Source of the DNA: a virus
Taxonomy: Duplodnaviria; Caudoviricetes
Virus record (IMG/VR): IMGVR_UViG_3300027730_000005
Direction: 5' to 3' (one strand)
Length of the DNA stretch: 64,000 nt
The position numbers were made by a program, and so were the translations under genes. The notes below the pieces were generated by a model. That model saw only the letters and a program-made list of their open reading frames with translations. It made no database searches and was not told the origin of the DNA. Positions within the stretch are counted from its first letter, which is position 1. Every line of letters begins with the position of its first letter. Shown here piece after piece: positions 1 to 64,000 of this stretch.

Positions 1-183
1 TTGATCAACTTTTTTCTCTCGTGCCCTACGTTTGGAATAGTCAGTGTCGGCTGGGTTGTTTTTGTTCTTGGCAGGTGGTCGAGTACCTGCAATTCGTTCT
101 TCTTCACTCTTGCGACGAGTAAAATAATCATTGGCAGCAGAGCCTTCAACGACTGTGGGCTTGAAAAGATTCTCAATAATCAT
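1..183 (-). CDS. Partial hypothetical protein (runs off window start); possible internal head protein
   Basis: My translation: ATG at 183, open to base 1, MIIENLFKPTVVEGSAANDYF...; starts 1 nt after the stop of 185..847; not in the ORF track. Confidence 0.6.
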   Translation of the reverse strand, partial: MIIENLFKPTVVEGSAANDYFTRRKSEEERIAGTRPPAKNKNNPADTDYSKRRAREKKVDQ

Positions 184-184
184 A

Positions 185-847
185 TTATGCTTCTTCTAAG
201 TAATCTTGGCTGGGATCTTGCAACTGTGAACGACGATGTGCTCGAAACATCTCTACTGCCATTTCAGCTTCATCTAAGTCTCTAAACTTGCTGGGCAATA
301 TACGGCCTTGATGGCGAATTTCAAATCCGCGACGTTGATCTCCCCAACACTCTAGACATGTGCCATCTTCTAATGTGATTGTTTTTACAGGACCAGATTC
401 GCCTACACTAACTGGACTCATCATGGCAGTACCTGACATCATTGGCTCTTGGGATTCTTCCTGTGACTGTTCGTCGTATTCGTCTTGATCGTCGGCCTTG
501 GCAGGATTCTTATCTTGAATTTCTTGTTTGGCTTTTTGTTCCAGCTGGTCAAGATATTGTGTGAGATCCTTCTTGACTCGGCTTAACATGTCTTCGTCGA
601 TCTCAGACATGCGTTCAGCCAATGCACTCCGAACAGGCTGAACACTATCGCCAACCATGTTTTTGCCTAATGGTTTCTTTTGATTATCACTGCCCAATAC
701 TGGTGATACGTTTTCTGGCTTGAACAATGCAGGCAGTTGCGGCACTGACTTTTGTTGCTTGTTCAGCCCTTTTTTTACCGAGACGGGAGTAATGTCTGAT
801 TCAATTACGGCCAGACGTTTTAGTATGTTTGCAATATCATAGCTCAT
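185..847 (-). CDS. Hypothetical phage protein
   Basis: 220-aa ORF coupled to dps (ATGA overlap); acidic linker region. Confidence 0.75.
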   Translation of the reverse strand: MSYDIANILKRLAVIESDITPVSVKKGLNKQQKSVPQLPALFKPENVSPVLGSDNQKKPLGKNMVGDSVQPVRSALAERMSEIDEDMLSRVKKDLTQYLDQLEQKAKQEIQDKNPAKADDQDEYDEQSQEESQEPMMSGTAMMSPVSVGESGPVKTITLEDGTCLECWGDQRRGFEIRHQGRILPSKFRDLDEAEMAVEMFRAHRRSQLQDPSQDYLEEA

Positions 848-1284
848 GCTCGTTCAACCTTCAAATAACTGTTCAGTTGCCAACGATACTTGCCATGAGC
901 ACTAAGTCGTTCTGCAATAAAATTAGCAATACCTTGTTGATTTTCTTCGTTGGCTACCGCAAAGCAAGCGTTCAGTACATCTAGCATTTGATTGTTGTTG
1001 GCGTACAATTCTTCCAACATTAATCGAGCACGTGGAATTTTGGTCTGTCCAGAAATCTCTGTGAGTTCACTATAACGTTCTAAACTTCCCGGAGCATACT
1101 CACCTAGATAGCGAATGTATTCTGCTGTGGGATCTAGTGCTGAGTAAGCATCTTCGTAAATGTTTTGAAAGAAATCATGCAATTCTCCAAAGTCGGGACC
1201 TTCTACATTCCAGTGAAATTGATGTGCTTTTAAGTAGTAGGCAAAATTAGTTGCCAGGAGTGTTTTTAAATTGTCCGCGAGCAT
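844..1284 (-). CDS. dps: Dps/ferritin-like DNA-protecting protein
   Basis: YLKAHQFHWNVEGPDFGELHDFF...D..AE ferroxidase motif; start reset to ATG 1284 with AAGGA SD. Confidence 0.93.
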   Translation of the reverse strand: MLADNLKTLLATNFAYYLKAHQFHWNVEGPDFGELHDFFQNIYEDAYSALDPTAEYIRYLGEYAPGSLERYSELTEISGQTKIPRARLMLEELYANNNQMLDVLNACFAVANEENQQGIANFIAERLSAHGKYRWQLNSYLKVERA

Positions 1285-1459
1285 GCTTGTTCCTTTTGTA
1301 TTCCTTGGGCGTGTTAGGCGTCGGGTCCGTTGTGTATTTACCACTCAGCATAGAACCGCCTTGTCTTGTTTGTATACCCATTGGTTGAACTAACACTGCC
1401 ATAGAGCCAGTGCTGGAGCTGCCTGCGCTTGCGTCTTCCATTATTTCATGTGCTCTCAT
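1247..1459 (-). CDS. Small protein with CTS-like leader (MRAHEIME)
   Basis: ORF track 1247..1465; leader resembles neighbouring genes. Confidence 0.6.
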   Translation of the reverse strand: MRAHEIMEDASAGSSSTGSMAVLVQPMGIQTRQGGSMLSGKYTTDPTPNTPKEYKRNKHARGQFKNTPGN

Positions 1460-1748
1460 GTTCAATCCTTAACAATGTGTGGTTCACCATGTGTGCGCCC
1501 GGCGGTCCATCTTTGATGCATGTATTGCTCACTTGAATGCGCCCTTGTGCCGGCGGAACCAATTCTCGGCGTAATTCATATTCGCCCGGCGGTGCATAAA
1601 TCTGTATTAGTTCTTCTAGATACTCTTCTCGCCAGACCCATGTACGTTCTGAAAACAATTCTCCGCCTACATATAGTCTATAATTAGGTGACGGTCCGTC
1701 CCAGTCGACTGAAACATCAGCATTGATCAACACAAACTGTGCAGTCAT
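1446..1748 (-). CDS. Hypothetical protein
   Basis: 100-aa ORF coupled to upstream gene (ATGA overlap). Confidence 0.7.
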   Translation of the reverse strand: MTAQFVLINADVSVDWDGPSPNYRLYVGGELFSERTWVWREEYLEELIQIYAPPGEYELRRELVPPAQGRIQVSNTCIKDGPPGAHMVNHTLLRIEHEST

Positions 1749-2038
1749 GTGTCGGATATGTCAGGAGTAACTGCTCGGTGCAGACGATGTCTTGATGCAG
1801 AACTTAAAAGATGATCATCGTCAGAGTCTGGTTCATATCCACCATAACGACTCGGGTCGGCACGATGTTTAATTCCAGTTTTGAGTTTTTCTATTTTGCC
1901 CATTTTAACTGGGGTTTTGTCTGGTGGAGAATTTGGACCACGGCGACCACTGTTAGAATTACCAGCTTCCTCAACATTCTTTTCGCCTAGGAATCCCATA
2001 CCTTCACGTGGGTGATTAAATAGTTCGTATATCAACAT
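1745..2038 (-). CDS. Hypothetical protein, leader MLIYELF
   Basis: 97-aa ORF fitting the operon. Confidence 0.65.
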   Translation of the reverse strand: MLIYELFNHPREGMGFLGEKNVEEAGNSNSGRRGPNSPPDKTPVKMGKIEKLKTGIKHRADPSRYGGYEPDSDDDHLLSSASRHRLHRAVTPDISDT

Positions 2039-2040
2039 GA

Positions 2041-2367
2041 TTATTCAGTCCAGGGCAGTGGAAGTATTACCACTGGAGGGATAATCTGCAAGTCAATTTG
2101 ATCTTGTACTTGTAACTCTACAGCGTTTTTATCGACACCATTGGTCCAGATCCAGTCAAGCACTTGTTGTTGTGTTAGATCAACGTAAGGTGTAAAAGAT
2201 GCAGAAGCCAACGGAATCTCGCAGGCGGCGAGTGCTGATACCCGGGCGCTGTAGCCGTCTTGTACACCACTGCATGCCCAATAAACTCCAAATACCACAT
2301 CCGGATAACCGTCTGCTTCGGGATAGCATGTCATCTCAGTCACGGTCCAATTGATTGTTGCGGCCAT
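2041..2367 (-). CDS. Hypothetical phage protein (possible tail-associated)
   Basis: 108-aa ORF with typical small phage protein composition. Confidence 0.7.
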   Translation of the reverse strand: MAATINWTVTEMTCYPEADGYPDVVFGVYWACSGVQDGYSARVSALAACEIPLASASFTPYVDLTQQQVLDWIWTNGVDKNAVELQVQDQIDLQIIPPVVILPLPWTE

Positions 2368-2390
2368 TGTAATTTACTTTCTAAAATCTG

Positions 2391-3035
2391 TTATGCCATC
2401 TGCGTGGAAGGAGACAATGCTGCGGCCAGGGCCATACGTTTTTGTCTATGTGCGCCCGAACTTCGTTCATAGTATTGATCTACAATAGCAGCAGCATCTT
2501 CTGCTGTTTTTGCACTCTTCAATCTTTGCCCTGCGTTTGCTTCCTTGTTGTTCAATTCGTACTGTACAAACTCTAATTGGTCTTGTAAGCTAGAATCTTG
2601 TAATGGTTTACGCATTGCATTAGCAAAATCTTGTTGTCGTGATCCGCGCCATTGTGCAATACCATATGCTTTCTCGCCGGGATTCCATGCAGCAGGATTG
2701 AGATTTTGACCTGATTCTGCTTGTAGGTTGGCCACTAGTCCAGCAGCTTGTTCAGGTGACCATCCTTGTTGCATAAAGTAGTCTAGAGCAATTTTTGCAT
2801 TGCCTGCTGTGCCACCACCTGCTCTATTAGATGGTCCAGACATACCAGATCCAGGCAAACGTATTCGAGATCCAGGCTGAATATCATTAGCACTAGCAAA
2901 CTGTGGATTTTGCCACATGATGCCATCTACTGTGGTATCGTAGGACTTTGCTATGTTCGGCAAGGAATCTCCAGATCTCACAGTATAGATATTGTTAGAG
3001 CTAGTGGCTTCAGACAAGAAATCAAATAACTTCAT
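2391..3035 (-). CDS. LysM + phage tail lysozyme-like muramidase
   Basis: YTVRSGDSLPNIAKSY LysM; GLVANLQAES...AYGIAQWRGSR lysozyme motif; leader MKLFDFLSE. Confidence 0.85.
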   Translation of the reverse strand: MKLFDFLSEATSSNNIYTVRSGDSLPNIAKSYDTTVDGIMWQNPQFASANDIQPGSRIRLPGSGMSGPSNRAGGGTAGNAKIALDYFMQQGWSPEQAAGLVANLQAESGQNLNPAAWNPGEKAYGIAQWRGSRQQDFANAMRKPLQDSSLQDQLEFVQYELNNKEANAGQRLKSAKTAEDAAAIVDQYYERSSGAHRQKRMALAAALSPSTQMA

Positions 3036-3036
3036 A

Positions 3037-3999
3037 TTACCCTTTTAACATGGTAGACATGCGACGCATTTGATCCACGCTGTATTCAAAATTTGATTGT
3101 TTACTAGTGCTTTCTTGAAGTTTTGCCGGTGCTGTGCCGCCTGCTGGTATACCTAATTTTGCTCTACCTTGATCAATTACAGAAGGCTGTGTTGCTATTC
3201 TTTGACTAACTGACTGATTAGTTGGATTTGCTGGTGCCGCTGGTTTTGTTGGAGTAGCAGCCTGACCCGTCATATTAGCGGGCGGCGCCTTGGCGTAGCT
3301 GCTACGCTCTTGAGCCGAGGCTGGTCCTCTGAGGTTAGCTGCAGGGCCGCCAGGTTTTTGTGCAGACAAAATAGCGCCTGCTGTGGTAGGCCCAATAATA
3401 CCGTCAGCCGTTAAACCGTTAGCTGTTTGAAATTTCTTAATAGCATCAACATTTGGTTTATTATTCGTTAATAGTCCCATTCTAGATGCATACGCAGCGA
3501 TTGCAGGGGACATTGATTTATTAGCAGCTGGCTTAGCTGGACTTGCTGCTTGTGTAGGTGCTGCTGGTGTAGATGCGGCAGCATTGACTGCCGCTGCTTG
3601 TCCCATACTCATATCTGTAGCACTTGCAGCAGTATCGGCAGCATTGACTGCCGCTGCTTGTCCCATACTCATATCTGTAGCACTTGCAGCAGTATCGGCA
3701 GCATTGACTGCACCTGCTTGTCCCATACTCATATCTGTAGCACCTGCAACAGCGTCAGCCTTGTCAGCGGCAGCCTGTGCTGCTGCCTCTTCACCGGGAT
3801 TACCTACTCCAGTTGCAGAACTTGTTGCTGCTGGTTTACCTTTATTTGGTGCTCGCATGGCAATGTAAGGGTCATTGATGTCGGGTTTGCCGCCACCGCG
3901 GGTGTACCATGCTTGATCTTCTGGACTCATGGCTGCAAATTTGGCAGCATCGGCACCTTGGTACGGATTTGCTTCTCTTAAAAATTCTATTGATCTCAT
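3037..3999 (-). CDS. Ala-rich protein with peptidoglycan-binding domain
   Basis: IKKFQTANGLTADGIIGPTT PG-binding motif; leader MRSIEFLRE; 20-aa tandem repeats. Confidence 0.75.
   Translation of the reverse strand: MRSIEFLREANPYQGADAAKFAAMSPEDQAWYTRGGGKPDINDPYIAMRAPNKGKPAATSSATGVGNPGEEAAAQAAADKADAVAGATDMSMGQAGAVNAADTAASATDMSMGQAAAVNAADTAASATDMSMGQAAAVNAAASTPAAPTQAASPAKPAANKSMSPAIAAYASRMGLLTNNKPNVDAIKKFQTANGLTADGIIGPTTAGAILSAQKPGGPAANLRGPASAQERSSYAKAPPANMTGQAATPTKPAAPANPTNQSVSQRIATQPSVIDQGRAKLGIPAGGTAPAKLQESTSKQSNFEYSVDQMRRMSTMLKG
3576..3750. repeat. 60-bp tandem repeat, ~3 copies (in-frame 20 aa)
   Basis: gcattgactgccgctgcttgtcccatactcatatctgtagcacttgcagcagtatcggca recurs with 60-nt period. 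Confidence 0.95.
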
Positions 4000-4037
4000 G
4001 TGATATTCCTTTATGAATGACCTATGCTTTATTTATT

Positions 4038-4679
4038 CTATTTGCCCTGTGCTGCCAATCTTGCACCATTGTTAAAACTGTTGCTGTGACTGGCAGCATT
4101 TCTGTTGCCACGTGCTTTTGACCATGCATAACCAGCTCTGTGCCCAGAACAATCTTTGGTGCAAGGCGACCCCAAAAATGATAATTCATCCAACTCTTGT
4201 TTTCCAGTGTATCGTTTAATTATGGACATTGATTCCTGATCATTCAACAGAGATGCTAATCCAGGATGTAGTGGGCGTGGCCAGTCGCCAAACTCTACCC
4301 ATTCAGATCCTTGAGTTTCCCAATTTAACATTGGTTTAAATTCGTGAGCTACTATGGCTAAAAAATTGTAGTATCTAAATCCCGACGGATGCCTGAACAC
4401 ATACAACGGGATCAGTTTAAGTGGGCCGTTATACCCTGCTTCTTCTTTGACTTCTCGTTTGACAGCATGTGCTGGATTTTCACCAGCGTCGATTGCACCG
4501 CCCCATGTTCCCCAGGTGTTAGGTTGCTCCACTTGTGATGATCTATGAGCTATACAAATCCGATTGGTATCGGCTGCCAGGAACAAACAACCAGCAGCTT
4601 GCTTGCCCCAGAATCCTGTTTTCTCCAAAGCATCACGATGTTCTTTATCTGACTCAGTCACAAATTCGGTTGCTCTCAT
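4038..4679 (-). CDS. NUDIX hydrolase with C-terminal Cys-containing module
   Basis: Nudix box GGAIDAGENPAHAVKREVKEEAG; leader MRATEFVTE; tail CTKDCSGHRAGYAW. Confidence 0.9.
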   Translation of the reverse strand: MRATEFVTESDKEHRDALEKTGFWGKQAAGCLFLAADTNRICIAHRSSQVEQPNTWGTWGGAIDAGENPAHAVKREVKEEAGYNGPLKLIPLYVFRHPSGFRYYNFLAIVAHEFKPMLNWETQGSEWVEFGDWPRPLHPGLASLLNDQESMSIIKRYTGKQELDELSFLGSPCTKDCSGHRAGYAWSKARGNRNAASHSNSFNNGARLAAQGK

Positions 4680-5155
4680 TTGGCATCTCCAAAGATTGGT
4701 CCACCGACATACTGACCATTCTGACTTAACACACCATTGCGTAGATTGTTGATAATGTTATCAGTGATGTTTCTGCGACGGAAATGCGGCAAAAAAATAT
4801 GTGTTTCTACAGGACGATCGCCCTGCTCTGCTTGGATAGCATACATCCTGTGACGCCCGTCATGATCACGCACCTTGGCTTCTAAATTGAAATCATCGTT
4901 CTCCCAAGCTTCAGGAACTGCTATGGTTAAAAACGGTGCTCCAAACCCTTTATCATTGATCTGTCGGCGTAGATATTGTATAGTTTCTTTTTCGTCAGGA
5001 GAGTTAACATCCAAGGGCAAGCTGAGTTTGAGGAATGTGCTGGGTCGCATGACTGTGCGTAGACCAAAGTAATCTACATCAGCATTGTGCGGAACAGCAC
5101 CGAGACCTTGCCGATTGTCTATCTTTAGTTCCGTTATGAATTCCTTTGATCTCAT
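4676..5155 (-). CDS. ParB/Srx-like domain protein
   Basis: DHDGRHRMYAI motif; leader MRSKEFITE. Confidence 0.6.
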   Translation of the reverse strand: MRSKEFITELKIDNRQGLGAVPHNADVDYFGLRTVMRPSTFLKLSLPLDVNSPDEKETIQYLRRQINDKGFGAPFLTIAVPEAWENDDFNLEAKVRDHDGRHRMYAIQAEQGDRPVETHIFLPHFRRRNITDNIINNLRNGVLSQNGQYVGGPIFGDAK

Positions 5156-5355
5156 GTGTCTATCCTGTGTACATTGGTCACTATGCTGTCTTTGCCGTAT
5201 TGAGCTTGCAGTAATAATCGAGCCATGGCAGGTGACTTGGCAAATATAGCCACATCTATACTGGTAGTATACGAAGGATTTTTGACCCGCACAGACGCAC
5301 TATACACATGAAATCCCGGAAGCAAGTCTTCACAGAGAAATTCTGTTGCTCTCAT
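5152..5355 (-). CDS. Small protein with CTS-like leader MRATEFLCE
   Basis: Start reset to ATG 5355 (TGATG overlap with upstream gene). Confidence 0.75.
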   Translation of the reverse strand: MRATEFLCEDLLPGFHVYSASVRVKNPSYTTSIDVAIFAKSPAMARLLLQAQYGKDSIVTNVHRIDT

Positions 5356-7064
5356 CAGCAGTTCCACTTTCTCAACGCTAATGCTTTGCGTGTGGGTTTG
5401 CCATTGGGTTTTTTCATTGGCCCTTTGACTCCGCCCATCCTGGCACAGAATGATTTACGACGCTTGGCTGCTTTTGATCCTGGCTTGAGTTTGCTGGGCT
5501 TGGTAGTAACTGCCATTTGTAATTTTGAGCCTGGATTCTCTCTACGATAGCTAGCAACACCTTTGGCATTGAGACCGCCCTTTTTGCTCTTACCTGCGCT
5601 TCTACGCCAAGCTGCTGTTTCAAGAATGATTTCTTCATCGGTGAAGAAGTTGAATATGTCTTCAGTAAGACCACGATCAGCCATGGCCTGTTCAAAGTCA
5701 TCAAATATTGCATGGGCTTGTTCTAGGCTGTATACGCTTTCTGTTACACCTTCCTCTACACCCGACTGCATCTGTTGTTTGACTGCACGAGCAACATCTC
5801 CCGCCAATGCGCCAGGGTCATTATCGCCACCGTAGTTGAGCACACTCATGATTGCATTGTGAATCACACGGTCATCTGCACGACGAGCCATATTGGGATA
5901 CATGCGCTCAAACTCAGCATACACTTGATCAGCTAGGTCATCGTATTCACCGTTGAAGCCTTCATCCAGGCCATCTGCTTGTACAGCCCCTTCGCCGTCG
6001 GCATCAAAAGCTACCATTTCTACTTTGGGCCACATACGTGCAGGCACATACAGAATACCCGAAGTTTCGTCATGATCGATCTGGTCGCCAAAGCGAGCCA
6101 TTACTGCATTATATGCCCGTTCACTGTTAACGCTAAAACCCACAGTGTCCGTATCGTCAATACCGCTGTATCCGCCTTCCGCCACACCTTGCTTCTTGAG
6201 AATATCCAGTGCGTGTTTTTCCATCTGTTTTTTGGTAATAGGTTTACCGGGTGCTTCCTTACCTTTGAAATAATCAGAACCTTTTTTATCTCTTGAACCA
6301 TAGGTGCTGTGACTTACTTTGCCATCACGACCGGGTTGTGGTGCTGATTTGTCCATTTCATTCAAGCCTTCCGCCACACCTTGCTCACTTGCTTTGGCTT
6401 TGGCTTCGGCCCTGGTACGACTGTATCCCCGTGCTGTTGCTTCTCGTTCTTGGTTAGGATATATAGATATTGCAAACATTTTTCCATCTTTAACAAAGTA
6501 CCAATCTGTTGGATCTAGATCGTGTCTTTCGTCATCACCGCGATTGAACGCTCCCCTTACTCCGCGGAAAGGCCTGCCTCTGCCTTCCGCCACACTTTCT
6601 TTTTTGGCAGTCTTTGCAGCATCTTTCCAGGCCTGTGCTGTGGGGGCCTTGGGGCTGTCGGCATCTCTACTGGTACCGGCCTTCTTGCGCTTGTTTACAT
6701 TGTAGTATAACCCTTTGTTCTCCTCTGAGATACTTTCGTTAGGCACACAGTTTCTTACCTGCTTGCCAGTCACAGCTGACTTTTTTGTGCCTTCTGCATG
6801 TTTTCCTGGCCAGCACTTGGTGTAACCATTGCTATCTTTCTGACCCTTTTTGATCTCCATGATATTGCCGTGTGTTTTGCACATACCACAGTCTTCACAC
6901 ACCATTTCCATCACAACACTTTCGTTGTGTTTCTTCTTGCCAGCACAATGAGCACGTTGCGAAAAGCCTTTTGGATGAGAGCAATTGATACTGCTTTTGT
7001 ATTTTTGACTCCAGCCTTCATCTAATTTTTTGATTTTTCCAGTTATAAATTCATTTGATTTCAT
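5355..7064 (-). CDS. Modular protein of small basic/Cys-containing domains joined by acidic GVAEG-type linkers; putative internal head polyprotein
   Basis: 569 aa; modules such as INCSHPKGFSQRAHC, KCWPG, GGLNAKGVASY...RRKSFCARM; leader MKSNEFIT. Confidence 0.8.
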   Translation of the reverse strand: MKSNEFITGKIKKLDEGWSQKYKSSINCSHPKGFSQRAHCAGKKKHNESVVMEMVCEDCGMCKTHGNIMEIKKGQKDSNGYTKCWPGKHAEGTKKSAVTGKQVRNCVPNESISEENKGLYYNVNKRKKAGTSRDADSPKAPTAQAWKDAAKTAKKESVAEGRGRPFRGVRGAFNRGDDERHDLDPTDWYFVKDGKMFAISIYPNQEREATARGYSRTRAEAKAKASEQGVAEGLNEMDKSAPQPGRDGKVSHSTYGSRDKKGSDYFKGKEAPGKPITKKQMEKHALDILKKQGVAEGGYSGIDDTDTVGFSVNSERAYNAVMARFGDQIDHDETSGILYVPARMWPKVEMVAFDADGEGAVQADGLDEGFNGEYDDLADQVYAEFERMYPNMARRADDRVIHNAIMSVLNYGGDNDPGALAGDVARAVKQQMQSGVEEGVTESVYSLEQAHAIFDDFEQAMADRGLTEDIFNFFTDEEIILETAAWRRSAGKSKKGGLNAKGVASYRRENPGSKLQMAVTTKPSKLKPGSKAAKRRKSFCARMGGVKGPMKKPNGKPTRKALALRKWNC

Positions 7065-7088
7065 TTAGTTCACCTTTTTCTAACAGTT

Positions 7089-8174
7089 TCATTTGTTTTT
7101 TGCTCTTCCAGCTTTCATATTGGCCAACCAGTGTGCCATGCGTTGTTTTTCACCAGAACTGTTCTTGGCAGTTTTTCTCAAACTACTTACACTGGCTTTG
7201 GTATTTACTCCCACACGTTTGGCCAGACCCTTGCGTCCAGGATTACGGCCGTCAGCAAAGTTTTCGTCAACCGAAGACTCATTGGATGTTGCAACAGGTT
7301 GTTTGGCCTTGTAGATATCTTCCCATTTGTCTGAAATAGCATTCTTTAATTCCAGCGTGGATTTAAAATTATTGTCTTGCATATACTTAATTATCCACAC
7401 AGCACTAGCACGGTCTCCTGAATCAGGCTTGCGAGCATTGCTTAGATCCACGCTGAGATTTTGATCTTCTGATGGATTACCATAGTACCGCATGGTCTTT
7501 AACGCACGTTTTGCTCTATCACTTAGATGTGCTTCGTCGCTCTTGGTAATTAACTCAATCCAGGGCTTTACAAAGTCTGTGGGCTTGCGGGACGATCCAG
7601 CTGGTGTTGGTCCACGTAATACATCACGGGATTGGCCTGGTATCTGTGCTCGACGTTTGTTCAGCAATCGCCATGCTGCTTCGTCTGTGTAGAAAAACAC
7701 AGGTAAGCCTTGTTGCTTGGCTGTGATCAGGATCTGTCGTGTTTCTGGACTGCGATATTCATCTTGTTCTTTGAGCAACACATGAACTTCAGTCACAGGA
7801 GTGATTGGAATAGTGGGCTCTTTGCTAAACACACGGTCTTCTGCTTCTCTGGTTCTTGTACCATTGCTGTGTAACCATGCACGGTCCCAGTAGTCAATGG
7901 GTTTCACAATGTATCGAGAGTTAAACCAGTCACCATTGAGTTTGAACATCACAGCGCCTGATCCCACCCAGCGATGATAATCGCCAGTTATTGTTCGTGT
8001 CAAACTAAGAAAGTATGGATATCCAGCAGGAGCATACTGTTCTTCGCTGCGATTGCCGGTCACGCTGGCCAATTCAAAGTTGCCGGATTGCAGTATTCTT
8101 AACCCAGCTCTGATACTGGTGTAATGAAACAATACATCAGTTGCTCGTTCAATTAAAAATTCCGTTGCTCTCAT
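7089..8174 (-). CDS. Putative ADP-ribosyltransferase-fold protein with basic C-terminal module
   Basis: LFHYTS...ILQSG...FLSLTR pattern typical of ART-fold strands; leader MRATEFLIE. Confidence 0.5.
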   Translation of the reverse strand: MRATEFLIERATDVLFHYTSIRAGLRILQSGNFELASVTGNRSEEQYAPAGYPYFLSLTRTITGDYHRWVGSGAVMFKLNGDWFNSRYIVKPIDYWDRAWLHSNGTRTREAEDRVFSKEPTIPITPVTEVHVLLKEQDEYRSPETRQILITAKQQGLPVFFYTDEAAWRLLNKRRAQIPGQSRDVLRGPTPAGSSRKPTDFVKPWIELITKSDEAHLSDRAKRALKTMRYYGNPSEDQNLSVDLSNARKPDSGDRASAVWIIKYMQDNNFKSTLELKNAISDKWEDIYKAKQPVATSNESSVDENFADGRNPGRKGLAKRVGVNTKASVSSLRKTAKNSSGEKQRMAHWLANMKAGRAKNK

Positions 8175-8539
8175 TATACATACCTTGCTAGTTCATCTTC
8201 ACCTAAATCTTGTATGCGATTGGGCGGGATTTTAGTTGTGGAGAAGTACCATCCGTGGTCATATGTCAATGGAATACCCGTCACATCAATTTGCAACAAT
8301 GTCAATGGATCATCGCTACCCTCTGACTTGGCGTACATCCATCCACCGACCATACTTAGTTCTCTTTGTAACTTGACCTTATCACCTTCGTCTACAACCA
8401 TAAATGCTTTGCCATCATACGGATCTAGCCCAGCATATAGAATTTCTTCTGCGTTTTCAGTACTGGTAATATGGTACGCAGTTTTAAACTCATGGTCATG
8501 ATGTGTCCTTGATTCAGTGACAAATTCAGTTGCTCTCAT
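8174..8539 (-). CDS. Small putative ART/Tpt1-like fold protein
   Basis: AYHITSTENAEEILYAGL...LLQID; start reset to 8539 (MRATEFVTE, ATGA overlap). Confidence 0.5.
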   Translation of the reverse strand: MRATEFVTESRTHHDHEFKTAYHITSTENAEEILYAGLDPYDGKAFMVVDEGDKVKLQRELSMVGGWMYAKSEGSDDPLTLLQIDVTGIPLTYDHGWYFSTTKIPPNRIQDLGEDELARYV

Positions 8540-11500
8540 TTGGGTTCCCATTGCATACTTTTACTACCTTTAACAGTAGGAGTAAACCCTTGACCTCTGT
8601 AGAACTTGGTTAATTTACTTTGACTCACTTGTCCTTTGTCCCAAGGAAACAGTGTCAAGCTGATGCCATCTTCTCTTGCCATGGCTTGTAGTTCTTGCAT
8701 GGCACGTGACCCAACACCTTGACGTAGCGGATATGCTTGAATCCATTTGACTTCAACTGCGCCGCGCTTGCTAAAGCTAGGAACAAGTTCAAACATAGCA
8801 AACTGTTGGTCATCGCCTTTGCCCCAGACCATAACGTGATTGTTCTGCATGGTGTATGGATACTTTGCGTAGACTCGTTCAATCCATGCCTGTGCAGCAT
8901 CATTGTTGCCTAGTTTGATTCTTATTGGCTCTTCTTCTTCGGCTACATCTTTCATTAGATGTTTAGCATCGCCGGACTTCTTCCAAGCATCCCACATGGC
9001 CTTGCCAGGCGGCAATTGATTTCTACTTGGTACAATAGTGTTACCCAACATTCTCACATACGCATAGATGTTACGTGCTATACCGCGGCCTTGATATTCA
9101 AGTTTCAAGCTGGTAACTGCTGACACTAGACCATTTTTGCTGGGTCTAAATTTTGCAAGACCTATCTGTTGATAATTGTCGTCTAGCACTTTGACTTGAA
9201 AATATTCTTTACCATTTATTTCAATCCCAGTGGCACGATATGTCAGCCCATCAAAAATTTGGGTGTCGTTGAACGCTGGATTGAAAACATCTGGATTGAT
9301 AGTTTCATTTAAGTTGTTGGCCATTACTTGTGGTAAGAAACTGGCGGCAATGTGTTGGCAAGTGTTAAAAATGTCAGCATTATCAGTGACCTGCAGATTG
9401 AATGGATAGTCTGTGGTAGGATGCTGTGTGGGGTCTTGCCACCCAGCATAACATTTTTCAATACCAAAGTCAGCTAACAAATCAGTGCAACTCTCTCCAT
9501 ACCTCTCATCCATGTCATGCACACAAGGACTCAATGTAGTGACCATGATGGCATTGGGACCAATACGACCGTGACGTTTGAGATGCTGGTCTATGGCCAC
9601 TCGTTCAGCATGGCGTCGTGTTCCGTTGAGCCCAGGCAAGTTGATAGCATAAGTGTGATTGTTTTTGTTATCAATCAAACAAGCAGCCACACGTCCATAC
9701 TTTTCTGGATCAGTCTCATGACCACGATGTATCATGTTGATGCACTTTTTCAGCACATTATCTAGTTTACCAAGTTTTGTGATCTCTTGGCTTTCATCCA
9801 TATCTTCTTCACCAGGCTCGTCTAGGTCGTGTATGGGCAAGCCAAGGCGTTTGAGCTTGTGACTGTACATGTTTTCTAGCTCTTCGCTGCCAAACGCCAA
9901 CACAGTATGCGGCGGGCCTTGATTGTAATGAGACTTGTCGGCTTGATCAAGATCGCTAATGTCTTGTCCCAACTGATACCAATCTTGGGTGTCGCTCACA
10001 TCCACTTTGATTGTGCCAGCGGGCATTTTGGGAGGTGTTTCAGGACCAGTTGGTTTTTGATTGCCTAGAGCATCCAGGTCACGACGTAATCGTTGTTCTA
10101 ACACTGTGATGTTTTCTGACACTGATTGAGAACGTAGTCTCACTGAGAAGTTACTGGCATCCACTTCTGGATTTGCCTGCATTGCAGTAGCCACCCATTC
10201 TTGACCTCGACGCCAGGCTTCTGTTTGATTTGCTGCCTGTATTACAAATACTGGTTGATTGGAAGATCTATTGTATACTTCCCACTGTGTTTGTGCCATT
10301 GGGATATCTAATTCAACGTCTTCTACTCCTGGAATTGGGGTGGATGTGTATTGGTATTGTTGTTGGCTTGCTGCAACACCCATCTCTGGTACTACTGTAA
10401 CTCCAGCCTGCATACGCCCAGGATTACTACGCATCCAGTTTATGGCCACACGGTTGGCATCACTCTGTACATTGCCTACTCCCGAGAAGCGATGTATTTC
10501 TTGACCGTCCGGATTCAAGATCAACCAGTTGCCAGTGAATGTTTGCTGACCTTGACCCGGACGAGTTAAAGTTTGCGGTATGCCAACGTCAACAATGCCA
10601 CCTTGTGCTGCATCTGAATTATTGCCCTGGCGGGTACGAACACCGTACAATTCAGGAGCTTCGCCACGCATGCCTAACGCCAAACGTGCTTCTTGTTCAG
10701 CTTCGGGTCTACTGGTATTGCTCAACTCTCTCACAGTAGAGTTGTCGCTGATTCTATAGATTTCCCATGGACCTGGGCCAGTGGGCACCAAGTTGCGTGG
10801 CTGTCCTTCGCGTGGTACATTTTGTGTGCTAACGAATGCATTTGATGATCGCGCTGGCACTGTCGACGCCCGGAACAGGTGAGAACGGCCAGCGGTGTTG
10901 CCAAATATATCTGGTCTTGCTTCTCCAGCAGCTCTTATAGCGTTTAGCTCAGATGACGCACGAATTTGTATTTCTTGCCCAGGATTACCTTGTGGGCTTA
11001 CATACCAGATTGGTTGTTCAGTCTGTTGTGGTTCAATTTCACGCACTTCAATGTCAGTTATCATACGAGAATTTTGTTCACGACCTTGAGTTATGAACTG
11101 TTCAGCAGCCTCACGACTTGGGAATCTACGCAACACATTGTTGTCAGACTGGCCAGGAGCTCTAGCAAAGCGGTTCATGTCATTCATCCAAATGCCCCAG
11201 TTGCCTGTACTTGGTTGTGCGGCAGATTGTGGGCCAGGTTGTTGCTGATCACCACCACGGGCAACCACAGTGCCAGCACGATCAACTAAACTAAAGTCAT
11301 GTGGATTATTTTCCCCTGAAACAAACTGTCTAAACTTTTGTACAGCGTCTTCTTGACTTGATGCTGTGATCGATGATCTATTGTAACCGGCTCGAGCATC
11401 ATAAACGCTATAGGACAATGATGGCTTCGGATCCTGATATGGTCGTAGCGGTTTTGCCTGTAGAGTGTTCCGTGCGCTGGCCCAGTCTGGGTAGTTGCCT

Positions 11501-14500
11501 GGTTCTATAGCCTTGGCGATGGCTTCTTCCTTGCTAGAAGCAACAATTTCAATGCTGGCAAAATATCCAGGACGACTCACATCCCACCAATATTTTTGTC
11601 CCTTTGGTGTCTTGCCTTTGGCAAGATTACGGGCGAGATTCTGTTGCTCTAGTTCTTGAAAAGTTGCTTTTCTAAAGTCTTTGATGGCCTGTTGCGTTTC
11701 TTTGCTTAGTTTGTCGCCGACTTCTTTGCTATTGCCCTGCAACGATACCATGTACTTGGCAAACTCTTGAATCATATCACCATATTCGTCCTTGGTACCG
11801 TTAGGATTCAACAGTTTGTACAGCTTCTTGAGATATTCTTGGCGATACTTTTCAGGATCCATCGCAGCGTCCAGGGCCACAGTAAATCGTAATAGGGTAT
11901 CTTCAATCTTGCTGAAGTTTGAATCCAACCAGTCGCCACCCGGACTCCGGAATTCAATGTATCCTGTCTTGGTATTGATACTGGTATATTTTTCTGTAGT
12001 GCCTGTGTGAATGGCCTTGGTGGCAATGTCTTCCATGTGCTCACGCATCTTGTCCATGACCTGCGGAGCAATATCAGGATTGCGTTTCAGCATGGTTTTA
12101 ATTTTGCCAATTGCTGACTTGGCATAGTTATTGCCTGAACGTCCAAACAGTTCTAGCACATATTCATCGCCCATGAGCAGGGCCAGTTTGACATAGTCCA
12201 GTTTGTCAAGACTGTAGTTGGGTACTGAAATGTTGATATGCAAGCCAGTGCTGTCATTGGTATAGCAACCAGACTTGTCTGCCCAAGCCTTGACCTTGTT
12301 TAGATCTGAAATCATTTCATCTATGGGCATAGGCGGACTAACAAATTCTAAACCTTCGTCGCCAGGGTTGTCGCCTTCTAAACTGCCGTCAGGTTCCACA
12401 ACATAGGTACCTGCTTCACGACGGCCGCCATGGTAATTTCTACTGGCGTTCACAGGTTTACCCATGTAACTGGAGAATTCATCAGCCACTTGATCTATAT
12501 CCATGTCACCGTCGTTGCCCTCATTAGCGTCAGTGTAATAGGGCCATTCAATATCAAAGTTGCTTTCGATGTCACTCATGGTTTGATATTTGTCATCCAA
12601 GAAACTGCCTTCATCGTACTCGTCTCGTTGTTCTTCTGCAAACGCTTCAAATGCATCATTGAAGACACGGCCTTGATCTTCAAAAGCTTCCAGCACAAAC
12701 TGTTCTTGTAATTCATCAAGTCTGGCACTCAGCAGTTGAGAGAAGTCTTCGCTCTCTTGTGGCAAGTCAGGATTGGCATCCATGATTTCGTCACGAGCTT
12801 GTAGCATGGCTTCATCACGATCAAACAAGTCATTAACGTTGACAAAGTCACGCATGTAATCTACTCCATCGCGTGTCCAAGCTTCAGCAGTTTGTTCCTG
12901 CTGCCATTCCTCGTACTCGTTTTGTATTTCTTCCATTAGGTCATCTACTGCACGGCGTCCATTGTGGTCACCGTCATGGAAAAAGTCTCGAATGTCACTG
13001 AAGCTTCTGGTACGTTGATCCTGATCGTAGTCTGGTTCCCAGTCAGGTTCTTGTTCATCGACCCCAACATCGGGCACAATCATTTCAAATTCCATGCCTG
13101 CCTGTGCGCCTGTTTGTGCTGCTAACTGACGCAGATTGGTGCTGGTCATCTTGATTTCAAACAGATCTTTCTCTTTGAACTCTCGCAACATCTTGTTTAA
13201 ACCGGCTGTGAGTAATGCAGGATGACCTTGTGAATCTGTTTGTAATCCAAGTTTGTTGGCTTCCTTGCCCACAGCACCTGGACGCACATCTCGGGTCAAG
13301 GCCATGACAAATCTTGGATCGCGTGCCTGTGCCTTTGTGGGTATGTATCCTGACGCTTCTTCCAGTGTGACCCCATCAAACATTTCAGGCTGTTCTTCAG
13401 CCCACTGTCGCATGATACGGCCAGCCATGGCGTTGGCTTGGTCTTCCCAAGGGCTACCAGTTTCACCAGCATCTATAGGCAGGGGATTTCTTTCATCCTG
13501 CTGACGATGTGTCATCTCATGGGCCATGGTGCGAAGTATATCCAACACATGGCGTCCCGCGGTGGCCAAGATCAGTGTGTTGCTTTCTGGTTCGTATTGA
13601 CCAAAGCTACCGTTCTCTTGACTCCATTCTGGTGTTGTTTCCAAACGCAATCTAGGTGGATTCTCTAATTTAAGTTTATCTACACAACTGGCATAGAAAC
13701 GATGTAGGATCTTTTTCAAATGGTCAAGTTCTACACTTTCATCCACTTGTTCTGATTCAGTACCAGCAGGGTGATCTTGGCCAGCATACGCAGTACCTGG
13801 ATACCAGTAATCACGCATGCCGTAATTGACTTTCTTTCTGGCAGCAGGCTTACGATTTAAACTCAACTCACGATCTTGTATTGCTGTCTTGGCATCTTTT
13901 AATTTGCCAATGCAACCCATATTTCTCAACAATTTAAATGCAATGTTCTCGCAGCCAAACTCACCATTCTTTTCCAGGCCAGTTTGGCGCATTGTTTTGA
14001 TCTTGTCCCACAGCTGATTCACAGCATCTGCATTGCCGGACTTGATAGCTGAATGTATTCTGGCATCAAGATCAGCTGTTTTGTGTTGTACACAAGAGTC
14101 ATCTATGCTAGCACGACGGCGCTGTGGAACTTGTACCCAGTCACCATTCTTTACGCTGTAAATGCCTTGACTCACATGCTTTTGATCACTGGGCTGCACA
14201 TACAGTTCCACTGGAACGCCAGCAATCTTTATGTCATGCTCGGCATTATACTGATATTTTTTTGCATTGAACAGTTCTTGATACACAGGATCGTCAGGCA
14301 TGTCCACCACAAGGTGTAGATCAATGTCTGAATGGCGAGTATAAGAATAGGCAGCATTGCTACCTGATATGGTAATGTCCTGAATGTTGAGATCATCAAC
14401 ACCCAGGAATTCTTGAAAATTTGACGCAATTGCCAGCAACTTGTCACGCACATCAGGTAACAAGTGCTCGTCTGACCCCCACAAACGGGGGTTCAAACGT

Positions 14501-14556
14501 TGATGGAATTTTACAGCATCGGCGAGATTAAAGTTGTCAAGATCATGGAAATTCAT
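8536..14556 (-). CDS. 2006-aa multi-enzyme (polyvalent) protein: nucleotidyltransferase, zincin peptidase, amidoligase, repeats, deaminase, two GNATs
   Basis: SGSNAAY..SDIDLH; AHEMTH; PDGSL..GLEFVSPP..STGLHINI..IEFRSPG; HAE..SPC..C; YQGRGIA; LRQGVGSRAM. Confidence 0.85.
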   Translation of the reverse strand: MNFHDLDNFNLADAVKFHQRLNPRLWGSDEHLLPDVRDKLLAIASNFQEFLGVDDLNIQDITISGSNAAYSYTRHSDIDLHLVVDMPDDPVYQELFNAKKYQYNAEHDIKIAGVPVELYVQPSDQKHVSQGIYSVKNGDWVQVPQRRRASIDDSCVQHKTADLDARIHSAIKSGNADAVNQLWDKIKTMRQTGLEKNGEFGCENIAFKLLRNMGCIGKLKDAKTAIQDRELSLNRKPAARKKVNYGMRDYWYPGTAYAGQDHPAGTESEQVDESVELDHLKKILHRFYASCVDKLKLENPPRLRLETTPEWSQENGSFGQYEPESNTLILATAGRHVLDILRTMAHEMTHRQQDERNPLPIDAGETGSPWEDQANAMAGRIMRQWAEEQPEMFDGVTLEEASGYIPTKAQARDPRFVMALTRDVRPGAVGKEANKLGLQTDSQGHPALLTAGLNKMLREFKEKDLFEIKMTSTNLRQLAAQTGAQAGMEFEMIVPDVGVDEQEPDWEPDYDQDQRTRSFSDIRDFFHDGDHNGRRAVDDLMEEIQNEYEEWQQEQTAEAWTRDGVDYMRDFVNVNDLFDRDEAMLQARDEIMDANPDLPQESEDFSQLLSARLDELQEQFVLEAFEDQGRVFNDAFEAFAEEQRDEYDEGSFLDDKYQTMSDIESNFDIEWPYYTDANEGNDGDMDIDQVADEFSSYMGKPVNASRNYHGGRREAGTYVVEPDGSLEGDNPGDEGLEFVSPPMPIDEMISDLNKVKAWADKSGCYTNDSTGLHINISVPNYSLDKLDYVKLALLMGDEYVLELFGRSGNNYAKSAIGKIKTMLKRNPDIAPQVMDKMREHMEDIATKAIHTGTTEKYTSINTKTGYIEFRSPGGDWLDSNFSKIEDTLLRFTVALDAAMDPEKYRQEYLKKLYKLLNPNGTKDEYGDMIQEFAKYMVSLQGNSKEVGDKLSKETQQAIKDFRKATFQELEQQNLARNLAKGKTPKGQKYWWDVSRPGYFASIEIVASSKEEAIAKAIEPGNYPDWASARNTLQAKPLRPYQDPKPSLSYSVYDARAGYNRSSITASSQEDAVQKFRQFVSGENNPHDFSLVDRAGTVVARGGDQQQPGPQSAAQPSTGNWGIWMNDMNRFARAPGQSDNNVLRRFPSREAAEQFITQGREQNSRMITDIEVREIEPQQTEQPIWYVSPQGNPGQEIQIRASSELNAIRAAGEARPDIFGNTAGRSHLFRASTVPARSSNAFVSTQNVPREGQPRNLVPTGPGPWEIYRISDNSTVRELSNTSRPEAEQEARLALGMRGEAPELYGVRTRQGNNSDAAQGGIVDVGIPQTLTRPGQGQQTFTGNWLILNPDGQEIHRFSGVGNVQSDANRVAINWMRSNPGRMQAGVTVVPEMGVAASQQQYQYTSTPIPGVEDVELDIPMAQTQWEVYNRSSNQPVFVIQAANQTEAWRRGQEWVATAMQANPEVDASNFSVRLRSQSVSENITVLEQRLRRDLDALGNQKPTGPETPPKMPAGTIKVDVSDTQDWYQLGQDISDLDQADKSHYNQGPPHTVLAFGSEELENMYSHKLKRLGLPIHDLDEPGEEDMDESQEITKLGKLDNVLKKCINMIHRGHETDPEKYGRVAACLIDNKNNHTYAINLPGLNGTRRHAERVAIDQHLKRHGRIGPNAIMVTTLSPCVHDMDERYGESCTDLLADFGIEKCYAGWQDPTQHPTTDYPFNLQVTDNADIFNTCQHIAASFLPQVMANNLNETINPDVFNPAFNDTQIFDGLTYRATGIEINGKEYFQVKVLDDNYQQIGLAKFRPSKNGLVSAVTSLKLEYQGRGIARNIYAYVRMLGNTIVPSRNQLPPGKAMWDAWKKSGDAKHLMKDVAEEEEPIRIKLGNNDAAQAWIERVYAKYPYTMQNNHVMVWGKGDDQQFAMFELVPSFSKRGAVEVKWIQAYPLRQGVGSRAMQELQAMAREDGISLTLFPWDKGQVSQSKLTKFYRGQGFTPTVKGSKSMQWEPK

Positions 14557-14569
14557 GATCTATTTATCG

Positions 14570-15496
14570 CTATTCAGCAGTAGTGGTTTCCTCTGACACC
14601 TGTTTGTTGGTAGCAATCACTGTGGCTTCAACTGGTGTAGCGGCTGCTGTTAACTCACTTTCCGTGGGCTGTTGTTGGATCACGATCTGTGGCTGATTGG
14701 CTTGATTGGTCAGGGCAATTTGATGCAGATCTGCATACAGCTTGTCCTGGGTTTGGTAATCAAACACATAAGTTCCAGTATGTTTCAACAGCACACGTTT
14801 GTCCACAAATACTTGTCCGCCGATATCACGCCAGTTTTCGCAAAATGTCCAGTCTTCACTGTAGTAACGATTTTCACGCACAGCAGTGTCAAAGTATGTT
14901 TTCATGTAAGGGTTTAATGCTGGATCAAGTCCAATGTCGTTGATAAACGGCTTCACCGCAGGATGTGCATTGAGTTTTTCAAACACATCACGTTTGATCA
15001 ACAAGAAACCAGTACCAGTCTTGGTGACTTCAATCAAGCCAGATGGATCATTTTGATCTGCACCGGGAATACCGTTGACACACCATTTGACTGGTAGTGA
15101 TTTCATTGGATACAATCCGCCTACTACATCTTTGTCATGATTCAACATGACCAGCAAGTGCCAGGGCTCCCAACCAATGTCAGCATCAATGAACATCAAG
15201 TGTGTTGATCCTTCTGTGTTTAAGAATTTAGCAGTAAGAGTGTTTCTAGCACGAGAAATCAATGATTCATTGGTCATTGTTTCCACGGTCCAGTCCAAGC
15301 CCAATTGACGTGCTATGTTGGCCCACTTGATATAACTCATGAATGTGCTTTCAGTGAGTTGTCCACCATAACAAGGCATAGAAATATGCACTCTTGTGGT
15401 TTTTAAGTAGTCAATGTTAACTTGGATGCTTTGTTGCCCACCAGTTTGATCCACTGGGGATGCATTCTGGTAAGGTAATTGTTGTTCGTCTGCCAT
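14570..15496 (-). CDS. Glycosyltransferase (GT-A fold)
   Basis: SLISRARN...HLMFIDADIGW DxD motif; GTGFLLI; SEDW. Confidence 0.85.
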   Translation of the reverse strand: MADEQQLPYQNASPVDQTGGQQSIQVNIDYLKTTRVHISMPCYGGQLTESTFMSYIKWANIARQLGLDWTVETMTNESLISRARNTLTAKFLNTEGSTHLMFIDADIGWEPWHLLVMLNHDKDVVGGLYPMKSLPVKWCVNGIPGADQNDPSGLIEVTKTGTGFLLIKRDVFEKLNAHPAVKPFINDIGLDPALNPYMKTYFDTAVRENRYYSEDWTFCENWRDIGGQVFVDKRVLLKHTGTYVFDYQTQDKLYADLHQIALTNQANQPQIVIQQQPTESELTAAATPVEATVIATNKQVSEETTTAE

Positions 15497-15552
15497 AAGG
15501 CCCTTTCAATGTTGTGGAATATTTAACGGAGTATAGCAGGTTGGTAGAATTT

Positions 15553-16245
15553 CTACGACCTAGCTTCGTCCAAATAATCTTCAACCATGGGCTGATTGTA
15601 CTTGCTTTGATAGCTGGCCCGCATGCCGCCTTGGCTCATTTGACGTGTGACTTGTTCTGCAACTTCAGTGCCCATAACAGTATCCAACATCCGGACCACT
15701 GTGTTGGCCAGCTGGGGATTGCCTTGTGTTGTGGGATAAAGGCTCATGACCAATGCAGTTCGTTGGCGTTGATTTAAATCAGGCCATGCTGTGCGTATTT
15801 GTGTGGCCGATGTCATACCTGGACCAAACTCCACAACGGGCAAGTAGGTCATGTATGCGTGTTGAGTCATGGGCGCCATGTTGTCACTGATGGGTTGCAG
15901 ATATGCCGGTGTACCGTCACGTTTCACACCACCCGGCTGCGGAGGCTTGTTGGCGTCTTTTTCACTGCGCACAAAGATCAACTGTGTGTCTGCAGGGTTA
16001 TAGTTTTTTGTTATTTCTTCTGCACGAAATGGACTCTTCACTTGATAGAAATCACCTGGAGAAACTCCAGCCAATTGTGCTAGTTTTTCTTTTAATTTAA
16101 AAGGAAACGGGCGTGTTGAAGTGTCGTTGGTTGCAGCCACTTTGACATCAGCATTGGGAAATGCTCGTTGAGCAGATTTGTACAGTTCTAAATGGCCGGG
16201 GTGAAAAGGGTGTGCGCCCATTGGTAATACTACTAAAGTTTTCAT
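15553..16245 (-). CDS. HxGH-family nucleotidyltransferase (cytidylyl/adenylyltransferase-like)
   Basis: N-terminal GAHPFHPGH motif; SATQIR motif. Confidence 0.75.
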   Translation of the reverse strand: MKTLVVLPMGAHPFHPGHLELYKSAQRAFPNADVKVAATNDTSTRPFPFKLKEKLAQLAGVSPGDFYQVKSPFRAEEITKNYNPADTQLIFVRSEKDANKPPQPGGVKRDGTPAYLQPISDNMAPMTQHAYMTYLPVVEFGPGMTSATQIRTAWPDLNQRQRTALVMSLYPTTQGNPQLANTVVRMLDTVMGTEVAEQVTRQMSQGGMRASYQSKYNQPMVEDYLDEARS

Positions 16246-16250
16246 GCACG

Positions 16251-16262
16251 TATTTATAAATA
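16251..16262. promoter_or_regulatory. Palindromic pair of overlapping T4-like late promoters (TATTTATAAATA)
   Basis: TATAAATA on both strands between divergent genes 16245(-) and 16325(+). Confidence 0.65.
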
Positions 16263-16324
16263 AAGGTGTAGTTCGCGATACTGCAAATATCCAACTACTC
16301 TAACGCTTAGAAGGAGCATCAGCC

Positions 16325-17014
16325 ATGTATTTACAAAACAAATATACCCGTTGTTATTATAATATTATTCAACGAGCCAACATCAGAATTCTTAAACCCC
16401 CATACGAACATCATCATATAATTCCCCGGAGCCTAGGCGGAAATAATTTTAAAAAAAACATAGTCAAATTAACAGCACATGAACATTTTGTGTGCCACCT
16501 TTTGTTAACAAAAATGGTCGAAGGTAAGAATAGAGAAAAGATGGTTTATGCAGCCTGGGCAATGGCAAATCAAGAAAATCAAAATCAACAACGACACAAG
16601 GTTACTGGAAAAATTTATTCTATTCTAAAACAAGAATATTGTAAGGTTAAATCATTGCATACTAAACTTAACAATCCCATGCATGACCCTGAAATTCGAT
16701 TACGGCATCAAGAAGCAATTACTAAACGAGGGAAAACTTTAGGGAACACTGGACATAAACGTGGTGCAATGTCAGAAGAATTAAAAGCAATTCTTCGTCA
16801 AAAAACAATAGACTCAATGACCAGCGAAAGACGAGAACAGATTAAACAACAACAGTTAAACAGGACACCGGAACAGAAAGAAAAATATGCATTTGCTCAT
16901 TCTAAAAGAATATCATGCATATATTGTCGTTGTGTATGTGCTCCTGGAAACTTTGCCCGTTATCACGGTAATAACTGTAAATTAAATAATCTACAAGTGG
17001 CGGGCATTCAATAG
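16325..17014 (+). mobile_element. Free-standing HNH homing endonuclease with NUMOD3-like tail
   Basis: EHHHIIPRSLGG.N...NIVKLTAHEHFVCHLLL; opposite orientation to operon; AT-rich; AAGGAG SD. Confidence 0.88.
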
Positions 17015-17385
17015 GTAGCTTGTACCGTTTCAATTACACCGTCTTTGAAATTGGTGACCACTGCTCGCAACCATGTGAAGTTGCCTACTACTGCTTGTAT
17101 GTAAGTATCTGTAATAGTGCTAGAATCAGCTGAACTACCATCACCATATGCAGCTATGTCAAACCAACGTGAGTCAACAGGATCATTGTCCAGTGTGGCC
17201 TGGATTGAAACTTCACCTTGCACACCACGAAATACCCAACGTAGTGTTTGGATACCTCCACGTCCAAGATAGTAGTTAGCAGCTTTTTGTGGGTCGCCTA
17301 TAAAGTCCTCACTAGAACCGTCATAGTTACCCGATGGCACACCATACTCTGTATAGGGCACTAGTGTGACGGTGGTAATGGCCAT
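17008..17385 (-). CDS. Hypothetical (possibly virion) protein
   Basis: 125-aa ORF. Confidence 0.75.
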   Translation of the reverse strand: MAITTVTLVPYTEYGVPSGNYDGSSEDFIGDPQKAANYYLGRGGIQTLRWVFRGVQGEVSIQATLDNDPVDSRWFDIAAYGDGSSADSSTITDTYIQAVVGNFTWLRAVVTNFKDGVIETVQATY

Positions 17386-17549
17386 TATGCTCGTTCCACT
17401 TCCACAACAACACCGGGACCAGCCAGTTCTTCAGCAACTGATGCCAGTGCAGACAGCACATCGTCAGTGGCCACTGTATCTGGAGTGGTATCGTCTTTGA
17501 CCAATTTTGATAGCTTGATCACAACTATTTCTTCGTAAATTTTTGCCAT
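17385..17549 (-). CDS. Small hypothetical protein (54 aa; not in ORF track)
   Basis: MAKIYEEIVVIKLSKLVK...EVERA*; TAATG overlap; TAAATA 4 nt upstream. Confidence 0.7.
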   Translation of the reverse strand: MAKIYEEIVVIKLSKLVKDDTTPDTVATDDVLSALASVAEELAGPGVVVEVERA

Positions 17550-17556
17550 ACTGTAT

Positions 17557-18249
17557 TTATGGTCGTTTTTGCACTTGTACGGTTTTACGAGTTAGCCCAG
17601 GGCATAGCATTGCCAGCATGGTAATATGCTTGAGATCATTGTGTTCTACAAAATAATGTTCCCGGCTCCATGATGAATGCGGTTTTGTTCTACCCCATCG
17701 GTAACCTTGTAGTATAGTATCAGTGAACCATTTTTCAGTAACAGGACTGGCCACGAGATCTGGAGCCTGATGGCTGATCCAATTCCACACTGCTTGTTTT
17801 TTATCTGTGGACAGCTTCTTTTCTTTAAGATAAGTTCTGTAAGGATATTTGGGTTGATTGTTTAACATGACAACATCCCTGGAATACGCAAGTACTGCTT
17901 GTTTCATAGTGGATTTTGTTGGATAATTCCTGTACATTGTCTCAACGTCTTTGATGTCATTGGTGTACACATGAAATCTATTTTGCCCATAGGTGCGATG
18001 AATGTATGCACTGCGAAGATTTTCTAATACGTCCACTGCATGCATTATGTTTTGTTTGGTCAATTCGTCAGTCACTGGGTGTCCAACTGACAAATTATAT
18101 TGATCACGTCTATGTAACCGTTCCAGGATCTTTGTGAGAGAAAGATTGTTCAACAGCCACGCACCATCAATATCAAAACTTATTGCATATTCATACTTTC
18201 CAAAATAAAGTGATCCGCGTGGGTCACACTGTAAATAGGGTAGTGACAT
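17557..18249 (-). CDS. Hypothetical protein
   Basis: 230-aa ORF. Confidence 0.7.
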   Translation of the reverse strand: MSLPYLQCDPRGSLYFGKYEYAISFDIDGAWLLNNLSLTKILERLHRRDQYNLSVGHPVTDELTKQNIMHAVDVLENLRSAYIHRTYGQNRFHVYTNDIKDVETMYRNYPTKSTMKQAVLAYSRDVVMLNNQPKYPYRTYLKEKKLSTDKKQAVWNWISHQAPDLVASPVTEKWFTDTILQGYRWGRTKPHSSWSREHYFVEHNDLKHITMLAMLCPGLTRKTVQVQKRP

Positions 18250-20491
18250 GCTGTGGTTCCTTTAGTTCAAATACAATCTTGTTGTCTTGCAATTCTACAT
18301 TCAATGAACAGTCAGTCAATTGTTCAAACAAAATGCGTCGACTCAATGGTACACGAATCAATTCATCAATTTTGCGATTCAACGGACGAGCACCCATTTT
18401 GCTGTCGTAGCCTTTTTCTGCCAACAACTCAATCACTTCTTCAGAGAAAAACAACCGGATATTCTTTTCTGCTACACTTGATTTAAGCTGATCCAAGAAC
18501 TTCACAACAATCTTCTTGATAGCCAGGGTATCCAACTTGGTAAACTTGCAAATTTTATCAATACGATTGCGTAGCTCTGGGCGGAAGAACTCTTTCATTG
18601 CACGATCTTCTTCTCCAGATTTTTCCAAATCAGTACTGAATCCAATGTTGTTGGTTTCATTGTCTCTGGCACCTAAGTTAGATGTCATGATGATAATGGT
18701 ATTTTTGCAGTCTACCCGTTTGCCGTTTGCACCTGTTACATGTCCTTCGTCTAGCATTTGCAGCAGGATATTAGTAACATCCGAATGTGCTTTTTCAATT
18801 TCATCAAACAAGATCACAGAGAATGGATGTTTACTCAGATCTGAAATTAGTTTACCACCGCCTACATTACCATCTTCAAATCCCACATAGCCTGGAGGTG
18901 CACCAATCAAACTGCTGACAGAGAACTTCTCTTGAAACTCACTCATGTCATAACGTAACAAGTGCATGTCCAAGTTTTCACTCAATAGCTTGGCCAATTC
19001 AGTTTTGCCTGTACCAGTTGGACCCAAGAACAAGAAACTTGCCATGGGCTTGCCTTGTGTGCCAATTCCTGAGAAGTTGATATACACACGTTCTAGTACT
19101 GAATCCACAGCTTCTTCTTGTCCGTAGAGTTTTTGTTTGATGTTACTTTCTAAATCCACAATCTTCAAACTGCGTTCATTTTGCAGTCTATCAGTGGGTA
19201 CACCAGTCACTCTTGCCACTTGTTCTTCGATCATGCTTTTATTAACAGTGACCTGGCCTGCATCCCGAACACGTTCTCTAGCACAGGCAGCATCCAGCAA
19301 ATCGATACTTTTGTCTGGATTCTTCTTGTCATGAATATAACGAGCAGCAAGATCCACAGCAGCAGTCATGGCTTCTGTGTCAATCAGTACATTGTGGAAT
19401 GTTTCCAAACGTGGGCTCAGTCCAATTAGAATTTTTTCTGTAGTGTCACGATCAGGTTCATCAATGCTGAGACGATAGAACCGACGCATGAGTGCTCGAT
19501 CTTTCTCAAATGATTCGTAGTATTCTTCCCAAGTTGTGCTGGCAATAACTTTCAAATGCCCTTTGGTAATTGCTGGTTTCAACATGTTGGCAAAGTCCAA
19601 GCTGCCCGAACTGCCTGCTCCTGCACCTTTCATGGTATGTGCTTCGTCCACGAACAAAATACACTTCTTCTTGGCTTCCAGTGCAGCAATCACTGCTTTA
19701 AACTTTTCTTCAAAGTCCCCGCGATATTTGGATCCTGCTACCAAACTGCCAATTTCAAGACTCCACACTTCGTGATCTTTGAGGAACTTGGGCACACGAT
19801 TTTGTGCAATTTCCTGCGCAAGTCCTTCGATGATGGCAGTTTTGCCCACACCTGGATCACCTACCATGAGTACATTGGCTTTGAAACGACGTGCTAGTAC
19901 AGCAATCATTTCGTCCAGTTCTGTCGAGCGGCCAATTAACGGCTCTAATTGATCAGCAGCAGCCATGGCACTCAGACTGGTACAATATTCTTCCAGCACT
20001 TCAGTAGCTTGTTGACTATTCATACCTGCGGCTGCACGTTCTGACTTGTAGTTCTTGGTCCAAAAATCCACAAATTCAGCTTTGTGTACGCCGTATTTCA
20101 GCAAGAAGTAGTGTGCATTGCTGTTGGTCTCGCCCATGATGGCCAAGTACAAGTCCACAGTGACCACTTGTCTACGTCCTGTAAACAACACCTGTGTTAG
20201 AGCACGATTAAACACTCGTTCTAATGAAGCGGTTTTGCGTGGAGTCAAATCTTCCCCAGCACGAATCAGACTTTGTAGGCTTTCTAAATAGCCACACAGT
20301 TCAGTTTCCAACATGACCACGTCACAGCCATATTTGGATAAAGTTTTTCTAAATGGATCATGTCTTACGAGACTCAACAGTAAATGTTCTGTTAGCACAT
20401 ATTCGTGTTGCCATGTACGTGCGATTTGCACTGCGCCTTCGATGATAGCGTCAATTTCGGGATTGTCTTGGATTTGATTTGAATTGCTCAT
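18224..20491 (-). CDS. clpA: ClpA-type AAA+ unfoldase
   Basis: Clp N domain; two Walker A motifs (GDPGVGKT, GPTGTGKT); IGF ClpP-binding loop; no ClpB middle domain. Confidence 0.93.
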   Translation of the reverse strand: MSNSNQIQDNPEIDAIIEGAVQIARTWQHEYVLTEHLLLSLVRHDPFRKTLSKYGCDVVMLETELCGYLESLQSLIRAGEDLTPRKTASLERVFNRALTQVLFTGRRQVVTVDLYLAIMGETNSNAHYFLLKYGVHKAEFVDFWTKNYKSERAAAGMNSQQATEVLEEYCTSLSAMAAADQLEPLIGRSTELDEMIAVLARRFKANVLMVGDPGVGKTAIIEGLAQEIAQNRVPKFLKDHEVWSLEIGSLVAGSKYRGDFEEKFKAVIAALEAKKKCILFVDEAHTMKGAGAGSSGSLDFANMLKPAITKGHLKVIASTTWEEYYESFEKDRALMRRFYRLSIDEPDRDTTEKILIGLSPRLETFHNVLIDTEAMTAAVDLAARYIHDKKNPDKSIDLLDAACARERVRDAGQVTVNKSMIEEQVARVTGVPTDRLQNERSLKIVDLESNIKQKLYGQEEAVDSVLERVYINFSGIGTQGKPMASFLFLGPTGTGKTELAKLLSENLDMHLLRYDMSEFQEKFSVSSLIGAPPGYVGFEDGNVGGGKLISDLSKHPFSVILFDEIEKAHSDVTNILLQMLDEGHVTGANGKRVDCKNTIIIMTSNLGARDNETNNIGFSTDLEKSGEEDRAMKEFFRPELRNRIDKICKFTKLDTLAIKKIVVKFLDQLKSSVAEKNIRLFFSEEVIELLAEKGYDSKMGARPLNRKIDELIRVPLSRRILFEQLTDCSLNVELQDNKIVFELKEPQHVTTLFTV

Positions 20492-20497
20492 GTGGAC

Positions 20498-20526
20498 AGT
20501 ATACTATAGATCTCAATAGAGATCAA
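20498..20526 (-). promoter_or_regulatory. sigma70-like promoter upstream of clpA
   Basis: TTGATC-17-TATACT. Confidence 0.6.
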
Positions 20527-20538
20527 CCTTTCACGTAC

Positions 20539-21321
20539 TTATTCGGCAGATTCCTGCTGTATAGCAGCCATTAATCCTGGAGAGATTCTGGCAGGCAATC
20601 TAGCTTGCACCCGGACCAACATATCTCCCAGCTGCCCATTACGATCTGGTAATCCACGACCTCTGGCACGCAACATGCTGTTGGGTTGTGTGTTGGGTGG
20701 TATGCTGAGTTCAATTCGATTGCCACGTATGTCCAACATGGGAATATCACCCCCGGTTATTAGTTTCCAAATAGACACAGTGGTTTCAGTATGTACATTG
20801 TTGTTGACTCGTTGCCATGTTTTATCTGGATGTACCCGGAATGTGATCACAAGATCCTGCCCATTAGGACCAATATTAGGGTATTGCACATTGTCTCCAT
20901 CTGCGATGCCGTTGGGTATGTTGATTTCAACATTGTGTGTGCCGGTGTGTGTGCCCATAGAAACCACTCTAGACCCTGGAGCAGCTACATCTTGTATGGT
21001 CACCCACAAGGTCATTCTGGCATGTCCACGCTGTTGCGGCTGCTGGAATTTGGCTCCAAACATGTTGAAGATTTCGTTGAAATCAAAGTTATGATGGAAC
21101 CCCCCACCTCCAACTGGATGTTGTGGCTGCGGGTTATTATAAGCTGCTCGTTTTTGTTCGTCGCCAAGAGTTTCGTAAGCTGCTTGAATCTCTTGGAATT
21201 TTGTTGTGGAACCACCTGCTCTATCTGGGTGATATGTACTTGCTAATTTTCTATATGCTTTTTTTATTTCATCAGCAGAAGCTGTGCGGGCAACGCCTAG
21301 GGTAGAATAGTGATCAGTCAT
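20539..21321 (-). CDS. dnaJ: DnaJ-class co-chaperone (CbpA-like, no Zn finger)
   Basis: J domain with HPD; G/F-rich linker; DnaJ C-terminal domain. Confidence 0.92.
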   Translation of the reverse strand: MTDHYSTLGVARTASADEIKKAYRKLASTYHPDRAGGSTTKFQEIQAAYETLGDEQKRAAYNNPQPQHPVGGGGFHHNFDFNEIFNMFGAKFQQPQQRGHARMTLWVTIQDVAAPGSRVVSMGTHTGTHNVEINIPNGIADGDNVQYPNIGPNGQDLVITFRVHPDKTWQRVNNNVHTETTVSIWKLITGGDIPMLDIRGNRIELSIPPNTQPNSMLRARGRGLPDRNGQLGDMLVRVQARLPARISPGLMAAIQQESAE

Positions 21322-21349
21322 TGTGTGTAGTTATACACACAGCAATGGA

Positions 21350-21559
21350 TCATTTCTTTTCAGGAACCTTAGTACCTTCTAGTTTTTCATGTTTCTTCAT
21401 GTTTTTGCAATTTTGTTTCACTTTGCCGTTGGCATCCTTGACTGGTTTTCCATTGCGGTCTTTAACATCCACGCAAACCCTTACAGTTTCTTTGGCCGCT
21501 TCGGCAATTACAAATTGACTACCCAGAGCCAGTGAGAGTGCGATCAACAGTTTTTTCAT
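21350..21559 (-). CDS. Small secreted protein
   Basis: Signal peptide MKKLLIALSLALG; two Cys. Confidence 0.7.
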   Translation of the reverse strand: MKKLLIALSLALGSQFVIAEAAKETVRVCVDVKDRNGKPVKDANGKVKQNCKNMKKHEKLEGTKVPEKK

Positions 21560-21629
21560 ATTACTTTCCTATTTTTTGATTAAGTTCTTTTATTCAATAA
21601 ATGCGCCTTTAGCGGATTCTTCTGCCATG

Positions 21630-22196
21630 TTATCTTTCTGGGAATGGTGGGATCACAGGAGCTGGTCTACCACCCCATCCTGTGACAACTTCTGCGTTAA
21701 CAGGTGCCATGGTTCCAAATCCTGTATTTCCGCCAAAGCTTGTTGCCGAAGGTGCACCTCCAAAGCCACTTCCTCCGCCCAGGGACGGTGAGCCCCAGGA
21801 CTGATTAACGGGTGTTGATGTACCAAACGCACCAGGGACGGACGGTCTCACAGACCCAGGCGGCATGTATGTTGTTCCAACATTTGGTGGTAAGGCAATT
21901 CCTCCATTGTTAGCTCCTCCGAGTTTTTCTTGTGTGCGACCGTAGGCTGCAATACCCAACACAGCGCCCATTGCTATGTGATATAGCCCAGCACCTTGTA
22001 GAGTCAACGGTTGCCATTGTGTTTGTACACTGCCATGAAATAAACTCTGTGTCAAACTCCAAAGAACTGGTGCTAACACAAAATCAAATATGCAGGTAAT
22101 CATATAGGTCCATCCCATCATCGGACGCCATTTTGAATTCATCCAGTCTTCTTTGGCTTTTTCGCTAGAACTTGTTTGATGATTTTTTTTTGTCAT
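21630..22196 (-). CDS. Putative holin (3TM GTA-holin-like)
   Basis: WRPMMGW..C.FDF hydrophobic segments; follows endolysin. Confidence 0.7.
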   Translation of the reverse strand: MTKKNHQTSSSEKAKEDWMNSKWRPMMGWTYMITCIFDFVLAPVLWSLTQSLFHGSVQTQWQPLTLQGAGLYHIAMGAVLGIAAYGRTQEKLGGANNGGIALPPNVGTTYMPPGSVRPSVPGAFGTSTPVNQSWGSPSLGGGSGFGGAPSATSFGGNTGFGTMAPVNAEVVTGWGGRPAPVIPPFPER

Positions 22197-22197
22197 T

Positions 22198-22818
22198 TTA
22201 TACTCCCATCACATGTAATGCATGTTCATAATGTCGGATACGATCTTCTAATCCAATATAACCGCCATTGATGGCTCTGGTAAGCCCTTTTATATCTCCT
22301 GCGTCGGCAAATCTATTCAAGTTGTTGGTTTCCCAAAACCAGCAAGCTGATTGCGCAGCACCTTCAAATGTGGCCAAATATTCACTGGCTTCTTCTACTG
22401 GAATCTCCAAACTGCCAGCAAAGAATGTGTAGTTGTCACGACCGGTAAGCTGTATCAACCCACGACCACAGAACCGATATCCATCGCCGCTGGCTTCATC
22501 GCCGTTGCCCATGCGATTAGCATAAACTCTGTTGGCAATTTTTTCAGGCCGATTTGCATAAGCTGCTGCAATAGTATCATCAGTGAAATATTTGGCAAAT
22601 GTTTTTCTTAGACTAGCAGCACGATAGTTAAGATTTTCTTTAACAAAAACAAAATTTCCTGACTCATGAGCGCATTGTGCAATAAAGGCCGACACTCTGG
22701 CAGGTGTGTTGATATCATAATCGGGCAACAGTTGATCAATAGCTTGGTACCAATGATCAATGTAGGGATTTTTAACCATTTGTTTAAGTTGACTTAGTGA
22801 CAATATTGAGTTGCTCAT
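22198..22818 (-). CDS. GH19 family endolysin
   Basis: AFIAQCAHES; ENLNY; GRGLIQLTGRDNY; INGG..GL.DR. Confidence 0.92.
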   Translation of the reverse strand: MSNSILSLSQLKQMVKNPYIDHWYQAIDQLLPDYDINTPARVSAFIAQCAHESGNFVFVKENLNYRAASLRKTFAKYFTDDTIAAAYANRPEKIANRVYANRMGNGDEASGDGYRFCGRGLIQLTGRDNYTFFAGSLEIPVEEASEYLATFEGAAQSACWFWETNNLNRFADAGDIKGLTRAINGGYIGLEDRIRHYEHALHVMGV

Positions 22819-23078
22819 TTTGTGTTATCCCATATTTTTTTTTGTTTCACATACCATTCTTGCCAACCTGAGTTTTTGGCTGAACATTCGTGATATGTTG
22901 TGTAGTTTTCCGTGACTGTTTTTACAAAATCTACTATGCTGACCTGTTCTCCAGAAATGGTCTTTAGATCAGCACAGCGTTCCATTAACATTTCTGGTGC
23001 TGCCGGGAACTCAGCAACCACTGGTACAGATGTGCAAGCTGACAAACTCATGACTAGTGGAATTACAATATACTTCAT
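22815..23078 (-). CDS. Putative o-spanin lipoprotein
   Basis: Lipobox LSAC; Pro-rich N-terminus; position in lysis cassette. Confidence 0.7.
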   Translation of the reverse strand: MKYIVIPLVMSLSACTSVPVVAEFPAAPEMLMERCADLKTISGEQVSIVDFVKTVTENYTTYHECSAKNSGWQEWYVKQKKIWDNTK

Positions 23079-23548
23079 TTGTTTTTCTCAACGGGTTGAT
23101 TTAGTGCTGCCGCATTGTGCGTGTCAATAACGACTGAAGGTATAGGACAAATTTCCACAAAGCGAATCACTTCTTGATTGCGAACCACTTCTCTGTCTAT
23201 GTAACTAACAATGTTCTGTCCTTTTTCTCGTATGACTTTGGTGTTGTTTACCAGTTTGGTTATTACTTGTGTATTGGTTTCTGCACTGAGTTTTTCTGCT
23301 GCTGCTACTTTTGCTTCTGCTTCACGCACACGTTCTCGCCAGGCCATTTCTGTTGAATATCCGCCTTTGAAATAAACACCCGTGGTCAACAGCACTATGC
23401 CCAGGACCTGCAGAGGTATTCTATAAGTGTTTACAAACGGAATAAAACGCACAAAAAAGCCGGCCACTGTGGTCAGTGCGCCGGCTATTAGAATGGTGTT
23501 GACGATCCATGAAATGAATGCGTCAGGAAGAAGATGTAAGATCCACAT
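23075..23548 (-). CDS. Putative i-spanin
   Basis: N-terminal TM segments then coiled coil; start reset to ATG 23548. Confidence 0.7.
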   Translation of the reverse strand: MWILHLLPDAFISWIVNTILIAGALTTVAGFFVRFIPFVNTYRIPLQVLGIVLLTTGVYFKGGYSTEMAWRERVREAEAKVAAAEKLSAETNTQVITKLVNNTKVIREKGQNIVSYIDREVVRNQEVIRFVEICPIPSVVIDTHNAAALNQPVEKNK

Positions 23549-23572
23549 GCAGATATTTATCTGCAAATGGTA

Positions 23573-24430
23573 TTATAATCCCATGCTTTTTCTTATGTTT
23601 GTAGCTGATATACTTGTGATAGATTCATCAAACTTTTCTTCTTCTATTGTATATCCTACCCCACGACCGTAGCCAATGTGAGTGATATTAGGAACTACTA
23701 ATATTTCGTATTGCCCTTGATACAATGTATCAAGATCTCGTTTAATAGCTTGTTTGACCTGGTCGATAGCAAATGGATTACTGCCTTGCCAGCCCTGGCA
23801 GTCGCGAATCATGATGCATACTTGTCCTGTTCGTTGTATCAATCTATCAAACAATGCACGATGCCCGGCATGCCACGGTTGCCAGCGACCCAACATCTGT
23901 ATAGTTTCTTTCTTGAAATCAAACACAGGTCTACGGCGATTGTCTAGTATGTGTTGCCCAATGAATTCTACCCATTTTTCAGCGTTTTGTTCTGTGATTC
24001 TGAAATCATATACATTCGGAGGAATAAAGGCTCGGTTAGTATCATCATATCTACCAGCATCAATTGTGTCCATCCAGATGGTCCAATCTGCTTTAAAATT
24101 GTTTCTCATTTCGGGCAATGGTGCAACAAAGTCACAGATAACAAAGTCGCCCGAACATTTAACAGCGAACTCAAACATTCTTAAACTTTGTCGAATTCTA
24201 CCTTCTCTGCTGAAATCCCAATCATTAAATCGTTTGCGTATTTCATCTGCGTTAAACCAGTCTACTTTTACATTGTAAAAATCAGGTCCAGGAATACCCT
24301 CATAATCTAACACACGCCCTGGAGATATTTTCATAACATCTCCGTGTTGTTCTAGATATCTTTTTAATTTTTCGGCAAAGTATGTTTTGCCTGCACCTGG
24401 AAGACCCATTATCAATATTTTTTGTGTCAT
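23573..24430 (-). CDS. APS-kinase-like P-loop kinase fused to HxGH nucleotidyltransferase
   Basis: GLPGAGKT; D.IR..F..WDFS.EGR; C-terminal GRWQPWHAGH. Confidence 0.8.
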   Translation of the reverse strand: MTQKILIMGLPGAGKTYFAEKLKRYLEQHGDVMKISPGRVLDYEGIPGPDFYNVKVDWFNADEIRKRFNDWDFSREGRIRQSLRMFEFAVKCSGDFVICDFVAPLPEMRNNFKADWTIWMDTIDAGRYDDTNRAFIPPNVYDFRITEQNAEKWVEFIGQHILDNRRRPVFDFKKETIQMLGRWQPWHAGHRALFDRLIQRTGQVCIMIRDCQGWQGSNPFAIDQVKQAIKRDLDTLYQGQYEILVVPNITHIGYGRGVGYTIEEEKFDESITSISATNIRKSMGL

Positions 24431-24600
24431 ATGTGTTTCTTTAATGAATAAATTGCAACATCATCTTTGTGATGATGTGCAACGTTACTAAAGTATTTAC
24501 TGCCAGCGTTTTGCCACAGAATTATTTCCCTAGACTTTTGGAGTGGTGAATCAGGTTGCAAAACATTTAACCGTTCTGCAAATGATAGATGGTGTTTTGT

Positions 24601-25179
24601 TTATAGTATACCTGCTGCGGCTTGCATGGCCTGCAAGTCTTTGCTGACCTTGGTGTAGATGGGTTTTACATCTAGGCCAGCTGCAATACGCATCTCATTG
24701 AGATCGCCTTCTGTGCGTGCTCTATACTCATTGGGTGTAAGTGGAACCAGTTTGGCAAATGTTTCAGGGCTCCACTCATGCTTTTTCTTTTTGTACACCA
24801 TGATCCAATCGTCGGGCTCATATTCTGTGAGTGTATTAAGATCTTTGAGAATCTCGTCAATTTGCCCAGGTGCAGCATTACGACGGCGCATTTCTAAGTA
24901 CACTAGATAACGATTGGGTTTGATTTCGCCAGGGCTTTGGTCAGCATCAAGAACAAAGTCATATCCTTTTTCAAACCAATTCATGAGATCTTTGGCAGCT
25001 TGTTTGTCGCGAACAAAAAAGCTCACCACAATTACATCTGCATCTTCGCCCATCTTGGAACTGAATTCGTCGATATGCACGGTGGGCTTCATCATGCCCT
25101 CCATGTCTTTATAGCCTAACCCTTCGTTAAGCTGCCGGCGGCGCTGCTGCGGGTTGTTGAAGTTGTTGTTGTGCTGCAT
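24601..25179 (-). CDS. Hypothetical phage protein (start uncertain)
   Basis: ORF overlaps the end of the upstream gene; body begins near LNEGLGYKDM. Confidence 0.65.
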   Translation of the reverse strand: MQHNNNFNNPQQRRRQLNEGLGYKDMEGMMKPTVHIDEFSSKMGEDADVIVVSFFVRDKQAAKDLMNWFEKGYDFVLDADQSPGEIKPNRYLVYLEMRRRNAAPGQIDEILKDLNTLTEYEPDDWIMVYKKKKHEWSPETFAKLVPLTPNEYRARTEGDLNEMRIAAGLDVKPIYTKVSKDLQAMQAAAGIL

Positions 25180-25711
25180 TTGCTTTCTCTTCATCTTTGT
25201 ATTGATCTTTGTCGATATCTTCTGCGTAAGCATCGTCAAGATCTTGTAAATCTATTTCTTCACCTTCTAAATCAATGCTGCCTGTGCGTATATCTGCAAT
25301 CAGATTCTTGGGCATGACGATCTCGACCAACCATACTTTTTTAGTTATTAATCTAGCAATATGTGTACCAGCTTCGTAGTCACTGGGTTCTGTGACCTTG
25401 ATAGGAATCTTCATGTCTACTTTTTTGAATTTTACTTCACAATCAAATGGCAGCAATCTACGTCCACCACGTGGGTCTGGCATGAGATTTTCAGGCCACA
25501 TGAATATACAGCTTATTTTGTATTTGCCAATATCAGGACCTTGCACTAGTTCTCCGCGATCCCAGTTACGAAATGCATAGATATCCAGTTCATCAAGAAC
25601 TCGTTCAAAATCCAACAACGTGAGCAAACTGCCCTCACTAAGGTAGATATCACGGATGTTGTCGGCGACCATCCAGTAGTCTGTGTGATCTTTAAAGATG
25701 TTTTCGTCCAT
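25127..25711 (-). CDS. Hypothetical phage protein
   Basis: 194-aa ORF; TAAATA 5 nt before ATG. Confidence 0.75.
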   Translation of the reverse strand: MDENIFKDHTDYWMVADNIRDIYLSEGSLLTLLDFERVLDELDIYAFRNWDRGELVQGPDIGKYKISCIFMWPENLMPDPRGGRRLLPFDCEVKFKKVDMKIPIKVTEPSDYEAGTHIARLITKKVWLVEIVMPKNLIADIRTGSIDLEGEEIDLQDLDDAYAEDIDKDQYKDEEKANAAQQQLQQPAAAPPAA

Positions 25712-25876
25712 ACAGATATTTATGGCAAGAGACTAGAACCTGTGCGCTTTGATTTTTTCCGCACAGAGAAATACTTATGCCGCAAATCTCTGAAATCTCG
25801 GTACATAGATCTCACACTACAAACACCTAAATATTCGTGCTAAACACAATTAGCAAACACTTTAGGAGAACCACAC

Positions 25877-26620
25877 TTGAGTAGACAACGCGGGGCTAAA
25901 GCCCAAATCCAAAAACGCATCACAACACATATGGTAGAAAACACAATTCCATTTAATCCAGAACCCAGGCAGCGACAACGACCTATAGAACTCATCCCAA
26001 AATCACGCAATCAAGAAAATCTCATATTAAATCTACTCAACTCAGAACAATCAATTGTAGTAGCAGTTGGCCCTGCAGGTACTGGTAAAACTTACCTGGC
26101 TATGTTGGCTGCTGTAAAAGCATTTAGAACAGGCGAATGTAAACGAATCATCCTAACACGACCGGCCATTGGCGTAGAAGACGAACAGCACGGGTTCTTA
26201 CCCGGGAATCTCGTTGCCAAGATGGAACCGTGGACTCGTCCCTTGCTGGATGTATTACGCGAATACTATCGCCCGCCCGAAATTGCAGCTATGATTGACG
26301 ACGGCACTATAGAAATATCACCCTTGGCCTACATGCGTGGACGAACATTTAAACATGCATGGATCATTGCGGACGAGATGCAGAACGCCACGCCATCACA
26401 GATGAAAATGTTGTTGAGTCGCATAGGCACTGAATCACGCATTGTGGTCACCGGAGATGTAGAACAAGCTGACCGCGCCCGAGGCGAAAATGGTCTGTTA
26501 GATCTTTGTTCACGGTTAGAGCATTATCCAGTCAACGGAATGGCTGTTTGCAGGCTAACCGGGCGAGACATACAACGCCACCCAATTATAGGGAGTGTAC
26601 TTGCACTATACGACAAATAA
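25877..26620 (+). CDS. phoH: PhoH-family ATPase
   Basis: GPAGTGKT; GFLPG; AYMRGRT; DEMQN; TGD..Q.D; R.P. Confidence 0.95.
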   Translation: MSRQRGAKAQIQKRITTHMVENTIPFNPEPRQRQRPIELIPKSRNQENLILNLLNSEQSIVVAVGPAGTGKTYLAMLAAVKAFRTGECKRIILTRPAIGVEDEQHGFLPGNLVAKMEPWTRPLLDVLREYYRPPEIAAMIDDGTIEISPLAYMRGRTFKHAWIIADEMQNATPSQMKMLLSRIGTESRIVVTGDVEQADRARGENGLLDLCSRLEHYPVNGMAVCRLTGRDIQRHPIIGSVLALYDK

Positions 26621-26630
26621 CTGATCCACA

Positions 26631-26653
26631 GTAATGGGCCTTGTGCCCATTAC
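26631..26653. terminator. Hairpin between convergent genes
   Basis: GTAATGGGC-CTTGT-GCCCATTAC; no clear U tract. Confidence 0.45.
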
Positions 26654-26934
26654 TCTGTGACTGCTGGTGCGGCCTTTACCAATTCGTATCCGTTTTCTGC
26701 AAACAGTCGATTGATGATGTTTTCATAATGCTGAATGTAGTATTCTACGATCTTGTTAAAGTCCTTGGGCACATTTACCCCATTCATGTGGGCTTTAACT
26801 ACTTGAAGTTTTTTGAAATCTAAGATTACATTGCAGGTCTGAATATCTTTGGTTTTGAGATTTTTAGATATCTCGGCAATTTCGTCGATTTTACCATCAG
26901 ATTTTAGATAAAAGGTGATTAGAAAATATCTCAT
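26650..26934 (-). CDS. Hypothetical protein
   Basis: 94-aa ORF coupled to clamp loader. Confidence 0.7.
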   Translation of the reverse strand: MRYFLITFYLKSDGKIDEIAEISKNLKTKDIQTCNVILDFKKLQVVKAHMNGVNVPKDFNKIVEYYIQHYENIINRLFAENGYELVKAAPAVTE

Positions 26935-27860
26935 TTTAGATTTGCCAATTCAATTATGGTAGCACTCAAGTTGATCTCAACATCAGCAACTGAGTTATGA
27001 TTTACAATACCATTGCGAATGATCACAACTGCTTGATCTTTTTGTTCGTCAGTGTCACCCCAAAGATCTAAATTATCATACATCCAACGGAATACATCTT
27101 CAGCTTCTTCTGGTGTGCTGCTTTGGCAAAGCAAAGTACGTGCTTGTCGAATTTGTCCACGCTTGAACATATCCACACAGTCCAGTTTCCAATCCTTGGC
27201 TGCTTTGTCTGTGGCACTGGGTGGTGCCAATGTGCCCGACTGTGAATTCATTTGTGTTAGATTCAGACACTTGCGTAGATCGGGATATGTGGCTTTGACG
27301 TATGTGTCTAACACATCCAAATCAAACTCCACACCTTCAGTTACTAGCACAGTAGCTACTCGTGCCGTGAACTCTGTGTGATCAGTCTTGGTAATATGAA
27401 ATCCTTGACAACGACTATGTATTGGATCAATAATCTTGTGAGGATAGTTACAAGTCATAATGAATCGCACTGTGCTGGAATAATCTTCCATCAGATTGCG
27501 CAATGCTGGCTGTACACTTTCCTTGTTCATGTAGTCAGCTTCATCAATCAGCACAACTTTGAACCGGCCAAATGGCATAGTTTGTACAAAGCTGATCAGC
27601 TTGTCTACCCATTCAATCTTGCGACCTTCCTTGGATCCATTTACATACATTACATCGTACTGATCTATTCCTAGTTCGTTGATCAGTACTTTGGCCAAAG
27701 TGGTCTTGCCCGTACCTGCTGCACCACTCAGCAACAGATGTGGAATTGTACCTTCTCGGATCCATGATTGCACTTGTTCTCGCTGAGAGTCATCCACAAA
27801 CACATATCCGTCAACTGTGCTTGGCCTGTGCGCCTCAACCCATAACTGTCGCATATTCAA
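26931..27860 (-). CDS. Sliding-clamp loader ATPase (RFC / T4 gp44-like)
   Basis: LWVE.HRP; GAAGTGKT; IDEAD; IHSRC motif. Confidence 0.93.
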   Translation of the reverse strand: MNMRQLWVEAHRPSTVDGYVFVDDSQREQVQSWIREGTIPHLLLSGAAGTGKTTLAKVLINELGIDQYDVMYVNGSKEGRKIEWVDKLISFVQTMPFGRFKVVLIDEADYMNKESVQPALRNLMEDYSSTVRFIMTCNYPHKIIDPIHSRCQGFHITKTDHTEFTARVATVLVTEGVEFDLDVLDTYVKATYPDLRKCLNLTQMNSQSGTLAPPSATDKAAKDWKLDCVDMFKRGQIRQARTLLCQSSTPEEAEDVFRWMYDNLDLWGDTDEQKDQAVVIIRNGIVNHNSVADVEINLSATIIELANLK

Positions 27861-27888
27861 TCCTTTGTTGATTTAAAACTAATATCAC

Positions 27889-27918
27889 ATTATACCCTTG
27901 TTTGACGCAGGTTGTCAA
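27889..27918 (-). promoter_or_regulatory. sigma70-like promoter
   Basis: TTGACA-18-TATAAT upstream of clamp loader. Confidence 0.7.
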
Positions 27919-27962
27919 CTTTGCTTTGTTCTTTTCCTCTAACACTGTATGGGCGTCGCCCA

Positions 27963-28151
27963 TTATGTGCGCCCAAGTGGAATGTTTTTGCCAAGCTGTT
28001 GTTCGTGCGAAGATTGTGTTTGCAATTCAGCGGGCAGTGGTGGTGGAACATAACGTTCTTTTGGTAGTTTCTTGCCAAATATTGATTCGTGCCGATTGGC
28101 CAATTCTTCTTGATCCACCGTGGATTTTCTTGGTCTTGATCCTCTACTCAT
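27963..28151 (-). CDS. Hypothetical protein
   Basis: 62 aa; ATGA-coupled. Confidence 0.55.
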   Translation of the reverse strand: MSRGSRPRKSTVDQEELANRHESIFGKKLPKERYVPPPLPAELQTQSSHEQQLGKNIPLGRT

Positions 28152-28396
28152 ACCAGTTCCTCAACAATGCCCAACATTTCGGCTGCAATGAGTAATGCTC
28201 CGCCAATCACAAGTGATCCTTGAATAAATGCAATACCTGCAACTATTCTAAGTGCGCTTTTGACCAGACTTACATAAAAGTGTCCGCGGCTGGTATCTTT
28301 GGGTTGAATTTCTATCATGGATTTCCTATGTGGGCAACGCCCCTGTTTATAATCACAGTCTGGTTGAATCAGACTGTGACAAATTTTACATTTCAT
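28148..28396 (-). CDS. Small membrane protein with N-terminal Cys cluster
   Basis: CKIC..C...C; hydrophobic C-terminus. Confidence 0.6.
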   Translation of the reverse strand: MKCKICHSLIQPDCDYKQGRCPHRKSMIEIQPKDTSRGHFYVSLVKSALRIVAGIAFIQGSLVIGGALLIAAEMLGIVEELV

Positions 28397-28884
28397 TGTT
28401 GTGTCAAACCACGTTCTACTTCAGCTTTGGCCACACGTCGACGTAGACTTGAACTGGAAAAAGAATGATCTCTTTTGTTGAATACTAGTTCGATGCCTCG
28501 TCGACTACCTTCGTCTCGACCAGTAAAATCTTTGTCGCAGTATTCCACGCCCAAGATACGTACATCCACGGGCAGGATCAATAACAGATCAATGAGATCT
28601 TGTTCAGTTTGATACACCACAACTTCGTCCACATAGCGGCAAGCAGCCAATTGTATTTGACGTTCTACTATGCTTTGTACTGGTGAGTTTTTGGTATCTG
28701 GTCGATCTATTGTGGGATCAGTTTGTAGCCCGGCAATGAGATAATCACAGTGGTTCTTGGCTTCACTTAACATGGCAATATGGCCTGCATGAAACATGTC
28801 AAATGCCGAAAAAACAATCCCAATTTTCTTGCCATCCTTCTTGAGCTGTTTGATGTGATTGAAAATCAATTGTGTTGCATCCAC
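28393..28884 (-). CDS. Glycerol-3-phosphate cytidylyltransferase-like protein
   Basis: FDMFHAGH; ER..Q..ACRYVD; R.HSFSSS.LR. Confidence 0.85.
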   Translation of the reverse strand: MDATQLIFNHIKQLKKDGKKIGIVFSAFDMFHAGHIAMLSEAKNHCDYLIAGLQTDPTIDRPDTKNSPVQSIVERQIQLAACRYVDEVVVYQTEQDLIDLLLILPVDVRILGVEYCDKDFTGRDEGSRRGIELVFNKRDHSFSSSSLRRRVAKAEVERGLTQQ

Positions 28885-29267
28885 TCAGGTTTGGCTTCCA
28901 CATGGATTGCTGTGGAGAAAGTGTCATCGTTGGGCTGTTCGTCTGATACCATCATGATATCTTTGGGATCCACACGACGTAGAGTTACCTTGCCGTTTTC
29001 ATCTTCAATATCAATACCTCGAGTCCAACGCCCATGTTCAACACAGATCCATTGCCCAGGAACAACATCTTGTTGCTCAGGGCCCACTGCATACACTTGG
29101 CCCCAGCGCGGGCGAATGCCAGTGCTTTTGCCATTGTCGTTAGGGATAATAATACCACTTGTGGTAATACGTGAATCAAAAACCATGTCACTCACAATCA
29201 CTGAATTTTTCAGTGGTACAATTTGTTGACGTTTTAGTTGGTGTGGCTGAAAAGCAAATTTACTCAT
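28866..29267 (-). CDS. groES: GroES-like co-chaperonin
   Basis: TTSGIIIP mobile loop; GQVYAVGP. Confidence 0.85.
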   Translation of the reverse strand: MSKFAFQPHQLKRQQIVPLKNSVIVSDMVFDSRITTSGIIIPNDNGKSTGIRPRWGQVYAVGPEQQDVVPGQWICVEHGRWTRGIDIEDENGKVTLRRVDPKDIMMVSDEQPNDDTFSTAIHVEAKPEWMQHN

Positions 29268-29669
29268 TTATTCCTCGTTAGGGTGTGTTGCTGCACGAGC
29301 CATGGCAGCAGCCAGGCCTGTTACGGGTTGTTCAACTGGCGGCACTGCACCCTGAGCTCGCAAGGCCTGGCGGTGCAATCTTGCTTGCTCTAGTTTTTCC
29401 TGATCAGCTGCTCGAATGGCTGCAACATCTGCATCTTTTTGTGCTTGTGTGCTGGTAGGAATTGGTTCAGGTGCTGCATTGGTAGTACGATTTAGATTGC
29501 GATTGACCTGTTGTGCTCTAGTAGAGATAATGTTTCCATCAGCATCTAGTTTATCGCCTCGGGCGTTCACTTGCATATTGCCCACCGCTCGCACTTGTTC
29601 ATTTTGTGCTTGTAATGCACCAAAGTCAACAACTCGACCTTGCGCTGTTCTGTAAATTTTCTTTGACAT
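29268..29669 (-). CDS. Hypothetical protein
   Basis: 133 aa; GGAG SD and TAAATA upstream. Confidence 0.75.
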   Translation of the reverse strand: MSKKIYRTAQGRVVDFGALQAQNEQVRAVGNMQVNARGDKLDADGNIISTRAQQVNRNLNRTTNAAPEPIPTSTQAQKDADVAAIRAADQEKLEQARLHRQALRAQGAVPPVEQPVTGLAAAMARAATHPNEE

Positions 29670-29688
29670 AATTGTCTCCTTGAGATAT

Positions 29689-30207
29689 TTAACGCAGGAA
29701 CTCTGCGATATCTAAATTGTAGTGCAGGCTGTCTATTCTATGTACCCCCAATAGATACAACACATAGCTGGCCACTGAGCTCCCACGTCCTACACCCCAA
29801 ATTAGATTGTTTTGTTTCATGATATCTACTAGAAATTTTAGATATTGTAATAGACTAAACAAGTCACGTTCTTGATACAGTAATAGTTCTTCTCCTACAC
29901 GCTGTAATGCTGCTTCAGATTGGCATAGGTTTAACACATGTTCTGCAATGTCTAAGTTTTTGTATTGGTCAGGCATGAGCCAATTGCGTTGGTTTGTATG
30001 ATCAAATTCTTCTACTGTTACATCCTGCAATGCTAGTTTGTTGTATTTTACAAAAGCAGGAATATTTTCCAAAATTACAGCAGATGTTTCTAAATTCACA
30101 GTGGCATCCACCAGCATGCCATCTACTTGCATACTATGCCCACGCATGAGCATGTTTACACAGTCGTCTTCGTTGTAGATCAGTTGACCTAGATGATCAG
30201 TTCTCAT
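29689..30207 (-). CDS. dnaE: Stand-alone fragment of DNA polymerase III alpha
   Basis: WGVGRGSSVASYVLYLLGVHRID motif; start reset to ATG 30207. Confidence 0.8.
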   Translation of the reverse strand: MRTDHLGQLIYNEDDCVNMLMRGHSMQVDGMLVDATVNLETSAVILENIPAFVKYNKLALQDVTVEEFDHTNQRNWLMPDQYKNLDIAEHVLNLCQSEAALQRVGEELLLYQERDLFSLLQYLKFLVDIMKQNNLIWGVGRGSSVASYVLYLLGVHRIDSLHYNLDIAEFLR

Positions 30208-30811
30208 CGCTAGGAAACTTAGCAAATACCACGGTATTGGTAGTAGAGTCAGTAATGGGTGTTGATGTTCCGCTCCACTCAAGATCTAAATCACGCCAAG
30301 CTGGTGTACGATTTAGTTTGACCACTTGTTTTTTGTTGCCTATGGCAGGTTTGAAATTGTTATGGATAGGACCAGCATCAACCCACCAACCTGGCTCATC
30401 ACACGGCCCTAAACTTTCTTGATCGCTGTGCAAGTATCGAACATTGTCTCCAAGGTTACTTTGTATGGTTATGTCTGTTATTATCATTCGTTGTTCTAAA
30501 ATTGCGTTGAGTTTACAGTATAACATAATACCTATCACCTGGTCAATGGGCTCTTCGGGCAATGGAGTAATATTAATACCTGCTGTGGTCAGCGCTTGCA
30601 TCTGTTCTTGATTATCTTGTTTGATAAACACAGTGTTGGTAAGTTCGTTATATACAAAATGATTCAACCGTTCCAAACTGGTCACATGATCGTCTTGATT
30701 GGTGGTGTTGGTATAGATAGACAATTCGGCTGTGTAATCATTGATTTGTAGGCGACCGTCAAACCATATGGCAGCACTCCATGCCATGTCATATTCTAAT
30801 CTTACGTTCAT
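30197..30811 (-). CDS. Hypothetical protein
   Basis: 204-aa ORF. Confidence 0.75.
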   Translation of the reverse strand: MNVRLEYDMAWSAAIWFDGRLQINDYTAELSIYTNTTNQDDHVTSLERLNHFVYNELTNTVFIKQDNQEQMQALTTAGINITPLPEEPIDQVIGIMLYCKLNAILEQRMIITDITIQSNLGDNVRYLHSDQESLGPCDEPGWWVDAGPIHNNFKPAIGNKKQVVKLNRTPAWRDLDLEWSGTSTPITDSTTNTVVFAKFPSDEN

Positions 30812-31047
30812 GATATATCAATCTTGTTGTTAAATGAGTTGTTTTCGCCTGGTGGCGGTGAGTTCAGCGCCATCATTTTTTGTTGATGTTTACCAGTATA
30901 GCTTGCCAATGCCATGCGAATTTGGTCACAGAGATAGCTATTGCCCATCCTATGCGCTATGCTGAGTTTTTTATGTAGTTCAGAAATTTTTGACCCTAGT
31001 TGTTCTAAGGTCAAATCTTCTAAATTGTTGATAAACGGGTGTTCCAT
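30808..31047 (-). CDS. Hypothetical protein
   Basis: 79 aa; GGAG SD. Confidence 0.7.
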   Translation of the reverse strand: MEHPFINNLEDLTLEQLGSKISELHKKLSIAHRMGNSYLCDQIRMALASYTGKHQQKMMALNSPPPGENNSFNNKIDIS

Positions 31048-31099
31048 TTGACTCCTTGCTGATTAAGTTTACAGCAACAGTCGGCTAAAGTCAACGCAT

Positions 31100-31996
31100 T
31101 TAGGCAAATACAGTTCCGTTGTTGCCAATACAGAACCATTTGTTGTTGATGTATTGCAATGTTACTGCACTACCAATGGTGTTGAATGTGATAGTCCCTG
31201 TACCAGAAGTTTTCCATCCAGCATTGGTTACGGTGACCACCATGTCCCCTGCATTGGCCAACATCATGATAGTTTTGATTTGACCGTTATAGCCAGCTGC
31301 TAACGTGGCAGTTGCAGCACCTCCACTAGTGGCAAAATATGTAGCTGTGGTAGTGATATTAATGGCACCTAATGCTCCACTACCTGTGCCAAGATTTTGA
31401 GTGCTGGGTAGATAAATTGGATCCTGGTTCTGACTAGAATCAAATACCGAAATAGTAGTACCGCCATTGCTGGTAGTGAAATCGTATGTGTATGTTCCTG
31501 TCTTATTATAAGTGATCACTCCGGCGTTATACCCTTGTAGATTACTGGTTCCCACGCTGACAGTATTGGGTAACGTAACAGTATAACCAATATTAGTTAC
31601 TGTGATTTCCACACGAACTATACCAAAATTACCAGCTGCTGGAAAGTTGGTAAATGCCAAAGATATTGATCCACTGGTGGTCACAGTTTGATAGTGCCCG
31701 TCAACATAATCAATGGTCACTGAGCCTGATTGATTGCCTAGCTGGGCTACTATTGCACTGAAATCAGAAATGTTGGCATTACTTAATGGGCTGCCAGCCA
31801 TGTCGTTGTCCAATACAGTGCCTACTAATGCTGCTTTAAGCACTGCTTTGCTTTGAAGATCAGTAATTTCATTGGCTGCATACTGAAAGTTAGTTTTGGT
31901 ATTGGTGAAGTTGTCACGAAAACCTTGACTGTTGTTATCTTGTCCGGCTACTGGATAGGTGCCGTCGATGTCGTTTGGGTTAATTGCACTGGTCAT
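31100..31996 (-). CDS. Putative virion structural protein
   Basis: T/G/N-rich; lies in structural cluster. Confidence 0.7.
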   Translation of the reverse strand: MTSAINPNDIDGTYPVAGQDNNSQGFRDNFTNTKTNFQYAANEITDLQSKAVLKAALVGTVLDNDMAGSPLSNANISDFSAIVAQLGNQSGSVTIDYVDGHYQTVTTSGSISLAFTNFPAAGNFGIVRVEITVTNIGYTVTLPNTVSVGTSNLQGYNAGVITYNKTGTYTYDFTTSNGGTTISVFDSSQNQDPIYLPSTQNLGTGSGALGAINITTTATYFATSGGAATATLAAGYNGQIKTIMMLANAGDMVVTVTNAGWKTSGTGTITFNTIGSAVTLQYINNKWFCIGNNGTVFA

Positions 31997-32005
31997 ATGT
32001 TTGTC

Positions 32006-34873
32006 CTACACTAAAATGTTCCTACGGGGAAATACTAGATATTTATCGAATGCATCTGTGTTGGTATAGATATCAACAGGTGCTTCGAATCTCATACTAG
32101 TGGCGTCAAATGTTGTTTCAATTCCAGATCCGATTACCAGATCAAACTGGGCACCTGTACCTGTTCCTATTATGTTGGTACTAGATATATTGTTGAATGC
32201 CTTATTCAAAGCCCAGTTGTTATATGTACCTGATCCCACTGTGGCCGTGACAAATACAACCAAATTACCAGTTACTGCAGAGTACGAGGTAACTGCTCCA
32301 AACATGTAATTGGATTGATCGTACGCAATAGTCAGGTACTGTCCTATAGAATAAGGCATTCCTGGACTTACGTTTAAATTTTTAGAACCGTTGCCCAGGG
32401 TCAAGCTGGTATTGCTAACTGTACTGTATTGAATCAATAACGGGGCAGTACCAGTATAATTTACTGTGGTTATTGCACCAGTTGTAGTGTTTATATCTTG
32501 AACATTAATGATTACATCATTTAAAACATCTGTGCCGCTTAGATCACTGCCCTGGATCAGTATCTTGTCACCAATATTGTATCCAGTTCCACCATTTGCA
32601 ATTGATATAATCACATAATGAAGTAACAAATCAAACGTAGTTTCGGCACCCGGGGGTACCCATGCACCGTGAGTTGAGTCTGCAATCGGATCCCAATTTA
32701 TACTGAGTAGTCTATCTAGTTCATAACGATCAACTTCAAAATCAACCAGATTAAGTTGTTGACCAAACTGAGTTCTTACATTATATGCAATTTGTCCCGA
32801 AGTTCCGGGGTTGCAATAGGCTATGACCCAGGCCGGAGTAAATCCTAATACTTTTCCATCTGCTTGCTTGCTCAACATCCACAACGGCAACAAGTTTGAA
32901 ATTTGCCCAACTACATCAATCACTTGATTACGCATGTTGTCCAAGCTGTTGGGATACACTGTGGCAATCTCTGTGCTGTCACCTGCATTGATTGGATAAG
33001 GCAGTGTGACTTGTTTACTCACGCTGATACCTGAATTATTAACCAAATTATCTTGTATAGCACTATAAACTACTTCATAAATCACATTTCCAGTTGCGGG
33101 ATCTATGGCTTGAGCTGTTTTAATTTCGCCTAGTATTAAGTTTTTCCAGTAATGATTTTCAATCAAACTACTGATATACAGTTCATAAGTCGAACTGGTC
33201 AACCCAAAGCAATGATCATAAATTACTGAAGTTGCTATCCCAAAGTTAGGATCTTGAGATCTAAATATCTTGTCTGGTGGAAATATATCTGAATTTTGAA
33301 TCAAACTGTTGATCAATGCACGATTTGAATATGGTGGCATTGCTTTGATATAGAGATTTTCGTACGGCTCGTTGTACACTCGTAACACTTTTACTGTGAA
33401 TGTTTTGAACACAGATATTTGTCCGTCGGAGGAAAATGCATTTACTGTGAATGTGAATTGACTATCAAATGTGGTCTCTTGTGGAGATTGAATTAGATTG
33501 GTGCGTAATTCTTTATCAAAAGTAGTAGTTCCTAGATCCAACGCAAAAGTATTAAAACTCACACGGCCGGCAATTTCTCCTGATGGCAATAATGATAATC
33601 CCTGTGGCAACTTATTGTAAAATCCTGGCACGTAATCAGTAGGAGGAATTGCACCCGGACGTAGTCGATACTGCAATGAACGTCCACCAGTGTTAACTGC
33701 TTGAACTTGTAATAAACTAGTTGATCCGTTGATTATACTACCAAGATCTGAATCTGTGAGCCATATTACTTGTGTTTCTACCTGGCCAGTTATGGTCACA
33801 CTGAAATAGTATGGATCAGAATTTATCACTGGGTCGGCTGTATCTATTAGATAGATAGCAAAGTTATATGTGATTTCTGTAATGCCCAAATCTGGCAGAT
33901 ATCCATACAACCAACCAGTGAATGGATCAAGTGTAGTACCCGGCGGTAATTGTAATCCAACGCCTGGATATTCCAAGTATTCAATTGTATAAGGACCAAA
34001 TGTTAATCCTTTGAATTGATATGCCCAGAAGTTGTCTGAACGAACTACACCAAGATCGCTTGGTGTGGCATTGGTCAAGAATGGCGAATAATTAGGAGTC
34101 TGTGATGCATCAACAAAAGTGTCATCTGAGGTGATGTCTGTGGTGGATGCTTGCAGAGTAGTTCTACTGTATACATAAATTTGATAATTTCTCAAATCAC
34201 TACTTTTACCATCAGTTACACGTAATGTGAATTGGTAATTGGTATTGGGACTTTGTCTAACAAAGTCAAACGGAAACATATCAAAGTTTTGTTGAAATCT
34301 ATCAAACCCGCCAGTTTCGTTAATGGGATTAACTGGAATAATATATCCAGTAATGAGCCCTTGAGTGCTGATAGATAGTCCTGGTGGTAATGTGCCTGCT
34401 GCCACAGTTATAATTGTGGTATCGCCGGGGTCTGGGTCAGAAATTTGTATTTGTATAGGATCAATAGGAGTTCCATCATAGAAGGTTCCTACATTGCCAG
34501 TGGGGGTGATAAATTGAGGAGGGTTTTGTCCAGTCACTGTGAGACTGAATGTGCGATCCGCCAGTCGATCAATTACCACCTGTCCCAATACTGTTTTTTT
34601 AGTGTAGGCACGTATAGCAAACACACTTGTGGTATCTGAATTCACCGGCAACGGAACTCCTTGAATGTTAGCAACAGCTTGTGGTGTTCCAGAAATTACG
34701 CCAGATGAATTGCATTGTATACCGGGCGGCAGTTGCCCTGCTAGCAAAACATAAAATACTTCGTTACCTGATGGGTCCGCTGGGTCATATGCCACCAATG
34801 GTACCTGATAAAAAATACCTTCTGGTATGGTACCTAAACTTCCGGTATCAGTGACCCAAACTGGTTGTGCCAT
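32006..34873 (-). CDS. Putative baseplate/virion protein with putative-Ig repeats
   Basis: Repeated LPPG(L/I)..G.I.G motifs. Confidence 0.75.
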   Translation of the reverse strand: MAQPVWVTDTGSLGTIPEGIFYQVPLVAYDPADPSGNEVFYVLLAGQLPPGIQCNSSGVISGTPQAVANIQGVPLPVNSDTTSVFAIRAYTKKTVLGQVVIDRLADRTFSLTVTGQNPPQFITPTGNVGTFYDGTPIDPIQIQISDPDPGDTTIITVAAGTLPPGLSISTQGLITGYIIPVNPINETGGFDRFQQNFDMFPFDFVRQSPNTNYQFTLRVTDGKSSDLRNYQIYVYSRTTLQASTTDITSDDTFVDASQTPNYSPFLTNATPSDLGVVRSDNFWAYQFKGLTFGPYTIEYLEYPGVGLQLPPGTTLDPFTGWLYGYLPDLGITEITYNFAIYLIDTADPVINSDPYYFSVTITGQVETQVIWLTDSDLGSIINGSTSLLQVQAVNTGGRSLQYRLRPGAIPPTDYVPGFYNKLPQGLSLLPSGEIAGRVSFNTFALDLGTTTFDKELRTNLIQSPQETTFDSQFTFTVNAFSSDGQISVFKTFTVKVLRVYNEPYENLYIKAMPPYSNRALINSLIQNSDIFPPDKIFRSQDPNFGIATSVIYDHCFGLTSSTYELYISSLIENHYWKNLILGEIKTAQAIDPATGNVIYEVVYSAIQDNLVNNSGISVSKQVTLPYPINAGDSTEIATVYPNSLDNMRNQVIDVVGQISNLLPLWMLSKQADGKVLGFTPAWVIAYCNPGTSGQIAYNVRTQFGQQLNLVDFEVDRYELDRLLSINWDPIADSTHGAWVPPGAETTFDLLLHYVIISIANGGTGYNIGDKILIQGSDLSGTDVLNDVIINVQDINTTTGAITTVNYTGTAPLLIQYSTVSNTSLTLGNGSKNLNVSPGMPYSIGQYLTIAYDQSNYMFGAVTSYSAVTGNLVVFVTATVGSGTYNNWALNKAFNNISSTNIIGTGTGAQFDLVIGSGIETTFDATSMRFEAPVDIYTNTDAFDKYLVFPRRNILV

Positions 34874-34877
34874 GATT

Positions 34878-35651
34878 TTACATTCTTCCTACAACAATTT
34901 CTATTTTGCCATTCTTGCCATTAAAATTTTCTAATGCTTTACCAATCACTGTGCCCATTGTCGGCGTAGAACAGGCTTGAGCGTATCCGTTGCCAGCAGA
35001 TACCATCATGTCTCCCTTGACCACCGGACCATGCACCAACGTGGGAACACGACCAGTTAATGCCACTATGGCTCTGTGGTCAGCAGTGAGTCCGTTATTC
35101 ATCAAGTAACTGGGATTTTCAGATATCACCCCAGCTACTCTAGGATCTCCTGACTTCTGAGTTAATGTGACTTCTTTGTCACCGCCAAATACCACCACAG
35201 TACCAGGTGAATAGTCTGCATCCGCTTCGTAAACTTCGGCCAGGTCAGCATACAATGCTGTGGTTGCTTGTGCAAATACTCGATTGAAATATGAACTGGT
35301 TGATCCAATGTTGCCCACAGAATTGGCAGCACCATTTACAATGGCTGTGGCTTGGGCACCACCGCTATTCACAGTAAGTGCAGTGGTCATTGCCACACTG
35401 GACCCAGAGATACCGCCAGTGACTGATACTGTAGTTCCTGCAATAGTGCCGGCACTCACAGTACCAGTTGTACTTAAATTTCCACCAGTGACTGTGCCTG
35501 TTGCAGATACTGTGGTAGCATTCTGAGTTATAAAAGCACCCAACGTGGTGACTGATACCTTATAGGTGCTACCAGAAAAATCAACTGGGGCTACAGTGGC
35601 TCCGTCAATGGTTACCGTTTCTGTTAATCCAGATATGCTTGTGGTTGCCAT
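34878..35651 (-). CDS. Short tail-fibre-like protein with chaperone-like C-terminal domain
   Basis: [25 protein letters not shown]-terminus shared with 35813..40381. Confidence 0.75.
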   Translation of the reverse strand: MATTSISGLTETVTIDGATVAPVDFSGSTYKVSVTTLGAFITQNATTVSATGTVTGGNLSTTGTVSAGTIAGTTVSVTGGISGSSVAMTTALTVNSGGAQATAIVNGAANSVGNIGSTSSYFNRVFAQATTALYADLAEVYEADADYSPGTVVVFGGDKEVTLTQKSGDPRVAGVISENPSYLMNNGLTADHRAIVALTGRVPTLVHGPVVKGDMMVSAGNGYAQACSTPTMGTVIGKALENFNGKNGKIEIVVGRM

Positions 35652-35661
35652 GCGTATTTCC

Positions 35662-35802
35662 TTAAATGGTGATCAACAAGTCACCAGACAGAGTGGTAAT
35701 ATTTAACCCACTGATGGTGACAATTTCTGTTCCAGGTGGCGGCCCACCTTGTATACTCCATCCACTGGCTATTCTCCATCCTCTTCCTATGTTTATACCC
35801 AT
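35662..35802 (-). CDS. Small hypothetical protein (46 aa; not in ORF track)
   Basis: MGINIGRGWRIASGWSIQGG...LITI*; AAGGA SD; fills the intergenic gap. Confidence 0.6.
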   Translation of the reverse strand: MGINIGRGWRIASGWSIQGGPPPGTEIVTISGLNITTLSGDLLITI

Positions 35803-35812
35803 TTTATTTTCC

Positions 35813-38800
35813 TTATAATCTTCCTACTACAATTTCTATCATACCTTCAAGGCCTGTGAAATCTTCCAATGACTTACCAATGATAGATCCTGACAATGGA
35901 TTTTCTTCTGCACGAGCTCGGCCATTGCCAGCAGATACCATCATGTCTCCTTTGGATACATTTCCAACTACCAGAGTTAGCACACGACCAGTTAATGCTA
36001 CTATGGCTCTGTGGTCAGCAGTGAGTCCGTTATTCATCAAATAACTGGGATTTTCAGATATCACCCCAGCCACACGACGACTTGAATCAACGGTGCTTAT
36101 TGTAACTTCTTTGTTGCCGCCAAATACCATCACAGTACCTGGTGAATAATCTGCATCAGCTTCGTATACCTCAGCCAAGTCAGCATACAATGCGGTGGCT
36201 GCTTGTGCAAATACTCGATTGAAATATCCAGTTGCGGAGCCAATATTTCCTACAAGATTTCCAGCAGCATTTACAATTCCAATTGCACCACCACTAGAAT
36301 TTACACTCAATGCTCCTGTAAGACTAAAGTTACCGCCGTTATCAAGAATAGCTTTTGCATTTGCAGTAGTTGCACGGCTAGCAGTTCCTAAGTATAGTAT
36401 ATTTGTGTTGCCAAGTAGCCATGGGCCACTAGACTGAAATCTCACCTCGTTGTTGGCAGCAGACAAAATCATAGGACCATCAACTGACAGTTTAAATCCT
36501 GCTGTTGCTGATCCAACTATTATATTACCACTGCCAGTGATGTTACCTGTTGATGATATACCGCCACCAGTTATAGTACCTGTGCCTGAAATTGCACCGC
36601 CGGCACCAGTTGTAACAATACCAGCGGATGTAAGATTTCCAGTTACAGATACTGCACTACCCAGTAGACTTGTTCCAGTAACATTACTAGCTGCTGATAT
36701 AAGTCCACTAGATATTAAATTACCACCTGTAATATTACCCGTAGCTGATATAGTAGTAGCAGCTGACACAGCCCCAGTTGCACTAATAAATCCTCCGAGT
36801 ACCAATCCTCCAGTGCTGAACACAGCAATATTACCAACACCACCAATTGTGATATTTGCATTGCCGCCCGGCGTACCAATATTGACCTCGGATGTACCAT
36901 TGACAATTTTGACACTAACACCTTGTGTACCTTGAGCACCAATCACACCCTGCGTACCTTGAGCACCAGTTGTGCCCTGTGCTCCTATACCGGCAAAAGA
37001 CCCTGATATGCCTTGTACGCCTTGTACACCTTGCCCAGCAAATTGACCATCACGACCTTGTACACCTTGTACACCTTGCCCGGCAAACAAACCAGATGTA
37101 CCTTGAGCACCAGTTACGCCTTGTACACCTTGACCGGCAAATTGACCATCAAGACCTTGTACGCCTTGTACACCTTGCCCAGCAAACAAACCAGATGTAC
37201 CTTGCACACCTTGCACACCTTGACCGGCAAATTGACCATCACGACCTTGTACACCTTGTACACCTTGCCCAGCAAACAAACCAGATGTACCTTGAGCGCC
37301 AGTTACACCTTGAACACCTTGACCGGCAAATTGACCATCAAGACCTTGTACGCCTTGTACACCTTGCCCAGCAAACAAACCAGATGTACCTTGAACGCCT
37401 TGTACGCCTTGAACACCTTGCCCAGCAAATTGACCATCACGACCTTGCACACCTTGTACGCCTTGTACGCCTTGTACACCTTGACCGGCAAATTGACCAT
37501 CACGACCTTGTACGCCTTGTACACCTTGTCCGGCAAACAAACCATCTGTACCTTGCACACCTTGCACACCCTGAGCACCAGTTGTACCTTGAGCACCAAT
37601 TAAACCTTGTGAACCTTGAACACCTTGTACGCCTTGTACACCTTGACCGGCAAATTGACCATCAAGACCTTGTACGCCTTGAACACCTTGTCCGGCAAAC
37701 AAACCAGATAAACCTTGTGTGCCTTGTGCAGCTTGTACGCCTTGTACGCCTTGTGTACCCTGAGCACCAATTAAACCTTGTGAACCTTGAACACCTTGTA
37801 CGCCTTGTACACCTTGACCGGCAAATTGACCATCAAGACCTTGTACGCCTTGAACACCTTGTCCGGCGAACAAACCAGATATACCTTGCACACCTTGCAC
37901 ACCTTGCACACCTTGCACGCCTTGTGTACCTTGAGCACCAATTAAGCCTTGCACACCTTGTGTACCTTGCGCAGCTTGTACACCCTGTACACCCTGTACA
38001 CCTTGAACACCCTGAACGCCTTGGCTGCCTTGTACGCCTTGAACACCTTGACCGGCAAATTGACCATCAAGACCTTGTACGCCTTGTACACCTTGACCAG
38101 CAAACAAACCAGATATACCTTGCACACCCTGTACGCCTTGCACACCCTGGAGACCCTGTACGCCTTGTGTACCCTGAACGCCTTGTACACCTTGTGTGCC
38201 TTGCGCAGCTTGTACGCCTTGCACACCCTGTACGCCTTGGAGACCTTCAACACCTTGTACACCTTGCACCCCTTGTGTACCTTGCGCAGCTTGCACACCT
38301 TGTACACCTTGAACACCCTGAACGCCTTGGCTGCCTTGTACGCCTTGTACACCTTGACCGGCAAATTGACCATCAAGACCTTGTACGCCTTGTACACCTT
38401 GCCCAGCGAACAAACCATCAAGACCTTGCACACCTTGCACACCTTGCACACCTTGTATGCCTTGTACGCCCTGAACGCCTTGTACACCTTGTGTGCCTTG
38501 CGCAGCTTGTACACCTTGTACTCCTTGTACTCCCTGTACGCCTTGTACGCCTTGTGTGCCTTGTACACCCTGTACACCTTGTGCTCCAGATCCTGCTACT
38601 GCTGCACCATTGGCATAGGTAAATCCAGCTGCTTGCACATTTCCCACAGCAGTTATTACTCCACCAGTAGTGATATTGCCAGTAGCAGTTATTTGTGCAG
38701 CACTTTGGATGTTACCCACGGCTGTAACTAATCCGTTAGTTCGTAAGTTATCACCTTGAATATTACCTGTAGCTGAGATATTACCAGCCAAGATATTACC

Positions 38801-40381
38801 AGCACTGGTGATGTTTCCTGAAACTGATATCAACGTACCAGTTAAACTAGTTGCGTTGAATAAAGTTGTTACATTGATATTATTAGCATTGACATTGCCC
38901 AGTAAACTAACACCAGTAGAGGTGAATGTGGCAACGGGGATAATTCCAGCTACGCTTACTACAACATTACCATTTGCACTAGGGATGGTGACATTACTAT
39001 TGCCATTTATAATCTGGGTACCAGTGGCAATGGTAAGATTAGTAAGTAGGCTGCCGTCTCCAATAAAATACGCACCAGTGTTGGCTGTGATGTTTCCAGT
39101 GACACTTACTATACCACCTGTAAAGCTGGCAGCATTAGCACGATTAGCGGCTATAATATTGTTGGCGGTGACGTTACCAGAGACTGAAACTAACCCACCT
39201 GTGAAGCTGGCCACATTCACAATATTAGTAAACATGCCATTGTTGGCAATTGCATTGCCGGTTACTGATAATGTGGTACCAGTTAGACTAGGAGCATTAA
39301 AATTAGCCACAACACTGATATTGTTAGCAGTGACATTTCCTGATACTGAAACTAACCCACCTGTGAAGCTGGCTGCGTTGGCTCGAGTGGTTGCAAAAAT
39401 ATTGTTGGCAAAGATATTGCCCGAAGTTGACACTAATCCTGCGGTATTTAAATTACCACCAGTAACATTGCCCGATACTGAAACTAGTCCACCTGTGAAG
39501 CTGGCAGCATTGGCTTGAGTGGTTGCAAAAATATTTCCACCGTTGATATTGGCACCTGTGACATTGCCGGAGACACTTACTAGTCCACCTGTGAAGCTGG
39601 CAGCATTGGATCGAGTGGTTGCAAAAATATTGTTGGCGGTAACATTGCCGGTGATCTCAACCCCATCTATGGTGAATACAGCCACATTGGGCACACCGGT
39701 CACAGCCACAGAAACATTTGAATTTGCAGCCACAACAATATTACTGTTACCGTTAACTATTTGAGTACCGCCAGGTATCGCAAGATTGGTAATCAGGCCG
39801 CCGTCACCTAAAAAGAATCCACCAGTAGAGATGTTGCCCGATGCTGAAATTATATTACTATTGACAGTTCCTGTGACATTGGCTATATTGGTAGCAGAAT
39901 CAAATGTAAATCCTGCCGAAGCGCCGGCATTGCCTGAATTGTTAAACAACACCTGTGTATTAGACCCAGGGACTGTGAGATTACCTGCTATGTTACCTGC
40001 AAAAGTCCCAATGAAATAACCATCTGTGTTGATGTTACCTGTAGCAAAAACCTGGCCACCAGTGTTGAGATTGCCGCCCCGGACGTTGCCTGTGGCTGAG
40101 ATATTACCAGCTGAGATATTACCAGCACTGGTAACAATCAAAGAATTTCCAATCAGCACATTGGCAGTGACATTGCCAGATGCTGTGACAGATACTAGAC
40201 TAATTGCATTGGTCCATACTCTGACTCCATCAGTTCCTAGTCTAAGAACATCATTGGCGTTGGTGCCATTGCCAAGATTTGGCTCAGCTTGATTTAATCC
40301 TAAGAATTGATAACGATCGGCTGTGAGATTGCCCAGATCTGTTACTGGAACACGCCCACTGATAAGTCTAGTTGAATTCAT
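35813..40381 (-). CDS. Long tail-fibre protein with collagen-like region
   Basis: 1522 aa; G/N/T-rich repeats; ~550 aa of G-X-Q triplets; shared C-terminal domain. Confidence 0.85.
36930..38585. repeat. 9-bp-period collagen-like repeat with higher-order units
   Basis: ccttgtaca/ccttgtacg units; [21 protein letters not shown] blocks. Confidence 0.95.
39050..39660. repeat. Imperfect ~23-33-aa repeats ([15 protein letters not shown])
   Basis: ccacctgtgaagctggc and close variants recur ~5 times. Confidence 0.8.
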
Positions 40382-40388
40382 TCTGGCT

Positions 40389-40724
40389 TTATCCTGTTGA
40401 TGTTTCTAGCACGCTCAATGTCAATTGCGAAGCAGAATTTACATTAGCACCCACTGCAAAACTGTCACCAGTTTGTAATATCAATCTACCGCCCACAAGG
40501 TTTATTGCATCGTTTGGCGGCAATAGCGCACTTTGTACCAAGGCCACATTATTCCCAGTTATTTTATATATATTTCCACTCACTGCGATAGTGTTACCAG
40601 TGATATTACTGACCTGAGCCAACAGCACTACCGCGCTGTATCCGCTAGGGCAAGTATACACATTGCCAATGACATCGGTCACGGTTGCTGTTACTGTTTT
40701 AAATGCATTTAATACTGTTGCCAT
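40389..40724 (-). CDS. Small tail-associated protein
   Basis: 111 aa between fibre genes; AAGGA SD. Confidence 0.7.
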
Positions 40725-40744
40725 GTTGATTCCTTAACTGTTAC

Positions 40745-43084
40745 TTATGGCACTTCTTGCAAGGCCAATATGTAAGGGGTCATGATTGCAAACAATGATC
40801 GGTAGAAGTCATCTCCACTCACGGTTCCTGTTGCTTGATTCACTGTGAACCCTTTGCCTACTCTAAAGTTACCCTTCTGGTCTGTGCTAGTAAATGTAAC
40901 TACACCACCATTCACTGTGCGCACCTCGTTTTCAGGTATTGGTATTCCGCCGTACTGTGGCAATGCTGTGGCTGGAACAGTTCCGGCTCCTACATATTCA
41001 AATGTGTGTGCGCTGGCAATAATAGCACTGCGGGTGTAGAATTCTAAATTGGTGCCAGGCACCAGATTGGCTGAAAATGTTTCTTGTATGAGTACAGTGG
41101 CATTGCCTGCCGATGGAGTATTGGGCTGTATAGTGTCAATAGTGTAATATGTTATGGGGAACAGATTTACGTCCCATGCACTGTATGTGCCCGACCCGTT
41201 GGTGCCAGTCACATCCACAATCAAGTCACCTGTGAGTGTATCATATGATTGTACTTCACCAGTCATGAAATTGATCGAATCATATGCTATGATTACATCT
41301 TGCCCTACCGAATATGATAATCCTGTTCCTATGATCAACGAAGCCACCTGGATTGCAATAGTAAGTGTAGTGCTGCTGGTAGTAACGTAGTCAAAATCAT
41401 TTATAACCATCACGGTATTCACGTGAGGTTGTCCATTGCTTAACCCTTCAATCACAAAAGTTCCAGCGGTGCTGTAACCCACGGTGTTGCCCGAAGTTTG
41501 TAGTGGGCCTATCCCTTCAGATACCAAACCGTAGTTACCAATCGAGCAATCCGATCCGTTAAGTGTCACAAACGAACCGCTACGTGTTCTTAGGCCAATA
41601 TCAGCAGCAATGGTGTAGATGTTAACTGCTTGACTGTATGCGCTGTTGAGTAGATCGACACCAATACCACCACGATTGATAATGGTATAGAAACCCAAAA
41701 TCATGGCCTTGGTGCTAATACCGCTAACAAGACTGCCGTCAATCCGGCAACCAGTTCCTGTAGTAGTAGTCGATGTGATATTCTGTATGTAAGGACTCAC
41801 AAACACATTCTGCCCTGGTGTAGCAGGATCATATGCAAATGCTGCACCCAAGTAATCTCTCACCGAGATCCCCCATACATAGGTGCCATTGGTCATGTAA
41901 AACAAGTCAGTGGCTGGATCAGCTGGTTTAATTGTGACTGTGCGTAGGTTATCCCCCATGAGTGCTGTGTTACGAGGAATTGTGATAGGAGTCTGTTCAA
42001 CATATGTGCCCGACGATACACGGATAGCAACGTTGCCGTTCAGTGCAGTTGCTGCGGTACAGGCCTGTTTGATAGTACGGAATGGAGTATTCAATCCACC
42101 GTCGTTTGAGTCGCTGCCGTTTGTGGCCACATAGAATGTGTTAGAAACTGATGGAATAGGTCCTAACACATTGCCACTGGCACTAAGGATGCTGGTGTTG
42201 ATACGTTGGGCTAGGATTGTGCTGACATCTAGTTCGTTGTCTATGGTCACCGTGGCCGAGAACCGGGTGTCCGGTGTGACTACAATTTGACTGCTGTCCG
42301 GAGAATCAATCAAGGTGGTAAAAATGTTACCATATACTCCCTGATTACCTATGATAGTATTGCCCTGAACTGTGTTGATACCTATAACATTGTTACCAAT
42401 CACATTGCCCACAGCCGACACGTAATTTAGACTGCTGACAGTATTGCCAATAACACTTCCAGTAACACTGACTGCGCCAGTTACACTTAGACCAGTTGTG
42501 GTGAATACGGCCACATTTGATGTGCCTGCAATGGTAACATTGGCATTGCCGTTTGCTGTAAAAAATCCCAACTCACTGCTGCCAAAAGCTATGGCGTTTC
42601 TAGTGATATTACCTGCAATTGTAGCGTTACCTGTAATGTTAAGATCGCCGTAAACAGTTACCAAACGATCAGCAACTTCCAATGTTAAATTTCCATTGGC
42701 CACGGTGTTTACATTGCCATTTGTGACAGGAATGCTTACATTGCTGGTGCCATTGGTCAGGGAACTGGCGCTGGAAATATCAGTAAGATAATATCCATTA
42801 CCTACAAAATTAGTTTGTGCAACTACATTGCCGGTTGCTGTTAAATTGCTACTAGTCACTCCATTGAAAGCTATAGTCATTACATTGGGCACATCTCCTA
42901 CCATTGCATAGATAGCACCACCTGCAGCGGGGATATTTATATTGCTAGTGCCATTGGAGATTTTGGTAGTGCCAAACTGTTGCAGTTGGGCAAAATTGTT
43001 GTTTATTTTTATATACGCCGTGCGTAATGGGTCACCGGTTCCGTCATCGGGCTGGGCACCAACATCCACATATTCATAGGTCAT
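40745..43084 (-). CDS. Tail/baseplate protein with gp9/gp10-like N-terminus and beta-helix-like domain
   Basis: DDGTGDPLR.A..KIN.NF motif; FYVATNGSDSNDG. Confidence 0.75.
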   Translation of the reverse strand: MTYEYVDVGAQPDDGTGDPLRTAYIKINNNFAQLQQFGTTKISNGTSNINIPAAGGAIYAMVGDVPNVMTIAFNGVTSSNLTATGNVVAQTNFVGNGYYLTDISSASSLTNGTSNVSIPVTNGNVNTVANGNLTLEVADRLVTVYGDLNITGNATIAGNITRNAIAFGSSELGFFTANGNANVTIAGTSNVAVFTTTGLSVTGAVSVTGSVIGNTVSSLNYVSAVGNVIGNNVIGINTVQGNTIIGNQGVYGNIFTTLIDSPDSSQIVVTPDTRFSATVTIDNELDVSTILAQRINTSILSASGNVLGPIPSVSNTFYVATNGSDSNDGGLNTPFRTIKQACTAATALNGNVAIRVSSGTYVEQTPITIPRNTALMGDNLRTVTIKPADPATDLFYMTNGTYVWGISVRDYLGAAFAYDPATPGQNVFVSPYIQNITSTTTTGTGCRIDGSLVSGISTKAMILGFYTIINRGGIGVDLLNSAYSQAVNIYTIAADIGLRTRSGSFVTLNGSDCSIGNYGLVSEGIGPLQTSGNTVGYSTAGTFVIEGLSNGQPHVNTVMVINDFDYVTTSSTTLTIAIQVASLIIGTGLSYSVGQDVIIAYDSINFMTGEVQSYDTLTGDLIVDVTGTNGSGTYSAWDVNLFPITYYTIDTIQPNTPSAGNATVLIQETFSANLVPGTNLEFYTRSAIIASAHTFEYVGAGTVPATALPQYGGIPIPENEVRTVNGGVVTFTSTDQKGNFRVGKGFTVNQATGTVSGDDFYRSLFAIMTPYILALQEVP

Positions 43085-43137
43085 AGATACATATCCTCTG
43101 GTGTATTTACCAGAGCTGCGTATCTATGTCTAACAGA

Positions 43138-43458
43138 CTAAACGGAGAAGCTTGATCCGCATCCGCAGGTGCTGACCGCGACGGGATTGTTGATTACAAA
43201 GCTGGAACCCATGACGTCCTCACGAAAATCAATGGTAGAACCTTGTAAATATTGCATGCTCATGGCATCTACTATTACATGTACTTCTTCATAATTGAAG
43301 TCAAAATCGTCTTCATTTTGCTCTTCATCAAAGGTAAATCCATAACTGAATCCTGAACATCCGCCACCTTGTACAAACACTCGTAGCTTGATTGCAGGGT
43401 TGGCCTCTTCGGCAATGAGTTCTCGCAGTTTTGTGACTGCTCCTAGTTCTAGTTTCAT
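43138..43458 (-). CDS. erpA: A-type Fe-S carrier (ErpA/IscA family)
   Basis: [13 protein letters not shown]; CGCGSSF. Confidence 0.92.
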
Positions 43459-43470
43459 AATGTGTTTAGT

Positions 43471-44013
43471 TTATAGTCTATCTGAGCACACATCCCAGTT
43501 GATGATACGCCAGATGTTGTTGAGATATTTTTCTTTTTCCCACTGATAGTCAGTGGCCCAAACATGCTCCCACCAGTCAATAAGTACACATATATCTGTA
43601 CGTACAGCATGATTTTTGATGGTTTTGATCTCTCCACCGGTGCTCAAGTAAACCCAACCCGATCCCTGGATTTTCATTGCTGTTTCTTTCACAGCGTCTT
43701 GAAATGCTTCGTAACTTTTGAACTTGCGTTCAATCAGTTCCAATACAGCGCCTCTAGGTCGATTTGTGCCTCGGGGCGGTTGTAATTGTGGGAAGAATTT
43801 GTTGTGCAAAAAGCTACCTGCACGATTAAAATCAGCATCACCTTCGCCGGCATTGTAGCGTTTGGCATAGCCTTTGGCCAGATGCTCGTAGTGATAGTTG
43901 ATACTGTCTGCACTCAGCACAGGTGCTAACTCGTCAGTAGCATAAGGCAGAGGTGTAGTTTCCAGTTTGGCTGGTCTTGTGCTGGCTTCTAATAGATCAA
44001 TATGTTCACGCAT
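43471..44013 (-). CDS. sod: Fe/Mn superoxide dismutase
   Basis: LPY...L.P; metal ligands EH, LH, DWWEH; GSGWV. Confidence 0.9.
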   Translation of the reverse strand: MREHIDLLEASTRPAKLETTPLPYATDELAPVLSADSINYHYEHLAKGYAKRYNAGEGDADFNRAGSFLHNKFFPQLQPPRGTNRPRGAVLELIERKFKSYEAFQDAVKETAMKIQGSGWVYLSTGGEIKTIKNHAVRTDICVLIDWWEHVWATDYQWEKEKYLNNIWRIINWDVCSDRL

Positions 44014-44021
44014 GCAAGTAT

Positions 44022-44240
44022 TTAGCGCCGACGGGTAATACGCCCTTTGGTGAGATCATACGGTGAAAATTCAATCAACACCCTATCACCCAGTAAGATC
44101 TTGATATCATGCTTGCGCATACGGCCTGAGATATAGCCGATAACTGGGTTTTTTACACCATCTAACTGTATACGGAACATGGTATTTGGTAGGACTTCTA
44201 GTACCTTGCCTTCTAATTCTATGTTTTCTTCTTTTGCCAT
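44022..44240 (-). CDS. infA: Translation initiation factor IF-1
   Basis: [17 protein letters not shown]; ISGRMR..I.IL.GD.V..E.SPYDL.KGRI. Confidence 0.96.
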
Positions 44241-44251
44241 TGACCTATTAC

Positions 44252-44653
44252 TTAGCTAAAGTTGATTTCTGCTGTGATCTTTTGCAGACGGTCAAAACGG
44301 AAACTACGCCATTCATTTTTCTCCAGGTCAAATACTCGTAGACTGTGCGGATCTGGTTCTTTACGTGATTTCTTGCTTTTGACCAGCCCGTCCACATTTG
44401 CTGTGCTGGTGCTGAAAATTGCAGCATCAGGTTGTGCAGGCATCCGGCTGCTGTCTAGGGTACAAAGCATGTCACGTACAGAGCCATCGGCTTTGACAAA
44501 GGTCACAGTGATTGGGTTCTTTTGTAACAGACTGCGCACCCAGTCTCGGATTACAGTTTTTTCTGTGTCTGTGGATTCTTGATATTGTGTGCCCGGTGCT
44601 TTTTTGAGCAGTCGAAACACTTCACTCTTTTCCCAATCCATTATTGTATCCAT
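44252..44653 (-). CDS. WYL_2/Sm-like beta-barrel protein
   Basis: [13 protein letters not shown]; [14 protein letters not shown]. Confidence 0.8.
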
Positions 44654-44674
44654 ACTATCTCCTTTTAAAAATTT

Positions 44675-44911
44675 CTACGACCACTTCAACGCAAACCAAG
44701 TTGCCAACTTTGGATCCTTGACTGTGATAGTTGGTATGTATTCAACTGTGGCGTCGCCCAATGGTTGTGGATTTATTTCCTTTTCAACACGCTCATAGAA
44801 CCAGTCATAATCAGTGCCGTCTTTGGGTTTGTTCAAATTGCCTCTGCCCACATTTTTCCACAACCATTCTGTACATCCTGATGGCACACCTTGCCGAAAC
44901 TCTAATGTCAT
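44675..44911 (-). CDS. Small 'F-x-L-K/R-W' family protein
   Basis: Ends ATWFALKWS; start reset to ATG 44911. Confidence 0.75.
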   Translation of the reverse strand: MTLEFRQGVPSGCTEWLWKNVGRGNLNKPKDGTDYDWFYERVEKEINPQPLGDATVEYIPTITVKDPKLATWFALKWS

Positions 44912-45156
44912 GACCACCTCAACAAGAATAACGTAGCATCTTTACTTTCCTCAAAAGCAACCTCTCCGCCCCACCATAACTGGTATTCTCCGCAGTGTGT
45001 GTTTATCCAGTTTATTACATCCTGGCTATCATGGTGCAAGAATAAATTTGGTACCTGGACAATGGTCCATCCCCGAGCTTTGCACAGCACTTGTGCATCA
45101 ATAGTATCAGACAAGTTTTTTGCAATTTTATCAATATATTCTTGTTGTAAATTCAT
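44908..45156 (-). CDS. Small 'LRW' family protein
   Basis: Ends ATLFLLRWS; TAATG overlap. Confidence 0.75.
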   Translation of the reverse strand: MNLQQEYIDKIAKNLSDTIDAQVLCKARGWTIVQVPNLFLHHDSQDVINWINTHCGEYQLWWGGEVAFEESKDATLFLLRWS

Positions 45157-45545
45157 TATGACCACCTTAATGCCGCCATTGTAGCATACTTGGCATATTT
45201 CTGTCTAATCTTTATTGATAGACGATTTGCAGCCACATCATTATTGGCCATACCCCAGTTCCAATCCCACCCTTGCCGACCAACATGCTGTTCCATCCAA
45301 GGACGATAATGATCGTTTGGGTCAGCACTGTCAACATATTCAAAGCATTCGCCTATACCCGACCATCCATCTCTATGACTGGGTCCAACTTTTACCGGTC
45401 CCTTTGGCCACGCTACATTGACCACAACCCCGGGCATGAATCTCCACCAAAGTTTGTCATAAAAATTAAGACCGCAAGGCGTCCACCTGCTGAGTCCATT
45501 CAAGTTTTTCCAACAGAACAATCCTTTGATTTCACTCTTGCTCAT
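45156..45545 (-). CDS. 'LRW' family protein
   Basis: Ends ATMAALRWS; ATGA overlap. Confidence 0.75.
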   Translation of the reverse strand: MSKSEIKGLFCWKNLNGLSRWTPCGLNFYDKLWWRFMPGVVVNVAWPKGPVKVGPSHRDGWSGIGECFEYVDSADPNDHYRPWMEQHVGRQGWDWNWGMANNDVAANRLSIKIRQKYAKYATMAALRWS

Positions 45546-45742
45546 GCCCACCTCAATGCAAACCACATGGCATCTTTACCCTCGCCAAAATAATACACGA
45601 TACTAGAGTCATTTACCCAACCACCGGGCACCGACTTTAGTCTTGTAGTATTAACAGACTCATTGGTAATATAACTAGGACAATTTTCTTTAGCCCATGC
45701 TAATGCAGTCCAATCTGGATCGTAGGGTAGTGTAACTGTCAT
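45542..45742 (-). CDS. Small 'LRW' family protein
   Basis: Ends AMWFALRWA; ATGA overlap. Confidence 0.75.
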   Translation of the reverse strand: MTVTLPYDPDWTALAWAKENCPSYITNESVNTTRLKSVPGGWVNDSSIVYYFGEGKDAMWFALRWA

Positions 45743-45969
45743 GACCACCTCAGTATAAACCAAGTACGATCTGCTTCTTCACGGAACCAATACTTTTGAT
45801 TACTGCCCACCCAACGAGCATTTTCTGTAAACCAATTATTTTGACCCATTATATCCAGCAGCCATTTATTCATATCATACCACTCTTGTTCATTATAGTT
45901 GTATGGTCGAATCCAATAGGGCCATTTGGGTTGATTGTCAGCATAACCAGTTTCAAGGCGTTTTGTCAT
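45739..45969 (-). CDS. Small 'LRW' family protein
   Basis: Ends RTWFILRWS; ATGA overlap. Confidence 0.75.
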   Translation of the reverse strand: MTKRLETGYADNQPKWPYWIRPYNYNEQEWYDMNKWLLDIMGQNNWFTENARWVGSNQKYWFREEADRTWFILRWS

Positions 45970-46355
45970 CGACGCATATGTGCAGAATCTTCTGCTGCCT
46001 GCCGATTGAACACTGGCTGCAAACAACTCTTGTGCATCACAGCAATGCCAATGATCTCAGTACCTGTATACACTTTGACGTTGGAACTAGTATCATGCCC
46101 TTGGGTCACGCGGCTAGGAATATGATGTGTGTTAGTACGACCCACTGGCGTGTTTAGTTTATACACCAGTGGGTCTGCTGCCATTGCCCGTTTACGCTTG
46201 CGTTCTTCAGCTTCCACACCCTGGCGTTTCAACAGTTCTTTCCAGCTTGAATCTAGCTCACGGGCACGAGCAGCTTCGGCAGCATTGCGAAACTTGACCT
46301 TGCCCCGCTTTTTGCCACTCATACTGAGACTGGGGTGTGCTAAATGCATTGTCAT
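45966..46355 (-). CDS. Basic hypothetical protein
   Basis: Start MTMHL; GGAG SD; promoter upstream. Confidence 0.7.
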   Translation of the reverse strand: MTMHLAHPSLSMSGKKRGKVKFRNAAEAARARELDSSWKELLKRQGVEAEERKRKRAMAADPLVYKLNTPVGRTNTHHIPSRVTQGHDTSSNVKVYTGTEIIGIAVMHKSCLQPVFNRQAAEDSAHMRR

Positions 46356-46378
46356 ATGTATCTCCAAGTAATGCTGTT

Positions 46379-46407
46379 ATTATAGCATATACAGGATTAT
46401 TGGTCAA
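46379..46407 (-). promoter_or_regulatory. sigma70-like promoter
   Basis: TTGACC-17-TATAAT. Confidence 0.8.
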
Positions 46408-46421
46408 GTAGTACTAGAGTA

Positions 46422-46730
46422 TTACCTGAACAGCAGCAGGGCCATGAGCACAGCTTGCACAATAAAGCCCAGGCCAATTGTGATGATGTTGAGCATGTCT
46501 TTGAGCACCACAGCACGTAGGAACATCAGTACCAGGCCTGCCCACATAAACAATACCATATCCAGCTGTGGGGCACGGTCGCTGAGTCCAGACATTAGAG
46601 CCAACAAGGTGGGAATGGTAGCAGCGTGAATCACAATCACTGAAAGCCAACCCAGGGTCTCTGCTGAGATTTTTCCAAAGTGTTCAACAAAGAAGTTTCG
46701 AACTGCGGGCACAATGTTGTTGATGTTCAT
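46422..46730 (-). CDS. Membrane protein
   Basis: Three hydrophobic segments. Confidence 0.7.
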   Translation of the reverse strand: MNINNIVPAVRNFFVEHFGKISAETLGWLSVIVIHAATIPTLLALMSGLSDRAPQLDMVLFMWAGLVLMFLRAVVLKDMLNIITIGLGFIVQAVLMALLLFR

Positions 46731-47305
46731 GAGCGGTCTCCGTAAAAAATATGACGTCCAATTTTTTCAATCCGGGGCAGTTTCCACCCCGGGCTAACAT
46801 AGTCAGCATGATAGTAAAGTGCATCTTCTAGACCAGGCAATCTAAATCCTTCCAGCAACACTTTTTTGGCCACAATCTCTGATTCATTCCACAAGGGTTT
46901 GTTAATTGCACGAGTGGTATGGTTGCCTTCGCAGTACCAGCTAAACTGACAAACTACTTTTTCGTAGAATACATTTTTCTGATACACTACCCCGCAAACA
47001 GAATCGGGAAATTTTCCAGACTCCATTCGATTCAGGGTAACCTGCGCCACACCAACTTTGCCTTCAAACGGCTCACTGGCCGCCTCCCAGTAAATGTTGC
47101 GTGTCAAACATTCTAGCTCTTTGGTTCTTTGAGCTGCTGACACATAATTGTCAGACATGTTGTTGTTTGCTTGTCGTAGGTAATCGAGTTTTGTAGTGCT
47201 AGTCACAAACACAGCAGCCAACACCACCCATAGTCCAAAGACTTTTAGTAGGCGTGAGCTCCAGGTTGCAACTTGCAAAGTGGTTGAGGTTACATTTGCG
47301 TTCAT
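46727..47305 (-). CDS. SleB-like cell wall hydrolase
   Basis: CL..NIYWEA..E; VAQVTLNR; CQFSW; YYHADYV.P.W. Confidence 0.9.
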   Translation of the reverse strand: MNANVTSTTLQVATWSSRLLKVFGLWVVLAAVFVTSTTKLDYLRQANNNMSDNYVSAAQRTKELECLTRNIYWEAASEPFEGKVGVAQVTLNRMESGKFPDSVCGVVYQKNVFYEKVVCQFSWYCEGNHTTRAINKPLWNESEIVAKKVLLEGFRLPGLEDALYYHADYVSPGWKLPRIEKIGRHIFYGDRS

Positions 47306-47399
47306 AGGCTGTTACTTAGTAGGTAGTACCACATTGTGAAGCATAGCCCCACAAAATGGTACGTTTTGGCCAATAAGTGGGTAGTTATCCCACAATAGT

Positions 47400-47428
47400 A
47401 TTATAGCACAGTTTGACTTATTGGTCAA
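47400..47428 (-). promoter_or_regulatory. sigma70-like promoter
   Basis: TTGACC-17-TATAAT. Confidence 0.75.
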
Positions 47429-48218
47429 ACTTGCAAACCGGGATTGGTTGCATTTTGTGCATGTTTTTAGCACGAAGCTCTTGATAACGTTTTAGCTTTT
47501 TGCGATCGTCTGCTGACAGCTTGGTACTGCCGGGCATGTCCGAGTCCACCGCCTTGACAAGTTTTAAGAAGTCCAAGGCCATCATGCGTTCTAGATCAGG
47601 GTAAGTCATGCCAATCTGATCTTCATCTGTACGACCATCTGCCCAAAGTCCATCAGTAGGAGCAGCATCGATGATCTCCGGTGCTACGCCAAGTTCGCGA
47701 CCCATGTCCCATACATGTGTTTTGAGACAGTCGCCAATGGGACTGAGGTCTACTCCACCGTCACCATATTTAGTAAAGAATCCCACTCCAAAATCCTCTA
47801 CACGGTTACCTGTACCTACCACAATACCCTTCATGCTTTGTGCAATCTGATACAAAGTCATCATGCGCAATCTGGCTCTACTGTTGGCATACGCCAGTTC
47901 ATTGTATACACCATCTGCTGTGGCTTTTTCAAACTGTTTAAATGCAGCAGTAAGATCAATATTTTTGTGCAGCACAGTGTTGGGGAATTTCTCTAACAGC
48001 CAGGCTCCATGTGCCATGCTTAGACTGTGAGTGGCCTTGCTTTGACAAATGGGCATGCTCACCGCATGTACATTTAGTCCGGTCATAGCACACAAGGTAC
48101 TGACCACAGCAGAATCAATTCCGCCAGAGATTCCTATCACTAATGTGTCAATTTTGGCACTTCGGGCATATGCACGAATCCACTTGACAATTGTGTTGAT
48201 ACGTTGTTTTGGGGTCAT
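47418..48218 (-). CDS. nadE: NH3-dependent NAD+ synthetase
   Basis: GISGGIDS; N.RARLRM; GTGN..E; GFFTKYGDG; APTDGLW; DEDQIG. Confidence 0.93.
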   Translation of the reverse strand: MTPKQRINTIVKWIRAYARSAKIDTLVIGISGGIDSAVVSTLCAMTGLNVHAVSMPICQSKATHSLSMAHGAWLLEKFPNTVLHKNIDLTAAFKQFEKATADGVYNELAYANSRARLRMMTLYQIAQSMKGIVVGTGNRVEDFGVGFFTKYGDGGVDLSPIGDCLKTHVWDMGRELGVAPEIIDAAPTDGLWADGRTDEDQIGMTYPDLERMMALDFLKLVKAVDSDMPGSTKLSADDRKKLKRYQELRAKNMHKMQPIPVCKFDQ

Positions 48219-48802
48219 AGTGTTGGCGGTTGCATTTTCTTGAGTGCTTCCCACATCTGACTTTTCTCTTGGCATTTCTTTTCCAGTTTTCTATATCGTT
48301 CGCCAAGTCGGCGTAGATCATCCCATTCTTTTTCCATGTCAGGATTAGGTGTGAGAATGTTGAGTCTTTGTTCTATCTTGTCCATCCAGGCACTCATGCT
48401 TTTGCCATTGATCTCAATGTCGGCGGTTTGGCCCTTTAGACTCATTTTGCCGCTTTGATCAATGTTTGCTAAAGAAATATTACCCGGACTCCATGAGGTT
48501 GCCCCAGTGGCATTGGTGGTATAGATGTACGGTCCTACAGTACCAGAGGAGAGTCCTACAGTACCAGAGGAGAGTCCTACAGTACCAGAGGAGAGTGATC
48601 CTGTAGCACCAGTAACTTGCATATCACTAGCACTATACCCTACATCCATTGATCCAGTGACTTTACTAGTAGTCCATGGATATGCATTGGCATTTTGAAT
48701 TGTTTGATCGACTTGGTCTTGTGTTAGGATGTCAACAGAGTTCCAGATCTCGCGAATGTCGCGGAGGTTTTCAAGATCCAATGATGATAACTTGTGACTC
48801 AT
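48215..48802 (-). CDS. Hypothetical protein with S/G/T-rich repeat
   Basis: 195 aa; C-terminal coiled coil. Confidence 0.7.
   Translation of the reverse strand: MSHKLSSLDLENLRDIREIWNSVDILTQDQVDQTIQNANAYPWTTSKVTGSMDVGYSASDMQVTGATGSLSSGTVGLSSGTVGLSSGTVGPYIYTTNATGATSWSPGNISLANIDQSGKMSLKGQTADIEINGKSMSAWMDKIEQRLNILTPNPDMEKEWDDLRRLGERYRKLEKKCQEKSQMWEALKKMQPPTL
48532..48594. repeat. 21-bp tandem repeat x3
   Basis: gtcctacagtaccagaggaga exact copies (LSSGTVG). Confidence 0.95.
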
Positions 48803-48804
48803 GA

Positions 48805-48993
48805 TTATGCCTTGGCAGACAATGCTTCTTTTTCGGCAGTGATTTCTTTACGGCGTTCTTTGATGCCCTTGCTCATTTCCTGCAAGGCCTTGCGAGCGCG
48901 AGCTGCTGCGGCTTTTACACCTTTGGCTGTGAATTTTTCATTCTCTGCAATATAAGTTTGGTACGCGGCGACGATTTGGTCGTGATTGGTCAT
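48805..48993 (-). CDS. Small basic helical protein (Hc1 N-terminal-like)
   Basis: EKF..KG.KAAAARARKAL..; start reset to ATG 48993 with AAGGA SD. Confidence 0.7.
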   Translation of the reverse strand: MTNHDQIVAAYQTYIAENEKFTAKGVKAAAARARKALQEMSKGIKERRKEITAEKEALSAKA

Positions 48994-49039
48994 GATATTT
49001 GTTCCTTTGTTAATGACTGGATGTTGTGTCCATGTCAAT

Positions 49040-49068
49040 AGTATATACTCTTGTTGACCGGAAGTCAA
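49040..49068 (-). promoter_or_regulatory. sigma70-like promoter
   Basis: TTGACT-17-TATACT. Confidence 0.7.
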
Positions 49069-49070
49069 TA

Positions 49071-49286
49071 TTATTCTATTATAATATGGCGACGTTCCCA
49101 TGAATCCCATATCACCGTGAGCTTCCAATCACCAGACCAACTTAATTGGAATAGTTCCAACGCCCTATAGTCAGGCAAGTGCAAGCGATTGTCTTGTATG
49201 CGAGCACGACCTCTAGGATTGTTTTTGATCCAGGACTTGAATTTAGCATCCGGCTCCTGGCCGCGATATAGTATTATGTATTGCAC
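49071..49286 (-). CDS. Hypothetical protein (start uncertain)
   Basis: 71-aa ORF, GTG start. Confidence 0.5.
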   Translation of the reverse strand: MQYIILYRGQEPDAKFKSWIKNNPRGRARIQDNRLHLPDYRALELFQLSWSGDWKLTVIWDSWERRHIIIE

Positions 49287-49330
49287 AGAATTAGCATGAA
49301 CTTGTGTTCATGAAATATTTATCCAAAAGG

Positions 49331-49351
49331 AAAGGCCCTGTACGGGCCTTT
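49331..49351 (-). terminator. Rho-independent terminator
   Basis: AAAGGCCC-loop-GGGCCTTT followed by T-rich run on the minus strand. Confidence 0.65.
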
Positions 49352-49373
49352 GGCGTGCGGAAGTTGCAGTTGA

Positions 49374-49721
49374 TTATACCGCTACCTTGTCACCATTGAG
49401 AGTGGTTTCAGTAGAAGTTGGCACTGCCACGGTCTTCACAGCCTTGACTTTGATTTCGCCCTTCTTGGCGATTTTGCTCTTTTCAGAGATCTTATTAGCC
49501 ACAGCAAAGCCAGCGTCGCCTGCTGTGATACCCAGACTCTGCAAGTGTTGCAGAGCTTCCAGCTTGGTCATTGCCCTGGGCAGTTCAACCAAGTTGATAT
49601 CGGTGCAGTTGTTTTTGTTGAGAATCTTGATACGTGCTACCAAGTCGTTTGCAAAGCGGACCTTAACAGTGCCATCGGCATTGGTTGCAGTTCCTGCTAC
49701 GGTAAAAGTTTTTTCAGTCAT
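49374..49721 (-). CDS. Hypothetical protein
   Basis: 115 aa; own promoter and terminator. Confidence 0.75.
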   Translation of the reverse strand: MTEKTFTVAGTATNADGTVKVRFANDLVARIKILNKNNCTDINLVELPRAMTKLEALQHLQSLGITAGDAGFAVANKISEKSKIAKKGEIKVKAVKTVAVPTSTETTLNGDKVAV

Positions 49722-49774
49722 GATTTAAGTTGCCTTTTGAGTTGATTTAAATGCTGTTCCGCACAGCTGACCTA

Positions 49775-49803
49775 AGTATAACACAGAGATTGGTCAATGT
49801 CAA
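49775..49803 (-). promoter_or_regulatory. sigma70-like promoter
   Basis: TTGACA-17-TATACT. Confidence 0.75.
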
Positions 49804-49832
49804 TCTTTTTGTTACATTAGATTGGGGATGAT

Positions 49833-50090
49833 TCACTTGGAACCAGTATTGGTGATTTGGCCTGTTTGCAGCATGCTTTCGAATGTGTCAAACAGTGTTT
49901 CAAATTTGCGATGATACACCGTGGCCAGAGCAGTAAACTCATTGCCCAGTGCTCCTTGATCAGCAAACAGCTTGACATCATCTACCATGCTCCAACATTG
50001 CAGGATTTGCTGTTCCAGATCAAAACGATCTACTTGAGTTGTTGGAACTATAGTCACGGATTCCGTGGATTTGTTTTTGCCTTTTTTCAT
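49833..50090 (-). CDS. Hypothetical protein
   Basis: 85 aa; ATGA-coupled. Confidence 0.65.
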   Translation of the reverse strand: MKKGKNKSTESVTIVPTTQVDRFDLEQQILQCWSMVDDVKLFADQGALGNEFTALATVYHRKFETLFDTFESMLQTGQITNTGSK

Positions 50091-50371
50091 TCTTCAACTC
50101 CAGATTTCTTTTTTGCTAATTCTTGTTCGCATTGAGTAATTGCGGCGTCAAGCATAGCAGTTGTAATTTCTTTGGGATTCATTCCAAAATGCAGTTTAAT
50201 TAACTCTACACCCTGCCCGCGACTAATCATGTCACGCAACATGGGATTCAATGCTATGCAACATTCCCGCACAATCAACTCGGCAAATTTTTCAGCGTGA
50301 TCAACACCCATCCATTTACCGCTGGTATCTGTTCCGGCCTGCTGCATCAGTTCTCGAATTCGTTCGTTCAT
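50087..50371 (-). CDS. 'MNERIREL...EKFAELIV.EC...GVEE' family protein
   Basis: Shared motifs with 50371..50610 and 51070..51297. Confidence 0.75.
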   Translation of the reverse strand: MNERIRELMQQAGTDTSGKWMGVDHAEKFAELIVRECCIALNPMLRDMISRGQGVELIKLHFGMNPKEITTAMLDAAITQCEQELAKKKSGVEE

Positions 50372-50610
50372 CATTCAACTCCGAAATGTTCTTTAATCTC
50401 GTCCCTAATCTCTTTCAACGCATCATAAGTCCATTCGCAGGCCATTTCACCTGCGGCACTATTGCCAACTGGAATACGATATGTTTCAATCTTGTCAATA
50501 CATTCCCGCACAATCAACTCGGCGAACTTTTCCTTACTGAAGACGAGTTCTCCATCGTATTCCACAAGACTTTGTGCGGCAAACCGTTCTAACATAGGTA
50601 TTTTATTCAT
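50371..50610 (-). CDS. 'EKFAELIVREC...FGVE' family protein
   Basis: Start reset to ATG 50610. Confidence 0.75.
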   Translation of the reverse strand: MNKIPMLERFAAQSLVEYDGELVFSKEKFAELIVRECIDKIETYRIPVGNSAAGEMACEWTYDALKEIRDEIKEHFGVE

Positions 50611-50765
50611 AGTCCTACTTGCTTTCCAAATAAACAATAAACTTCGAACCACTTGGTAGGAGGATTCTCAATGAAATATGGATTCACACGGAATGTGATT
50701 TCCCAGTCTCTTGACCACTGAAAGTGTCGTGTTCCAAATCTAATATTAAACCAAAGATTGCTCAT
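50607..50765 (-). CDS. Small hypothetical protein (52 aa; not in ORF track)
   Basis: MSNLWFNIRFG...QVGL*; ATGA overlaps at both ends. Confidence 0.6.
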   Translation of the reverse strand: MSNLWFNIRFGTRHFQWSRDWEITFRVNPYFIENPPTKWFEVYCLFGKQVGL

Positions 50766-51073
50766 ACATTCCCCAATCCTATTCTACTATAACCCAACCG
50801 GCTCTTGATATCTTTACGGTCTTTGTTCTTCTCTGGTTTCCACGCTCTGGGATCAACTGTAGCACCTGTGAGTTCATATCTAAAATCTGGGTCATAAACC
50901 ATATAGCCCAGTTTGTTCCATTTGATTGCTCCATCGTCAAACAAAAAGATACAACCACGACACATACAGAAACTGGCACCACGATCACTCATGACATTGC
51001 CATTGACGGTGCCCACATACTTGACAACATTACCCTTGTGCATTTCTCTCAGGGCTTCCGAATAATCAATCAT
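50762..51073 (-). CDS. Hypothetical protein
   Basis: 103 aa. Confidence 0.65.
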   Translation of the reverse strand: MIDYSEALREMHKGNVVKYVGTVNGNVMSDRGASFCMCRGCIFLFDDGAIKWNKLGYMVYDPDFRYELTGATVDPRAWKPEKNKDRKDIKSRLGYSRIGLGNV

Positions 51074-51297
51074 TCTTCAACTCCAAAATGTTGTTTTAGA
51101 TTGGCAATAATAAAACTTTTAGATAAAATTAGTGTGCCTTCTTCGGTGGCAGGCGAGCCATCAATCCAACTTACACATTCCTGAACAATCAACTCGGCGA
51201 ACTTTTCAACATCAAACTTGTTACCAATATAACAACCAGTTTCATCATAACAACGAGGTGTTGCTAACTTCTCCAGTTCTTTAATTCGTTCGTTCAT
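51070..51297 (-). CDS. 'MNERIKEL...EKFAELIV.EC...FGVEE' family protein
   Basis: Shared motifs. Confidence 0.75.
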   Translation of the reverse strand: MNERIKELEKLATPRCYDETGCYIGNKFDVEKFAELIVQECVSWIDGSPATEEGTLILSKSFIIANLKQHFGVEE

Positions 51298-51396
51298 TTT
51301 GCCATGATCCTTGCCAACACTTCACGAGCCGCAGACAGGTCTTCTACTGGCCAAGTTGAATAAGATTGTGTCCAAGCAACGGAATACATTTTCATT

Positions 51397-51825
51397 TTAG
51401 GCCTCCAAGGCATAGGGCTTGTCCCATGTGCCAATGTTGATGTCAATGTAGTGTGAGCGATGAAAGTAATCAGTTTGGGCGTCGTCTTTGTTGAAGAAGT
51501 CCGGACCTTCCATAGCAGCCTTCATCTCGGTAAGAAACGCTCGGGCCTTGCCGCTGTAGTGTTCATGGATCCAATAAGTGTTCACGTCCAGGCTACGATT
51601 CTTGCGGATGTAAGCCACTTGGTCCTCGCTCATCTTGTTACCGTAGTTCTTGGCAGCATCGGTTTGGATGTAGTTTTCAACAAAGTCAATGCTGCCTTGA
51701 CGCACATTCAGCACCAGTGTTGAGTGATTGCGAACTGCAATACTTGCCTTGATGCCGTACTTTTTGCAAATTGCCTTGATAGTAGGGGCCAGTTTTGCTT
51801 TCATGTCCTGGGATACGTATGCCAT
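51397..51825 (-). CDS. Early hypothetical protein
   Basis: Strong promoter and GGAG SD; D.QTDYF motif. Confidence 0.75.
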   Translation of the reverse strand: MAYVSQDMKAKLAPTIKAICKKYGIKASIAVRNHSTLVLNVRQGSIDFVENYIQTDAAKNYGNKMSEDQVAYIRKNRSLDVNTYWIHEHYSGKARAFLTEMKAAMEGPDFFNKDDAQTDYFHRSHYIDINIGTWDKPYALEA

Positions 51826-51858
51826 CTTTCACTCCTGTTTGTTGCTGTCTATGTGTAT

Positions 51859-51887
51859 ATTATAGCAAATTGAGAAATTCTGGTCAA
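51859..51887 (-). promoter_or_regulatory. Early sigma70-like promoter cassette
   Basis: TTGACC-17-TATAAT; leader ATACACATAGACAGCAACAAACAGGAG. Confidence 0.85.
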
Positions 51888-51929
51888 CCGTTTTTGCTAC
51901 ACAAAAAGTAGTACTAAAAAGTATTACTT

Positions 51930-52169
51930 TTAGGCCATGTTGAGTTGAACTTGCAGACCTTCCCAAGTGCCGCCAAGGCCTGTGGAACACATCTCAACAC
52001 CGTCACCTGAACGGTATGCTTCGAGTGCATTCAGAGCCTTTTGAGTAGCGGCATTACAGTTCACAAAGTCACCGACACCGTTGCGAATCTGTTTAGCGGT
52101 GGCATAGAAACATGCATCACCAACAATCACGCGGAATTTTTGGCTGGTCCTAAAACGCTTCATGTTCAT
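51930..52169 (-). CDS. Early hypothetical protein
   Basis: 79 aa; GGAG SD. Confidence 0.7.
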   Translation of the reverse strand: MNMKRFRTSQKFRVIVGDACFYATAKQIRNGVGDFVNCNAATQKALNALEAYRSGDGVEMCSTGLGGTWEGLQVQLNMA

Positions 52170-52202
52170 TTGGAGCTCCTGTTTGTTGCTGTCTATGTGT
52201 AT

Positions 52203-52231
52203 ATTATAGCAAATTGGGAATTATCGGGCAA
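52203..52231 (-). promoter_or_regulatory. Early sigma70-like promoter cassette
   Basis: TTGCCC-17-TATAAT; 41 bp identical to the 51.86-kb cassette. Confidence 0.85.
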
Positions 52232-52254
52232 CCGAAATTTGTAATACTCAAGTA

Positions 52255-52737
52255 TTACATCGACCAATAAGATTCTGACGCAGGGTTGCACGACCAGGGA
52301 GTGTCACGGTCAATTTCAATGTCCTGGCCAGTCATCAGGTTTTTAACTGTTTTCATTGTGGGAAAGAACTCAATGCGGAAGCCTTTGCTCACAGGCCAAA
52401 GTTCATATTGCAGTTCACGGACTTCACGCTTCATTTCAGCTTCATCGCGATTGCGCCATACAGTAGTCGAAACCAATCGCTCACCACTCTTGGTGCGACG
52501 ATCTGTTTTGTAAATGTACACGGTGTGATCTTGCTTGCTCATGAGATTCTTGCGAGTGACCATGCGCGGTTGATAAGTTTTGGTATCAACAATGTCCAGC
52601 TCGTCAATGCTCCAACCTGCTTTATTGCAAAGACGAGTACGAGTGGCGCGAGCGGCACCAAAAGTCTTGTATGCACGGGTTCTGTGGGGACCGTCTGTAA
52701 CAATGTGCCCGGTACCTTTTGCGACAATGTAAAACAT
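52255..52737 (-). CDS. Early hypothetical protein
   Basis: 160 aa; AAGGAG SD. Confidence 0.75.
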   Translation of the reverse strand: MFYIVAKGTGHIVTDGPHRTRAYKTFGAARATRTRLCNKAGWSIDELDIVDTKTYQPRMVTRKNLMSKQDHTVYIYKTDRRTKSGERLVSTTVWRNRDEAEMKREVRELQYELWPVSKGFRIEFFPTMKTVKNLMTGQDIEIDRDTPWSCNPASESYWSM

Positions 52738-52767
52738 TCTAGCTCCTTTGTTGCTGTCTATGTGTAT

Positions 52768-52796
52768 ATTATAGCCGATCTAGCAATTCCGGTCTA
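52768..52796 (-). promoter_or_regulatory. Early sigma70-like promoter cassette
   Basis: TAGACC-17-TATAAT with the same leader. Confidence 0.8.
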
Positions 52797-52948
52797 CCGT
52801 TTTACACCATATTTTTACAAAAAAGAACTAGATTTTTGTGGGATTTTTGCAACAAAATTTTGTTGTTTTTTTGCAACATTATCCAGTTCTGCTTCATATC
52901 GATCTCCTTTGTTGCCATGGGTGTCTATAGCGCCCGTCGGCACCCTTG

Positions 52949-53353
52949 TCACGCCGCTCTGTAGTGTCTCCAGCTGTCGTGGTCGCCCGAGCGCTTGCCT
53001 TTTTCCTTGTGGCATACACTGCATAACTCTTGTAGATTCGCAGTGCGGTTGTCTGTGTTGTTGCCGTTCTTGTGATCTACTTCTGTGCTGAGTTTAAAGC
53101 CGGTGCTCTTTACCAGAGCCCAATTTATCACACAGGGGAACCCCAATCGGCTCTTGGTGTTGCTGCAACGATTCTTCTTAAATCGCGTGACACCTGGCGC
53201 CAAGGGATAGTCCATGTAGCTGTTCTTGTGGCAAGTGCCGCAGAACACTCGGTACCGCACGCCTTCTTTACCCACTTTGCCACGCATGGGAACGCAAAAA
53301 CTGCCACAGCCTAGATTGATACAAACGGGTCTAAAATGCAATACTTTTCCCAC
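52949..53353 (-). CDS. HNH endonuclease-domain protein
   Basis: EVDHKNGNNTDNR..NL..LC..CH; Cys pairs. Confidence 0.85.
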   Translation of the reverse strand: MGKVLHFRPVCINLGCGSFCVPMRGKVGKEGVRYRVFCGTCHKNSYMDYPLAPGVTRFKKNRCSNTKSRLGFPCVINWALVKSTGFKLSTEVDHKNGNNTDNRTANLQELCSVCHKEKGKRSGDHDSWRHYRAA

Positions 53354-53380
53354 AATGTGCTCCTTAGTGTCTATGTGTGT

Positions 53381-53409
53381 ATTGTAGCCAATCTAGCAAT
53401 TCTGGTCTA
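53381..53409 (-). promoter_or_regulatory. Early sigma70-like promoter cassette
   Basis: TAGACC-17-TACAAT. Confidence 0.75.
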
Positions 53410-53889
53410 CCGTTTTACATCATATTTTTTCAAAAAAGAACTAGATTTTTGTGGTATTTTTGCAACGAAATCTTGTTGTTTTTTTGCAACATTATCTAGT
53501 GCAGCTTCAATTTGATCCCAGGGCACACCGTGTTCCTTATACCCTTCTGATAGCATATTCAAGTATTCTTGACTGGGATAACCATCAGGATTATCGGGCT
53601 GCATACGGTAACATTCTGCCATCACAATATTGCCTTGATATTGCACAGGCAATATGTCACGGCCGTAATAATACGGATATCCTTCCAGCTGATCCAACGA
53701 TTTCAAATGATCCGTATCAATCAGCCACAGCACACCATCAACTGAAGAGTCAGCTGGCACTACATCAGCATGTCGCGCAAATCTAAACTCATGATCCAGC
53801 AGGGTGGCTGCACCCATGCTGATGGCACCAGGACAACGATGAGCCATCTGGGCGGTGTTTGTGTTCATGCCATATGCAAAATAAAACAT
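53407..53889 (-). CDS. Gamma-glutamylcyclotransferase-like protein
   Basis: YFAYG.N; M..RCP; V.GVLW; LD.LEGYP..Y. Confidence 0.88.
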   Translation of the reverse strand: MFYFAYGMNTNTAQMAHRCPGAISMGAATLLDHEFRFARHADVVPADSSVDGVLWLIDTDHLKSLDQLEGYPYYYGRDILPVQYQGNIVMAECYRMQPDNPDGYPSQEYLNMLSEGYKEHGVPWDQIEAALDNVAKKQQDFVAKIPQKSSSFLKKYDVKR

Positions 53890-54449
53890 CAGTCGATAAT
53901 CAAGTGTTTAAAATAGTCAAAGTGGCGTTCCAGTGTCCAAGTGTTTGGATCAACTGAAACTCCGTCATGGGTTTCAAATGTGGCCTCAAATACCTGACTG
54001 TAACGTCGGAATGGCAACCACATGTCCGGAGTGGCACTGGCCCACCCTGCATCTTTGAGTTGGACATGTTTTGCACGGCTCAACTTTACTGTAGGGGCAT
54101 TCAGTGCCTGTTCAACTGTGATTGCCCCTGCCAGCAACAAATCTCGAATACGTTTTAGCGGAATTAAATGTTCAAAGTCTGTTTCTGTATCAGCACCTTG
54201 TTCGTGATAATGTGCAGCCATGTTGTCACGTTGTTTGATACAATACTCGTGATAACGACGAATTTGTTCATCAATATCAGTACGGATTTCTCGCAACAGT
54301 TGTTGATCATTTTCCACAGCACGATATTCGTCGATGAATCGAGCCAGTTGTGTGTTACAGCGTGTTGCTACTGTTTTGTAAGTTTCCGCAGTGCGTTTGG
54401 TCTTACTATACACTGGTGCTGTGAATTTTTCAAGAGATTCTTTAAGCAT
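53889..54449 (-). CDS. Hypothetical protein
   Basis: 186 aa; FEHLIP motif weakly HNH-like. Confidence 0.7.
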   Translation of the reverse strand: MLKESLEKFTAPVYSKTKRTAETYKTVATRCNTQLARFIDEYRAVENDQQLLREIRTDIDEQIRRYHEYCIKQRDNMAAHYHEQGADTETDFEHLIPLKRIRDLLLAGAITVEQALNAPTVKLSRAKHVQLKDAGWASATPDMWLPFRRYSQVFEATFETHDGVSVDPNTWTLERHFDYFKHLIID

Positions 54450-54451
54450 GA

Positions 54452-54979
54452 TTATTCAAACAATGTGTTCCAAGTTGATGTTGCTATGTAACTTTTTTTA
54501 TCAATGTAAGATTCATCCTTGATGTTGCCAATTGGGATGTGGCCATGCAATTCCAGATGTTCTTTAATTAATTGTCTTTCAAGTTGTTTTACGTGTAGAA
54601 CAGGATCATGAATACTAGGGCTTGGCACCTTGGTTAAATCATAAACCGTAAGTTTCATTCCAACACGATTTAGATTCTTTCCAGTTTTCTGAAAAAAATA
54701 TTCGTCAATGGTACGCATATCACTGCCATTTGGCCCAGACAATCGATATTTCCACCCAAGTAAATGTCCAGCTTGTCGATATGTACGATCACCTGAGTTT
54801 GAGTTCTTATCTACACTAATCCCATGTTTGACTATCATTTCTTGATATTCAAATGTGTATACATAGTAGATTACATCTAAAGCCTTCATGATTGAAGAAA
54901 TATCTGATGCCTGAGAAAGTGAAGCCAATTCAATTTCGTAAACTGGATACGGAGTAGTTTTTAATATTCGATAACTCAT
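54452..54979 (-). CDS. Hypothetical protein (weak GIY-YIG-like pattern)
   Basis: YVYTF...VKHGIS; start reset to 54979. Confidence 0.6.
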   Translation of the reverse strand: MSYRILKTTPYPVYEIELASLSQASDISSIMKALDVIYYVYTFEYQEMIVKHGISVDKNSNSGDRTYRQAGHLLGWKYRLSGPNGSDMRTIDEYFFQKTGKNLNRVGMKLTVYDLTKVPSPSIHDPVLHVKQLERQLIKEHLELHGHIPIGNIKDESYIDKKSYIATSTWNTLFE

Positions 54980-54980
54980 T

Positions 54981-56027
54981 TTACATCTCCTTGGGGAACA
55001 ATCCTTCAGCAACATTGCCTTCTTCAATACCCATCTTGGCTCCTTCGCCGTGATATGGCAGATTCAATGTGCCACCGTTCCGCATGTACAGTTCACGCAG
55101 GAAGTTGCTCATTGCACTTGGGGCACTCCAGGTACTACCTGGATTTACATGTTCCCATTGCACTTTGGCCTTGGCGTGAATCAAGTTGGAACTTTTAAAG
55201 GTATTCTTGACTAATTTAAGAACGTCTTGCATCCAACCGGCAGGCAACGGTGTAACAACTGCATTGATGCGATGCAGCTCGTACAATCCAATGTACACAC
55301 CCTGATCAATTTCTTCTTGCATAGGGAATACATCTTTGATTGCAGTTAGAATATTAAACAACACCTTTCCGCTGTCATCAACTTCAATGCCTTTTTGTGC
55401 ATACTTAAAGTGACTGAAGAAATGATCGTTGTCGCCGCGCAGGTTGTCGCTGGCACGTGATCCTTTGTCTTGCAAGTCAATACCCACAGCATCAAATTGA
55501 TCTTGCATAGTGCGAGCTCGTACCACTTTGATATCACGGCTTCCATTTTTGTAACGCACTAGGGCATTACGATGAAGGTCGCCAGGATTCAGTCGCTTGA
55601 CGCCAGTATCATTGAGCATTTCAAATGCATAGCTGGCAAAGTTTGGGTCGTCAGTTTCAACCACAGCACAAGGAATTTCTGTAAATCCCAGAATACCAGC
55701 TGCAATAGTACGATGCTGGGCATCATACAAATAGGTCTTGGGCAATCCATTCAGGCGACAGGCAGAACCTGGCGAACAGATACGAGGATCCCATTTGCGC
55801 ATGATGTTAATGATGTGCTTGTGAATAACATCACGTTGCACCTCATAGTCGATCCAGAGATCCTCAATCAAGATCATTGTGCTTACTGGAAATTTATGTG
55901 ACATTGCACGAGCACGGGTTTTCCATGCGTCAATGTCTTTTTGTGTTACTCCGTAGTGTGCTTTGAGTTGAGTTTCAACCTCGGCAATAACATCCGTGAG
56001 TTTACGTGTGAGGCGTTTAGCTGCCAT
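54981..56027 (-). CDS. ParB/DGQHR-like domain protein
   Basis: DYEVQR; YLYDAQHRT motif. Confidence 0.7.
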   Translation of the reverse strand: MAAKRLTRKLTDVIAEVETQLKAHYGVTQKDIDAWKTRARAMSHKFPVSTMILIEDLWIDYEVQRDVIHKHIINIMRKWDPRICSPGSACRLNGLPKTYLYDAQHRTIAAGILGFTEIPCAVVETDDPNFASYAFEMLNDTGVKRLNPGDLHRNALVRYKNGSRDIKVVRARTMQDQFDAVGIDLQDKGSRASDNLRGDNDHFFSHFKYAQKGIEVDDSGKVLFNILTAIKDVFPMQEEIDQGVYIGLYELHRINAVVTPLPAGWMQDVLKLVKNTFKSSNLIHAKAKVQWEHVNPGSTWSAPSAMSNFLRELYMRNGGTLNLPYHGEGAKMGIEEGNVAEGLFPKEM

Positions 56028-56078
56028 TTGAGTTACCTTTCTTACCGGAACAATACCGGATTAGTTAATTAAGTGTGT

Positions 56079-56107
56079 AGTATAGCAGCACCTGCGATAC
56101 TGGTCAA
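56079..56107 (-). promoter_or_regulatory. sigma70-like promoter
   Basis: TTGACC-17-TATACT. Confidence 0.75.
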
Positions 56108-56110
56108 CCT

Positions 56111-56467
56111 CTAAATAATTGCTATTTTTTCGTTGGCAGATCTGCGATCACTGTACAACTGCTCGCCCCTGGCTCGAATCAAATCAGCTGCCGATTGCGG
56201 ATGTTGAGTGAACATTTCCACAAGATCTTCTCGGTCTATACTACCATCCACACCGATGGCATAGATTTCATAATGCCGTTGTGGATTAAACCTTGCGCGA
56301 AGTTTCCAGTGCTCGATGTTGAAATTCTCTTTAGGCACAGGTTTGTTGCCCAATATAGCCCAGGCTTTGAGAGCAGGATCGTAAACTTCGGCCACAGCTT
56401 CTAGTCCGTTGCAATCCCACATCACAACAAACGTTCGTGGGCGCGGTTCTTGATCGTCTTGAATCAT
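56111..56467 (-). CDS. Hypothetical protein
   Basis: 118 aa. Confidence 0.7.
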   Translation of the reverse strand: MIQDDQEPRPRTFVVMWDCNGLEAVAEVYDPALKAWAILGNKPVPKENFNIEHWKLRARFNPQRHYEIYAIGVDGSIDREDLVEMFTQHPQSAADLIRARGEQLYSDRRSANEKIAII

Positions 56468-56688
56468 AATTGAAATTGCTTTAGCACTTGTTTGGCTTGA
56501 TTGAAATTCTTGATGTCAAGCTCTATAGTCTCATATTCCAGTAGACACATCAACGTACTGGCTTGAACTTGGTCTTGTTCATTGAGATTTTCATACCAGG
56601 AGAGAAATTCATCACGTGTGGAACAACTCCAAATCTTATCCAACATGGCATATTGTGATCGGGTAAGGTTGTCAATTTTTATAAGCAT
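56464..56688 (-). CDS. Hypothetical protein
   Basis: 74 aa. Confidence 0.65.
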   Translation of the reverse strand: MLIKIDNLTRSQYAMLDKIWSCSTRDEFLSWYENLNEQDQVQASTLMCLLEYETIELDIKNFNQAKQVLKQFQL

Positions 56689-56693
56689 GGTTG

Positions 56694-56978
56694 TTACTTT
56701 TCTTCGTTGTTGATTAATCCGTTACTGCGTCGATCTGAAACATTATCTAGGTCTTGTTCCAATCGTCTTTCTTTGATTGATTTTATACCTAAAACTTTTT
56801 CTCCCGAGCAAAGCAAACATTTGGGATTGCCACAATCCAATGCATGGTGTTTCACAAACTTGTGAGGTTCTGTAACTGGAACTCTAAAAGTTTTGGCGAT
56901 CTTGGTTTGCTTTTTCACAGCATTCTCATCTTTTTGAATGCGCTTGTTTTTTTTGATTTTGTCTTGTTCTGTGCTCAT
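56694..56978 (-). CDS. Basic hypothetical protein with CGNPKCLLC motif
   Basis: ATGA-coupled to upstream LRW gene. Confidence 0.7.
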   Translation of the reverse strand: MSTEQDKIKKNKRIQKDENAVKKQTKIAKTFRVPVTEPHKFVKHHALDCGNPKCLLCSGEKVLGIKSIKERRLEQDLDNVSDRRSNGLINNEEK

Positions 56979-57208
56979 TGCCACCTCAGTAAAAATGCAA
57001 AATAATCTCGCTCACTGTCGAAATAAAAAACATATCTACCTGGCTGTTGATAATTGCTCATCTCTACCAGTTGCCATCGCCAATCATGCACCAGTTCATC
57101 TTTGCACCATTCGATCATCTGGTCCAGAATGCCTGTTTTCTTTCCAAGTTCATGCGAATGTCGAAAACTTTCCTTGTCGCGTACAGCATAATGATCTAAA
57201 ATTTGCAT
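56975..57208 (-). CDS. Small 'LRW' family protein
   Basis: Ends YFAFLLRWQ. Confidence 0.7.
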   Translation of the reverse strand: MQILDHYAVRDKESFRHSHELGKKTGILDQMIEWCKDELVHDWRWQLVEMSNYQQPGRYVFYFDSERDYFAFLLRWQ

Positions 57209-57233
57209 GTATTATTATATATGTACTCGTCTT

Positions 57234-57425
57234 CTATCTCTGACACTTTAGACCATAGAAGGTGGTCATTGTTTGGTCCTGAAACATCAGCACCACAGAT
57301 TTGGGATTTGGAATATATTTCCAACAAAAGTCCTGGCCTTGCACAAGACCATCATTTCTCAATTGGTAACATATTTCTATACCACGAGCAGCACTGGTAT
57401 TCTCAAACACAATTTCATACCACAT
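57234..57425 (-). CDS. Possible small LKW-like protein
   Basis: Ends TFYGLKCQR; start uncertain. Confidence 0.4.
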   Translation of the reverse strand: MWYEIVFENTSAARGIEICYQLRNDGLVQGQDFCWKYIPNPKSVVLMFQDQTMTTFYGLKCQR

Positions 57426-57648
57426 ACGATGCTCGTATGTATTGTTCTAGTTCAGGTGTATGCATGTCAAATAGCTGCAACACAGCATCGTATATCTCAA
57501 AATACTGGCAAAAACTTAGACCATACTCGATGCCCTTTAACGCATCCCAGGTATAGAGCTTTTGCCAGTGTTCAAAGTCAGATTCTGAAATCTTGAGATC
57601 TCTAGCATTGAAACGAGCACTCAGTTGGTCTACCATATTTTTAAACAT
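57415..57648 (-). CDS. Hypothetical protein
   Basis: 77 aa. Confidence 0.65.
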   Translation of the reverse strand: MFKNMVDQLSARFNARDLKISESDFEHWQKLYTWDALKGIEYGLSFCQYFEIYDAVLQLFDMHTPELEQYIRASYVV

Positions 57649-58339
57649 TCTTGCTCAATCTAAAAGTTTTTAACAAAACATAATACTGGTCTTGCTCACC
57701 ATAGAATGGTTTCCAGCTTGCATTACGTCCAGCAACTGATATACTGCCACTATCAAATAAACTATCCATGACTCCGTACAAACTATTTGTATGCCCAACT
57801 GCAACCATAACCGGGCAGTCCTGACAGTCACGAAACCAAAATTGAGTAGTATCGTGTGCCCGTCGATATTGCACTACACGTTCTACGCTATGCAAGTTCC
57901 AAACAAGTGGTCCAGGAGATTGTGTCCTCAGGCGTGCTGGTACTGGTTTTGTCAATTTCATCACGTTGGCCACAGCTTGGTCTTCATGATAAAAGTATGG
58001 CAAACGATACAGCATACCAACTTCGGCTTTGGTCAGCTCGTGATTGCCCACAAGAAATGCACCCAACTTGGCTCGCCAGTCAGACACTTTTTGATCACGT
58101 AGTTTTGCCATGACCAACTGATCCAAAAAGTGTTTTCTCACAGCAGCACCACACACACGGTCTTCTTCAGTGACCTCTGTGATTTCTTCAAGATCTGTCC
58201 ATAGTCCGTCTCCAGCATTGCCAATGCGCCAACTGGCACAACTCAGCACCACTGGATCGTCTTGAAACTTTAGTTTAGGACTGCTGGTATACGGATCTGG
58301 CAGGTTAACTTCTGTACTAGTATCAAACACAAATGTCAT
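57641..58339 (-). CDS. Hypothetical protein
   Basis: Start reset to ATG 58339. Confidence 0.7.
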   Translation of the reverse strand: MTFVFDTSTEVNLPDPYTSSPKLKFQDDPVVLSCASWRIGNAGDGLWTDLEEITEVTEEDRVCGAAVRKHFLDQLVMAKLRDQKVSDWRAKLGAFLVGNHELTKAEVGMLYRLPYFYHEDQAVANVMKLTKPVPARLRTQSPGPLVWNLHSVERVVQYRRAHDTTQFWFRDCQDCPVMVAVGHTNSLYGVMDSLFDSGSISVAGRNASWKPFYGEQDQYYVLLKTFRLSKNV

Positions 58340-58340
58340 A

Positions 58341-59006
58341 TCAATCCCAAAGATTTTGATAATATCGGCCGAACAAACGAAATCCATTTTGGATTCTATT
58401 TTCAACTACTTTCATTCCATCATAATCACATTTGTATGTGTTGTTAGGACCATCTTTCATTTGAAAAAACTTATGTTCACCTTTGGGCACTTCGTTACCA
58501 TGCACATCAACTGGAACCCACAGCATATCAATTTCGCCTTCACGGAAAGCATCTTCCCAGGAGTTGTCAACTTTGCACTCAAATGCAAAGATCATTTCGT
58601 TTATGACCCACTCCCAACGAGCAAAGTGGTTGCTGTCAGTGTCATACTCATTTTCTTTGGGGGCTGCTTCGGTGCTGCGTAGGCCAAGGCCTTCGGGCAG
58701 ATCTGAATCATCTACAAAGCCAGCGCCGTGTTGTTTTTCTTTCAGTTGTTTCAGCATGGGCAGGATGATGTGGGCCAGGGTATAATCCATGCTCCAAGTG
58801 TCATAGCGATCAATCTTCACATACTCAATCTTGGGATGCACAAAATCCAAGAACCGTTGTGCAGCCACACACAGTGGATTCAGTCGATTCTTCCACCGTT
58901 CAATCACAGGCTCGTCGTACTCAATCTCACGCCAGAAAAACACTTTTTCTAGTATGGTATACGGACTCAGCCAATGGTCACGATAACCAGATAGATATAC
59001 TTTCAT
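58341..59006 (-). CDS. Hypothetical phage protein
   Basis: 221 aa; DTWSMD.TLA..ILPML.QLK pattern. Confidence 0.8.
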   Translation of the reverse strand: MKVYLSGYRDHWLSPYTILEKVFFWREIEYDEPVIERWKNRLNPLCVAAQRFLDFVHPKIEYVKIDRYDTWSMDYTLAHIILPMLKQLKEKQHGAGFVDDSDLPEGLGLRSTEAAPKENEYDTDSNHFARWEWVINEMIFAFECKVDNSWEDAFREGEIDMLWVPVDVHGNEVPKGEHKFFQMKDGPNNTYKCDYDGMKVVENRIQNGFRLFGRYYQNLWD

Positions 59007-59188
59007 TTTTCAACCTTTTGAATTTCCCAAGTGCCATCGTTACGGTCAATCCATTTTAGATTGTCGCCGGTGTTCCATCCTGCTTCATCCAACATGTCTT
59101 TGGGAAATGGCAACACAAGATCACCACTGCCGTCTTCGGCTTGTTCCAATGTAACTGTCCAAATTTTGCAATTTTCTGTAGTCATCAT
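59003..59188 (-). CDS. Small AbrB/MazE-like fold protein
   Basis: DLVLPFP..ML...GW..GD.L.W. Confidence 0.6.
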   Translation of the reverse strand: MMTTENCKIWTVTLEQAEDGSGDLVLPFPKDMLDEAGWNTGDNLKWIDRNDGTWEIQKVEK

Positions 59189-59346
59189 TTGCTCCTGATA
59201 CGATCAAGCACCTGTTTAGCTTCACTGAAGTCACTGTGCTCTATTAGAGATTCTTCCAGCTGTTCTTGTAGTTTACAAATAGTTGCCTCCACTGGATACG
59301 GTTGTGACCAACGCACTGTGTATGATACCAGTTTGTAATCATTCAT
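59185..59346 (-). CDS. Small hypothetical protein
   Basis: Start reset to ATG 59346. Confidence 0.55.
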   Translation of the reverse strand: MNDYKLVSYTVRWSQPYPVEATICKLQEQLEESLIEHSDFSEAKQVLDRIRSK

Positions 59347-59347
59347 A

Positions 59348-60241
59348 TTATACCTCAAACGTTTGCAAAGTCCAAACGTCAGCCTGGTGTTCGTAACCAA
59401 TGTATCCACGTGGGTTACATACCACACGACATGAACCAATCATGTAATCAAAGTTATGATGGGTATGTCCATGTGTCCATAACTTGATCTGCGGATGATT
59501 CAACATCAACTCACTCAAGTCCGAACTATATGCGCCATTCATCATGACATCATCCTGGTACTGTGGTTTGGTACTGAGCTTGCTAGGAGAATGATGTCCT
59601 ACCACTACAAACTTCCCTGCGGGATTCTCTGCCACTGCTGCACGAATAACTGTGAGCATGGCTTTGTGATCTTCCACAGAATCCTCTGGTGTGAACGTAG
59701 CCGGCCGTTCGTGAAATGTCACAATCTCTCGATCGGGATCATCAGGAAACTTTGGATTAGGCTGGTAACCTTTGAATGTGATCATTCTAAGACTATTTTT
59801 GATGCAACGGTAATCATTCATCATTTTACGAATACTATACAAAGTATGTGGATCTTCTTGATTCATATCAGTCCACAGTGTACCGCACACAAAGGTCACA
59901 TCACCCAGTGTGATGGTTTCTTTTTCCAGCACATGAAGGTTCTTCAAGTAGGCCAGTTTTTCACGAAGGTGGGATATTGTGGTACCGTAGTCACCATGAT
60001 AATGTTCATGGTTGCCCACGATGTAAATCACGTGCTTGAACTGTGCTGCACAGTTTTCAAAAAATTCGTGATACTTATGGCTCTTGGTATGTTCGCCCAG
60101 GAGATTGTGAACGTCACGATCAGCTAGATCACGTGCCACACAGATATCGCCGCTGAGAATCAATACATCGGCACCTTCGGTGTTGTGCAGTTCAAGTGGT
60201 CCAAATTCCAAGTGTACATCAGATGCTAGTGCTATTTTCAT
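59348..60241 (-). CDS. Calcineurin-like metallophosphoesterase
   Basis: SDVHLE; SGDI; GNHEHY; GHH; GHTH. Confidence 0.92.
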   Translation of the reverse strand: MKIALASDVHLEFGPLELHNTEGADVLILSGDICVARDLADRDVHNLLGEHTKSHKYHEFFENCAAQFKHVIYIVGNHEHYHGDYGTTISHLREKLAYLKNLHVLEKETITLGDVTFVCGTLWTDMNQEDPHTLYSIRKMMNDYRCIKNSLRMITFKGYQPNPKFPDDPDREIVTFHERPATFTPEDSVEDHKAMLTVIRAAVAENPAGKFVVVGHHSPSKLSTKPQYQDDVMMNGAYSSDLSELMLNHPQIKLWTHGHTHHNFDYMIGSCRVVCNPRGYIGYEHQADVWTLQTFEV

Positions 60242-60584
60242 GTAATACTTTCAATTGCTGTTTCAATATGCTTAATGCAGCAGGGTCACCTTTGGCCACT
60301 GCTGCTTCTTTGTCTGGATACCGTTGTTCGAATCGATCTCGGATTTCTTCAATATTTCGTCCGGTACACACAAATTCTTTTGTAAAGTAATTATAACACA
60401 GAAATTGGTCATTTACAGGTTCAACTTCTAAAATAACCAAAGTTTTGTTGGCCACTCTTGTCAATATATCTTGTGCTTCGGGCGTGATCTCAACTGCTGG
60501 GTTTACTCGTACAGCTTGAAACAAAGAAACTATTACCCATCCAACAAGTATGCTTATCACAACTGGAAGTAAAAAGTCTAACAT
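60219..60584 (-). CDS. Hypothetical protein with N-terminal TM segment
   Basis: 121 aa. Confidence 0.65.
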   Translation of the reverse strand: MLDFLLPVVISILVGWVIVSLFQAVRVNPAVEITPEAQDILTRVANKTLVILEVEPVNDQFLCYNYFTKEFVCTGRNIEEIRDRFEQRYPDKEAAVAKGDPAALSILKQQLKVLHENSTSI

Positions 60585-60591
60585 ACAGTAA

Positions 60592-60900
60592 TTACCCCTG
60601 ACGAATTGATTCTAGTGTGATCATTTTGCCCAATTCACGCTCAAAGTCCAGATCATCTGGAATCACATAGTGACGGAATTGATTGTCATCCTTGCGTCGA
60701 TCGTAGTGTCGAAATGTTATAATCTTGCCACCTATAGCTGGCATCACAGTGATGTTCAAGCCTGTATGGCTATCAATATTGTCACTGTTACTACGAACAG
60801 CGGTAAATGTGTCAGGACTGGACAACCCGTATTTTTCTTGCTGGTCACAGTACTGATCTTCTTGTGCCCAACGAACGATCATGCGTTTAAACCATTTCAT
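60592..60900 (-). CDS. Hypothetical protein
   Basis: Start reset to ATG 60900 (ATGA overlap). Confidence 0.65.
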   Translation of the reverse strand: MKWFKRMIVRWAQEDQYCDQQEKYGLSSPDTFTAVRSNSDNIDSHTGLNITVMPAIGGKIITFRHYDRRKDDNQFRHYVIPDDLDFERELGKMITLESIRQG

Positions 60901-61349
60901 GCTGCTTTCCTTTGTGTCAAATATTGTTCCCACTGTACCCATTTATTCTTGACCAAGAATCCCCAATCACGTTGTTTGATACCTGGCATGAACAAGGTCC
61001 AGCATTGAATATCTGGATCCAGTTCAATCCTGTGATAGGTATTGGCCTTGGCTATACGGAAACTGCCTGCACCGCACCAACGAGCAATTTCACCCATTTT
61101 GCGACCTTGATTATCAAACTGTGGTTGCCATTCCCAATAGCCACCTTTCAAAATTAGTGTGGCAAAGGGCCATGGATGATCATGTACATCGTCCGGATCT
61201 GATTTCAAGAACTTATGCACAAAGATATTAAATGGAAACCAGTTGCGATCTTTGAGAAACACATAGTAGCGTTCCAAATAAGGCTCGTTGTCTACGCGAT
61301 CTTGAATAACACGATGCCGACCCAGTTTTTGAAAAATTTTCTTAATCAT
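60897..61349 (-). CDS. Cupin-fold protein
   Basis: VHDHPWPF..LILKGGY.E; YHRIEL. Confidence 0.8.
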   Translation of the reverse strand: MIKKIFQKLGRHRVIQDRVDNEPYLERYYVFLKDRNWFPFNIFVHKFLKSDPDDVHDHPWPFATLILKGGYWEWQPQFDNQGRKMGEIARWCGAGSFRIAKANTYHRIELDPDIQCWTLFMPGIKQRDWGFLVKNKWVQWEQYLTQRKAA

Positions 61350-61371
61350 TGATCAATTCCTTCATGATTGT

Positions 61372-61400
61372 ATTATACATGAACTGTGGTTATTGGGCAA
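61372..61400 (-). promoter_or_regulatory. sigma70-like promoter
   Basis: TTGCCC-17-TATAAT. Confidence 0.75.
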
Positions 61401-61402
61401 GA

Positions 61403-61429
61403 AAAAACCCTGCATTGAGCAGGGTTTTT
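61403..61429 (-). terminator. Rho-independent terminator
   Basis: AAAAACCCTGC-loop-GCAGGGTTTTT. Confidence 0.8.
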
Positions 61430-61452
61430 GGTGTGGAACCTAGTTAATAGGA

Positions 61453-61719
61453 TTAGACCAAACCAAGTGCCATTGCTCGGTAACCAGCAGCCACCAACTT
61501 GCGGCTGGGCTTGCCAATCACGTACTCAGTGACTTGCACACCATTGCCAGCTTTACGGTTGTTGGCATATACTGCAAATCCGGCTTGACGAACGCGGCTA
61601 ACTTCGGCGCTCATGTTCTTGATGCCAAAACGCTTTTCAGCAGCAGCAGGGGTCACTGCTTCGCCATTTTGCAAGGCGGTGAACAGTTTAAAAGTTTTGG
61701 TGTTTTCGCTAATACGCAT
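61453..61719 (-). CDS. Small winged-helix/HTH-like protein
   Basis: ALQNGEAVT...FGIKN.SAEVSRVR.AG; GGAG SD. Confidence 0.65.
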   Translation of the reverse strand: MRISENTKTFKLFTALQNGEAVTPAAAEKRFGIKNMSAEVSRVRQAGFAVYANNRKAGNGVQVTEYVIGKPSRKLVAAGYRAMALGLV

Positions 61720-61763
61720 GTTTTTAATCTCCTGTAAAGTTGCTGTTGCCACAGCATGATCTT

Positions 61764-61792
61764 AGTATAAGCGATCTGTCATATCAATGCAA
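61764..61792 (-). promoter_or_regulatory. sigma70-like promoter
   Basis: TTGCAT-17-TATACT. Confidence 0.6.
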
Positions 61793-61869
61793 CATTTTTG
61801 GCAATCAATTTTGCCAAAATGTTTAGAAATAAACGGCGCACATAAATAACAATGTAACCGGAGGCACCC

Positions 61870-62301
61870 ATGTTACACACCATAACACAACCCAACGAAT
61901 ATCTACTGTCTTTGATAAAAGATGATCCTGTACGTCCAGAAATTCCTCTCAGCGACCGTGTGAATCACAACAGTCGAATTTATGTCTGGATGAATGGTGA
62001 CGAAACTGCTGCTGTGACTTGTGTAAAGTTTCTAGAGTCAGTTCCTGCTGCTGTGGAAGATATGGCCAACATGGTCGAGAGTGCCACCACAGCGGTATTT
62101 TATACCATCTGGAGTTATGCTGCCGGTGCTGGTCGTGTGTTGATCCAAGAAGCTCAAAAGAGCATAGAGACTGAATTTCCGGGCATACAGACCTATGTGA
62201 CCTTGAGTCCCAAAACCGAAATGGCTCGGCGTTTTCATCTCAAAAATGGTGCTCGAGAACTACGCGAAAATCTCAACACCATCAACTACATTTATAAGTG
62301 A
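61870..62301 (+). CDS. Hypothetical protein (weak GNAT-like motif)
   Basis: YTIWSY..GAGR.LI; GGAGG SD; TAAATA upstream. Confidence 0.7.
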   Translation: MLHTITQPNEYLLSLIKDDPVRPEIPLSDRVNHNSRIYVWMNGDETAAVTCVKFLESVPAAVEDMANMVESATTAVFYTIWSYAAGAGRVLIQEAQKSIETEFPGIQTYVTLSPKTEMARRFHLKNGARELRENLNTINYIYK

Positions 62302-62367
62302 TTAGATAAATAAAATACACACACATCACACACACTTTCTATATTCCACAAACTAATAGGAGGGTGT

Positions 62368-62889
62368 ATGTACCAGGAATATCTAATTTATTGGATCCAT
62401 AGCGATCAAGAAACCAGCATAGAAACACAAGGCTATGTTGGTATTACTAAAGACCTAACTCGCAGACTTAAAGAACACAGAAGAAAACACAACTTTCTGG
62501 ACAACAGAACGGTAGATGTTTTTCTTTATGGTGATAAACTCTATTGTAAACAAATAGAAAAATCATTGCGGCCTAAACGCAATGTTGGGCTAAACATTGC
62601 CGAAGGCGGTGGGCTCCCCCCAAATGTGAAGGGTATTAAACGGAGCATGGAAACCAGGGCCAAAATAAAAGCCAGCATGGTTGGGTTTAAGGGCCAAACA
62701 CATTCGGAAGAAACCAAAGCAAAGATGAGATCAGTAAAAAGAACTCCACATTTACATACAGAAGAAACTAAAAAACGGTTATCAGAGATTGCCAAAAATC
62801 GAACAACGCCCAATTCTATGTTAGGTAAAAAACATTCCCCTGAAACAATAGAAAAAATAAGGGCCAAGGCCAAAGCTCGATGGACATAA
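62368..62889 (+). mobile_element. GIY-YIG homing endonuclease with NUMOD3 repeats
   Basis: LIYWI...GYVGIT..L.RRL.EH; G..HSEETK repeats. Confidence 0.85.
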
Positions 62890-62893
62890 AAAT

Positions 62894-62915
62894 GAAAGCC
62901 CCGCAAGGGGCTTTC
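62894..62915. terminator. Bidirectional terminator
   Basis: GAAAGCCCC-GCAA-GGGGCTTTC between convergent genes. Confidence 0.8.
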
Positions 62916-63254
62916 TTATACTTGCTTGATATGTCTGCAATCACCGCGGAAACGAAATCCTGAGCAGGTACAACTATAGCTGCCATCAAGTTCTGTGACT
63001 TTGTACTCATCGCCTTTGCTACCTTTTACAGTCCAGGTACGGCCTTCGGGTTCTTTCAAACCAGTCGCAAACTGCACTGGATTCACCACAAACTTGCGAC
63101 CACGGGTATCAATACGGATAAAGTTTTTAAACGTTTTGATGTCGTCTGTGACGCGGGGCCGGAACGCATACATCTTGGTCTTGCTATCATCCAGCAAGTA
63201 GATGCCGTTGGGAACAGAGTCCTTGTAGTCGGTTGTTTCGGCAAACCATTTCAT
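62916..63254 (-). CDS. SWIM zinc-finger protein
   Basis: VKGSKG..Y.V...CTC.GF.FR..CRH. Confidence 0.85.
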   Translation of the reverse strand: MKWFAETTDYKDSVPNGIYLLDDSKTKMYAFRPRVTDDIKTFKNFIRIDTRGRKFVVNPVQFATGLKEPEGRTWTVKGSKGDEYKVTELDGSYSCTCSGFRFRGDCRHIKQV

Positions 63255-63263
63255 TTTGATTCC

Positions 63264-63431
63264 TTAGCTGAGTCTACGGGCATTACGTTGATATTGATAT
63301 TCACGTCTAAGCCACCATTTGTATCGAACAAAGTATTCTTTAAAAGTATGGCGAGGTTGGCCGTATCCATCCAGCTCGTCGCAGTTTTCACGCCATAACT
63401 CAACCAACCAATGTCGAAATGACTGATTCAT
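63264..63431 (-). CDS. Small hypothetical protein (55 aa; not in ORF track)
   Basis: MNQSFRHWLVELW...KWWLRREY...*. Confidence 0.6.
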   Translation of the reverse strand: MNQSFRHWLVELWRENCDELDGYGQPRHTFKEYFVRYKWWLRREYQYQRNARRLS

Positions 63432-63433
63432 GT

Positions 63434-63655
63434 TTAGTTCCCGCCTTTAGTAGAGATACTAGTGTTAACCAACAGATTGAACAGGAACTGTAGACCCCAC
63501 GCCTGAAGCCACGTGATCTCGTTGACGCCATTGATGGCACCAACCAAGCACCCGTTCCACAGCATCCAAACAGGCCAACTCAACAGGAAGGACAGCAAAA
63601 ACAGGCCTGCAATCACAGTAACGATTGTTCCAATGGTCTCAGAAATTTTTATCAT
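63434..63655 (-). CDS. Small membrane protein
   Basis: Hydrophobic; ITWLQAWG motif. Confidence 0.7.
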   Translation of the reverse strand: MIKISETIGTIVTVIAGLFLLSFLLSWPVWMLWNGCLVGAINGVNEITWLQAWGLQFLFNLLVNTSISTKGGN

Positions 63656-63676
63656 GATATTTTACTTTATGATTAA

Positions 63677-63949
63677 TTAAGCAACAGACAGCATGTTAGC
63701 AGGCACACGCCACAAGCCCTGCGGTGTACGCACGGTGACAAACTTGATAGCAATCTTGTCCACGGTGCCAACAAAAGTCAGACCATTTTTGGTGCTGGTG
63801 AATTTAACTGTGGCACCCAGCATGAGACTACGCTTGGTTTTTTGTGTGAGTTGAGCCCGAGCATATTTCACAGCGTCGATGATACTGGTCAATTGGTCGT
63901 TAGTAAAATTACCATGCAGGATTGCGGTGTTGATTGCTTTGATATCCAT
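63677..63949 (-). CDS. Hypothetical protein (SH3-like C-terminus)
   Basis: GTVDKIAIK.V.V...G.WRVPA; GGAG SD before ATG 63949. Confidence 0.7.
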   Translation of the reverse strand: MDIKAINTAILHGNFTNDQLTSIIDAVKYARAQLTQKTKRSLMLGATVKFTSTKNGLTFVGTVDKIAIKFVTVRTPQGLWRVPANMLSVA

Positions 63950-64000
63950 CACAGACTCCTTTTTGCTGAACATGTGTATATTATAGCCGATCTTGTGTTT

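Follow-up and report, generated by a model that had tools for sequence, protein, structure and literature searches.

A probable T4-like capsid-targeting leader on an array of diverse genes in an uncultured freshwater jumbo phage: a probable packaged cargo locus

Eight consecutive minus-strand genes between positions 2391 and 8539 of a 64,000-nucleotide stretch of phage DNA (hereafter, the window) are headed by the leader M-[RK]-x-x-[ED]-F-[ILV]-x-E; the copy at 7064 deviates in ending with Gly. Its form M-[RK]-x-x-E-F-[ILV]-x-E is, we think likely, this lineage's version of the capsid-targeting sequence (CTS) of phage T4, which would make the proteins behind it a cargo that is packed into the head, cut and injected. 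These proteins include a lysozyme, a peptidoglycan-binding protein, a NUDIX protein, a ParB-like protein and one or two proteins of the ADP-ribosyltransferase fold.

The leader in the window

An earlier note on this DNA had reported eight near-identical N-terminal 9-mers, and all were recovered, each at its position on the minus strand: MKLFDFLSE (3035), MRSIEFLRE (3999), MRATEFVTE (4679 and 8539), MRSKEFITE (5155), MRATEFLCE (5355), MKSNEFITG (7064) and MRATEFLIE (8174). A six-frame pattern scan over the whole 153,873-bp contig gave nine matches to M[RK]xx[ED]F. One of them lies in an 8-codon frame that is no real gene start; the others are the eight starts just listed, and the motif is confined to these. 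When the full 9-mer was searched for as a DNA pattern, the window gave 7 matches, versus 0.00 in 100 dinucleotide-preserving shuffles. Looser variants at 1459 (MRAHEIMED), 2038 (MLIYELF) and 183 (MIIENLFKPTVVE) are indeed present and are kept in the closest relative (locus L089), but they fit the motif only in part.

The conservation claimed for the DNA itself (ATGAGAGCAACNGAATTT) is real for four genes; positions 7–9 are written in many codons. In those four genes, the Thr codon is ACC, ACA, ACG or ACT. This variation in the Thr codon and at positions 7–9 indicates that selection acts on the peptide and not on the DNA. No conservation was found in the DNA upstream of the leader genes, most of which overlap the stop of the preceding gene (ATGA, TAATG).

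The locus and its source

The source contig (G000) is about 44% complete and is a fragment of an uncultured lake or freshwater jumbo phage; its DNA polymerase and clamp loader are T4-type, and its closest cultured relatives are T4-related jumbo phages. The cargo locus, which occupies positions 1–14556 of the window plus about 1.8 kb to the left, adjoins the DNA polymerase gene and is best described as a hyperplastic cargo region in which single genes are mixed with three polyproteins. Its neighbours are replication genes rather than head genes, which counts against the packaging of its products. No capsid, portal or protease gene was found on the contig, in keeping with its incompleteness; the protease is known only from relatives. 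The locus recurs nearly unchanged in at least 17 lake and freshwater metagenome runs and is therefore no assembly artefact. In the closest relative, G006, the flanks are 81–90% identical in nucleotides; the DNA polymerase of the closest complete relative, G005, which has a single strict leader, is 72% identical to that of the contig.

The leader in other phages

DNA encoding MRATEF was found at at least 118 IMG/VR loci, almost always at ORF starts, and about two-thirds of the matches continue into [ILV]xE, a part absent from the search pattern; neighbours of these loci carry 76 further leader variants. Among 136 unique leader-bearing ORFs from related IMG/VR loci, conservation ends at residue 9, which is Glu in 134 and Asp in 2 and is followed by a small residue; at position 7, 129/136 have I, L or V, and the Phe is present in 110/136, being otherwise I or L. 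In IMG/VR, the leader heads more than 130 unrelated proteins, with bodies from different families. The pattern occurs 1–6 times per genome in six leader-carrying genomes and 0 times in reversed controls. It was not found in the five cultured relatives tested (Atu_ph07, Phosso, Vibrio phage 2.275.O, CBB and SCTP-2).

Peptidase_S77, the family of the gp21-type prohead protease, was detected in 9 of the 10 leader-carrying viral records tested (E 1e-24 to 2e-30), and is present in both G006 and G005. The tenth record, which gave no Peptidase_S77 match, is 30% complete. When all the ORFs around the 118 leader loci were clustered, the common neighbours were Dps, DNA polymerase B, the T4-type terminase and families with no assignment.

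The leader-tagged genes

The earlier note had named lysozyme, NUDIX, ParB-like and ADP-ribosyltransferase-like cargo. The lysozyme and NUDIX calls are upheld by Pfam and the ADP-ribosyltransferase call by a DarT/Tpt1-like fold; the ParB-like call agrees with fold matches and a motif, on evidence weaker than for the other cargo. All the genes described below are on the minus strand.

In the lysozyme gene (2391..3035), MKLFDFLSE is followed by LysM (E 1.5e-10) and a phage tail lysozyme domain, a peptidoglycan hydrolase (Phage_lysozyme2, E 1e-31); its L089 orthologue begins MKSFEFLSE. The peptidoglycan-binding gene (3037..3999) joins MRSIEFLRE to Ala-rich repeats (PG_binding_1, E 5e-6). Behind MRATEFVTE, the NUDIX gene (4038..4679; Pfam NUDIX, E 5e-13) ends in a small basic C-terminal module attached at LDE|LSFLGS, and this module is a separate leader-tagged gene of 63–67 aa in L089, L107, L013 and L016. 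The ParB/sulfiredoxin-like product of 4676..5155 (MRSKEFITE) contains an HDGRHR motif, whose H-x-G-R-x-R is invariant among its homologues (alignment A2); a Pfam search gave no match, its best Foldseek matches are all Srx, ParB, PadC, Noc or KorB at an E of only 0.01–0.1, and an Atlas lead points to ParB_N (0.93). The gene at 5152..5355 encodes MRATEFLCE and a 58-aa protein to which no function was assigned and for which a Pfam search found no family.

The product of 7089..8174 (MRATEFLIE) carries a basic 58-aa module attached at VDE|NFADG, a module that stands behind four different leaders in other contigs. Its structural model (pLDDT 70.5, built from 8 sequences) was compared with the PDB by Foldseek, which returned DarT (7yk3, 7omw, 8baq) and Tpt1 (7yw4) with E 3e-4 to 3e-3, probability 1.0 and TM by target of 0.42–0.60. 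On this comparison, the assignment of the modelled protein to a DarT/Tpt1-like ADP-ribosyltransferase fold holds. An H-Y-T/S opening (FHYTS) is kept in most homologues (alignment A1). The homologues in SCTP-2 and Dickeya JA29 have no leader. The adjacent gene (8174..8539) encodes MRATEFVTE and a 112-aa domain with Atlas feature matches to PARP (0.92) and Arr-ms (0.91); as a lead only, these point to a minimal ADP-ribosyltransferase of the Arr/PARP-like kind. In L125, the domain forms a fusion with a GNAT module, which precedes it and is joined to it via ...EITTE|S.

Polyproteins and their junctions

Some modules that other phages encode as single leader-headed genes are, in this phage, parts of polyproteins. 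Two of these have a beads-on-a-string layout. The N-terminal end of a 672-aa polyprotein (G000:27160-29178) occupies 1..183, the rest extending off the window; it begins MIIENLFKPTVVE|G, a longer leader variant, its [ILV]xE sites are enriched 2.1-fold, and GNAT-like genes that carry a leader in L043 and L085 align with its internal junction IKE|VVHPDI. The 569-aa polyprotein (5355..7064; MKSNEFITG...LDE|GWSQKYK), whose leader has Gly as its last residue, the first LDE coming seven residues further on, consists of small basic or Cys-bearing modules separated by linkers of the VAE|G type, with DUF6321 at the C-terminus (E 2e-21). Its [ILV]xE enrichment, 2.9-fold, is the highest of the genome, and the leader Glu of genes that stand alone lines up with its junctions LDE|GWSQ, IME|IKKGQ and ILE|TAAW.

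The third is a 2006-aa polyvalent protein (8536..14556) with a nucleotidyltransferase-like N-terminus, an HExxH metallopeptidase-like segment, an amidoligase, a deaminase and two GNAT-like modules. In Pfam, dCMP_cyt_deam_1 (E 6e-10) and Amidoligase_2 (E 7e-6) are above the cut-off, while the matches to NTP_transf_2, DUF6782 (metallopeptidase) and GNAT are sub-threshold. Its module borders VDE-273, LNE-1751 and VAE-1873 correspond to the starts of standalone leader genes elsewhere; overall, [ILV]xE is not enriched (21 observed, 25 expected). The lack of an N-terminal leader makes the case for packaging weaker for this protein. Across the polyproteins of G000, the leader Glu maps exactly onto an internal [ILVM]xE at 6 of 14 junctions (background 1.7%, P = 6.6e-8), the other 8 lying off any such site. 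The earlier note's proposal of a portable tag in a modular array is borne out both by modules that occur now as leader-tagged genes, now as polyprotein segments joined at [ILV]xE, and by cargo homologues that have either no leader or the 10-residue T4 form.

Iyer, Burroughs, Anand, de Souza and Aravind (2017; PMC5512222) described the polyvalent proteins of phages and conjugative elements and predicted that these are packaged and reach the host together with the DNA. As in these, the very large protein here has several enzyme domains (peptidase-like, GNAT and deaminase-fold), and its predicted domains place at least two unrelated enzymes in one phage polypeptide. However, self-processing by their own metallopeptidase was proposed for the polyvalent proteins, whereas here the prohead-protease motif stands at the module borders, and these match genes that stand alone behind a leader.

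Neighbouring genes and a possible promoter

The remaining genes of the locus have no strict leader. An acidic 220-aa protein (185..847), with VIE at residues 14–16, is 87% identical in L089 and belongs to no Pfam family. The Dps/ferritin-like gene (844..1284; Ferritin, E 3e-20) lacks a leader; its start is probably the ATG at 1284, and its homologues align from residue 20–21 of the longer ORF. In other contigs, it often adjoins leader genes. A small 70-aa protein (1247..1459) begins with the variant MRAHEIMED, which is MKVHEIMED in L089, and a 97-aa protein (1745..2038) begins with the partial leader MLIYELF, which is MRLYEFF in L089; they are followed by a DUF7936 protein (2041..2367; E 1e-16).

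On the same strand, ATAAATA (14561..14567), with 7 of the 8 bases of the T4 late-promoter consensus TATAAATA, is separated by 4 nt from the start codon of the 2006-aa gene and is possibly a late promoter for the tightly coupled string of genes downstream. On this contig, a further six genes have the motif at equal spacing, and many IMG/VR leader genes have related motifs upstream.

Comparison with known head cargo

In T4, any protein fused to the CTS, MKTYQEFIAE, is packaged (PMC8442874). Mutagenesis of the CTS assigned targeting to residues 4 and 7 and processing to residues 8 and 10 (PMC9026906), and Alt is cleaved at ITE-6 and LTE-619 (PMC5694885). The resemblance noticed earlier is borne out for most of the critical residues, the leader retaining the Phe, Ile/Leu and Glu. 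Like the CTS on IPI, IPII, IPIII and Alt (Mullaney and Black 1996), it is a brief propeptide at the N-terminus of proteins that are otherwise unrelated. The two have the core E-F-[ILV]-x-E in common, finish with the (I/L)-x-E at which a gp21-type protease cuts, and have a small residue at P1'. The cargo of T4 also includes an ADP-ribosyltransferase (Alt) and small basic proteins. There are differences, however: the leader has 9 residues instead of 10, and the aromatic residue at T4 position 4, with its role in targeting, is absent from the 9-mer but found in the RsoM2USA and DSL-LC02 form. The putative cargo genes and the kinds of enzyme are far more numerous here, and the predicted cut site also divides modules within polyproteins.

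Ralstonia phage RsoM2USA, a T4-related jumbo phage, provides a link to the virion. Among the ten abundant virion bands that LC-MS/MS identified is its ORF89 (28.57 kDa; PMC8504454), whose gene, with a computed product mass of 28,562 Da, begins MKTFKQFLSE. This abundant virion protein bears a leader, which the authors did not mention; in contrast to the leader here, it is of the T4-style 10-residue form, and only two RsoM2USA genes fit the pattern. The ParB-like homologue, gp385, begins MQTFKQFLSE, again in the T4 style with the same junction, and lies two genes from the capsid gene. Cargo homologues elsewhere also sit in structural gene blocks: JA29_140/141 have the prohead core protease close by, and in cyanophages DUF6321 proteins sit between g15/g16 and g17.

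A more distant parallel comes from the ejection and inner-body proteins of phiKZ, 201phi2-1 and SPN3US (PMC5694885, PMC10052503), jumbo phages whose heads contain many proteins and whose gp21-related protease recognises a three-residue motif ending in Glu, after which it cuts, in many proteins more than once. These phages belong to a different lineage, with an (S/A/G)-x-E motif, long propeptides and no short universal N-terminal tag.

Alternative explanations

Might the shared 5' end act as DNA or RNA, either as microhomology for cassette exchange or as a translation-start context giving the ATGA overlap, the peptide having no role in sorting? The four genes have 17 of 18 bases in common, the ATGA/TAATG overlap with the preceding stop favours an A after the ATG, the cassettes of G000 and a close relative differ at leader boundaries, and the T-even CTS coding sequence, too, is thought to make internal-protein genes easier to exchange (Repoila 1994, as cited in PMC9026906). 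Yet all four Thr codons are used; in the 76 independent variants, positions 5, 6 and 9 vary freely in synonymous codons while Glu, Phe and Glu are kept; [ILV]xE still follows outside the search pattern in about two-thirds of matches; and the junction is kept inside polyproteins, where a start codon is needless. This explanation is therefore unlikely as a replacement for head targeting, beside which such a device may nevertheless act.

Slightly less likely again is a tag for another partner, such as a degron for the phage's Lon-like AAA+ protease or a handle for a modifying enzyme. A gene for a 755-aa ATP-dependent Lon-like protease does lie 10 kb away (18224-20491; phrog_4871, E 1e-235), but the clustering of all ORFs around the 118 leader loci revealed no partner enzyme travelling with the leader, the protease that co-occurs with it genome-wide is Peptidase_S77, and the motif agrees residue for residue with the gp21 cleavage rule and the T4 CTS. 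That the genes are simply paralogues retaining an ancestral N-terminus is very improbable: they are adjacent and co-oriented, as expected of tandem duplicates, but their bodies have unrelated folds or families (lysozyme, NUDIX, ParB/Srx, ADP-ribosyltransferase and DUF6321), they stop resembling one another after residue 9, and the same bodies are found in homologues that have no leader or a different one.

A plastic cargo locus

Targeting to the head thus remains the preferred reading. According to Repoila et al. (1994, as cited in PMC9026906), the internal-protein loci of T-even phages are hypervariable, and the parallel is a plastic locus in which only the CTS is kept and bodies are exchanged between related phages; here, however, the locus spans about 16 kb beside a jumbo-phage DNA polymerase gene and includes polyproteins as well as single genes.

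The close resemblance of the leader to the head-loading tag of T4 makes it probable that the virion carries the tagged enzymes and injects them along with the DNA. Core binding, cleavage, packaging and ejection are what we infer, as is any role of the cargo in the host, such as the takeover or anti-defence that the earlier note proposed. During head assembly, the leader would bind the scaffolding core, and the attached protein would be built into the prohead; a gp21-type prohead protease would then cut after the Glu of [ILV]-x-E, freeing the mature protein inside the head. Because the modules of the polyproteins are divided by [ILV]-x-E, the protease would probably cut these, too, into many small basic peptides and enzyme domains, and at infection the cargo would leave the head with the DNA.

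The Leader Is Conserved as a Peptide

Eight adjoining minus-strand genes (window 2391–8539) carry a leader of the form M-[RK]-x-x-[ED]-F-[ILV]-x-E. The sharing of this leader, reported in the earlier note, is confirmed: eight consecutive genes start with the 9-mers, and at the positions, that had been listed. When all six frames of the whole contig (G000) were searched for M[RK]xx[ED]F, nine matches were found, eight of which are these gene starts, and a DNA pattern encoding the 9-mer has 7 matches in the window versus 0 in 100 shuffles. The threonine codon in the four MRATEF genes is ACC, ACA, ACG, or ACT, codon use at positions 7–9 is varied, and the DNA upstream of the leader genes is dissimilar. 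This variety of codons, together with the dissimilar upstream DNA, indicates that the conserved unit is the peptide.

The 17 specified bases encoding MRATEF were found at at least 118 viral loci, where nearly all matches lie at ORF starts; [ILV]-x-E, which is no part of the DNA search pattern, comes next in around 2/3 of them. A further 76 unique ORFs near these loci carry variants (e.g., MRAKEFITE, MKINEIITE, and MRIIDLLTE). Across 136 unique leaders, there is almost no variation at Glu5, Phe6, [ILV]7, and Glu9; a small residue stands at position 10, after which conservation ends. Only 9 of 8,102 internal Met residues have the motif, and each complete relative has one to six strict leaders, reversed-pattern controls giving none. 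The strict 9-mer pattern has no match in Atu_ph07, Phosso, Vibrio phage 2.275.O, CBB, or SCTP-2, so that no cultured phage with the 9-residue form was found among the five searched; RsoM2USA was the sole match among five phages to a T4-style 10-mer pattern. Small proteins (52–71 aa) starting MRATEFMHF(I/M)N, encoded by IMG/VR loci L011, L018, L034, L052, L072, L094, and others, were set aside since only the first six residues are common. These proteins, found in other viral contigs, are preceded by a strong AGGAGG Shine–Dalgarno sequence and do not have the x-E end; on these sequence features, they are probably an unrelated family.

The Phage and the Setting of the Locus

CheckV puts the completeness of G000, a 153,873-bp viral contig from IMG/VR, at about 44%, which probably makes the full genome that of a jumbo phage with roughly 350 kb of DNA. 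Its DNA polymerase and clamp loader are of the T4 type. Among cultured phages, the nearest are jumbo phages related to T4, namely Phosso and Atu_ph07 (46–49% identity) and the Rak2/CBB/GAP32 group (around 42%); uncultured IMG/VR jumbo records are far closer (G005 at 72% and G001–G004 at 62–64% identity). A Megablast comparison of the region with cultured phages gave no match, and the closest record, G006 (the source of locus L089), has the locus itself at 81–90% nucleotide identity. At least 17 metagenome runs of lake and freshwater origin, drawn from many studies, contain the locus in almost the same form, which argues for a real and stable arrangement. Among the related records, G001 (IMGVR_UViG_3300027749_002876, 524 kb) has DNA polymerase copies near both ends (at 18.7 kb and 508 kb), each 62–64% identical to the query, and leader-bearing loci (L009 and L054) in both halves; this record may join two related genomes. 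Four IMG/VR contigs of 15.7–15.8 kb were considered as a small element and dropped, one being identical to part of G005 and the others mutually different.

Nearly all G000 genes are on the minus strand, and those from window 14556 to 1, plus 1.8 kb further left, form a closely packed string with many ATGA/TAATG stop–start overlaps. A Dps/ferritin-like gene without the leader (window 844–1284, minus strand) is a frequent neighbour of leader genes in many contigs (around 20 IMG/VR loci). A lone plus-strand ORF of 229 aa (window 16325–17014) amid minus-strand genes has a weak HNH_5 match (E 0.017) and may be a homing endonuclease insertion beside a TATAAATA-bearing intergenic region. The locus adjoins replication genes. 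Head genes are absent from G000, and Pfam models of the T4 protease and capsid protein have no match on this incomplete (about 44%) contig. Some virion genes are nevertheless present, as shown by a collagen-repeat tail fibre protein of 1522 aa (window 35813–40381, minus strand) and a tail fibre or baseplate-wedge-like protein of 779 aa (window 40745–43084, minus strand).

ATAAATA ends 4–5 nt before the ATG of seven G000 genes, three of them in the window (14561–14567, 16250–16256, and 17554–17560) and the others in G000 112–147 kb. The motif, which lies 4 nt before the start of the gene for a 2006-aa protein, resembles the T4 late promoter, and in IMG/VR many leader genes have related motifs ahead of them. 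Such an arrangement points to T4-late-like promoters whose mRNAs would be leaderless or have a very short leader. PHROGs searches on the other genes preceded by ATAAATA gave no sign that it marks late or structural genes, and scans for sigma-70 promoters and terminators were at chance level. ATAAATA is a putative late promoter.

Relation to the T4 Capsid-Targeting Sequence

The capsid-targeting sequence (CTS) of T4, MKTYQEFIAE, undergoes a single cleavage and causes the packaging of any protein to which it is fused (PMC8442874; PMC3012670). Work with amber suppressors attributed targeting to residues 4 and 7 and processing to residues 8 and 10, Asp10 blocking cleavage (PMC9026906), and the cut sites of T4 Alt are ITE-6 and LTE-619 (PMC5694885). 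In an alignment anchored at the cut site, the leader described here keeps the Phe, the Ile/Leu/Val, and the Glu; its sole loss is the aromatic residue at T4 position 4 (Tyr4). Moreover, of ten leader-carrying records that were tested, nine (G006 and G005 among them) have Peptidase_S77, the family of the T4 prohead protease gp21; the remaining record is 30% complete. The core/scaffold genes flanking the gp21-type protease (loci L127–L131, in relatives G001–G005) start MNKFEKLIE, MDNKKFEKLIDLIINE, or MLDAIKPLLESGIINE; these N-termini share an E...[LI]-x-E rhythm with the cargo leader.

An experimental point of reference comes from RsoM2USA, a cultured Ralstonia jumbo phage, in which ten abundant bands from purified virions were cut and identified by LC-MS/MS, one being ORF89, of 28.57 kDa (PMC8504454); the gene at the place of ORF89 begins with MKTFKQFLSE, and its product has a computed mass of 28,562 Da. 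The ParB-like homologue of this phage, gp385, is encoded two genes away from the major capsid protein. Proteins with DUF6321 in a beads-on-a-string array, like a 569-aa protein here, are encoded between g15/g16 and g17 in T4-like cyanophages, and in cyanophage DSL-LC02 the gene after the 665-aa DUF6321 protein starts MKSFNQFLSE.

The proposal of the earlier note that the leader is of the T4 capsid-targeting type thus gains support from the Phe/[ILV]/Glu match and from the gp21-family protease of relatives and, as far as sequence goes, the leader is probably a T4-type capsid-loading tag. What is new with respect to the T4 CTS and internal-protein system is the 9-residue form of the leader, the size of the array and its enzyme content, and a cut site common to tags and polyprotein linkers.

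Cargo and Polyprotein Junctions

Most of the enzyme assignments made from the sequence alone have held. Phage_lysozyme2 with LysM, NUDIX, and PG_binding_1 are above Pfam thresholds. The 361-aa protein (7089–8174, minus strand), which had been called ART-like, has a predicted fold (pLDDT 70.5) that matches DarT and Tpt1 in Foldseek (E 3e-4). For the 159-aa protein (4676–5155, minus strand), the ParB-like call stands in part: it has ParB/Srx-type matches only, together with an invariant H-x-G-R-x-R, but the matches are weak. For the 121-aa protein (8174–8539, minus strand), the sole leads, to PARP and Arr, come from a language model. The 2006-aa protein (8536–14556) has amidoligase and deaminase domains and weaker nucleotidyltransferase, metallopeptidase, and GNAT signals; PDB sequence searches with its ends gave nothing useful. 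Across the leader family at large, the recurrent types are GH19 lysozymes, NUDIX, ParBc_2, deaminase, and DUF6321.

That the tag is portable, as had been proposed, is borne out by cargo homologues with and without it. In Salicola phage SCTP-2 and Dickeya phage JA29, the proteins homologous to the 361-aa protein lack the leader and begin at the conserved domain itself; RsoM2USA gp385 starts with a T4-style 10-mer, MQTFKQFLSE, at an identical junction. In addition, standalone leader-tagged modules of other contigs correspond to internal segments of three polyproteins here, those of 2006 aa, 569 aa (5355–7064), and 672 aa (G000:27160–29178), the last running off the window. In these alignments, the leader Glu coincides with that of an internal [ILV]-x-E (VDE|NFADG, VAE|EEEPIR, LNE|TINPDV, IKE|VVHPDI, IME|IKKGQK, and ILE|TAAW), so that 6 of the 14 mapped junctions are on such a site compared to a background of 1.7% (P = 6.6e-8); LDE|GWSQKYK also fits but was left out of the 14 because it lies behind an alignment gap. 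In locus L125, the 121-aa gene, here the next one after the 2006-aa gene, is joined to the GNAT module via ...EITTE|S, and G006 lacks the NUDIX domain, its C-terminal module being kept there as a separate leader-tagged gene. The [ILV]xE excess is the highest in the genome in the 569-aa protein and among the highest in the 672-aa protein, most of the sites being VAE|G linkers that separate small basic modules. The 2006-aa protein, from which the N-terminal leader is absent, has no overall enrichment (21 observed versus 25 expected), and only its borders coincide with sites.

Two findings contradict a purely DNA-level role for the shared 5′ end: synonymous codons are used freely, and the junctions are kept inside polyproteins. 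Common ancestry of the leader genes is excluded by their unrelated folds. A tag for another partner enzyme is a minor possibility, for which a candidate exists 10 kb away in a 755-aa ATP-dependent Lon/AAA+-like protease (window 18224–20491, minus strand; phrog_4871, E 1e-235); however, no partner enzyme travels with the leader, as found by clustering 3,311 neighbouring ORFs and applying Pfam to the top clusters. The presence of this Lon/AAA+-like gene is itself unusual for a phage.

Within the capsid-loading reading, a more tentative proposal is that [ILV]-x-E is both the end of the tag and a universal module border, at which the prohead protease might dice polyproteins in the head, with modules swapping freely. 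Dicing inside the head would yield dozens of small basic peptides plus enzyme domains, and modules would have been exchanged in evolution between standalone leader-tagged genes and polyproteins.

Implications

Provided that the tag functions as it does in T4, sequence would directly give the injected proteome of a widespread group of uncultured lake jumbo phages: genes starting M-R-A-T-E-F-[ILV]-x-E would be candidate first-strike proteins, as would the [ILV]-x-E-bounded segments of linked polyproteins. The predicted cargo (wall hydrolases, NUDIX, a ParB-like nuclease, DarT-like ADP-ribosyltransferases, a deaminase, and acetyltransferases) resembles a kit for takeover and counter-defence that is independent of gene expression. 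A short portable tag would also be of practical use in loading foreign proteins into phage heads. Giant polyvalent proteins may be processed by the head protease; dicing, if true, would provide an alternative processing route for such proteins and an injected proteome that is combinatorial, predictable from sequence, and far larger than that of T4. With a tag that works in the T4 manner, the T4 CTS, hitherto a matter of Alt and three small proteins of a single model phage, would extend to T4-related jumbo phages as a general, evolvable loading system.

What the first reader, a model, noticed from the sequence alone, without database searches (positions are those of the whole stretch)
8536..14556. 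2006-aa multi-enzyme protein that looks like a protease-cleavable polyprotein
Seen, N to C: Pol-beta-like nucleotidyltransferase (SGSN..SDIDLH, ~14556-13850); HExxH zincin (~13740-13370); amidoligase-like domain with an acidic insert (~13130-11800); repeats; Zn-deaminase (HAE..PC..C, ~9790-9320); and two GNATs (~9300-8540). Domain boundaries carry short acidic phi-x-E sites (QVDE/SVE, TLEE/ASG, DLFE/IKM, SVSE/NIT, DMDE/SQE, NLNE/TIN, DVAE/EEE). Known: phage 'polyvalent proteins' combine zincins, GNATs and NTases. Inference: head maturation releases 6-7 separate effectors from one ORF, combining nucleotidylation, peptide ligation, deamination and acetylation.
Basis: partly seen in the sequence, partly recalled or inferred. 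Interest (0 to 1): 0.82.

Follow-up and report, generated by a model that had tools for sequence, protein, structure and literature searches.

The report
Phage head-cargo multi-enzyme polyprotein
A 2006-residue gene of an uncultured freshwater T4-like giant phage strings eight modules (six of them enzymes) together at short Glu-ending joints that match the cut site of the T4-type "load into the head, then cut off" tag, so it is probably packed into the capsid, cut into separate enzymes and injected with the DNA, although no experiment shows this yet.

Summary
Observation confirmed: window 8536-14556 (-) is one 2006-aa ORF. All domain calls hold: Pol-beta NTase, HExxH zincin, GS-fold amidoligase with a helical acidic insert, seven ~55-aa repeats, Zn deaminase, two GNATs. 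All seven listed phi-x-E sites exist.

Interpretation partly supported, by comparison only.
- [LIV]xE is not more frequent than chance (21 seen, 24.8 expected).
- Each listed site lies in, or within two residues of, a low-confidence linker of the AlphaFold models.
- Each site is kept across hundreds of relatives with shuffled architectures. For example, 208 of 208 proteins have [LI]-x-E directly before the amidoligase.
- For four modules, the site is where stand-alone versions end an N-terminal leader, M-R-A-x-E-F-[IV]-x-E, which resembles the T4 capsid-targeting sequence MKTYQEFIAE.
- Seven genes directly downstream carry that leader.
- A relative encodes a T4 gp21-type prohead protease.
- A homologue of the amidoligase module is a virion protein of cultured Agrobacterium phage Atu_ph07.

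Gaps: the giant protein has no N-terminal leader, only an internal relic at 457-467. Packaging, cleavage and targets are untested.

Verdict: a new variant combining T4-type cargo loading with the polyvalent-protein idea. Earlier notes of this scan describe the same theme on at least five other genomes.

The parts
8536..14556 (-). Whole ORF: 2006 aa, 226 kDa, pI 5.0
13861..14556 (-). Pol-beta-type nucleotidyltransferase with a C-terminal helical bundle (aa 1-232). Motif G65-S66...D77-x-D79...E117.
   Evidence: PHROG 36119 E 3.6e-44; 48/48 members hit NTP_transf_2; invariant residues; pLDDT 83-96
13738..13860 (-). Disordered linker (aa 233-273) ending in QVDE273. Distant relatives have M-F-L-[SN]-E here.
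   Evidence: pLDDT below 50 over 233-274; junction table
13357..13737 (-). Zincin-like metallopeptidase (aa 274-400). HEMTH 346-350, third ligand E371 in EDQANA. Ends in TLEE400.
   Evidence: invariant H, E, H and near-invariant E; weak zincin Pfam hits; helix, three strands, two helices
13156..13356 (-). Conserved basic module 'M3' (aa 401-467, 7.4 kDa, pI 9.6), starting ASGYIP. It contains an internal leader-like relic, M457-LREFKEKDLFE467. Function unknown.
   Evidence: 211 proteins have x-x-E directly before [AS][ST]GYIP whatever lies upstream; pLDDT about 55-60; alignment with the stand-alone leader MRAKEFLKLFE|VRM
11737..13155 (-). Glutamine-synthetase-fold amidoligase (aa 468-940). Motifs GMEFEMIV, GLEFVSPP, GLHINIS, IEFRSPGG. 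Helical acidic insert at 534-666.
   Evidence: Pfam PF12224 above cut-off; GS fold Z about 12; 208/208 proteins have [LI]xE before the module
10114..11736 (-). Helical linker (aa 941-985) followed by seven ~55-aa beta-beta-alpha-beta repeats (aa 986-1481). No junction sites lie between the repeats. Ends in SVSE1481.
   Evidence: no family found
9793..10113 (-). Small module 'X' (aa 1482-1588, NITVLEQRLR...), low-confidence alpha/beta. Ends in DMDE1588.
   Evidence: V-x-E|SITVLEQRLR is conserved in relatives; pLDDT 40-59
9304..9792 (-). Zn-dependent cytidine/dCMP-type deaminase (aa 1589-1751). HAE at 1649, PC..C at 1677-1690. Ends in NLNE1751.
   Evidence: Pfam PF00383 E 5.7e-10; 43/46 relatives have [VLMI]xE before S[RQ]EITKL; stand-alone homologues carry the leader
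8938..9303 (-). GNAT acetyltransferase 1 (aa 1752-1873). QGRGIA motif. Ends in DVAE1873.
   Evidence: GNAT fold Z 9.7; 16/16 have LxE before xINPD; stand-alone MRATEFVTE|EINPD
8539..8937 (-). GNAT acetyltransferase 2 (aa 1874-2006)
   Evidence: weak Pfam GNAT hits; stand-alone MRATEFITE|EHEPTRIKL is 88-90% identical
8536..8539 (-). ATGA overlap between the stop of the giant ORF and the ATG of the first leader-tagged gene downstream (MRATEFVTE...)
14557..14575 (-). GATAAATA followed by 4 nt directly upstream of the ATG. Resembles the T4 late promoter. No Shine-Dalgarno sequence is visible.

Best explanation
The ORF is a virion-cargo polyprotein of an uncultured freshwater T4-like jumbo phage. 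The contig is 154 kb and about 44% complete.

It has eight modules: NTase, zincin, a small basic module (M3), a GS-fold amidoligase with its repeat tail, a small module X, a deaminase, GNAT1 and GNAT2. They are joined by flexible linkers that end in [LIVM]-x-Glu.

Shown here:
- These joints are conserved across hundreds of relatives with different module orders.
- For four modules, the joint sits exactly where stand-alone versions of the same module end a 9-20-residue N-terminal leader, M-[RK]-x-x-E-F-[IV]-x-E. That leader resembles the T4 capsid-targeting sequence.
- The same leader heads the seven genes directly downstream.
- A relative encodes a gp21-type prohead protease.
- A homologue of the amidoligase module is present in the virions of a cultured phage.

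Inferred:
- The protein is made late and loaded into the prohead, possibly through the internal leader relic at 457-467 or through another contact.
- The gp21-type prohead protease cuts it after Glu into about eight products of 31, 14.6, 7.4, 114, 12, 18, 14 and 15 kDa.
- The products are ejected with the DNA and modify host or phage molecules by nucleotidylation, amide ligation, deamination and acetylation.
For: - Domains are verified.
- Amidoligase junction: 208/208 proteins have E at P1 and L or I at P3, with P2 free. Thirty-one stand-alone amidoligases start 11-21 residues upstream with M[RK]..[ED][FIL] leaders.
- M3 junction, 211 proteins: E at P1 in 173, and one residue further upstream in most of the rest.
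- Other junctions: deaminase 43/46, GNAT1 16/16, module X 19 of 35 aligned rows, among them all those showing the SITVLEQRLR start.
- Stand-alone GNAT2 reads MRATEFITE|EHEPTRIKL against the query's DVAE|EEEPIRIKL. Stand-alone GNAT1 reads MRATEFVTE|EINPD against NLNE|TINPD.
- 39/43 stand-alone deaminases and 104/116 GNAT-module proteins carry a leader.
- The strict leader occurs at 7 ORF starts in the 154-kb contig, all directly downstream of this gene.
- The same synteny and leader array are found in relatives.
- Relative G003 (giant homologue 69% identical) has gp23 (E 2.8e-99) and a gp21-type protease (E 9e-26).
- The T4 CTS MKTYQEFIAE is cut once by the head protease (PMC8442874). T4-family proteases cut after Glu (PMC5694885).
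- Atu_ph07 gp196 is 31% identical over 288 aa (E 2e-30) and has the leader MRWQDISSKKLTE|LKM. It was found in virions with 14 peptides and 30% coverage (PMC6102473 Table S5).
- All seven sites lie in or within 2 residues of pLDDT<50 linkers.
Against: - There is no proteomic or biochemical evidence for this protein or any full-length relative.
- The ORF starts MNFHD..., without the leader, so how it would enter the prohead is unknown. NTase-zincin-only relatives also lack the leader.
- [LIV]xE is not over-represented overall.
- Conserved L-x-E-I-x-M could be a structural cap of the amidoligase rather than a cut site.
- The window's own contig holds no gp21 or gp23, but it is a fragment.
- The gene lies about 145 kb from the head module in G003.
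- An intact, strongly conserved zincin in the protein offers another protease.
Confidence: 0.6

Rival explanations
1. The embedded zincin, not the prohead protease, processes the protein. It could act in cis, or in trans on the other leader-tagged cargo. This is what Iyer et al. 2017 proposed for polyvalent proteins.
For: - The zincin's catalytic H-E-x-x-H...E residues are invariant or nearly so in 55 diverse relatives.
- The zincin belongs to the universal core of the family.
- Zincin MPTases are the hub domain of polyvalent proteins and are proposed to autoprocess them (PMC5512222).
Against: - The same leader and [LIV]xE site occur on stand-alone deaminase, GNAT and amidoligase proteins that carry no zincin.
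- The motif matches the specificity of T4-family head proteases, which cut after Glu, and a relative encodes a gp21 homologue.
- No known zincin of this type has P1-Glu specificity (own knowledge).
Confidence: 0.12
2. The protein is not cut. The junction motifs are evolutionary scars of fusing leader-tagged genes, and it works as one large multi-enzyme scaffold, whether packaged or not.
For: - N4 vRNAP and some plasmid polyvalent proteins are delivered uncut (PMC5512222).
- The internal M457-LREFKE looks like a relic of a former gene start.
- The overall [LIV]xE count is at chance level.
Against: - P1 Glu and P3 Leu/Ile/Val stay nearly invariant while P2 and the upstream context vary freely. 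This holds across 50%-identity cluster representatives and across different upstream neighbours. That pattern indicates selection on the motif itself.
- All seven sites are in or beside flexible linkers.
Confidence: 0.2
3. It is a cytoplasmic enzyme made during infection, for example for nucleotide, cell-wall or protein modification, and is never packaged. On this view the leader-like sequences serve another role, such as recombination joints or translation signals.
For: - There is no N-terminal leader on this ORF or on NTase-zincin-only relatives.
- The neighbouring genes are chaperones (DnaJ, ClpB-like) and a cytidylyltransferase-like gene, not head genes.
Against: - It is translationally coupled to, and heads, an array of leader-tagged genes.
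- The amidoligase homologue of Atu_ph07 is in virions, next to the portal gene.
- A late-promoter-like motif lies upstream.
Confidence: 0.08

Closest known systems
Phage T4 internal proteins IPI, IPII, IPIII and Alt (capsid-targeting sequence, gp21 processing, ejection with the DNA)
   Same: - A short N-terminal leader ending in hydrophobic-x-Glu sits on unrelated cargo proteins: T4 MKTYQEFIAE against M-R-A-T-E-F-V-T-E here.
- The lineage has a gp21-family protease.
- The cargo genes are clustered and highly variable.
- In T4, an enzyme (Alt) is among the cargo.
   Different: - Here the cargo modules are also fused into one 226-kDa chain, with the cut-site half of the leader kept at each joint.
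- The giant chain itself has no N-terminal leader.
- The payloads are enzymes not known from T4 heads: NTase, zincin, amidoligase, deaminase and GNATs.
Polyvalent proteins of phages and conjugative elements (Iyer, Burroughs, Anand, de Souza, Aravind 2017, PMC5512222)
   Same: - Many unrelated effector-type domains in one polypeptide of a phage.
- A zincin metallopeptidase, GNAT and Pol-beta NTase are among them.
- The C-terminal architecture varies between relatives.
- Delivery with the DNA is proposed.
   Different: - That paper proposes release by embedded peptidases. Here the joints carry the motif of the trans-acting T4-type head protease and derive from targeting leaders.
- The paper does not mention amidoligase domains (0 occurrences).
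- The NTases it describes are a minimal firmicute family fused to ArdC-N.
- The zincin here does not match Pfam MPTase-PolyVal (1 of 55 members, weak).
Ejection and inner-body proteins of phiKZ and SPN3US, processed by their prohead proteases
   Same: - Jumbo phages pack many proteins.
- A gp21-related protease cuts them after Glu at a short motif.
- Some have several sites (PMC5694885).
   Different: - The motif there is A/S-x-E.
- The processed proteins are not chains of recognisable enzymes released as separate units.
- It is a different phage lineage.
Agrobacterium phage Atu_ph07 gp196 and Ralstonia phage RsoM2USA gp26
   Same: - Both are homologues of the amidoligase module and have a short leader ending in L-x-E directly before [IL]-K-M.
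- gp196 is a virion protein.
   Different: - They are single-module proteins of about 500 aa.
- Both are annotated as hypothetical.
- Their processing has not been examined.

Membership tests
Polyvalent proteins (Iyer et al. 2017) | Two to fifteen biochemically disparate effector-type domains in one polypeptide of a phage or conjugative element | tested here: met
   Six enzyme domains plus repeats in a phage contig
Polyvalent proteins (Iyer et al. 2017) | Variable combinations of the same domains among relatives | tested here: met
   The core aa 1-930 is constant while C-terminal modules vary: M23, ParB, SET, PG-binding, deaminase, GNAT
Polyvalent proteins (Iyer et al. 2017) | Packaged in the virion and delivered with the DNA (late or structural gene context) | tested here: inconclusive
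   Supporting: a late-promoter-like motif, the adjoining leader-tagged gene array, and the Atu_ph07 homologue in virions. There are no data on this protein, and it is not in a head or tail module.
Polyvalent proteins (Iyer et al. 2017) | Zincin of the MPTase-PolyVal clades | tested here: inconclusive
   The HExxH...E fold elements are present, but only 1 of 55 members hits PF18818, weakly.
T4-type capsid-targeted cargo (CTS proteins) | N-terminal leader of about 10 residues ending in hydrophobic-x-Glu | tested here: not met
   The ORF starts MNFHDLDNF. Only an internal relic, M457-LREFKEKDLFE467, is present. Stand-alone versions of four of its modules do carry the leader.
T4-type capsid-targeted cargo (CTS proteins) | A gp21-family prohead protease in the same phage | tested here: inconclusive
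   Absent from the 154-kb fragment. Present in relative G003 at E 9e-26, next to gp23.
T4-type capsid-targeted cargo (CTS proteins) | Cleavage after Glu in the prohead and presence in mature heads | not testable with these tools
   This needs proteomics or in-vitro digestion.
Pol-beta nucleotidyltransferase superfamily | hG[GS]-x9-13-Dh[DE]h motif plus a third carboxylate | tested here: met
   G65-S66...D77-I-D79...E117 are invariant in 48 sequences. 48/48 hit NTP_transf_2.
Gluzincin metallopeptidases | HExxH on one helix and a Glu ligand on the next helix | tested here: met
   H346, E347 and H350 are invariant and E371 is conserved in at least 90%. Helices 337-356 and 369-388.
Amidoligase_2 / glutamine-synthetase-like carboxylate-amine ligases | Pfam PF12224 above its cut-off and a GS catalytic fold | tested here: met
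   26.6 bits against a cut-off of 22. Z about 12, about 190 aligned residues, rmsd about 3.9 to GS structures.
Cytidine/dCMP deaminase superfamily | H-A-E and P-C-x(n)-C zinc motifs; Pfam PF00383 | tested here: met
   39.4 bits against a cut-off of 25. HAE at 1649 and PC...C at 1677-1690.
GNAT acetyltransferases | GNAT fold with a Q/R-x-x-G-x-G/A acetyl-CoA loop | tested here: met
   GNAT1: Z 9.7 to ESCO1, Eco2, HAT1 and AAC, and QGRGIA at 1822. GNAT2: only weak Pfam hits in the query (E 0.003-0.006), but PF13508/PF00583 hits in homologues.

The most novel reading that the evidence does not exclude
The leader-coding sequence and its [LIV]-x-Glu end may act as a universal cassette joint. On this reading, T4-like jumbo phages shuffle injected enzymes between single genes and 'cargo trains' at this joint, and the head protease uncouples the train after loading. 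The constant NTase-zincin-M3-amidoligase head of the train could be a dedicated protein- or peptide-modifying machine rather than a set of independent effectors. For example, the amidoligase could act on Glu carboxylates such as those exposed by the protease, and a gamma-glutamyl cyclotransferase gene lies next to amidoligase genes in one relative.
Probability: 0.3. Interest if true: 0.85.

Novelty: new variant of a known kind. Interest (0 to 1): 0.72.

Why it matters
If the reading is right, a large and widespread group of uncultured T4-like jumbo phages carries a ready-made kit of enzymes inside the capsid. The core region has 7359 cluster representatives at 50% identity.

The enzymes would be built as polyproteins whose joints are recycled targeting-leader cut sites. 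That links two ideas kept apart in the literature: T4 capsid-targeting sequences and polyvalent proteins. It also replaces the proposed self-processing by embedded peptidases with trans-cleavage by the head protease.

It names a payload with unknown targets that acts at the first moment of infection: NTase, zincin, GS-like ligase, deaminase and GNATs.

It can be tested directly in cultured phages, using Atu_ph07 gp196 and RsoM2USA gp26, and with the established T4 CTS packaging system.

Tried and rejected
- Megablast of the gene against 50,697 phage records found no match.
- Single-sequence and profile searches against PDB sequences for the NTase, zincin, GNAT region and repeats gave nothing significant. 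The best was 2rff, a 'putative nucleotidyltransferase', at E 0.15.
- An ESM Atlas search with the repeat region gave no usable hit.
- NCBIfam gave nothing informative for any module.
- Fold searches of the two multi-domain models were each filled by one domain, GS and GNAT1. The folds of the NTase, zincin, M3, repeats, module X, deaminase and GNAT2 were therefore not tested by structure comparison.
- The Pfam gp21 and gp23 models find nothing in the window's own contig, which is a fragment.
- A first alignment of aa 960-2006 (A2) misplaced the stand-alone deaminases and was dropped. aa 1001-1335 were therefore never modelled.
- Atu_ph07 gp195, an NTase next to gp196, is not detectably related to this NTase (E 1.1).
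- DUF2188 or Phage_ORF5 as the identity of the repeats: only 2 of 27 units hit, below threshold. Left open.
- The N-terminal M-N-[IFLT]-x-E as a mini-propeptide: in this ORF position 5 is Asp, so this was not pursued.
- Iyer et al. 2009 on amidoligases could not be read.

Full report
**The object.** Window 8536-14556 on the minus strand is a single ATG-initiated ORF of 2006 codons. The window lies in an IMG/VR viral contig of 153,873 bp, rated 44% complete. Relatives sit on contigs of up to about 365 kb from freshwater metagenomes. The contig carries T4-type replication and tail genes: a clamp loader, baseplate-wedge-like proteins and tail fibres. The organism is therefore an uncultured T4-like jumbo phage.

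**Domain calls.**
- NTase, aa 1-232. It matches PHROG 36119 at E 3.6e-44. That family occurs as a stand-alone gene of about 230 aa in cyanomyoviruses, Maribacter phages and Lak megaphages, and two of those records annotate it as a nucleotidyltransferase. In 48 diverse relatives, G65, S66, D77, D79 and E117 are invariant, and all 48 hit Pfam NTP_transf_2, best E 5e-6.
- Zincin, aa 274-400. H346-E-x-x-H350 is invariant and E371 nearly so. The predicted topology is helix, three strands, two helices. That is the zincin core as described in PMC5512222. Pfam gives only sub-threshold hits, spread over DUF6782, Tox-MPTase3, M78, SprT and one MPTase-PolyVal hit.
- Amidoligase, aa 468-940. It exceeds the Pfam Amidoligase_2 cut-off. 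Its model aligns to glutamine-synthetase catalytic domains at Z about 12 over about 190 residues. The acidic insert at 534-666 is a confident helical bundle.
- Repeats, aa 986-1481. There are seven beta-beta-alpha-beta units. I found 348 such units in 165 of 266 family proteins. No known family matches them.
- Deaminase, aa 1589-1751. It exceeds the Pfam cut-off and has the HAE and PC..C motifs.
- GNAT1, aa 1752-1873. Its fold matches GNAT structures at Z 9.7.
- GNAT2, aa 1874-2006. It has weak GNAT hits of its own, and its homologues have clear ones.

**The family.** A word-indexed search found 1119 proteins. An exhaustive search with aa 1-950 found 7359 representatives of 50%-identity clusters at E <= 1e-3, of which 2098 are at E <= 1e-30. 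Residues 1-930 are present in all 119 best hits. The C-terminal half varies between relatives: the deaminase is in about 47, GNAT1 in about 20 and GNAT2 in about 5. Other relatives carry M23, ParB, SET or PG-binding domains instead. This is the architecture of a polyvalent protein in the sense of Iyer et al. 2017.

**Are the phi-x-E sites more than chance?** In number, no: there are 21 [LIV]xE motifs against 24.8 expected. In placement, yes.
- Two AlphaFold models were built: aa 1-1000 (mean pLDDT 82) and aa 1336-2006 (mean pLDDT 67.5).
- Their low-confidence segments are 233-274, 397-403, 446-465, 1477-1528, 1578-1599, 1707-1751 and 1868-1883.
- These segments contain, or end within two residues of, E273, E400, E467, E1481, E1588, E1751 and E1873.
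- Ten of 25 [LIVM]xE sites fall in the 16.7% of modelled residues with pLDDT below 50 (P 0.005).

**The decisive comparison.** I anchored each module by BLAST in 266 to 430 related proteins and read what precedes it.
- Amidoligase: 208 of 208 proteins have Glu at P1 and Leu or Ile at P3. P2 is free (F, D, N, G, S, T, M, L, P, R, A, Y, E). What lies further upstream is unrelated from one protein to the next.
- M3 (ASGYIP...): 211 proteins have Glu directly, or one residue, before the module, whether it follows a zincin, Gln-rich linkers or a ParB domain.
- Deaminase: 43 of 46 proteins have [VLMI]-x-E.
- GNAT1: 16 of 16 have L/V-x-E.
- Module X: V-x-E in all true homologues.
- NTase-zincin joint: Q-V-D-E in close relatives and M-F-L-[SN]-E in distant ones.

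Many family members are single modules. Thirty-one stand-alone amidoligases begin only 11-21 residues before the joint, with leaders such as MRAKEFLKLFE|VRMNP or MRFKEVKKIIKEAEEAQQLME|INMSP. Stand-alone deaminases begin MRLREFDESDYE|IHNRPKLD. Stand-alone GNAT2 proteins, 88-90% identical to this one, begin MRATEFITE|EHEPTRIKL where this protein reads DVAE|EEEPIRIKL. GNAT1 proteins begin MRATEFVTE|EINPD where this protein reads NLNE|TINPD. Overall, 39 of 43 stand-alone deaminases and 104 of 116 GNAT-module proteins carry such a leader. For these four modules, the joint in the giant protein is therefore positionally homologous to the last three residues of that leader. At 457-467 an almost complete leader survives inside the chain: M-LREFKEKDLFE.

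**What the leader is.** The T4 capsid-targeting sequence is MKTYQEFIAE. It loads internal proteins, or any fused protein, into the prohead and is cut off once (PMC8442874; PMC9026906). T-even internal proteins share nothing but this tag (PMC3012670). T4-family prohead proteases cut after Glu at a short motif (PMC5694885). The leader here ends E-F-[IV]-x-E, as in T4.

In the whole 154-kb contig, the strict pattern M[RK]xxEFxx[EG] starts exactly seven ORFs. All seven lie directly downstream of the giant gene (window 3999-8539). The first of them overlaps the giant gene's stop codon in an ATGA. Relatives keep the same layout with other payloads.

A relative with a 69%-identical giant gene encodes gp23 (E 2.8e-99), a gp21-type protease (E 9e-26) and a scaffold-like protein side by side.

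In cultured Agrobacterium phage Atu_ph07, gp196 is a homologue of the amidoligase module (31% over 288 aa, E 2e-30). It starts MRWQDISSKKLTE|LKMNSS and lies two genes from the portal gene. It was detected in virions with 14 unique peptides and 30% coverage (PMC6102473 Table S5). Ralstonia phage RsoM2USA gp26 starts MKLIQKLSE|LKMD.

**Reading.** The most economical explanation is a cargo polyprotein that is loaded into the prohead, cut after the junction Glu residues by the gp21-type protease, and ejected with the DNA. The predicted products are 31 kDa (NTase), 14.6 kDa (zincin), 7.4 kDa (basic M3), 114 kDa (amidoligase plus repeats, which have no internal joints), 12, 18, 14 and 15 kDa.

Shown:
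- The modules.
- Conservation of the joints across shuffled architectures.
- Homology of four joints to the ends of leaders on stand-alone modules.
- The leader-tagged gene array downstream.
- The gp21-type protease in the lineage.
- Virion presence of one homologue in a cultured phage.

Inferred:
- Loading of this protein into the prohead.
- Cleavage at the joints.
- Ejection with the DNA.
- Every catalytic target.

**Weak points.**
- The giant chain, and the NTase-zincin-only relatives, start M-N-x-x-[ED]-L without the leader, so the loading signal is unknown.
- The intact zincin could be the processing enzyme. The same sites on zincin-free stand-alone proteins argue for a trans-acting protease, but that protease could be gp21 or this zincin.
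- The L-x-E-I-x-M element could be structural rather than a cut site.

**Novelty.** The literature I could search treats T4 capsid-targeting sequences and polyvalent proteins separately. It proposes embedded peptidases for the latter. I found no description of head-protease-delimited enzyme polyproteins. Earlier notes of this scan describe the same theme on at least five other genomes. I used one of them as a lead for the leader array and checked it myself.

Noticed in passing
window 2391-8551 (-): Seven consecutive genes begin M[RK]xxEFxx[EG]: 121, 361, 569, 67, 159, 213 (NUDIX) and 320 aa (PG-binding). They are followed by a LysM-lysozyme gene starting MKLFDFLSE. These are the only strict leader matches in the 154-kb contig.
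   Followed up: partly
window 14557-14575 and five other ORF starts (16245, 25711, 29669, 43084, 44013): TAAATA lies within 25 nt upstream of 6 of 65 minus-strand ORF starts, against about 0.4 expected. At the giant gene and in two relatives it sits 4-5 nt before the ATG, with no Shine-Dalgarno sequence. This looks like T4-type late promoters with very short leaders.
   Followed up: partly
window 13156-13356 (-), aa 401-467: A basic module of about 67 residues (ASGYIP...DPRF...KLGL) is flanked by Glu joints on both sides. It always lies upstream of the amidoligase, sometimes with other modules in between. It has no family match and is modelled with low confidence. Its function is unknown.
   Followed up: partly
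window 16325-17014 (+): A homing-endonuclease-like gene (PHROG 655, E 1.8e-35) lies on the opposite strand inside the otherwise minus-strand block. It is present in identical-phage contigs but absent at that place in relative L008. It is likely a mobile insertion.
   Followed up: no
window 15553-21321 (-): A conserved upstream block: DnaJ-like (260 aa), ClpA/ClpB-like AAA+ (755 aa), a cytidylyltransferase-like HxGH protein (230 aa) and a 308-aa PHROG 1574 protein. The same order is found in relatives L003, L007 and L008.
   Followed up: no
proteins P0363, P0376, P0393, P0402, P0414, P0435 (relatives): A second leader type, M-L-I-[RK]-[ED]-L-[IL]-E-N, replaces MRAxEF in front of the same GNAT2 module in 9 of 116 proteins.
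   Followed up: no
contig of P0185 (ENA ERZ27275305, no DNA held): In this relative the modules are separate genes: a SprT-like zincin, two amidoligases with a GGACT/AIG2 gamma-glutamyl cyclotransferase gene between them, a GH19 lysozyme and an SNase nuclease. The ligase-cyclotransferase pairing hints at gamma-glutamyl chemistry.
   Followed up: no
L025 (Atu_ph07 154929-157431): In Atu_ph07 a nucleotidyltransferase gene (gp195, 'T4 GC1542') lies next to the amidoligase gene gp196 on the opposite strand. It is not detectably related to the NTase of this ORF (E 1.1).
   Followed up: yes
G000:C1:27691-27876 (-), just outside the window: A 676-aa open frame on the same contig contains a stretch 42% identical to GNAT1 residues 1809-1872.
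   Followed up: no
window 5355-7064 (-): The 569-aa leader-tagged protein ends in a DUF6321 domain (E 1.7e-21). DUF6321 recurs in leader-tagged genes of relatives and is fused to stand-alone deaminases (P0276, P0281, P0283).
   Followed up: no

Follow-up and report, generated by a model that had tools for sequence, protein, structure and literature searches.

Five consecutive small genes in a giant-phage contig all end in the residues (F/A)-x-L-(R/K)-W-x, and the codons for these residues resemble a ribosome-binding site (RBS) placed just before the start of the next gene. Is the common ending a protein motif, an RBS in disguise, as the initial annotation suggested that it may partly be, or is it shaped by both at once? 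The genes occupy positions 44675..45969 of the window, by which we mean the whole 64,000-nt stretch of DNA that was analysed, itself part of a single viral contig of 153,873 bp with 42.6% GC. CheckV estimates the completeness of this record at 44% of a genome, for which reason we treat it as a giant-phage fragment. No tRNA genes were found in the 153,873 bp.

The array and its junctions

All features described here lie on the minus strand, on which the endings of the five genes and of a distant sixth copy read exactly as had been reported. Upstream of the operon that holds the array, a consensus scan revealed a candidate sigma-70-like promoter at 46379..46407 (TTGACC-17-TATAAT with TG, 11/12 matches, a pattern match only). 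Next comes a leader ORF of 133 aa without family assignment (45966..46367), which overlaps gene A by ATGA; this junction has no SD-like (Shine-Dalgarno) sequence and its energy is +0.6 kcal/mol. The array's upstream side holds a cell-wall hydrolase and NadE, and its 3' side a gene for a WYL_2-domain protein of 133 aa (44252..44664), beyond which lie an IF-1 homologue and a Fe/Mn superoxide-dismutase-like gene. Judging from these neighbours, the array belongs to a long same-strand run of accessory genes.

The first array gene, A (P0001, subfamily A; 45739..45969), encodes 76 aa with the C-terminus WFILRWS (CTGAGGTGGTCATGA). It is followed by Q (P0002; 45542..45742), of 66 aa and ending in WFALRWA (TTGAGGTGGGCATGA), and by K (P0003; 45156..45545), which has a long N-terminal extension, amounts to 129 aa and ends in MAALRWS (TTAAGGTGGTCATAATG). 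Gene H (P0004; 44908..45156) encodes 82 aa ending in LFLLRWS (TTGAGGTGGTCATGA), and the last gene of the array, J (P0005; 44675..44911), 78 aa ending in WFALKWS (TTGAAGTGGTCGTAG). As the initial annotation had noted, J has AAG at the Arg position, giving LKWS, and the gene downstream of it carries its own AAGGAG, at 44664-44659 with ATG at 44653; the TAG stop of J is not overlapped. The sixth copy, T (56975..57208; 77 aa), lies 11 kb from the array, ends in FLLRWQ (CTGAGGTGGCAATGA) and is overlapped by the next gene. When all 153,873 bp were scanned in six frames, only these six credible members emerged, and the family profile described below gives the identical six.

The coupled members carry AGG-TGG followed by ATGA or TAATG in five cases of five, four in the array and one at the stray T, as was also claimed at the outset. 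The A/Q junction (45739..45753) reads CTG-AGG-TGG-TCA-TGA, in which a spacer of 5 nt separates the SD GAGGTGG from a stop/start overlap of the ATGA type; the predicted energy is -10.1 kcal/mol. Likewise, Q/K (45542..45556) reads TTG-AGG-TGG-GCA-TGA, H/J (44908..44922) TTG-AGG-TGG-TCA-TGA, and the junction at the 3' end of T CTG-AGG-TGG-CAA-TGA, each with an ATGA overlap, while K/H (45154..45170), TTA-AGG-TGG-TCA-TAATG, has a 1-nt overlap and -8.9 kcal/mol. Overlaps of 4 or 1 nt are those of coupled gene pairs (Huber et al., 2019, PMC6728339), and every one of these five junctions has one or the other. The SD is either GAGGTGG (-10.1 kcal/mol) or AAGGTGG (-8.9 kcal/mol), and its GG core is 5 or 8 nt from the ATG. 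Neither a stem-loop nor a promoter was found between the array genes, which overlap and leave zero intergenic DNA. A 14-nt junction sequence occurs six times in the window at <=2 mismatches (0.73 expected), five of the occurrences being at family junctions, and an exact 14-nt repeat is found at 44908 and 45739. With AG-RTG-G, a second in-frame ATG or GTG arises two codons ahead of the one in the ATGA, which makes the latter a candidate start.

From this anatomy a mechanism may be proposed for what appears to be one early-type operon. Each gene ends 1-4 nt past the start of the next (ATGA/TAATG), so that a terminating ribosome could restart there. The conserved Arg-Trp, written AGG-TGG, would together with the G of the preceding Leu codon make GAGGTGG, which is predicted to form six Watson-Crick pairs and one G-U pair with the 3' end of 16S rRNA, 5-8 nt before the start.

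A family of small phage proteins

According to pairwise BLAST among the six members, similarity is limited for most pairs to the last 8-37 residues. To this extent the earlier description of the genes as otherwise dissimilar holds; it does not hold for the domain as a whole, since the products have in common a domain of ~55 residues with one topology and are paralogues. A family profile matches all six over this domain with E values of 3e-6 to 4e-18, which is so by construction, all six being in the alignment. Independent support for the family comes instead from a profile search of 1.84 billion representative proteins, in which at least 3,625 clusters (50% identity) were recovered at E<=1e-3; among the best 150 of these 3,625, nearly all are 56-144 aa long and have the motif at the C-terminus. 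We conclude that the array genes are diverged paralogues of one large phage family of small proteins, ~60-120 aa in size. In all six members the domain sits at the extreme C-terminus, with F-x-L-(R/K)-W followed by 0-2 residues.

The possibility that unrelated short ORFs end alike by coincidence has nothing in its favour except that the motif is short, and it is already refuted: there are six members and none elsewhere in 154 kb, the codons alone give a binomial p of ~2e-7, and the family comprises thousands of clusters.

With gene A as the query, 39 related loci were found among viral contigs, each with arrays in which as many as nine or ten small genes end in F-x-L-(R/K)-W-x, and clustering of the relatives delineated ~28 subfamilies; P0004 (H), as a lone query, had no viral-contig relatives. 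Five large related records have one array each and two of them (G001 and G004) also one stray copy, similarly to the genome studied here. Among cultured phages, 50,697 phage records were searched by tblastn with three members as queries and gave zero matches, and to the named phages Agrobacterium phage Atu_ph07 and Pseudomonas phage PA5oct there are weak fold matches only.

The family signature is W-C-x-x-x-F-G ... F-x-F-x-x-E-x-D-A-x-x-F-x-L-R-W-S. Three elements are common to the subfamilies when they are aligned over the C-terminal 60 residues: the first is a helix containing W-(C)-x-x-x-(F/Y)-G, the second an aromatic strand, F-x-F, preceded by a Trp, and the third an acidic turn with the helix D-A-x-x-F-x-L-R-W. 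AlphaFold2 models were made of H and J (pLDDT 85.9 and 87.1, respectively). The model of H has an extra N-terminal helix and then E31-34, H44-54, E58-61, E65-68 and H71-81, and that of J has E2-4, H13-20, E37-46, E55-64 and H67-77. The order of elements is identical, which answers the earlier call for a shared fold to be looked for. Going by these two models, which agree in topology, the domain is beta-alpha-beta-beta-alpha, and the amino acid motif is primarily structural, forming the predicted end of the last helix of the domain.

Comparisons with known proteins gave little by way of function. In BFVD the matches of the H model overlap with those of the J model, and they are uncharacterised proteins from uncultured phages. 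The six window proteins have no match in Pfam or PHROG; among 105 of the best family clusters scanned no Pfam family covers the domain and the only PHROGs are those without a named function. The family profile has no sequence relatives in the PDB, and Foldseek against the PDB returned nothing at E<=1e-3. VIA-align against solved structures matched generic two-layer alpha/beta domains only (Z<=6.3). The core of H (residues 30-82) can be aligned with ferredoxin-like, RRM and ACT sandwiches at Z 5-6.3 and an rmsd of ~2 A over ~50 residues; these are scores typical of common arrangements, sequence relation is absent and the functional residues are not shared. The ferredoxin-like fold, moreover, has a final strand that the family domain lacks. 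A link to the major capsid protein was considered and rejected: Pfam Gp23 matches in three of the 105 members sit in N-terminal extensions outside the family domain, Gp23 is absent from the proteins of the window, and no Gp23 gene was found in the 153,873-bp fragment. In the literature we found no description of this family or of the junction design.

Codon choice at the motif

In this genome AGG is a rare codon, accounting for 106 of 2,356 Arg codons (4.5%), and it is used for Arg at five of the five coupled junctions (binomial p 2e-7). The codons around it vary: the Leu codon before the motif Arg is CTG, TTG, TTA, TTG and CTG, and the last codon is TCA, GCA or CAA, which argues against simple homogenisation of the junctions. 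Pairing of GAGGTGG with the anti-SD is predicted at -10.1 kcal/mol, compared with a mean of -3.05 for the other 51 overlapping junctions and -2.35 at random positions. The genome uses SD sequences in general, 4-mers of this type being found before 50% of the starts with real intergenic space and ~40% of the overlapped starts, with a peak at -11/-10, and at 6.5-13% of random positions depending on the sample. AGG is also concentrated near the 3' ends of genes, since 16 of the 106 AGG codons belong to the final six codons of genes, a stretch with 2.8% of all codons; in these positions it typically forms AAGGA- or AGGAG-type SDs for the next gene. The AGG of the motif can therefore be seen as one instance of a habit of the whole genome. 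That the phage might carry its own tRNA for AGG was considered as well and rejected, the record being without tRNA genes.

Across lineages the picture is less uniform. At 163 non-redundant junctions, taken from the first 39 loci and this genome, the codon for Arg or Lys in the motif is AGA (68), AGG (31), CGC (16), CGA (10), CGT (4), AAG (18) or AAA (16). Even orthologues swap these codons: subfamily A has AGA, AGG, CGT and AAG, H has AGG, AGA and AAG, and K has AGG, CGA, AGA and AAA. The predicted SD potential of CGC, CGT and AAA junctions is nil (-0.9 kcal/mol) and that of AGA junctions little (-3.5 kcal/mol).

These counts bear on the proposal that the motif is an RBS in disguise, or, more generally, that L-R-W-S is conserved mainly by nucleotide selection on an RBS and start and not by protein function. 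The last five residues are indeed the best conserved part of the family, the stop comes nearly always one residue past Trp, and the last residue is free provided that the final base of its codon completes ATGA, GTGA or TTGA. Synonymous codons are biased at the motif too, with Leu as TTG in 69% of the junctions (24% background) and AGR at 77% (32% background). Nevertheless, the residues are kept when they are written AGA, CGC, CGT, CGA or AAA, none of which makes an SD, and L-K-W-S is retained with AAG by members at uncoupled array ends. In addition, no RBS would reach as far upstream as the conserved F, D-A and strand residues, and in two divergent members the helix is a high-confidence prediction. 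The persistence of the residues with codons of nil or little SD potential, together with the predicted helix, means that an RBS does not explain the amino acid motif; the proposal fails in that form, and conservation by nucleotide selection is quite unlikely as the main cause. What stands is a structural motif on which codon choice would act as a second layer of selection.

How general is this second layer? In three of the loci (L028, L029 and L037) AGG was used for 8 of 11 Arg at coupled junctions (p 2e-9). Eight further loci of other lineages (L040-L047; 37-49% GC), which also contain arrays, have AGG for 29 of 31 motif Arg (30/32 with the profile-based set, p 1e-28) as against 9.6% elsewhere in the same genes. 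Starts in these loci overlap as ATGA, GTGA or TTGA, and the third base of the last codon follows the start codon. The low-GC clade, the largest group of relatives (35-37% GC), has AGG for 18 of 98 (p 7e-4). In all four groups AGG exceeds its background (4.5-9.6%); the binomial p-values assume independent junctions, which is only roughly true within a clade. The four truly uncoupled junctions, that of J included, have AAG, AAG, CGA and ACC, hence no AGG (0/4). Outside the low-GC clade the ratio of AGG to other codons is 43:22 at coupled and 0:3 at uncoupled junctions (Fisher p = 0.046, with few uncoupled cases). The relatives' subfamily B has the ATG of the following gene within the codons for Arg and Trp (NNA-TGG), and every Arg there is AGA or CGA; when this class is added to the uncoupled set, p becomes 0.003.

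It had been predicted that Arg would be AGG-biased only where a coupled gene follows. This is borne out by the 5/5, 8/11 and 30/32 at coupled junctions and the 0/4 at uncoupled ones; the low-GC clade departs from it, being mostly AGA. Its coupled junctions have AGA (59), CGC (16) and CGT (4), with predicted SD energies of -3.5 to -0.9 kcal/mol. An SD-less host for this AGA-using clade was suggested by 16% SD 4-mers in the short loci, and it is refuted by 120 kb of one genome, in which SD 4-mers precede 53% of starts against 6.8% at random, so that the clade does use SDs elsewhere. The predominance of AGA indicates that selection for AGG is lineage-dependent, and the AGA, CGC and CGT codons at most of its coupled junctions that a strong SD, while of help in some lineages, is not required for an array to work.

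The AGG and TTG bias might also have arisen without any role in translation, through recombination or gene conversion between junctions or through neutral toggling between Arg and Lys within the ARR set. Other columns in which R and K alternate are AGR-rich (50%, against 27% at invariant Arg), a breakpoint lies within the motif codons (see below), and crossovers might make use of the two exact 14-nt repeats (44908 and 45739). Homogenisation should, however, equalise the codons flanking AGG, which differ, and toggling predicts AGA >= AGG from backgrounds of 20% and 4.5%, whereas AGG was observed in 5/5 cases here and 30/32 in L040-L047. As the whole cause of the AGR bias, toggling fits the 50% but neither the 77% of the motif nor the preference for AGG over AGA, and it was rejected in this role. 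AGG clusters, moreover, at the 3' ends of many unrelated genes of this genome, where it forms AAGGA-/AGGAG-type SDs, and CGG, which is also rare, is found 0 times at the motif among the 163 junctions. A non-translational origin of the bias is therefore unlikely, and we favour selection on the codons for their SD.

Gene exchange at the junctions and known systems

The set and order of the array genes differ greatly between relatives. Among 40 loci there are 32 array architectures, and nearly all junctions are 4-nt overlaps. Every subfamily is found beside several different neighbours: C follows five different members, H likewise five, and A precedes nine. One exchange can be located closely: the last gene of L028 is an orthologue of H up to the Leu codons, and from AAG-TGG-TCG-TAG on, including the AAGGAG and the start of WYL_2, the sequence is far closer to the end of J in the window than to that of H. 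As judged from this comparison of sequences, J was lost in L028, or gained in the window, probably by crossing over within the motif codons. The duplicated J-type tail of one database member (P0047) fits unequal exchange at a motif junction, and through the 14-nt repeat at 44908/45739 a presumed crossover of the same kind could delete Q, K and H in frame. Both the number of architectures and the breakpoint speak for the earlier notion that each gene is a stackable cassette.

Since ~14-15 nt are common to every junction, recombination between junctions could remove or insert whole genes in frame, and by such exchange related phages would come to differ in gene sets and orders. The reading we prefer, to which we assign a probability of about 70%, is an array of paralogues whose structural motif has an SD-shaped codon choice and whose junctions are sites of cassette recombination. 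More tentatively, and with odds that we put somewhat below even, the last five codons may be a portable junction that is helix end, SD, stop/start overlap and recombination site in one. If so, any member could be added, removed or moved about with the frame kept, and would in every case pass the ribosome on to the next gene, and the design would be a counterpart, at the level of translation, of integron or PeSL cassettes that may explain the expansion to thousands of giant-phage variants. Judging by its turnover among close relatives, the family may take part in the phage-host arms race. With low confidence, the proteins may be early proteins of fast turnover, rapidly exchanged, that bind host targets.

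The junctions have counterparts among known gene pairs. Intragenic SDs are typical of overlapping gene pairs and raise reinitiation (Huber et al., 2019, PMC6728339), and where the downstream gene is close or overlapping, SD-like hexamers are enriched at the C-terminal end of the gene before it (Diwan and Agashe, 2016, PMC4943179). Similarly to these pairs, the array genes overlap by ATGA or TAATG, the final codons of the upstream gene contain a normally spaced SD, and the 3'-end codons are bent to this SD. The difference is that here one conserved dipeptide, Arg-Trp written AGG-TGG, carries the SD in place of a solution specific to each gene pair, and that this SD recurs at every paralogue junction and across many phage lineages.

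A second counterpart is provided by the promoter-early stem-loop (PeSL) cassettes in the hyperplastic regions of T4-type phages, where small early genes shuffle (Arbiol et al., 2010, PMC2839356). In both systems short repeated regulatory sequences lie between small genes, non-essential early ones in the case of PeSL, and it is at these repeats that relatives have whole genes inserted, deleted or replaced. Gain or loss with a breakpoint in the repeat was found here in one clear case, the H of L028 with its J tail, to which the mosaic arrays add support. PeSL, however, is an intergenic promoter and terminator acting on transcription, whereas the array junction is ~15 nt long, lies inside coding sequence and would act on translation; no promoter and terminator separate the array genes, and the only strong promoter-like site is upstream of the whole operon.

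The principle of an SD inside the upstream gene is thus already established by the two studies of overlapping and closely spaced pairs, and the arrangement is neat and not fundamentally new; the gain is the specific design and the family, not the mechanism. Specific to this case is that a conserved dipeptide of a huge family supplies the SDs of arrays in many lineages, and that the same 15 nt also mark the breakpoints of gene gain and loss. The junction would be a clean natural example of a short sequence selected at once for protein structure and for the translation initiation of a neighbour, and it offers a simple, testable model of how giant phages might assemble arrays of small accessory genes and shuffle them with expression left intact. 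It also draws attention to a very large family for which the libraries searched yielded neither a Pfam match nor one to a functional PHROG or a solved structure.

Arginine codons at the gene ends

The stretch studied here corresponds to positions 28996-92995 of the viral record (G000), over the whole of which AGG codons were counted. AGG is rare in this genome (4.5% of the arginine codons), and in the last six codons of the genes it is enriched more than 5-fold. The AGG codons at the 3' ends build Shine-Dalgarno (SD) sequences for the following gene, as in AAAAGGACCCAAAAATGA and ATCAGGAGCAAATGA.

A different arrangement of the gene ends was found in subfamily B, which was examined in the loci of relatives from viral contigs (L001-L039; for example, L002:2490-2705). 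In these proteins tryptophan is the last residue, and the ATG of the downstream gene sits within the Arg-Trp codons themselves, which read AGA-TGG or CGA-TGG and are followed by TAA or TAG, giving a gene overlap of 7 nt. Every motif arginine codon observed in the subfamily ends in A (AGA in 11 cases and CGA in eight).

At the 5' end of the array, the 133-aa leader ORF is joined to gene A, the first family gene, by an ATGA overlap (45966-45969, minus strand). No SD-like sequence is present at this junction (computed energy +0.6 kcal/mol), and therefore, in contrast to the four junctions within the array, the start of gene A would depend on reinitiation without an SD.

Altered ends among the database proteins

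In P0047, a database member of the J subfamily, the final approximately 20 residues are present as two tandem copies, …TITVKDEKKAMWFALRWTS and then …TITVKDEKKAMWFALKWS. Such a duplication would be the expected product of unequal crossover at a junction combined with stop loss. Three of 105 family members scanned, the database proteins P0085, P0017 and P0109, carry an N-terminal extension matching positions 3-48 of the Pfam major capsid protein family Gp23, with motifs such as L-I-A-x-x-I-V-G-V-Q-P-M. The extension may be a capsid protein fragment joined to the family domain; it was found in none of the family members of the window.

Two long cysteine-rich repeat proteins, P0012 (506 aa) and P0023 (371 aa), were also among the top rows of the family-profile search. 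Their score comes from repeated Q-C-S-x-W-C-T-x-x-C-G stretches matching profile positions 22-55 only. Both probably fall outside the family and are spurious matches to the W-C-x-x-x-x-G helix.

Genes downstream of the array

Immediately 3' of the array, on the minus strand, lie genes for a WYL_2-domain protein (44252-44653), a full-length homologue of translation initiation factor IF-1 (44022-44240; Pfam eIF-1a, E 2e-21) and an Fe/Mn superoxide-dismutase-like protein (43471-44013). An IF-1 carried by a phage and adjoining a translationally chained array is a curious pairing.
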